20,000 nucleotides of DNA from an uncultured virus (IMG/VR IMGVR_UViG_3300006128_000009) (IMGVR_UViG_3300006128_000009); one strand, 5' to 3'; counted from the stretch's first letter, positions 1 through 20,000 are shown. Notes: generated from the sequence alone by a model not told the origin. A program made the numbers and translations.

Positions 1-7
1 CATAGTG

Positions 8-577
8 TCAGGCTTTTGTAGCATAAGACTTCCAGATGGTCAAGTCTAAATCTGCTGGTGTCATCTGGTGATTGATTGCCTCTGTCAAGAACAATTTCTC
101 AATCTCCGCATACTTCTTCTTTGCTGGTGTTGCCTTGGGAACCTTGTATCCCTTCTCACTCATCCACTTGAGGATGTGCGTATCAAGGACTGCAACCTTT
201 GCATCTGGTCGAGAGTGCAGGATAAAGAATCTCGCAGTCTTGCTACCGATACCAGAGATGCTCTCCAGTTCTTCGATGGTCACAGTCTTCAAACGACCCT
301 TGAACTTGAGAATCTCGGTGAAGGCATGACCGATCCTCTTGTATTGACCTAGCTTGAACTCCTTCATGTGGATCTCTAGCCAACCATTCTTATTCAAGAA
401 TTCGATATGTGCAAAAGGCTTGTCAATCTGCTCCCACATACAACGCTTGAGGAACTCGTCTAGCTTCCTTGCCTGTTGCTCTGCTCCCTTTCCTGCAACG
501 AGGATTGCGAACATGAGGAACTCTTCCAGTTCTTCCTCGGTGCGGTTGTAGTTGGTGATGGTGGTTGGAGTGATCAT
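8..577 (-). CDS. 8-oxoguanine DNA glycosylase/AP lyase-like protein (Ogg2 family, HhH-GPD superfamily)
   Basis: HhH motif LESISGIGSKTARFF (catalytic Lys), VAVLDTHI (catalytic Asp) and C-terminal KKYAEIEKLF...ADLDLTIW resemble archaeal/Thermotoga Ogg2. Start moved to the ATG at 577 (MITPTT), which overlaps the upstream stop as TGATG. Confidence 0.75.
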   Translation of the reverse strand: MITPTTITNYNRTEEELEEFLMFAILVAGKGAEQQARKLDEFLKRCMWEQIDKPFAHIEFLNKNGWLEIHMKEFKLGQYKRIGHAFTEILKFKGRLKTVTIEELESISGIGSKTARFFILHSRPDAKVAVLDTHILKWMSEKGYKVPKATPAKKKYAEIEKLFLTEAINHQMTPADLDLTIWKSYATKA

Positions 578-699
578 CAGAATAGGTGGATGATTGCGTT
601 GATGGTGGTAACGACAACCATAACAATACACACCAGCATCATGAATGCAAGGAATGCGATCAAGGGTATGAATGCTTCGGGTTCGATTTCAATTTTCAT
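577..699 (-). CDS. small membrane protein (40 aa, MKIEIEPEAFIPLIAFLAFMMLVCIVMVVVTTINAIIHLF)
   Basis: Translated by hand; fills the gap between neighbours, coupled to the downstream ATG, one hydrophobic helix. Confidence 0.65.
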   Translation of the reverse strand: MKIEIEPEAFIPLIAFLAFMMLVCIVMVVVTTINAIIHLF

Positions 700-704
700 T
701 TGGA

Positions 705-1031
705 TTATTGATCTGTAGTGTTCCAAGGAATGTTGTTGAAGTCAAACCAATTTTTGACCATAACAACAATTTCTTTTTTTAGCTTGTCTTGGTTCTCAAA
801 TTCTTGCCAATACTTTGTTCCAGTTGCTTTGAACACATTGTAATTCAATGCTTGAGATCCGATGCCTTTGCGAACTTCCACTAGAATGATTCTACCCCTG
901 TCATATGGTTTGAGATTCTCATTGACAAACTCATAGAATGTATTGAAGGACTCATAATCACTCCCTAAACAACGATGATCGGTCTTGATGTTGATGAGCT
1001 TGAGATCGGGTGTGTTGTCGTAGTATCTCAT
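705..1031 (-). CDS. hypothetical protein
   Basis: 108-aa ORF with TAATG coupling to the upstream gene. Confidence 0.7.
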   Translation of the reverse strand: MRYYDNTPDLKLINIKTDHRCLGSDYESFNTFYEFVNENLKPYDRGRIILVEVRKGIGSQALNYNVFKATGTKYWQEFENQDKLKKEIVVMVKNWFDFNNIPWNTTDQ

Positions 1032-1291
1032 TATCCGTGAATGTGTGCAGTGATTCCCTTGACTCCTTCAACAAAGGTGATCTTTGTCGCCCATCCTCGG
1101 ATGATGCAATGAGGTTGACGCTTCTGATCGTGACTCTCAATGTCTGCTCCGTGAGTCTTTACGAAGTTTGCCATGTGGCAGGTATCTTCCCAATGGACTG
1201 TCATCACATTGCGTCCCTGCTTCTTGGACTCAGCTTTGTAGTAGTGAAAGAAGAATCTCTTCTTCTTGGGTTTGGTGGTGGTGGTTTTCAT
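1031..1291 (-). CDS. hypothetical phage protein (basic, FFFHY motif)
   Basis: Likely start MKTTTT at 1291, just after the upstream stop at 1303; tightly packed operon. Confidence 0.7.
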   Translation of the reverse strand: MKTTTTKPKKKRFFFHYYKAESKKQGRNVMTVHWEDTCHMANFVKTHGADIESHDQKRQPHCIIRGWATKITFVEGVKGITAHIHG

Positions 1292-1302
1292 GGTGGTGAG
1301 TT

Positions 1303-1716
1303 TTAAGCCTTGCACAGAGACTTGAATGTGTCAAGCCTTTTTGATTGAACTTTCCAAATTGATTTGATGATCTGCATGGGTTTGTTTTCCAGATGGTCAT
1401 AGATCACACCATCAATAATACAGAAGGCGTGTCTCCTACGATTGACAACAAACCTACCAGTTGGATTTTTCTTTAAGAACTTTTGAATGGTAATACCCCC
1501 ACATTTGATCTTACGAAATTCTATTCCTTTTTTTCTGGCATGGTTCATCAGCTTCGATGTGTAGAATCCTTTACCATGCTTGCGTCCTGCTTCCTCACCG
1601 ATCTTGTATGCTTCAGTATAGGGAATCCCTGCCGCTGTTGCCAAGGCACAGATGGTGCAGTTGTTTGAATCATTGATACCAGACTTCTCGGCTGAAGTAG
1701 TGGGTTGGTGTCTCAT
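1303..1716 (-). CDS. putative papain-fold (C39-like) Cys/His/Asp hydrolase
   Basis: N-terminal NNCTICALA (Cys at helix start) and C-terminal RHAFCIIDGVIYD (His then Asp on strands); first gene after a promoter. Confidence 0.5.
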   Translation of the reverse strand: MRHQPTTSAEKSGINDSNNCTICALATAAGIPYTEAYKIGEEAGRKHGKGFYTSKLMNHARKKGIEFRKIKCGGITIQKFLKKNPTGRFVVNRRRHAFCIIDGVIYDHLENKPMQIIKSIWKVQSKRLDTFKSLCKA

Positions 1717-1725
1717 GGTTCCTAG

Positions 1726-1754
1726 AAGCTAATACAGACTTCTCAAAATTACAA
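1726..1754 (-). promoter_or_regulatory. sigma70-like promoter TTGTAA-N17-TAGCTT with AT-rich upstream element
   Basis: Read on the minus strand about 10 nt above the ATG at 1716; its upstream flank is similar to 7718-7768. Confidence 0.55.
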
Positions 1755-1786
1755 GCACTATTTTCAAAAATCTTTTTGTATGTATA

Positions 1787-1795
1787 TGGTAAGAC
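1787..1795. promoter_or_regulatory. single TGGTAAGAC box
   Basis: Exact match to the box family at 5.9-6.0 kb and 7.75-7.87 kb. Confidence 0.6.
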
Positions 1796-1851
1796 ACCAA
1801 CATACACTATACATTATATTACACTTTCTGTAATGTATTGTGCAGTGCAAT

Positions 1852-1878
1852 AAAAAACCTCTCACTAAAAGTAAGAGG
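1852..1878 (-). terminator. intrinsic terminator, probably ending the rII/tRNA transcript
   Basis: Minus strand CCTCTTAC-TTTTA-GTGAGAGG followed by TTTTTT. Confidence 0.7.
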
Positions 1879-1927
1879 AATCGAAATTAAAATTTGTTTT
1901 TTTTTTACAAAGTTGTATTTCGAATAC

Positions 1928-1935
1928 TATAAGTA
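1928..1935 (+). promoter_or_regulatory. T4-late-promoter-like TATAAGTA
   Basis: One mismatch to T4 TATAAATA, 5 nt before the HNH ATG; the same 8-mer precedes the gene at 9269. Confidence 0.5.
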
Positions 1936-1940
1936 TTTAT

Positions 1941-2441
1941 ATGAAATGTTTTAATTGCCAAAAAAAATTAGAAGGAAGATATCAAAAGAAATTTTGCTCA
2001 CAAAGTTGTGCGGCAACTTTTAATAATAAAATTTGTAAAAAGGGAAAAGGTGGAAAAAGAAATTGCCCAAGATGTAAAAAGGAATTTTTGAAACAAGAAC
2101 TTCCCCCTAGATGTCTTTGCTTTGAATGTAAAGAAGAAAAGAAAAACAATCTTCTTTATAATAAAGATTTGACAAAGAAAGAATTGGTCTATGAGAAACA
2201 TACTCATGGTGCGGCATATTCATACATTCGTTGGCACTCTCGTAAAGTAGTTCTAAAAGATCACCCTAAGATTTGTTCGGTGTGTGGTTACGATAGACAC
2301 GCTGAAGTTGCTCATAGAATCCCCATATCAGACTTTCCAGATGATGCAAAACTTTCGGAAATCAATTCTATAAGCAATCTTGTATTACTTTGCCCCAATC
2401 ATCATTGGGAATTCGATCATGGTAGGAGTGGAGGGACTTGA
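1941..2441 (+). CDS. HNH endonuclease with N-terminal Cys zinc-finger motifs (putative homing endonuclease)
   Basis: CFNC..KFCSQSC, CPRC/CFEC, then CSVCG..EVAHRIPI..NLVLLCPNHHWEFD. AT-rich, opposite strand to its neighbours, last 22 nt overlap tRNA-Lys. Confidence 0.85.
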   Translation: MKCFNCQKKLEGRYQKKFCSQSCAATFNNKICKKGKGGKRNCPRCKKEFLKQELPPRCLCFECKEEKKNNLLYNKDLTKKELVYEKHTHGAAYSYIRWHSRKVVLKDHPKICSVCGYDRHAEVAHRIPISDFPDDAKLSEINSISNLVLLCPNHHWEFDHGRSGGT

Positions 2442-2494
2442 ACCCTCTTTGTCTGATTAAAAGTCAGATACTTCACCTTAAAAGTTTCACTCCC
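2420..2494 (-). tRNA. tRNA-Lys (anticodon TTT), CCA encoded
   Basis: GGGAGTG-AA-ACTT-TTAAGGTG-AAGT-A-TCTGA-CTTTTAA-TCAGA-CAAA-GAGGG-TTCAAGT-CCCTC-CACTCCT-A-CCA folds as a cloverleaf. Confidence 0.9.
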
Positions 2495-2498
2495 ATGA

Positions 2499-2573
2499 TG
2501 GTGCATCGTGCAGGAGTCGAACCTGCATTGAGGAATTAGAAGTTCCCGATCCTATCCATTGAATGAACGATGC
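2499..2573 (-). tRNA. tRNA-Arg (anticodon TCT), CCA encoded
   Basis: GCATCGT..GGGAA-CTTCTAA-TTCCT..GCAGG-TTCGACT-CCTGC-ACGATGC-A-CCA; A20 arginine identity element present. Confidence 0.92.
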
Positions 2574-2584
2574 GTAATTTGTAG

Positions 2585-2657
2585 TGCCCCCGGAGGGATT
2601 TGAACCCCCAACCAATCAGTTATGAGCCGACTGCTCTGACCATTGAGCTACAAGGGC
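2585..2657 (-). tRNA. tRNA with CAT anticodon (Ile2-like, or elongator Met); CCA not encoded (ends A-CTA)
   Basis: GCCCTTG-TA-GCTC-AATGGTCA-GAGC-A-GTCGG-CTCATAA-CTGAT-TGGTT-GGGGG-TTCAAAT-CCCTC-CGGGGGC-A. Lacks initiator hallmarks; the anticodon arm resembles bacterial Ile2 tRNAs. Confidence 0.85.
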
Positions 2658-2672
2658 ATTGTTAAAGTTGCT

Positions 2673-2727
2673 GGTGGTGGTTGGAGGAGGGAGCCACTAC
2701 ACTCCCTCCCCCTCTCTTCACCACACC
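2673..2727 (-). other. GC-rich RNA hairpin between rIIB and the tRNA cluster
   Basis: Minus strand GGGGGAGGGAG-TGTAGTGG-CTCCCTCCTCC (11 bp including one G-U), extended by GGTG(T)GGTG/CACCACC; no U-tract. Confidence 0.6.
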
Positions 2728-2733
2728 TAATTC

Positions 2734-3765
2734 TTATGATCCCATTCCCGTCAGGAGATTCTTGATCCTCTTGAGAAGATCCTCGACTTTCTGGTCGTCC
2801 TCGCATCCACAGGAACCCTCACAGCATCCTGCTTCAAGGTGATCCTTCCCCTCGTTGCCGACCTGTGCCTCGTCCTGCTTGCAGACTTGATCGCCATGCT
2901 CGTCCTGCTGGTCACAGAAGCAATGATTCTCGTCGCAATCGGTATCGTCGCAATCGGTATCGTCCTCATCATCGTCATACTCGTCACCGTTCTCATCGTA
3001 GAGATCAGCGTCCCAACCAGACTCTCCACGATCCAGCTTGCTCCTCCAATCGTCGGTGTATTCACCGATCACCTCGTAGCGGCAAGTGCGTCCCTTGGTA
3101 TTGTTGTAGTCAGCAGGGATTGCGACCACATCAGCAGGATTGATCTTAACGATCATTGTGTGACCTCCGTTGCTATCGGAGAAGTGAGGGAGATACTTGA
3201 TGGAGCAGAAGTGCAACCCGTAGGAACAGGTGCGATTCTTGTCCTCATCGACCAGATTGCGAGGCATCTCACAAACAGATCCAACTGAATTGTTGTATTT
3301 GCCCGTGTAGATGTCCGTATAATCGGCCTTGACATTCTTGTAGGCAAGGAAGCAACCGTCAGTAGTGACAGGAAGCTCTCCCGCCTCAAGGAAATCATAC
3401 AGTTCGTTTATCGCCCGATAGGATGGATTCTGAAGAAGGTTCTCAAGGAACTTCAGCAGAGGGAGGAAGGGAAGATCATTACGCATAAACGAAATGATCT
3501 TTTTCGTCAGGGAGTTATGGATGACATGACCCTTGTATTGGATTGACCCGTCAACGATCTGGACATCACCAGAGACATACATGGACACATTCTGAACGAG
3601 GTCGTAGTTCTTTACGAACTCATCGAACTGGTATGCCCGTGCATTGTTGAGGAGCTTGTGGTAGTTGGGGTGTTCGGGAAGAGCCGTGTAGTTCTTACCG
3701 TTGATGAAGGCAACGATGGTTCCGTTGCCCGTGATGGTGACTGCATTGGTGTTGGTGTTGCTCAT
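2734..3765 (-). CDS. rIIB: RIIB-like protein (T4 rIIB family) with an acidic, Cys-rich tail
   Basis: DGCFLAYKNV..DY.D.YTG..NSVG..EMPR..VDED..TCSYGLHFCS..Y..VKINPADVVAIPADY..KGRTCRYEV; directly downstream of rIIA; likely start MSNTNT at 3765. Confidence 0.9.
   Translation of the reverse strand: MSNTNTNAVTITGNGTIVAFINGKNYTALPEHPNYHKLLNNARAYQFDEFVKNYDLVQNVSMYVSGDVQIVDGSIQYKGHVIHNSLTKKIISFMRNDLPFLPLLKFLENLLQNPSYRAINELYDFLEAGELPVTTDGCFLAYKNVKADYTDIYTGKYNNSVGSVCEMPRNLVDEDKNRTCSYGLHFCSIKYLPHFSDSNGGHTMIVKINPADVVAIPADYNNTKGRTCRYEVIGEYTDDWRSKLDRGESGWDADLYDENGDEYDDDEDDTDCDDTDCDENHCFCDQQDEHGDQVCKQDEAQVGNEGKDHLEAGCCEGSCGCEDDQKVEDLLKRIKNLLTGMGS
2930..2964. repeat. 15-bp tandem duplication (TCGTCGCAATCGGTA x2.3) encoding DDTDC-DDTDC
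   Basis: Perfect direct repeat read in the sequence. Confidence 0.85.
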
Positions 3766-3807
3766 AGCATTAAAGAATCTATCAGAGTGCGTGGTTGAAG
3801 TCAATGA

Positions 3808-5778
3808 TTATTTTTCAACCCTTGAAATAATTTCCAGAACGGTGTCAGCGTCCCAACCGTAGGAGAAAATCTTGTCAATCATTTTCTGGATAAATTTATC
3901 CTGTGCAACTTTTACCTTGCCATTCTTGAAATCAATCCAACCAGCGATTTGCTTGAACCTAGAAGTTTTCTCCTGTGCGTTGAAAATATAGTTGACAACT
4001 TGCTTGAACTCGCTAGTGGCAGGGAGGTCGATGAAAGCCTTCTTCTTGAGAACGCTATCGTAAGACCACCTATAAGTATTGGCAGTAGACATCTCATCCA
4101 CATCGTATGTAAGATCAATGTTCTCATTGACCCATGCTGTGAACTCCTGTGAGGTTTCTGGCAGGAACTTGACGCTCTGCTTGGGAATCATCACGACATC
4201 GGAATCGGAAAGCCCAAGGAAGGTCATGAGACGCTTGAGGTCACTTTTGTTATTGACATTCCGATCCAGACCCTCGACATCGAAGGTGAAATTCCAATCA
4301 TTATCCTTGACAATATAGAAGGAAGGATACTTGGCATCGGGACTGTTGCCGTCGATCTGGACTGCATCCCAACTACGGTTGTCGATATTCCCGATCTGGT
4401 AGACATTGAAAACTCCCTTGACTCTTGCCTTGCGACTACCATTGTTAGACCTTGACTGCTTGGGAGTGGTAGGGAGGGAGGAAGCAGGAGTGAAGCAATC
4501 AGCAGGGAACCCACTAGCGATCATGTCAGCATAAGACTCCTTGCTGAATACGGTGATGGACTTATCAGAATTGTCCTGAACATATTTCCTGACTCGGACA
4601 ATCGTTCCCCTCTCAAGGTCATCGTGAACCCACAGAGAAGAGAGACTAGGATACATACTCTCTGTCACCTTCTTTCTGAAATAGGAAGGCTTCCTGTATG
4701 TCATGGTGTGACCACTCTTTGCGATCTTGCTAATAAAATCAACTGGATTAGTTATGTCCTGTCCGTTCCACAGGATCTTGTCCTTGATCGTCAGACCGTC
4801 GATGTAGCTGAAATTCTCATTCAAGGTATGGACACACATCAATGCTCCAAAGACTGAAGTCTGATTTGCAATGCTCTCATTGACACTACGAATGAAATCA
4901 CTCTTGATAAATTCAAACTTGTCATTGAGTGCCTTGATCGTGGAGTCACAGTAAGACAGGTGTTCACGAGATGGGGCGAAGTCAATCTCTCCCATGTTGA
5001 AGTTAATCACCAGACATGCACGATAACAGAGTCGATAGTTCTTATTATCGACCTTGTGAGAATCAATAGGATACGCCACACCTCCCATGATGGCGTAAGA
5101 CTTGTCCAGACCTTTGAAGGACTTCCAACCATTACCAGAGAAAACAGGAGTCTCTTCATTCCAATCAATCTTTCCTCCCGTGATAATCGGCTTGACATCA
5201 AAGAATCGGAACGCCTTCTTGACCGACTGCTCAAAGATAGAGAAATCCTTCTCCTTAATCGGAATCTGGATCTTCACACCGTTGGACTCCGTAGTGTCAG
5301 AACGGTTCATCAGAGCAATAGCAGGTGTAGCCTGTTCGTTGAAGTAGGCATTATACACGCTACGCACACCGTTGAAGGTGCTGGTCACAACGAAATTGTC
5401 CGTATAGCAGAAGGGAGACTTGGAGCCAAGACCCAAGCAACCAATTTGAGTATTGGTATTGGTTTTAGTGGACTCGAAATAGGTAGCATAGATGGAATAG
5501 ATATTCTCATGAGAGATACCAGTTCCGAAATCTTCAATAGCAAGCCAAGGCTCAAGAGCATTAGGAAGATGGATGGCAAACGGTTCACCTCCCTTTCCAG
5601 CGGCGACCATAGCATCAGAGGCGTTGCAACCCAACTCACGAACAATAGCAAGAGGCTTATCGGAGTAGAGGTCAGAGAGGATCTGGAACGCCTTGCGAGA
5701 GGACTTCATCTTGAAGGTATTCTCTTCAGAGATAGTTCCGATCTGTTCGATAGTAGTAGTGGTGTCGATTAGTTTCAT
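3808..5778 (-). CDS. rIIA: RIIA-like protein (N-terminal GHKL/HATPase-like domain)
   Basis: KAFQILSDLYSDKPLAIVRELGCNASDA, EDFGTGIS, STK..IGCLGLGSKSPF, F.MGEIDFAPSREHLSY; paired with rIIB; start MKLIDT at 5778, below a promoter. Confidence 0.92.
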   Translation of the reverse strand: MKLIDTTTTIEQIGTISEENTFKMKSSRKAFQILSDLYSDKPLAIVRELGCNASDAMVAAGKGGEPFAIHLPNALEPWLAIEDFGTGISHENIYSIYATYFESTKTNTNTQIGCLGLGSKSPFCYTDNFVVTSTFNGVRSVYNAYFNEQATPAIALMNRSDTTESNGVKIQIPIKEKDFSIFEQSVKKAFRFFDVKPIITGGKIDWNEETPVFSGNGWKSFKGLDKSYAIMGGVAYPIDSHKVDNKNYRLCYRACLVINFNMGEIDFAPSREHLSYCDSTIKALNDKFEFIKSDFIRSVNESIANQTSVFGALMCVHTLNENFSYIDGLTIKDKILWNGQDITNPVDFISKIAKSGHTMTYRKPSYFRKKVTESMYPSLSSLWVHDDLERGTIVRVRKYVQDNSDKSITVFSKESYADMIASGFPADCFTPASSLPTTPKQSRSNNGSRKARVKGVFNVYQIGNIDNRSWDAVQIDGNSPDAKYPSFYIVKDNDWNFTFDVEGLDRNVNNKSDLKRLMTFLGLSDSDVVMIPKQSVKFLPETSQEFTAWVNENIDLTYDVDEMSTANTYRWSYDSVLKKKAFIDLPATSEFKQVVNYIFNAQEKTSRFKQIAGWIDFKNGKVKVAQDKFIQKMIDKIFSYGWDADTVLEIISRVEK

Positions 5779-5802
5779 GGGTAGTGGTTTGATTCGACCT
5801 CC

Positions 5803-5830
5803 ACAATACACATTCCAATTTCTCGTTCAA
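5803..5830 (-). promoter_or_regulatory. sigma70-like promoter for rIIA (TTGAAC-N16-TATTGT)
   Basis: Preceded by an A-tract UP-like element. Confidence 0.5.
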
Positions 5831-5880
5831 GACCTTTTTTTGAAAATTTTTCGATTATCATTTTATGCTTGACAACGACA

Positions 5881-6020
5881 TCATAGGACAATTAAAAAAT
5901 CATTGTCTTACCATCGCCCATAAAAGTCATAGAATGTATTTGTCAACTCAAAAATAAAAATGAATTGATTTTTATTTCAGAACAACATGATAAGACATTT
6001 ACACAACCATTGTCTTACCA
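5881..6020. promoter_or_regulatory. two inverted box pairs: TCATAGGAC-N15-GTCTTACCA (5881-5913) and TGATAAGAC-N15-GTCTTACCA (5988-6020)
   Basis: Same 15-nt spacer in both pairs; intergenic, between a terminator and the rIIA promoter. Confidence 0.7.
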
Positions 6021-6035
6021 TTAACGAAAATAACG

Positions 6036-6070
6036 AAAAACCCACCAGCGGGAATATCGCTGATGGGTTT
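6036..6070 (-). terminator. intrinsic terminator
   Basis: Minus strand AAACCCATCAGCG-ATATTCC-CGCTGGTGGGTTT then TT, downstream of the 6092 stop. Confidence 0.8.
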
Positions 6071-6091
6071 CGTGTTTAAAACAAACTGGAT

Positions 6092-6310
6092 TTACTTACG
6101 CCATGCAGTCCAGCGTCCGATATTGTCTCGGACATTATGATAGCGACACTTGAGTCGAATCTTTCCAAACTGATTTACAGGCCCAAGAACCTCATACTTG
6201 CTTGTGTTGATTGTCTCCTTGACAAGTGCAACCTTGGAATCCCGATTCATCTGGTTGAAGTTCTTCGTCAACCCGCTGAAGTCACGGATAATCATTGTTG
6301 TGTTGGTCAT
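6092..6310 (-). CDS. hypothetical protein (C-terminal RDNIGRW motif)
   Basis: 72-aa ORF with AGGAGGT Shine-Dalgarno upstream. Confidence 0.7.
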   Translation of the reverse strand: MTNTTMIIRDFSGLTKNFNQMNRDSKVALVKETINTSKYEVLGPVNQFGKIRLKCRYHNVRDNIGRWTAWRK

Positions 6311-6313
6311 TTA

Positions 6314-6511
6314 TTATTCACCTCCTTTTGTTTCATTTGATTTTCTGTTTTTCGCCTTTCGTTCAAGTCTCTTCTGACGAGAAAGTGCAATAGCTTCCTT
6401 CTCCTTATCTGTAAGTTCAAGGAGATCATACTTGGTTTCCTTATCCAACTTGTGCCAGATAGATTCACTCTTCATTAGATTCTTCGACTTTCTGATATGA
6501 TTCATGCTCAT
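6314..6511 (-). CDS. small basic hypothetical protein
   Basis: 65-aa ORF directly below a strong promoter. Confidence 0.65.
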   Translation of the reverse strand: MSMNHIRKSKNLMKSESIWHKLDKETKYDLLELTDKEKEAIALSRQKRLERKAKNRKSNETKGGE

Positions 6512-6517
6512 AATAAA

Positions 6518-6545
6518 AGTATATATGGTTTTCCTATATTGTCAA
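6518..6545 (-). promoter_or_regulatory. sigma70-like promoter TTGACA-N16-TATACT
   Basis: Near-consensus hexamers in a short intergenic gap; predicted TSS coincides with the ATG at 6511. Confidence 0.75.
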
Positions 6546-6548
6546 TCC

Positions 6549-6761
6549 TTAATCTTCTGGATGTGTTGCATTACAATATTCTGCAACTCCTGCATCATAC
6601 CCCACCCTGTAATAGTAGTGTCGGGTCTGTTCGGCATGACTAAAACTTCCCCCATCATAGGGATTAGTGTCAACTCCTTCTTCAAACCCATCCACAAATC
6701 CCTTGCAATAGGCAACGCTTCTACAGAGAATAGCAGGATCAAATGTCATTTCAGTTTTCAT
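6549..6761 (-). CDS. hypothetical protein, possibly Rmf-like fold (AYxxGxxDG..NPY..YxxGYxxG)
   Basis: Start MKTEMT at 6761 (ATGA overlap, GGAGG upstream); similarity by motif pattern only. Confidence 0.6.
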   Translation of the reverse strand: MKTEMTFDPAILCRSVAYCKGFVDGFEEGVDTNPYDGGSFSHAEQTRHYYYRVGYDAGVAEYCNATHPED

Positions 6762-6967
6762 GCTTCCTCCTTTAGCGTTTTTACGATCTCTTGGCAAGCA
6801 TTTAATACGGATTCTACTTCTTGATTTGTTTCTAAAATCTCCTCTGTCAAATCCTCATATTCTGGATTGGTAGCACCATTGCAAGACCACAGAGTTCCCT
6901 CTGCATTTCGCAAGGCATTATACATCTTCCAGAACAGATCGGTTTCTATTTCGATTGTGTTTTTCAT
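6758..6967 (-). CDS. hypothetical protein
   Basis: 69 aa, ATGA overlaps at both ends. Confidence 0.7.
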   Translation of the reverse strand: MKNTIEIETDLFWKMYNALRNAEGTLWSCNGATNPEYEDLTEEILETNQEVESVLNACQEIVKTLKEEA

Positions 6968-7161
6968 TTGTAGTGTGTTGTATGGGTGATTTTGTGGGTA
7001 TAAGAATCTCTGGTAGTCTCGACAATCGTATGAGGGACAGTATAGACCTTTGTAAGATATGCGTCATCAGAAGTAACCCAACCATAGTTTGCACTATCGG
7101 CTAGTTCCTGACCAAACTTCTCAACGATGAATTTGTATTGACTAGGAAAAAATAGATTCAT
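6964..7161 (-). CDS. hypothetical protein
   Basis: 65 aa, tightly packed in the operon. Confidence 0.65.
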   Translation of the reverse strand: MNLFFPSQYKFIVEKFGQELADSANYGWVTSDDAYLTKVYTVPHTIVETTRDSYTHKITHTTHYK

Positions 7162-7163
7162 TT

Positions 7164-7460
7164 TTAAGCCTCAAGGTTCAGATAGATTCCATCCTTTGTC
7201 AAGCCCCAAAGTGAATCGATAAAAGATTTCCATTCCTCTTCAGAACAAGTCTCAACATCCTCGTCATCAGAGAACCATTCGTAGGCATCATCAATGAAAC
7301 GAGCAAACCTCTCACCATTGATAAGAGTCAGATTATTGTCCCCAAAGGAAAAATCTGGATTAGAACTAGCAAGCATATCCCAAAACCAATCCCATTCAGC
7401 AGGAATAAGACTAGTCAGATCTACGACTTTGACTGTGCGTGGTGATATAGTGGTGTTCAT
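7164..7460 (-). CDS. acidic hypothetical protein
   Basis: 98 aa, tightly packed in the operon. Confidence 0.72.
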   Translation of the reverse strand: MNTTISPRTVKVVDLTSLIPAEWDWFWDMLASSNPDFSFGDNNLTLINGERFARFIDDAYEWFSDDEDVETCSEEEWKSFIDSLWGLTKDGIYLNLEA

Positions 7461-7469
7461 AGAATTGAA

Positions 7470-7685
7470 TTAGAACTGGATTTCGCTATCCTGTAAAGCA
7501 GAAAGTGCAGAAAGATTAAAAATCAATTCATTTGAATCTTTCCACTTCGACTCCTCGCAAACCATAACACTACTATCAAAATAGTGCTGATTGAGAAATC
7601 CCTTAATACCAAGAATGACATCTTCTGGAATCTCCTGACTGTGAACGTGGAGAATAAGAGGAATGACTGTGTAGTGGTTTTTCAT
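7470..7685 (-). CDS. hypothetical protein
   Basis: 71 aa, first gene of the operon. Confidence 0.65.
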   Translation of the reverse strand: MKNHYTVIPLILHVHSQEIPEDVILGIKGFLNQHYFDSSVMVCEESKWKDSNELIFNLSALSALQDSEIQF

Positions 7686-7694
7686 AACCCCACC

Positions 7695-7723
7695 AATGGA
7701 TCATATTCCCAAAAACTTTACAA
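7695..7723 (-). promoter_or_regulatory. probable promoter (TTGTAA -35; weak -10)
   Basis: AAAATAGTTCTTGTAA is nearly identical to AAAATAGTGCTTGTAA near 1750 and lies at the same distance from the ATG. Confidence 0.45.
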
Positions 7724-7754
7724 GAACTATTTTAAACTTTTTTATGTATACCAA

Positions 7755-7867
7755 TGGTAAGACATCAATGTTTGAAAAGTCTTACCAATTATTCTGAAGT
7801 TTTCTGAAAACTGTTTGGTAAGACACCGTTGTTCAGAACAGTCTTACAATATATTGTATGGTAAGAC
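7755..7867. repeat. cluster of five TGGTAAGAC boxes in alternating orientation
   Basis: 7755-7763 fwd, 7779-7787 rev, 7816-7824 fwd, 7841-7849 rev (1 mismatch), 7859-7867 fwd; palindrome TACAATATATTGTA at 7845-7858. Confidence 0.85.
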
Positions 7868-7961
7868 AATATGTTGCAAACACATTCAGAATAATACACG
7901 CTCATGCGAATATGTTCTGAAAATGTCAAGAAAACATTGCAAAATTTTGAAAATTTTCTGG

Positions 7962-7990
7962 TTGACAAAACAGTTAAAAACATTTAGAGT
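7962..7990 (+). promoter_or_regulatory. sigma70-like promoter TTGACA-N17-TAGAGT pointing into the repeat array
   Basis: Perfect -35; back-to-back with a minus-strand TTGACA at 7924-7929. Confidence 0.45.
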
Positions 7991-8009
7991 AGACTGATTG
8001 TAATAAATG

Positions 8010-8178
8010 TGTTTAGAAATGTTTAGAAATGTGTTTAGAAATGTTTTTAATGTTTTCAGAGTGTTTAGAACTGTTCGGAAAGTATTCGGAATGTTTAGAA
8101 CTGTTTGGAAAGTGTTTGGAACTGTTCGGAATGTTTTCAGGTTATTTGAAACTATTTAGGAAGTTTTCGGAAGTTTCG
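8010..8178 (+). repeat. degenerate tandem array, ~17 units of 9-12 bp (consensus TGTTT[A/C/G]GAA[A/C])
   Basis: Units such as tgtttagaaa, tgtttagaac, tgttcggaaag, tgtttggaac; higher-order 30-bp repeat at 8062-8091 and 8092-8121. Confidence 0.85.
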
Positions 8179-8467
8179 ATAACTTGTATGAAGAATGTCT
8201 TATCATGTGGGAGGAATGTATTTTGAATACTGTTCTGGAGTTATTTCGATTAGATCGAAAGGTTCTTCAGGGGAGAAGTTTCAAATCATTTGTTATTGTA
8301 GTCTTTGGGAATTGTAAGTATTATTGTTATTGAATGGATGATAGTTGTATAGCTGTCAGTTGGATTGTTATCTTGATTCTTATTGGGACATTCCTTAAAT
8401 ATAGAAATTGATTTGTCGTATTGCTACACCATGTTGTATTTTTACACGGTGTTCTATTAAAACAGCA

Positions 8468-8496
8468 TTGACATGGATATGGGTTTCTGTTATTGT
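8468..8496 (+). promoter_or_regulatory. sigma70-like promoter TTGACA-N17-TATTGT with extended TG
   Basis: 8 nt upstream of the ATG at 8505. Confidence 0.7.
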
Positions 8497-8504
8497 ACTT
8501 GTCT

Positions 8505-8795
8505 ATGAATGAAAACCTAAATGCTGTATTGGAGAAGGGAGCAAAGGAACTTGTTACCTTTATTGTTAAGGATGAAGCTCACGGTGTATTTTTCCATGAG
8601 GCATGTGATGAGACGGAATTTACTCCTGTTACTATTGGTATGCTTTGTACTATTCTGATTAGGAATTATATTGGTGCTCTTCCTGATTCGGTTCAGAATG
8701 ATGCTATGGATGCTTGTTATAAGACTATCGAGGCTCTTCGGTCATTTCCTGAAGAGTTGGAGATGGACGATGATGAGGTATTTGGTTCTGATTAG
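8505..8795 (+). CDS. acidic hypothetical protein
   Basis: ORF from MNENLN with its own promoter and a biased (T/G-ending) codon pattern. Confidence 0.75.
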   Translation: MNENLNAVLEKGAKELVTFIVKDEAHGVFFHEACDETEFTPVTIGMLCTILIRNYIGALPDSVQNDAMDACYKTIEALRSFPEELEMDDDEVFGSD

Positions 8796-8809
8796 ACGAC
8801 GAACCATCA

Positions 8810-8834
8810 CACTCTGTTGCATTAAAACAGAGTG
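8810..8834. terminator. hairpin between convergent genes
   Basis: CACTCTGTT-GCATTAA-AACAGAGTG, a 9-bp perfect stem; no clear U-tract. Confidence 0.45.
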
Positions 8835-8861
8835 CTGTATTAAATCAGAGTTTACTTTAAA

Positions 8862-9269
8862 TTACTTGAGGTAATTTGCTGTGGAGTTTTTGTTCTCCTT
8901 TAATACTGACTTACCTTTTGCTGAAAGGTAATTTCCTGTGTTGAAAGATTCTGGATATGTTGTGGGAGTTGAAGGAGTTTGTTCTTCTTCTCCTGCATCG
9001 GAAGCTGCTTGTTGTTCTGCTTCTGGATCTTCGTGATCATCGGAATTATCTTCGTGTCCGAATTCTGCTAATGCATTGATGAGATCCATATGTTCATCTG
9101 GTGCGAGATCATGTTGAGCAAAGAGATTTTTGATACCTTCCAAGTGTTCTTGGTCTGCATAGATCGGATGACCTATTGCTTCTATGGATTGATCTTCGTT
9201 TTCTTCTACGATATGAATTGATTCGTAGAGGCTTTCGATTGCTTTTTGATCGTTGGAATTTGAATACAT
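8862..9269 (-). CDS. acidic hypothetical protein, probably late/virion-associated
   Basis: 135 aa, preceded by TATAAGTA (9278-9285, minus strand). Confidence 0.75.
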   Translation of the reverse strand: MYSNSNDQKAIESLYESIHIVEENEDQSIEAIGHPIYADQEHLEGIKNLFAQHDLAPDEHMDLINALAEFGHEDNSDDHEDPEAEQQAASDAGEEEQTPSTPTTYPESFNTGNYLSAKGKSVLKENKNSTANYLK

Positions 9270-9286
9270 GATGTAATTACTTATAC

Positions 9287-9730
9287 TTAATTGATATCAA
9301 TTAGGGGGAAAATTATTATTTTTTCTGGTGTTTCGTGGGAATCGTGTTTACTAAAGTGATGGGTATTTTGTTCTTCGTCGTATGCGATATTATAAACTAA
9401 TTCGATTCCTTCTCTTCCTGCCACTCTTATGTCTCTTACTGCTAGATTCCCGTGTGCTGTGTTAATGTGATGTGGTGTGTCATTTTCTTCCCACTTTATA
9501 TTCAAATAGTCTTTTTTTACTAAGGGATGTTTGGATACAATTCTTTGTTTTAGTCTGACTTCGGCATTGTATAATTTATCATCATCGCCTATGACCTGTG
9601 CTTTTTTATTTCTTATTTCGTTTCTTGCTATGGTTTCTGGTGATGCAAGATAGCTATGTCCGATTACCTGTAACTTACCTGTGACTTGTTCTTCGTAGAT
9701 TAGTTCTAGGTTTTTTGAATCATTTGACAT
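9287..9730 (-). CDS. hypothetical protein, probably late/virion-associated
   Basis: Likely start MSNDSK at 9730, preceded by AATAAATA (9741-9748, minus strand). Confidence 0.72.
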   Translation of the reverse strand: MSNDSKNLELIYEEQVTGKLQVIGHSYLASPETIARNEIRNKKAQVIGDDDKLYNAEVRLKQRIVSKHPLVKKDYLNIKWEENDTPHHINTAHGNLAVRDIRVAGREGIELVYNIAYDEEQNTHHFSKHDSHETPEKIIIFPLIDIN

Positions 9731-9850
9731 ATAACCTATATATTTATTTGTCATACATCCTTATTTTAATATATTTTTTTATTTTCTCTGTAGAAATATT
9801 TATTTTTTATAAAATTTGGCACAAAAGTTGATATTTTTATGGATTTTTTC

Positions 9851-9880
9851 TCCACTTTCCCCCACTTTGTGCCACATTTT
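9851..9880 (-). promoter_or_regulatory. three GTGG direct repeats at 10-bp period (MraZ-box-like)
   Basis: Minus strand AAAATGTGGC-ACAAAGTGGG-GGAAAGTGGA in a divergent intergenic region. Confidence 0.5.
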
Positions 9881-9921
9881 TTTACAATTTGGACATGTTT
9901 TGTAAGTATTTTCTGTACAAA

Positions 9922-10260
9922 ATGGACACAAAACTCAAAAGAATAACACCCGAAATTGAAAAACATGCTGCCATCCGAATAGCAATGGAATGGATAAGAT
10001 CCGGTGAAAGTTTGCTAAAACGTGATCCTAATGTAAAATATATAAAACTATCTGATGAAGTAAATGATAAGATTACTTCTCTCTATGAAGATGGTTATGA
10101 ACTCTCTGGATTTAAATATAATCTTGCCGCCAATATGAGAATCAAACAACAAGCACTAGACACTGCTCTTTCTGTCTTGAAGGTCGATGCAGGAAGAAAA
10201 GAAGATGCAAAATATCCCAATATGGTAAAGCATTTCAACATCCGACCATATAGTTTTTAA
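9922..10260 (+). CDS. hypothetical protein
   Basis: Likely start MDTKLKR at 9922. Confidence 0.7.
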   Translation: MDTKLKRITPEIEKHAAIRIAMEWIRSGESLLKRDPNVKYIKLSDEVNDKITSLYEDGYELSGFKYNLAANMRIKQQALDTALSVLKVDAGRKEDAKYPNMVKHFNIRPYSF

Positions 10261-10261
10261 T

Positions 10262-10414
10262 ATGCTTGCAGAATATATATTTGAAGTAATCGTAGATAAT
10301 ATTCCCCAATTAATTAAAGTCATTGCCCCTGACAAAGAAAAGGCACTGGAAAAAATCAATTCATTTTATTCCTCAGAACCAAAACTAATTGATATAAGAA
10401 GTATTACTTTTTGA
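10262..10414 (+). CDS. small hypothetical protein (50 aa, MLAEYIFEVIVDNIPQLIKVIAPDKEKALEKI...)
   Basis: Translated by hand; TAA-T-ATG coupling to the upstream gene. Confidence 0.6.
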   Translation: MLAEYIFEVIVDNIPQLIKVIAPDKEKALEKINSFYSSEPKLIDIRSITF

Positions 10415-10727
10415 TATCTTCGTAATCGAACTTGATATCATTGATCGTACTATCTTCGTATTTCTTAAACTTCTTCTTAAATGATTCATAATCAGTAAGA
10501 TCTGACTGATTAAACTTCGGGAGCTTTTCCCATTTCATTTTATGTTCGTGCTTCTTATAAGCATCACTATCACGACTTAGATAATAATAGCTACCAATTA
10601 TAGTTGCTAGAATAAAAATAAGGAATAACATTTTGATTGTTCCGGTAATCAAATTCTTAATCAACCAAATTGATCCAAGAACAAGAATAACAGCTAAAAG
10701 TATTTCAAGGGGATTATTATAATTCAT
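10404..10727 (-). CDS. membrane protein with two N-terminal TM helices
   Basis: Two hydrophobic stretches followed by a Lys-rich soluble part. Confidence 0.7.
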   Translation of the reverse strand: MNYNNPLEILLAVILVLGSIWLIKNLITGTIKMLFLIFILATIIGSYYYLSRDSDAYKKHEHKMKWEKLPKFNQSDLTDYESFKKKFKKYEDSTINDIKFDYEDIKK

Positions 10728-10900
10728 TTTCTTATGACGTTACTGGAATAGTATTTACCATTATATTTGAATTCATATACATCTCTACCAAAGAGATCCT
10801 CGCTAATTCCCACAAAGACCGTATCATTTACAGGAATCCATTCTCCCTCCACCATGACATATGCTTCCTTTAGTCCGTATCTGTCTTCATCGTTATCCAT
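10724..10900 (-). CDS. small hypothetical protein (58 aa, MDNDEDRYGLKEAYVMVEGEWIPV...)
   Basis: Translated by hand; ATGA overlap with the next gene. Confidence 0.6.
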   Translation of the reverse strand: MDNDEDRYGLKEAYVMVEGEWIPVNDTVFVGISEDLFGRDVYEFKYNGKYYSSNVIRK

Positions 10901-11496
10901 GATGGTTCTACTTTATCAGATTTGATTCCGAAATGCAACAATAAATTCTTAACTATTTCAATCTGAAGATTGACTCTAGTTTCAATGTCATGAGGTCTGA
11001 TGGGTGTTTCGATAGTACAGGAGGGTATTCCTCTCTTTCTTAATGCTCTCTCAAGTGTTCCTTTAGTTGGCAAATGTCCATGTGTAATGACTCCTCTTTC
11101 GGTTTTATCTCCTATTGCACTCTTTGCGAGTTTTACATTTAGATCAGCAAGAATCTTCTGTAGGGTCTTTTTCATGTCCGGTGAAGAATAAGCATAGACT
11201 TCATCGGTCGTATCATCTTCGTGCATAGCTATGACCAAGCTTGGATTTATTTGTTCTATCTTTGTAAGTATCTTATCTTCAACTGGTAATGAATCTTTCT
11301 CATCGAAATGTCTATTGGGATCTACTCCCTCAAGTCTTCTATGACCAGTTGTGTTTACATTACAAATGATATCAACTCCCTCTATTCCCTCAAATTTCTT
11401 TGCCGCTATATTTCCTGCTGGTTCATCTCCATGAATACCACCAACTAAAACAATACGGGGATTTGTATATTTCTTGTAAAGATTATCGAATTTCAT
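10870..11496 (-). CDS. M14-family zinc carboxypeptidase / succinylglutamate desuccinylase-like protein
   Basis: GGIHGDEPAG (HxxE), DPNRHF, AMHED and TIETP motifs; TAAATA 6 nt upstream. Confidence 0.8.
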   Translation of the reverse strand: MKFDNLYKKYTNPRIVLVGGIHGDEPAGNIAAKKFEGIEGVDIICNVNTTGHRRLEGVDPNRHFDEKDSLPVEDKILTKIEQINPSLVIAMHEDDTTDEVYAYSSPDMKKTLQKILADLNVKLAKSAIGDKTERGVITHGHLPTKGTLERALRKRGIPSCTIETPIRPHDIETRVNLQIEIVKNLLLHFGIKSDKVEPSWITMKTDTD

Positions 11497-11505
11497 TCTT
11501 AATAT

Positions 11506-12000
11506 TTACACCCACCAATCGGGTGTATTATTAAGTTTATCCCATTTGGCAAATGCTCTCTTGGCTCCCATATAATAATTCCTATATGCTGTGACTGCAT
11601 CGGGATGTTTATATTCATCTGGCATTGCTTGTGCAAAACTTGTCAGCGGACCATCCGGTATCATCTCTGCCATATTTTTAAGGAAGATAATACCTCTCTC
11701 ACATGAATGAGTTTTTCTGTATCTATTTGAATATTCGATACATAGATACATACCATGATCTGCCGCCCAGTTGAAATTAGCTCTCGTTTGTCCTACCCAA
11801 CGTGTACAGGGATGATTATGATAACCACCTTTAAGAGGTGTTCCACTTGCAGTCAAAGGCATTTCCCAACTCTGTGCTCCATGACGAATCACAGCAGAAC
11901 CCAACTGCTGAAATATCTCAAGGATCATTTTTACAACATGCTTGTCACAATGATATTGTGCAGCAATATAAGGATCGTTATCTAGAATGAATATGTTCAT
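11506..12000 (-). CDS. pyrimidine-dimer DNA glycosylase / endonuclease V-like family protein
   Basis: MNIFILD.DP..AAQYHCDKHVVKMILE..Q, HNHPCTRW, F.QAMPDEYK..DAVTAYRNYY signature. Confidence 0.7.
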   Translation of the reverse strand: MNIFILDNDPYIAAQYHCDKHVVKMILEIFQQLGSAVIRHGAQSWEMPLTASGTPLKGGYHNHPCTRWVGQTRANFNWAADHGMYLCIEYSNRYRKTHSCERGIIFLKNMAEMIPDGPLTSFAQAMPDEYKHPDAVTAYRNYYMGAKRAFAKWDKLNNTPDWWV

Positions 12001-12154
12001 TGGTAGTTATTTTGTATACTTTATAAAAAGCATACCCTACACTATACCATACTGTCAATGAGATAAGAAAAGAAAGTAATATGATAACCAAACGAATGTA
12101 ACCCCATTTGCGTTCCTCTCTTTGTCTATCATATTCTAAATCATCGGGTTCCAT
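11978..12154 (-). CDS. small membrane protein (58 aa, MEPDDLEYDRQREERKWGYIRLVIILLSFLISLTVWYSVGYAFYK...)
   Basis: Translated by hand; fills the gap, single TM helix. Confidence 0.55.
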   Translation of the reverse strand: MEPDDLEYDRQREERKWGYIRLVIILLSFLISLTVWYSVGYAFYKVYKITTNEHIHSR

Positions 12155-12156
12155 AA

Positions 12157-12390
12157 TTATGAATTCCTTGGTAGATAAACTACTTGCTTTATGTCACTTA
12201 GCCAACTTAGAGGTCTTGTGTCGGAATCCTGATATTCACCATCATACCAACCTTTACCTTCTCCTGCTTTGACGACATTGATTTCATGAATGTTGTTGAC
12301 AAGATCATATCCTGTTTCATATCCATCGACAACCACTTCGGTTTCAGGATCGAACTTCTGAAGTTCTTTTATTAGGTCTTTGATTTTCAT
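12157..12390 (-). CDS. hypothetical phage protein (MKIKDLIKELQKFDPETEVVV type)
   Basis: Common phage N-terminal pattern; ATGA overlap. Confidence 0.75.
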   Translation of the reverse strand: MKIKDLIKELQKFDPETEVVVDGYETGYDLVNNIHEINVVKAGEGKGWYDGEYQDSDTRPLSWLSDIKQVVYLPRNS

Positions 12391-12704
12391 GATTTGTTTT
12401 CGTATTCGTTTATTGTTTCCCAAAGAGAATCAATATCATAACAGATTTCGACTTTCTTTCTACCTACTTTCTTATATGCCTTATTGATCTTACCATCCAT
12501 ACCTTCTCTCTCATAAAGAAACCAATCAATCCATGTCAGTTGATCAGCATTAAATGCTGCCTTCATGAGTTCATCAATGACATGTTCGTAATTTTCTTCA
12601 AAATGCATAAGATCAATTCCAAGCTTATAAGCATCATGAGATCTCTTACGAGCAGTCTGGGTATTAAGAATGATCTTCTGGAAAGATTGCTTTGTCATAT
12701 TCAT
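12387..12704 (-). CDS. hypothetical phage protein (WIDWFLYE motif)
   Basis: 105 aa, coupled to its neighbours. Confidence 0.75.
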   Translation of the reverse strand: MNMTKQSFQKIILNTQTARKRSHDAYKLGIDLMHFEENYEHVIDELMKAAFNADQLTWIDWFLYEREGMDGKINKAYKKVGRKKVEICYDIDSLWETINEYENKS

Positions 12705-12943
12705 TGTTTAAAATCAAATTTAAATACAAGAGTTTGAATCTTATCTAGCAGATCATAGTTTACAATACGATTTCCATCCTTATCCCATAGATAACAATGA
12801 CCAACCTTATTCATAATAGGAGTCTTGTCATCATAGGCATGTTCGATAAACATGGGATCATACCAATTATAGTAATATGTTTCTCCCTTATGAGTAATCT
12901 CATACAGAGATAGTTTATATTCCTTTTTATCTTTGATTTTCAT
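12701..12943 (-). CDS. hypothetical protein
   Basis: 80 aa, coupled to its neighbours. Confidence 0.7.
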   Translation of the reverse strand: MKIKDKKEYKLSLYEITHKGETYYYNWYDPMFIEHAYDDKTPIMNKVGHCYLWDKDGNRIVNYDLLDKIQTLVFKFDFKQ

Positions 12944-13299
12944 CAGTTTTCTACGGAATGATTGATCTTAAAGCCACCAGTTCTATGATACTCTTCGTTC
13001 TTTTCACCAATCTGGAACCAAGAAGTCTCTCCCTTCTCGCAGGAATTAGCATACTCTTTCCAATTGATATTTTCTACCATCTTATCAATCTCACTTGCTG
13101 TCTTCTCATCAAGATCATATGGAATACCATCGTAGCGACAGTTATTGATAAACTCTTGGATATATTTAAGAAAATCCTCTTCAGTTTCTCCTGTATATGG
13201 ATTATCCTCAAGCTTCTTGAACTTCTTGGGATCAAGCTCTGCAACCTCAGTTGTTTGCCAGATTGTTATCTCTTCTACTTTACGGATTTGGTATTTCAT
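12943..13299 (-). CDS. hypothetical protein
   Basis: 118 aa, TGATG overlap. Confidence 0.75.
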   Translation of the reverse strand: MKYQIRKVEEITIWQTTEVAELDPKKFKKLEDNPYTGETEEDFLKYIQEFINNCRYDGIPYDLDEKTASEIDKMVENINWKEYANSCEKGETSWFQIGEKNEEYHRTGGFKINHSVEN

Positions 13300-13308
13300 A
13301 TGTTATTT

Positions 13309-13827
13309 TTAGTTAGTTTGAAGTTTAAAAGGAGTTACGATAATACGAGGCTCAATATAAACTGGCTTCACGTTATTACCATTAGGATCTTTGAGAAGAA
13401 CCCAAGTACCATCACAGCTTGCAGGGGAATACAAACCATTGGGATCAGCCTGTGGAATAGTTACATTGCCTTGTTCATACGTCTCATAAGACTTTGCTGG
13501 TCTCATTGGACTAGTATATTGGGTAGCATATGGGATACCATAACCAATACTTTCACCAAGAAAGATAAGTTTACCTGTATTCTCTGCTACAATGTATGTA
13601 TATGTAGTAAGACCATCCTGATCTCTCATCTCAAGAATATCCTTGAGAAGTTTCTTCTCACGAAAGTTCTTGATTGCTGGCATACCAACTTCAGATGCAC
13701 ATTCCTTTAGGATTTCTTCTTGTCTACGATTCTGAACCTGATCACTCGTTGTACGTATAGTAGTATCACAACCAGTGATTGCAAATGTTGCTACTGTGGC
13801 AATAATTAGGATTAGTTTGTTTTTCAT
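13309..13827 (-). CDS. lipoprotein
   Basis: Signal peptide with lipobox ITGC; core SIGYGIPYATQYTSP..QADPNGLYSP..GTWV..VYIEP. Confidence 0.8.
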   Translation of the reverse strand: MKNKLILIIATVATFAITGCDTTIRTTSDQVQNRRQEEILKECASEVGMPAIKNFREKKLLKDILEMRDQDGLTTYTYIVAENTGKLIFLGESIGYGIPYATQYTSPMRPAKSYETYEQGNVTIPQADPNGLYSPASCDGTWVLLKDPNGNNVKPVYIEPRIIVTPFKLQTN

Positions 13828-13839
13828 GTGTTTATTTTT

Positions 13840-14079
13840 TTATACTGAAAGGTGCTTTTCTAGGGTTATTTTACCGTAATATGGTTTGAATTGACTACTC
13901 CATTTATCTAAATGCATTCCAATTTCTTCTGGAAATTTACTGTATAACAATGTGCCAGTATAACCAAGACCACCATGACCAGTATTTGTGGCTAAAATAA
14001 CCATTCCCTCGTCGTTGACCATCAAAGTTGGAAATCCCAAGTTGTTTGTGTTATTGTCTTCTATTTTTGTTGATTTCAT
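13840..14079 (-). CDS. hypothetical protein
   Basis: 79-aa ORF in the operon. Confidence 0.7.
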   Translation of the reverse strand: MKSTKIEDNNTNNLGFPTLMVNDEGMVILATNTGHGGLGYTGTLLYSKFPEEIGMHLDKWSSQFKPYYGKITLEKHLSV

Positions 14080-14084
14080 ATGTA

Positions 14085-14432
14085 TTAGAATTTGTGGGTT
14101 TGATTGTTCTTGAGTGTCTGGATAAAACTATAAAGATCCGGAGGAAGTTTGTCAACATCATAATCAGCAGCACGATGAAGAATGATAGAACCAAGTGCTG
14201 ATTGATGATCCTTATCTGTTTGAATATATTGATATTGCATATTTTCAAGCTCTTGAATCATACCTTGGTTATATGCCTTAGATTGTTCAAAGACTTGACG
14301 ACGAACTGCTTCCTGTTTTGGAGCAAAGTATTTGTACAGGAAGAAATCGTTTCCTGTAAAAACCCAGCTTAAACCAAGCACGATTACGATGATTGCGAGG
14401 AACGATAGGAATGCTGCGAATATGTCTTTCAT
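14085..14432 (-). CDS. membrane-anchored protein (N-terminal TM, helical soluble domain)
   Basis: Hydrophobic N-terminus, then FAPKQEAVRRQVFEQSKAYNQG. Confidence 0.78.
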   Translation of the reverse strand: MKDIFAAFLSFLAIIVIVLGLSWVFTGNDFFLYKYFAPKQEAVRRQVFEQSKAYNQGMIQELENMQYQYIQTDKDHQSALGSIILHRAADYDVDKLPPDLYSFIQTLKNNQTHKF

Positions 14433-14469
14433 AATTGTTTATGTAGTATATGTAATTTTTTATAAAGTG

Positions 14470-15033
14470 TCAAGGTAAATCGTCATTGGAAACCTCTACA
14501 CGATGTGCTCCATGTTCGGGACAAAGAGTTTTCCACCAGCCATCACGATATGTCTTACCTTTATTTCCACAGACTTCACAAGTCTTATGAGAAAGATATT
14601 CTGTGAAATTTACAGCAGAATCTACATCTCTCCAATAACGATCAGATTGCTTATTGTAATCTTCATCGTCATACTTGGCGAGTTCTTCTTCTGGAATGTC
14701 ATGATACATATCAAAATATATTCTAAGACCCGCAAACTTTTCCTTTATCTGTAAGAAACGAAATTTTGGTGCAGGTATGTGAGCATTTTTTAAATGCGTT
14801 TCTTCTTCGGCTTTCTTTTCTTCATCGGTCTTAACATAATTTTTCTTATATTGCACAACCATATTTCCACGACAAACTGAGGTTATATATCCACAAAGAT
14901 TATCAAGGAGATCATACCATCCATCATCATGCTCACAACCCCATGTCATGCAAGTTTCCTTTGGATCTCCTCCATGAAAACGGAAGAGATCAGGATACTT
15001 CTTTACGAGTTCAATTTCGAGTTCTTCTCTCAT
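14470..15033 (-). CDS. conserved hypothetical phage protein (GW..L, QIKEKFAGLRIY, CEVCG..C..H zinc site)
   Basis: Recognisable motif set; function unknown. Confidence 0.8.
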   Translation of the reverse strand: MREELEIELVKKYPDLFRFHGGDPKETCMTWGCEHDDGWYDLLDNLCGYITSVCRGNMVVQYKKNYVKTDEEKKAEEETHLKNAHIPAPKFRFLQIKEKFAGLRIYFDMYHDIPEEELAKYDDEDYNKQSDRYWRDVDSAVNFTEYLSHKTCEVCGNKGKTYRDGWWKTLCPEHGAHRVEVSNDDLP

Positions 15034-15236
15034 TAAATATCTCCGGTTTGCTCACAGGCTTCAATAATTTGATCCTTGAGTTCGCCTTCAATATATTCAT
15101 TATCTGAATTTATTACGAGCACCTCTTCCAACTTTCCAAAATCATAATGGAAAGTGGCGGTGTAAGTTTCTTCGCCGTCTTCAACGGTGAATTCGTAGGT
15201 TTCAGTCTTTTGGTGGAAGTCTAGTTCTGCTTTCAT
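15033..15236 (-). CDS. acidic hypothetical protein
   Basis: 67 aa, TAATG coupling. Confidence 0.7.
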   Translation of the reverse strand: MKAELDFHQKTETYEFTVEDGEETYTATFHYDFGKLEEVLVINSDNEYIEGELKDQIIEACEQTGDI

Positions 15237-15257
15237 ATATTTTTTAATTGGTTAACC

Positions 15258-15285
15258 ATTTTACCTCAAAATAGAAAAGAATCAA
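15258..15285 (-). promoter_or_regulatory. sigma70-like promoter TTGATT-N16-TAAAAT
   Basis: Intergenic, upstream of the ATG at 15236. Confidence 0.5.
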
Positions 15286-15343
15286 CAACAAAATTAAAGA
15301 AATCCAAACTGTAATAGGATTATTCCAGAATTTTTTAATCATT

Positions 15344-16006
15344 TCAATTCGTTTTATCAAGTTTACGATAAAGTCTTGGATTACTTTGTTCTAAACATTT
15401 TCTCATATTTTTTTGTTTAGCTTTGTAGCTTTCAAGTTGACTTTTCCTCATTTCTTCTTTTTCTTGCTTTAATTGTTTTTGCGATTTGTGATTAACGAAA
15501 AGTTCAGTCTTTTCTACAAAATCATATAATCCATATGTAGAAGAATATTTCTTTCCACCATGTGTGAAAAACTCTTGTATATTAAGAAGTTTTATTGCTA
15601 ACTTTCTCGCTTTTGATCCTTCTTGTGTATCGGAAAGAAATAATTCATGTAAATTTTTATCGGGAAATTCTTCCTGTAATTCTTTAGTACTCTGTTCGGA
15701 CAAAAAACTACTAATAGCACGAACATGTATTTGCTCCATTCGGGCAGTAGATTTCTTTTGGTCTTCGGGTATGGGAGTGTGTTCTATGTCATGACATTTT
15801 CTACATAAAACAAGAAGGTCTTTAATTGATTCCTGACCCCAAGTTTCAGGATAATAGACATGATGAACATCTCTACCTTCACCGCCACAGTGTTGACACG
15901 TGTATCTATAATACCTAAGAGCATTTTCCCTTATATCTTTCCACGTATCACTTTTAAGATATTCTCTATATAGAGATTGTTTAGGTGTAATTTTTTCTTC
16001 TTCCAT
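15344..16006 (-). CDS. HNH endonuclease with a C-terminal extension
   Basis: YREYLKSDTWKDIR..CQHCG..DVHHVYY..DLLVLCRKCHDIEH. Confidence 0.8.
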   Translation of the reverse strand: MEEEKITPKQSLYREYLKSDTWKDIRENALRYYRYTCQHCGGEGRDVHHVYYPETWGQESIKDLLVLCRKCHDIEHTPIPEDQKKSTARMEQIHVRAISSFLSEQSTKELQEEFPDKNLHELFLSDTQEGSKARKLAIKLLNIQEFFTHGGKKYSSTYGLYDFVEKTELFVNHKSQKQLKQEKEEMRKSQLESYKAKQKNMRKCLEQSNPRLYRKLDKTN

Positions 16007-16008
16007 AA

Positions 16009-16617
16009 TTAATATCCCATGTTAAGTTCTTGGGCTTGATTTGCAAGTTGGTCTAAAACTTTTTCACGACAATCAAATCCAAAGACTTCTTTCTCAACAA
16101 CGCCAAGTTCAATTGGAGTATAGTTAATATGTTCACATGAAACACAGAAATATCTTGGATCTATGGTATATCCTAAATTATCTGGTTTAAACTCCATAAC
16201 TCTTCTGTCATGAATGTGACCATGCACGTTCACCTTATGTGCTTTACCAAATGAACTAGGATGAATTGGAATATGACTCATGATAATGCCATTATCTAAA
16301 CGATGAGTACCACGAATATCTTTGAAATACTTTGCATATTCTTTCATCTCGTAAATATCATGATTACCCTTGATAAGAACTTTCTTACCATTAATTTTAC
16401 CAAAATTTTCAATATCTTTCTTTTTTTGAGCTACATCACCAAGAACGTATACTTTATCACTTGGATGAGTAACAACTTTGTTCCAGTTTTCGATTAATGT
16501 AGCATCATGTTCCTCTACGCTATTGAATGGACGCAATGCTTGATTGAAACCATCATTTACGATGAGCATGTCCAAATCCCCAAAATGGAGATCCGCTATT
16601 AGAAATACATTTTTCAT
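16009..16617 (-). CDS. calcineurin-like metallophosphoesterase
   Basis: DLHFG, LGDV, GNHD, SHIP and HGHIH motifs. Confidence 0.9.
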   Translation of the reverse strand: MKNVFLIADLHFGDLDMLIVNDGFNQALRPFNSVEEHDATLIENWNKVVTHPSDKVYVLGDVAQKKKDIENFGKINGKKVLIKGNHDIYEMKEYAKYFKDIRGTHRLDNGIIMSHIPIHPSSFGKAHKVNVHGHIHDRRVMEFKPDNLGYTIDPRYFCVSCEHINYTPIELGVVEKEVFGFDCREKVLDQLANQAQELNMGY

Positions 16618-16776
16618 TTACCAGTGTCGAATTACACCAGCTATTATAAAGAAATTCGTGATAATGTAAACTAAAATAATTAAAGTTCGGATTAATGCTA
16701 TAAGATCAGCTTCTTTGTCATGTCTACCAGCTTTATCACCAAGGGCTTTTGCCCAAAGTCTCCAAACATTTTTCAT
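16618..16776 (-). CDS. small membrane protein (52 aa, MKNVWRLWAKALGDKAG..ADLIALIRT..NFFIIAGVIRHW)
   Basis: Translated by hand; resembles a small family I recall from aquatic T4-like phages. Confidence 0.75.
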   Translation of the reverse strand: MKNVWRLWAKALGDKAGRHDKEADLIALIRTLIILVYIITNFFIIAGVIRHW

Positions 16777-16791
16777 GATTATTTGTTAAAA

Positions 16792-17034
16792 TTATTTCTT
16801 TGCGACTCTTTTTACTGGTTTATTGGGATGTTTTCTTATATCCCATAAGATGGCAATAAGAGGAACGCCAAAAAGAGCAAAAACTACTGTGAATATGATT
16901 CCCACAAACCAAACTGCTGCACAATAATCCACCGGAATAGGTGGAGTTACGGTAATATGACCTCTATGAATATGCTCACATGCACAATCATCTCCACCAT
17001 ATAGAACGGAACCCCACAGAATGGATTTTAACAT
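16792..17034 (-). CDS. membrane protein
   Basis: 80 aa, one TM helix followed by a basic tail. Confidence 0.6.
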   Translation of the reverse strand: MLKSILWGSVLYGGDDCACEHIHRGHITVTPPIPVDYCAAVWFVGIIFTVVFALFGVPLIAILWDIRKHPNKPVKRVAKK

Positions 17035-17043
17035 TGTTAAATT

Positions 17044-17187
17044 TTACCAAGCAATACCAGAAAATGTTTTACCAACAATAAGAACTGCTTTGTTTGCAAC
17101 AGCCTTATCATCGGTTTTCTTTACGATGTGATGAACACATCCGTTTAAACAAGTGATTGCAATAGCGATTAAGATTATGTTTTTCAT
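17044..17187 (-). CDS. small lipoprotein (47 aa, MKNIILIAIAITCLNGC...)
   Basis: Translated by hand; lipobox LNGC. Confidence 0.6.
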   Translation of the reverse strand: MKNIILIAIAITCLNGCVHHIVKKTDDKAVANKAVLIVGKTFSGIAW

Positions 17188-17194
17188 ATTTAAT

Positions 17195-17222
17195 ATATTA
17201 TCACACTTATAAACTTTTTCAA
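17195..17222 (-). promoter_or_regulatory. sigma70-like promoter TTGAAA-N16-TAATAT with extended TG
   Basis: In the intergenic gap, 7 nt above the ATG at 17187. Confidence 0.55.
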
Positions 17223-17235
17223 GTGCTTTTTTAAA

Positions 17236-17502
17236 TCACCCATACCACTCTCTATCTGGTAAAGATTCTGCACTCACTTTACAATCTGGTCCTTTATATG
17301 GAACATAAGGAATGTCTTTTCCAAAATGAGGATCAATGTTTGGAGGTACTGGAACAGTTGGAATGATTACAAGCTTCTCAATCAGCTTCTGAATAATAAT
17401 AGACTGATCCATAATTTTTTCATTCTGTTGATTGAGTTGCTTTTGAAGTTCATCAATCTTTTTAGATATTTCATCTAATTTGTTTTCTTGTATAATGTTC
17501 AT
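17236..17502 (-). CDS. hypothetical protein (coiled coil plus Pro-rich tail)
   Basis: 88 aa, ATGA overlap. Confidence 0.7.
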   Translation of the reverse strand: MNIIQENKLDEISKKIDELQKQLNQQNEKIMDQSIIIQKLIEKLVIIPTVPVPPNIDPHFGKDIPYVPYKGPDCKVSAESLPDREWYG

Positions 17503-17801
17503 ATCAAATTATCTTCTCTAATTTTAACATAAAATGTTTTCAATGATGAAACAAAATCTCTACCCACTGTATTTCTATGTACTATAAAAAATATCATTCC
17601 TAGCCTTATATTTCTCAATTTAGCTTTTGATTCTTCTATTTCAGATAGTTGAGACTTTATTGTTGTGTTTTCAGCAAGCTCATAAAACACATCTGGAATC
17701 ATTCCCTTTTCTCTTTCAAAGTAAGGCTTAACAAAGCTGTTAAAATGCTCTATAAGCTCTGCTTTTGTGCCAATAACAATTTCTTCAATTTCAACACTCA
17801 T
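17499..17801 (-). CDS. hypothetical protein
   Basis: Likely start MSVEIE at 17801. Confidence 0.7.
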   Translation of the reverse strand: MSVEIEEIVIGTKAELIEHFNSFVKPYFEREKGMIPDVFYELAENTTIKSQLSEIEESKAKLRNIRLGMIFFIVHRNTVGRDFVSSLKTFYVKIREDNLI

Positions 17802-17805
17802 AATA

Positions 17806-18054
17806 TTAGCTCCAATCCCATGCAAAGTCAAAAGGATTACAAAATCCTAACCAATATGAAAAAGATCTGCAATCTCCAACTTCTGCTAAACATTTTTTAG
17901 ATATTTTTACAGTTTTAACACTATCTTTTTTCATATAAAACATTCTTTCACCCATAAAGGAGTCATAACATACATTACAATCTTCAACAGCAGTTAACTC
18001 TACAGTATCTTTAAAGATACCTCTCTTTCTTTTTGTACAAATAACTTCTTTCAT
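17806..18054 (-). CDS. hypothetical protein
   Basis: 82 aa, tightly packed. Confidence 0.65.
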   Translation of the reverse strand: MKEVICTKRKRGIFKDTVELTAVEDCNVCYDSFMGERMFYMKKDSVKTVKISKKCLAEVGDCRSFSYWLGFCNPFDFAWDWS

Positions 18055-18055
18055 A

Positions 18056-18319
18056 TCAATTCCTAGGATCAGTCCAATTCTGAATAGGATAAGGTGTATT
18101 GAGAATCATTTCAACAAAAGCTTTTCCTTTTTCAGTGAGTGTAAGTTGATCAGCATCAGAATCATGTTCAGCAAATCTCACTAGGATATGATCTTTTAGT
18201 AATTGACTAGCAGCATCATATTCTGCCTTATTCCATCTGTTGATCATATACCTTGGCATATAGTGAGCTTTAAGTAGAATCTCAATCTTTAAGGGACTGT
18301 GTAGGTTTCTTGTGATCAT
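18056..18319 (-). CDS. hypothetical protein, possible winged helix (LTLTEKGKAFVE)
   Basis: wHTH wing-type LTEKG motif. Confidence 0.7.
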   Translation of the reverse strand: MITRNLHSPLKIEILLKAHYMPRYMINRWNKAEYDAASQLLKDHILVRFAEHDSDADQLTLTEKGKAFVEMILNTPYPIQNWTDPRN

Positions 18320-18320
18320 A

Positions 18321-18437
18321 TTATTTTAAATACCATTTAGTTATAAAAACTACAAACCATACTGCAAAGGGTATAAAAATCAATTGAAGAATTCCTTTAA
18401 AGAGTTCAAATGTATTATTGTCTATTGTTATGTCCAT
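18321..18437 (-). CDS. small membrane protein (38 aa, MDITIDNNTFELFKGILQLIFIPFAVWFVVFITKWYLK)
   Basis: Translated by hand; TAA-T-ATG coupling on both sides. Confidence 0.65.
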   Translation of the reverse strand: MDITIDNNTFELFKGILQLIFIPFAVWFVVFITKWYLK

Positions 18438-18438
18438 A

Positions 18439-18744
18439 TTAATCTCCAATTGGTGGTACAGTTACTTTAGTTGGTTTATCCTTTTCAATCCTCCAAGCAT
18501 CCTTAAACCATCTGCACATTGGATCTAAGTCCTCAATAACTGGAACATTATTATTCCATGTAAATGTAGAGACATAACCATCTTCAGGAAAACCATAGCT
18601 AAATCTATCTTGACATTTCTCATTGACATAATTTACAAAATTGTCTTTCATGTCTGGTTTGTAATGATCAAATGCAGTATCAATATCATCTAAGATAGAC
18701 CACAATCTTTCAGCAATTAGCTTATAGTTAATTTCTTCTTCCAT
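18439..18744 (-). CDS. hypothetical phage protein (LWSILDDIDTA motif)
   Basis: 101 aa, tightly packed. Confidence 0.75.
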   Translation of the reverse strand: MEEEINYKLIAERLWSILDDIDTAFDHYKPDMKDNFVNYVNEKCQDRFSYGFPEDGYVSTFTWNNNVPVIEDLDPMCRWFKDAWRIEKDKPTKVTVPPIGD

Positions 18745-18745
18745 A

Positions 18746-19024
18746 TTATTTTACAGCCTTCTCTGTTGTCTCATTATAAGCAAATTTCTCCATCTGCTTA
18801 ATATATCTCAAAGCTGTCTGATGTCTAGTCTCATTTTCATAACAACTAGAAACATTAAAAATTAGCTCATGATAAAGATCAGAAAGGTTTTCATACTTCT
18901 TTCTATTAACAACACCATCAAATGCTTCTACATTATGCATCTCCATCCAATTGTATAGGACTTTAGCAGCAGCAATGATCTCAGGTGGAATGTCTGTTAC
19001 TGGTGGATAGATATCATTGTTCAT
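18746..19024 (-). CDS. hypothetical phage protein (ETRHQTALRYI motif)
   Basis: 92 aa, coupled to its neighbours. Confidence 0.75.
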   Translation of the reverse strand: MNNDIYPPVTDIPPEIIAAAKVLYNWMEMHNVEAFDGVVNRKKYENLSDLYHELIFNVSSCYENETRHQTALRYIKQMEKFAYNETTEKAVK

Positions 19025-19242
19025 AGATTAAATGCCTCATTAACTCTTTCTTCAAACTTCTTAACAGCTGGGAGGATAATTTGAGTTGTTGTAAAGTCAT
19101 TTGTCTTAAGCTCTCTTGCTATAACATCTCCAAACTCTAATGCTGCTAGGTTAACTTTATTTCTAATAACAGAAAGCTCATCATGTTCTTCTAGTCCAGT
19201 TAGAACTTCTTTTAGGAAATTTTTAATCTCTTCTCTTTTCAT
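19021..19242 (-). CDS. hypothetical protein
   Basis: 73 aa, AGGAGG upstream. Confidence 0.72.
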   Translation of the reverse strand: MKREEIKNFLKEVLTGLEEHDELSVIRNKVNLAALEFGDVIARELKTNDFTTTQIILPAVKKFEERVNEAFNL

Positions 19243-19243
19243 A

Positions 19244-19627
19244 TCAATCCTCCTTAGTGTTGTTTACTACAATCATCTTCTCATCAGCAATCTTATAAAC
19301 CTCAAAGAAATCCTTTCTATTCTCTTCACTGAGTTCAAGGATCCTAGGACCAACTGATTCTAGATCACAGCATTCATCCTTCTTGTCATATTTGAGCCAA
19401 GCAATAACATAACAAGTCTCCTTCATATCAAAGAACTTTACAGAGATATTAGATCTATCCTTACAGACAAACCCATTCTTCTCTACAAAGCCATCCTTAA
19501 TATACTCATCATACTTTCCATAATAAGAACAAGGTTCCCAGACAAGAAACTCACCCTTATCAATAGATGGATTAGTATTACAGTTATTTCTAAACTCTAT
19601 ATTGTTAATTCTTACTTTGATGTTCAT
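19244..19627 (-). CDS. hypothetical phage protein
   Basis: Likely start MNIKVRI at 19627 (TAA-T-ATG). Confidence 0.75.
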   Translation of the reverse strand: MNIKVRINNIEFRNNCNTNPSIDKGEFLVWEPCSYYGKYDEYIKDGFVEKNGFVCKDRSNISVKFFDMKETCYVIAWLKYDKKDECCDLESVGPRILELSEENRKDFFEVYKIADEKMIVVNNTKED

Positions 19628-19628
19628 A

Positions 19629-19820
19629 TTATTCCTTTTTGTATGTGTAATAATGTACTTCATGCTCTGCATAAGCTGCAAAGCTCTTATTACACTCATC
19701 ACATTCTACTTCAATAGTATCATTATGCCCTCTAAAATACTCAAAAGAATCTCCACTCTCATGACCACAATAAGGGCAAACTATTTCATCAGTATAGCTA
19801 CAATCAAATTCTTCTTCCAT
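19629..19820 (-). CDS. small zinc-ribbon protein (CPYCG...CDEC)
   Basis: Likely start MEEEFD at 19820; two CxxC pairs. Confidence 0.75.
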   Translation of the reverse strand: MEEEFDCSYTDEIVCPYCGHESGDSFEYFRGHNDTIEVECDECNKSFAAYAEHEVHYYTYKKE

Positions 19821-19831
19821 ATCAATCTTTA

Positions 19832-20000
19832 TTATTCTAAGTCTACACAAAGGGTTGGTGTTGCTACAACTGCTGTTGTATCTTTATTAACTTCCTTTAA
19901 CATTGGTTCAATATGTTTATCCCACAAAGCTATCCATTCCTCTTTATCATCAATAGCCCACCTCTCTGTCTCAATAACAATATAAGAACCAGAACCATTA
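19832..20000 (-). CDS. hypothetical protein, 3' part (..GSGSYIVIETERWAIDD..)
   Basis: Open frame running off the window edge. Confidence 0.6.
   Translation of the reverse strand, partial: NGSGSYIVIETERWAIDDKEEWIALWDKHIEPMLKEVNKDTTAVVATPTLCVDLE

Follow-up and report, generated by a model that had tools for sequence, protein, structure and literature searches.

A CG-free island of exchanged small-gene cassettes in an uncultured phage and its relatives

The DNA analysed here is a stretch of 20,000 nt (hereafter the window) from the uncultured virus IMGVR_UViG_3300006128_000009, and its last part raises the question of why a block of phage DNA should lack one dinucleotide, CG, altogether. A preliminary description, made from the sequence alone, had reported no CG in 17168–20000, a last CG at 17166–17167, and about 12 in the preceding segment 16621–17167. 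An automated count agrees on each point, with 0 CG in the block, the final CG of the window at 17166–17167, exactly 12 in the preceding segment, and 433 in the whole window. The several tens of CGs that base frequencies had been said to predict amount to 66.0 from base composition and to 59.4 from the local rate of 6000–17167, the latter with a Poisson probability of 1.7e-26 for a count of zero. From 17251 onward, every 500-nt segment contains 0 CG against 9–13 expected, and elsewhere in the window the longest CG-free gap measures 257 nt. Outside the block, CG observed/expected (o/e) values range from 0.33 to 1.15 per 500 nt, so the depletion is not of the genome-wide type. Loss is specific to CG, as described earlier, and GC (69 occurrences), GATC (15), AGCT (20), TGCA (9), and CTAG (10) remain common in the block. 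The boundary had been placed at the promoter gap 17188–17235; it does lie just past this gap, but not within it, being 21 nt into the next gene. The absence of CG from the block is real, sharply bounded, and far beyond chance. An exact 40-mer search of IMG/VR returned no match, nor did megablast of 15000–20000 against cultured phages.

An assembly chimera or sequencing artefact might be suspected, given that the window ends inside the block and that related contigs tend to end inside similar islands. As an explanation of the block it is hardly credible. Logan contigs from three runs extend across the edge at 17167 (X1 covers 14000–17316 with 0 differences, X2 16786–17310, and X3 17101–17282), one of these runs possibly being the window's own source sample. 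The edge is thus no misassembly, which settles the doubt about continuity near 17200 raised in the preliminary description. Runs X5–X24 contributed only small shares of the stretch and were left out of the evidence. An independent metagenome contig, L001, reproduces 17834–20000 at 99.95% identity (2167 nt, 1 mismatch) with 0 CG and continues for 180 nt beyond the end of the window, still with 0 CG. Gene strand and packing are unbroken across the edge, and at least 10 further assemblies show such a feature. Depth in unique parts of the island is about 1.2x that of the flank; a collapsed terminal repeat would give 2x, and these parts are therefore not one. Shared cassettes reach 3–8x summed depth across contigs, and at cassette borders the contigs branch into other CG-free neighbours. 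A co-occurring variant, 18650 A>G, creates a CG; together with the rare CGs in the islands of relatives, it indicates that the ban on CG is not absolute.

The visible part of the island, 17168..20000 (0 CG against 59–66 expected), continues for at least 180 nt beyond the window according to L001 and consists of small genes, all on the minus strand. The outermost, at 19832..20000, is an open ORF with its 5' part beyond the window. Both its ATG start and a promoter-like element of the P2 type are visible in L001, at a window-equivalent position of about 20102–20129, the P2 match (L001 47–74) having 3 substitutions. Downstream of it, 19629..19850 encodes a 73-aa zinc-ribbon-like protein (phrog_6504), of which the related genome G001 holds a copy with 96% nucleotide identity, also within CG-free DNA. 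The gene at 19244..19627 encodes about 127 aa from an ATG start (an alternative GTG start lies at 19702) and has no family match. It is followed by a 73-aa gene at 19021..19242, whose cassette family is present in five island-bearing genomes, and by the most abundant shared cassette, a 92-aa gene at 18746..19024 with a summed contig depth of 86–149 against 14–20 in the flank. The 92-aa protein is modelled as three helices (pLDDT 75.9), and the model gave no PDB match at E <= 0.001. ORF calling and profile searches leave three ORFans, of 101 aa (18439..18744), 82 aa (17806..18054), and 100–110 aa (17499..17831). Between them lie a hydrophobic 42-aa ORF call with a TTG start (18321..18449) and an 87-aa gene (18056..18319) with copies in G003 and G008 at 93–95% nucleotide identity. 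The 88-aa product of the last island gene, at 17236..17502, begins with a coiled coil and is Pro-rich towards its C-terminus. The gene belongs to the most widespread island family, found in eight island-bearing genomes and also forming the last island gene of G002 and L008; an atlas look-up for this family returned nothing usable (best score 0.81). The intergenic gap 17188..17235, a cassette junction at the 3' side of the island, is still CG-free and contains a minus-strand sigma-70-like site (TTGAAA, 16 nt, TAATAT, TG-extended). Beyond it, also on the minus strand, the first CG-bearing gene (17044..17187) encodes a 47-aa lipoprotein-like product, with the nearest CG at 17166.

Annotation of these genes is sparse. 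Pfam and PHROGs searches of the island genes in the window gave phrog_6504 as the sole match, and only 7 of 118 island ORFs from nine sources reached the Pfam cut-off (ExoX-like_C, HD_4, EamA, N_methyl, Metallophos, LAGLIDADG_3, and YopX), with no known anti-defence family among those seven.

Controls at the codon level, which the preliminary description had proposed along with a sliding-window count, likewise place the block far below chance. When its proteins were recoded with the codon usage of 22 outside genes, 2000 trials gave a mean of 73.6 CG and a minimum of 52. Permutation of the block's own synonymous codons left 22.9 CG at codon junctions (minimum 12), and 0 of 2000 trials reached zero; CG is missing at codon junctions too, beyond codon bias. 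Arginine content is steady, at 3.9% in the block and 3.6% outside, and the arginines of the block have been recoded to AGA/AGG. The earlier reading that only these two codons are used there was correct (AGA 30, AGG 6, CGN 0, compared with AGA 47, AGG 6, and CGN 41 outside the block). So was the attribution of a tRNA-Arg(TCT) to the phage: a tRNA-Arg(tct) lies on the minus strand at 2499..2573 and reads AGA, which leads among arginine codons in the island and outside it alike.

The block shows 2.8 kb, or at least 3.0 kb when L001 is added, of a CG-free island in a large freshwater phage that has rIIA/rIIB genes, and the feature recurs in related phages. These uncultured freshwater relatives, likewise with rIIA/rIIB, have one CG-free or CG-poor locus of 3–9 kb in genomes of 140–226 kb, composed of small ORFan genes and often punctuated by a conserved 28-nt promoter-like element. 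The complete genome G002 (140.5 kb, 3930 CG) has a single CG-free gap of 3213 nt, the next longest being 505 nt. Two further complete genomes, G003 and G005, have one CG-poor locus each, of about 7–9 kb, and G004 has one of about 4 kb; several CG-poor patches occur in G001, all in its first 31 kb. Whole-record CG o/e is 0.55–0.85 across G001–G005 (0.85 in G002 and 0.81 in G005), with a value of 0.37 across 75 kb in G008 and a CG-poor zone of about 25 kb in G006. L002, L008, L012, L014, L098, and L100 contain homologues of island genes from the window, in every case within DNA that is CG-free or CG-poor. Some of the relatives' islands hold 1–4 CG per kb, and in the pooled islands 15 CG remain in 30.2 kb. 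In G002, G003, and G005, the co-directional gene array begins with 2–7 kb of CG-bearing genes before the island is reached. Contig ends are a frequent position of island loci, one that assembly branching at shared cassettes explains equally well, and the 123-bp end repeat of G002 is an assembly overlap.

Genes seen in these phages include rIIA, rIIB, DenV-like, UvsX-like, and family-B polymerase genes, and the tape-measure protein has 1929 aa. The closest cultured phage shows 33% identity on rIIA, and a related terminase is at most 25% identical to that of any cultured phage, too remote to type. An OMP-like gene in L008 leans weakly towards Pseudomonadota as the host group in an atlas look-up. 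As side observations on composition, GGCC is low in the islands (8 against 27 scaled), as is CATG (Markov o/e 0.54). Sense-strand C is also lower there (C/G 0.59–0.70 against 0.75–0.89), which is probably a by-product of CG removal from codons and is not used as evidence about Rho.

Comparison between phages indicates how the island genes are distributed. Nucleotide identity to relatives is 83–96% inside the island and 66–87% in the flanking genes, and this greater likeness of the island points to horizontal exchange of its genes. Cassettes are common to the window phage and G005, two phages with only about 50% protein identity in the phosphoesterase. Within islands, gene-sized matches at 83–96% identity alternate with unmatched genes, and 90 of 119 island protein clusters are singletons. 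A chimeric gene in L002 joins a CG-bearing 5' part to a CG-free 3' part nearly identical to G002. The identity contrast, this chimera, and the branching of contigs bear out the earlier suggestion of a module recombining between lineages. As judged from these alignments, the island genes represent a pool of gene-sized cassettes exchanged by recombination among related phages, and the exchange often takes place at the conserved promoter-like element, in a manner resembling PeSL cassette shuffling.

A conserved element of the TTGACA-17-TAGAAT type is present in the islands, and the promoter-like element in its exact 28-nt form was found at 35 sites in 15 IMG/VR contigs. At least one side touches CG-poor DNA (<=5 CG per kb) at 29 of the 35 sites, and CG density switches across nine of them. 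Five sites are CG-rich on both sides, and three are CG-rich downstream, so that neither promoter type nor early expression is enough by itself to bring about CG loss. The CG-bearing downstream genes of the window also follow a promoter-like site, and islands run for kilobases without the junction element in both the window and G002. In four of five genomes, the density of near-consensus sigma-70 sites is higher in the islands; the island of G002 has none, and a promoter and terminator scan of 14000–20000 gave 36 sites, not above the 29.1 +/- 6.1 of shuffled controls. No match to the junction element was found in cultured phages.

The islands could in principle be products of decay, through CpG methylation and deamination or through deaminase hypermutation confined to the region, CG being the classic target of methylation decay elsewhere in biology. 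Such an origin is very improbable here. Between flank and block, the symmetrised odds ratio of TG/CA goes only from 1.17 to 1.23, whereas that of AG/CT climbs from 0.97 to 1.24. Arginine content is unchanged despite the recoding, and the ORFs are intact. None of 10 related records, seven of them incomplete, yielded a C5-methyltransferase (PF00145) in a search whose controls matched in 9 of 14 named genomes. The dinucleotide ratios, the intact proteins, and this negative search contradict the earlier proposal of a lineage exposed to CpG methylation. Decay would not reach zero, and it leaves the filtering of substitutions unexplained. Across 106 inter-genome island alignments, which are not mutually independent, 853 substitutions created 4 new CGs, compared with 60.1 +/- 7.3 in simulations (minimum 41 in 500 runs). 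This deficit indicates ongoing selection that removes CG, not deamination decay. Copies in at least six genomes have stayed CG-free through 4–24% divergence. Together with the codon controls, the deficit upholds the earlier proposal of regional selection against CG, acting on the nucleic acid itself. The cassettes thus very probably owe their lack of CG to purifying selection that acts directly on DNA or RNA and reaches spacers as well as all three codon phases. A union of many CG-containing restriction sites was also considered as the target and rejected: about 8 of the 15 remaining CGs fall in palindromic tetramers (TCGA 6, ACGT 1, GCGC 1), a small sample from islands defined by their CG paucity, so palindromic contexts are not preferentially removed.

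That the islands are an exchanged pool of CG-free cassettes under purifying selection is very probable. The agent behind the selection is a different matter, and a CG-recognising activity as the cause is put forward tentatively, as a possibility that we hold to be somewhat doubtful. Such an activity would be present in the infected cell while the island genes must work, either as a host defence before its neutralisation or as a weapon that the phage itself turns on host DNA. Even one CG in the island cassettes would then carry a high cost, and the rest of the genome would be protected later or otherwise. The logic would be that of the first-step-transfer region of T5 and of the leading region of T7-like phages. 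Promoter-like motifs are the only pointer to the island genes being early. To our knowledge, no bacterial CG-specific nuclease, binder, or RNase has been described, and none was identified in this analysis. Taken as a whole, a selected CG-free cassette island combined with a CG-directed activity is the best explanation that we can offer, and its chances of being right or wrong appear evenly balanced.

Recent import offers a different account, in which the cassettes come from a reservoir lineage with whole-genome or early-region CG avoidance, are under no selection against CG in the present phage, and regain CG only slowly. It would fit the assignment of CG status per cassette, with switches at junction elements and even within genes, and the greater likeness of island DNA than of flanks between phages. 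CG depletion also varies among relatives, from the 0.37 of G008 and the broad zone of G006 to the 0.85 of G002 and the 0.81 of G005, and islands with 1–4 CG per kb look as if they were decaying. However, no wholly CG-free genome occurs among the relatives examined, and CG-free DNA comprises small accessory genes but never core genes, which recombine most easily. The persistence of CG-free copies in at least six genomes through 4–24% divergence also speaks against slow regain, and import merely shifts the question of the selecting agent to another lineage. We regard it as unlikely.

Selection at the RNA level is quite improbable. Here, a host activity that cuts or senses CG (for example, a toxin RNase or a sensor for abortive infection) would act on the first transcripts of host RNA polymerase before phage shut-off. 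The islands are rich in strong host-type promoter-like sites, CG is gone from all codon phases and from transcribed spacers, and nearby genes include those of a phosphoesterase and a PNK-like HAD protein, which are RNA-repair-like, and of tRNA-Lys, Arg, and Met. Yet the same promoter element can be followed by CG-rich genes, read-through transcripts from the island would enter CG-bearing genes, and CG is self-complementary, so that sequence alone cannot separate RNA from DNA. We know of no bacterial RNase with plain CG specificity. Still more improbable is a homing-like gene conversion, in which a phage nuclease tethered to the junction would cut CG-bearing alleles in co-infecting genomes and repair would copy the CG-free allele, so that CG-free cassettes spread and new CGs are converted away. 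The spread of CG-free alleles between genomes with breakpoints inside genes, the striking conservation of the junction element, and free-standing HNH/LAGLIDADG endonuclease genes in or beside islands (15344–16006 in the window, two in L002, and one in G004) are compatible with it. Against it, no nuclease is linked to the junction element, the endonuclease genes are not consistently present, and kilobases of island in the window and G002 lack the element.

Purifying selection on a CG-free cassette pool, the reading preferred here, has partial precedents in other phages. In T5/BF23, the first-step-transfer region, and in Autographiviridae the first-injected regions, lack recognition motifs found elsewhere in the genome; according to the available portions of the sources, these are 4–13 bp sites of known restriction systems, and first entry was shown experimentally (PMC10644984, PMC12455610). 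As far as those portions describe them, they resemble the islands in being short variable stretches of small genes, mostly of unknown function, from which a motif is absent locally, and the explanation given there is exposure before protection is in place. Unlike in the first-step-transfer region, the missing word here is the bare dinucleotide CG, and the gene array of three complete relatives opens with other genes, not with the island. PeSL shuffling concerns the hyperplastic regions of T4-type phages, where, in the parts of the papers available, small ORFans with early-promoter motifs are gained, lost, and swapped (PMC2839356, PMC4122927). The islands share with these regions, as there described, a conserved promoter-containing motif at junctions and the replacement of cassettes between related genomes. 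CG loss sets them apart, the same parts of those papers mentioning no compositional signature (PMC2839356, PMC4122927), and the terminase and tail genes of the present phages do not appear to be T4-type.

Other comparisons concern the depth of the loss. The first 50 kb of crAss001, a podovirus-like phage of Bacteroides with about 34% G+C, contain 44 CG against 1397 expected. It shares with the islands a near-total loss of CG by silent rewriting, but its loss is genome-wide, whereas here it affects 2–4% of the genome and the rest has an o/e of 0.55–0.85. Staphylococcus phage K reportedly lacks GATC throughout its genome; as here, a short palindromic word has been wholly eliminated by selection, although there the loss is genome-wide and concerns a 4-bp word with known cognate enzymes. 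In SPO1, the host-takeover module, within the terminal redundancy, is said to group some two dozen small genes that are early and have strong promoters of the host type. The islands are similar in their clustering of small genes with host-type promoter-like sites and differ from the SPO1 module in that it lies in the terminal redundancy; we know of no report of dinucleotide loss for it. A literature search of papers outside paywalls found none on CG-free islands of phages or on crAss-like CG loss; in one candidate, PMC13037316, "CpG" is an acronym.

Local avoidance of restriction sites in first-exposed phage DNA was known before, always for sites of known enzymes. The present case is a mobile gene pool, common to phages of different genera, that has been cleared of a two-letter word for which no bacterial reader is known. 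Should a defence or a phage weapon lie behind this purge, the principle of recognition would be one so far undescribed in bacteria, and cultured crAss001 provides a laboratory system for the same question of CG loss. Rather tentatively, we propose that freshwater bacteria, and perhaps Bacteroides too, may have an activity that reads bare CG on incoming phage DNA or transcripts, or that the phages may wield one against host DNA. The islands would then mark exactly the genes that have to act during the time in which this activity operates, including an inhibitor or immunity factor, and a counter-defence toolkit would circulate between genera by recombining at the 28-nt element. If a defence or a phage weapon is indeed the cause, long CG-free runs would serve as a computational marker for first-acting genes, including candidate counter-defence genes.

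The window holds 433 CG dinucleotides in an automated count, the final one at 17166-17167, and none in the block that follows (17168-20000). From base composition, 66 CG would be expected in the block, and from the local rate of 6000-17167, 59 (Poisson P(0) 1.7e-26); elsewhere in the window, CG-free gaps reach 257 nt at most. The preliminary description had put about 12 CG in 16621-17167 and regarded the loss in the block as specific to CG. The count for that interval is exactly 12, and the specificity is borne out by the other words kept in the block (GC 69, GATC 15, AGCT 20, TGCA 9, CTAG 10). Codon-shuffled controls, which had been proposed as a check, were applied in two forms to the block's 11 ORFs. 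When the ORFs were recoded according to the codon usage seen in 22 outside genes, 73.6 ± 7.2 CG resulted (minimum 52 in 2000 trials), and permutation of the block's own synonymous codons gave 22.9 ± 3.7 CG at codon junctions (minimum 12), with 0/2000 trials at the real value of zero. Because the controls never reach zero, the avoidance of CG extends to each of the three codon phases and exceeds what codon preference could produce. Arginine makes up 3.9% of residues inside the block versus 3.6% outside and is encoded by 30 AGA and 6 AGG codons, with no others.

The edge at 17167 is a genuine feature of the phage. An earlier concern was a misassembly breakpoint at ~17200, but an assembly artefact is rejected, since contigs from three public freshwater runs bridge the edge and a further sequence repeats the CG-free stretch. 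The bridging contigs span 14000-17316 without any difference (X1), 16786-17310 (X2) and 17101-17282 (X3); one of the runs may be the source sample of the window itself. L001, a separate metagenome contig, differs from 17834-20000 by 1 mismatch in 2167 nt, reaches 180 nt beyond the window end and contains 0 CG in 2347 nt. Gene strand and packing are unbroken across the edge. The first CG-bearing gene past the island is a 47-aa ORF (17044-17187) that encodes a signal peptide and a lipobox-like motif (LNGC); nucleotide conservation with the related phage record G003 is 87% over its N-terminal part and promoter.

Comparable loci occur in related uncultured phages. Among 80 IMG/VR loci collected via the phosphoesterase, long CG-free runs were found only in closer relatives (L002, L012, L013, L014 and L020). 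In the complete genome G002 (140.5 kb), there is a single CG-free gap of 3213 nt (105892-109104), and the next longest measures 505 nt. Two further complete genomes each carry one CG-poor locus across both contig ends: G003 (225.8 kb) at 221001-225756 plus 1-2292, and G005 (218.4 kb) at 212531-218400 plus 1-2908, the latter including a 3832-nt gap. G004 (176.8 kb, 82% complete) has one locus at ~5.1-9 kb, and G001 (130 kb, 60% complete) has several patches, all inside its first 31 kb. Gaps of at least 1 kb would be expected, at a uniform rate, 7e-5 times in G003, 3e-3 times in G004 and 2e-8 times in G005. Depletion differs in extent across the clade, with a CG-poor zone of ~25 kb in G006 and depletion throughout G008 (observed/expected, o/e, 0.37). 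Many island loci sit at contig ends, which assembly branching at shared cassettes would explain; a physical genome end may be an alternative. Two words other than CG are scarce as well: in pooled islands of 30.2 kb (window, G001, G002, L013, L014, L020, L098 and L100), GGCC occurs 8 times versus 27 scaled from the flanks, and CATG is low (Markov o/e 0.54 versus 0.96).

The block belongs to an array of small-gene cassettes passed horizontally. Homologues of its genes occur in six related contigs (L002, L008, L012, L014, L098 and L100), in every case within CG-free or CG-poor DNA. Inside the island, the window and its relatives are 83-96% identical in nucleotides, against 66-87% outside, and the inside matches are gene-sized segments alternating with genes that lack any match. 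G005 shares cassettes at 82-96% identity, although its phosphoesterase protein is only 50% identical. A recombinant gene in L002 (7488-8198) joins a CG-bearing, diverged 5' part to a 3' part that has no CG and nearly matches the G002 homologue; together with the gene-sized matches, it supports the recombination part of the earlier suggestion, which had the module come from another lineage. Shared cassettes at 17216-17416, 18824-19024 and 19427-19627 reach summed depths of 3-8 times the flank, contigs stop at cassette borders, and the alternative neighbours are CG-free too. Unique island parts have a depth of ~1.2 times the flank, so a collapsed terminal repeat is rejected for the island. The pool is diverse: 192 island proteins form 119 clusters, 90 of them singletons, and only 7/118 island ORFs reach the Pfam cut-off. 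The most widespread family, that of the 88-aa product of 17236-17502, occurs in 8 genomes.

Cassettes are associated with a 28-nt promoter-like junction element, found in identical form ahead of cassettes in G001 (TTGACA, 17 nt, TAGAAT, then a start codon). The 28 nt are letter-for-letter identical even among phages with core-gene identities of only 50-78%. A wider search for this element and a second type, allowing at most 5 substitutions, showed that both recur many times in G001, G003, G005, G006, G008 and G009, with nearly all copies in CG-poor surroundings. All 7 copies in G005 lie inside the island, as do 10/11 in G003, the eleventh being 230 nt away. In the part covered by L001 only, a second-type copy stands just upstream of the window's first visible island gene. 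An exact match to the 28-mer is present at 35 sites on 15 IMG/VR contigs: 20 are CG-poor on both sides, 6 pass from CG-rich upstream to CG-poor downstream, 3 show the reverse, 5 are CG-rich on both sides and 1 is mixed. CG status is therefore a property of the cassette that often switches at the junction, and the element alone is not decisive. In G001, G003, G004 and G005, the density of near-consensus sigma-70 sites is 4-8 times higher inside the islands; none were found in the G002 island. In L002, the element lies at 3084-3132, 3924-3972, 4549-4597 and 8997-9038. Several unrelated island ORFs of this contig (ends at 3109, 3304, 3949 and 4574) share the terminal residues LDTSS, as the conserved element overlaps ORF 3' ends. 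The fixed 17-nt spacer suggests a role beyond that of a promoter, perhaps as a regulator site or a recombination site.

The cassettes are held CG-free by selection on nucleic acid. Across 106 alignments of island segments between genomes (10,964 aligned nt, 853 substitutions), random placement of the same number and spectrum of substitutions created 60.1 ± 7.3 new CG (minimum 41 in 500 runs), versus 4 in the real partners and 3 in the query sequences; the alignments overlap in content, and the deficit gives a clear direction and not an exact probability. For the block, CG-creating changes amount to 10.5% of all possible single substitutions, and one such change is seen in a co-occurring variant (18650 A>G), so that the exclusion of CG is not complete. 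A history of CpG methylation, raised in the preliminary description, is not supported: the symmetrised TG/CA odds ratio in the block (1.23) barely exceeds that in the flank (1.17), and a cytosine-5 methyltransferase was not found in 10 related records, 7 of them incomplete. Mutational decay is rejected on these same observations. The AG/CT odds ratio rises from 0.97 in the flank to 1.24 in the block.

A recent import of the cassettes from a reservoir with stronger CG avoidance is partly true, given the cassette exchange, but only moves the question of selection elsewhere. Two further rivals place the selection on RNA or invoke gene conversion driven by a nuclease. Under the proposed cause, the cassettes would have to work while some CG-recognising activity is present. 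A simple copy of the T5/BF23 model is disfavoured by some CG-rich cassettes behind the same element, by the island start, which lies 2-7 kb inside a co-directional gene array, behind CG-bearing genes, in G002, G003 and G005, and by the lack of an enzyme known to read bare CG.

The window encodes rIIA (3808-5811), rIIB (2734-3804), an HNH endonuclease (15344-16006), a phosphoesterase (16009-16617), a DenV-like protein and an Ogg-like glycosylase. Genes for tRNA-Lys(ttt), tRNA-Arg(tct) and tRNA-Met(cat) cluster at 2420-2657, adjoining rIIB; these tRNA species are targets of known anticodon nucleases. In relatives, phosphoesterase and PNK-like genes lie nearby. Free-standing HNH/LAGLIDADG endonuclease genes occur between or inside CG-free patches in L002 (6504-7598 and 8122-8940), the window (15344-16006) and the related locus L125 (6574-7413); the two HNH genes of L002 are CG-rich and on the opposite strand. 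No close cultured phage was found, with rIIA at most 33% identical and megablast without a match. Among the products of G002 are a family-B DNA polymerase, a UvsX-like protein, ribonucleotide reductase, dCMP deaminase and a tape-measure protein of 1929 aa, and its terminase shares no more than 25% identity with that of any cultured phage. The window phage and its relatives appear to be a new lineage of large phages, not strictly T4-type. At ~67-84 kb of G002 (L086-L087), three glycosyltransferases, a nucleotide-sugar epimerase, an aminotransferase and a methyltransferase adjoin replication genes; such a cluster could act in DNA hypermodification or in a pathway for surface sugars. A moron for a 242-aa outer-membrane beta-barrel protein, between island end and phosphoesterase in L008 (723-1451), points to a Gram-negative host. 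The runs in which the window occurs carry freshwater or aquatic metagenome labels.

The nearest precedents for local motif absence are the avoidance of sites in the first-step-transfer region of T5/BF23 and in the leading region of T7-like phages; restriction, CRISPR and Ssp systems reportedly succeed against T5/BF23 only with sites in the first-step-transfer region (PMC10644984, PMC12455610). A parallel to the cassette shuffling exists in the PeSL system of T4-type phages (PMC2839356, PMC4122927). CG loss on another scale is seen in the Bacteroides phage crAss001 (1-50000), with 44 CG versus 1397 expected (o/e 0.03); the opening 6 kb, a region with tRNA genes, accounts for 25 of them. Full-text searches outside the subscription journals yielded no paper on CG-free phage islands or crAss-like CG loss. 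What is new here is that the missing word is a dinucleotide, and that a mobile gene pool spanning phage genera carries the absence of this word as a heritable trait.
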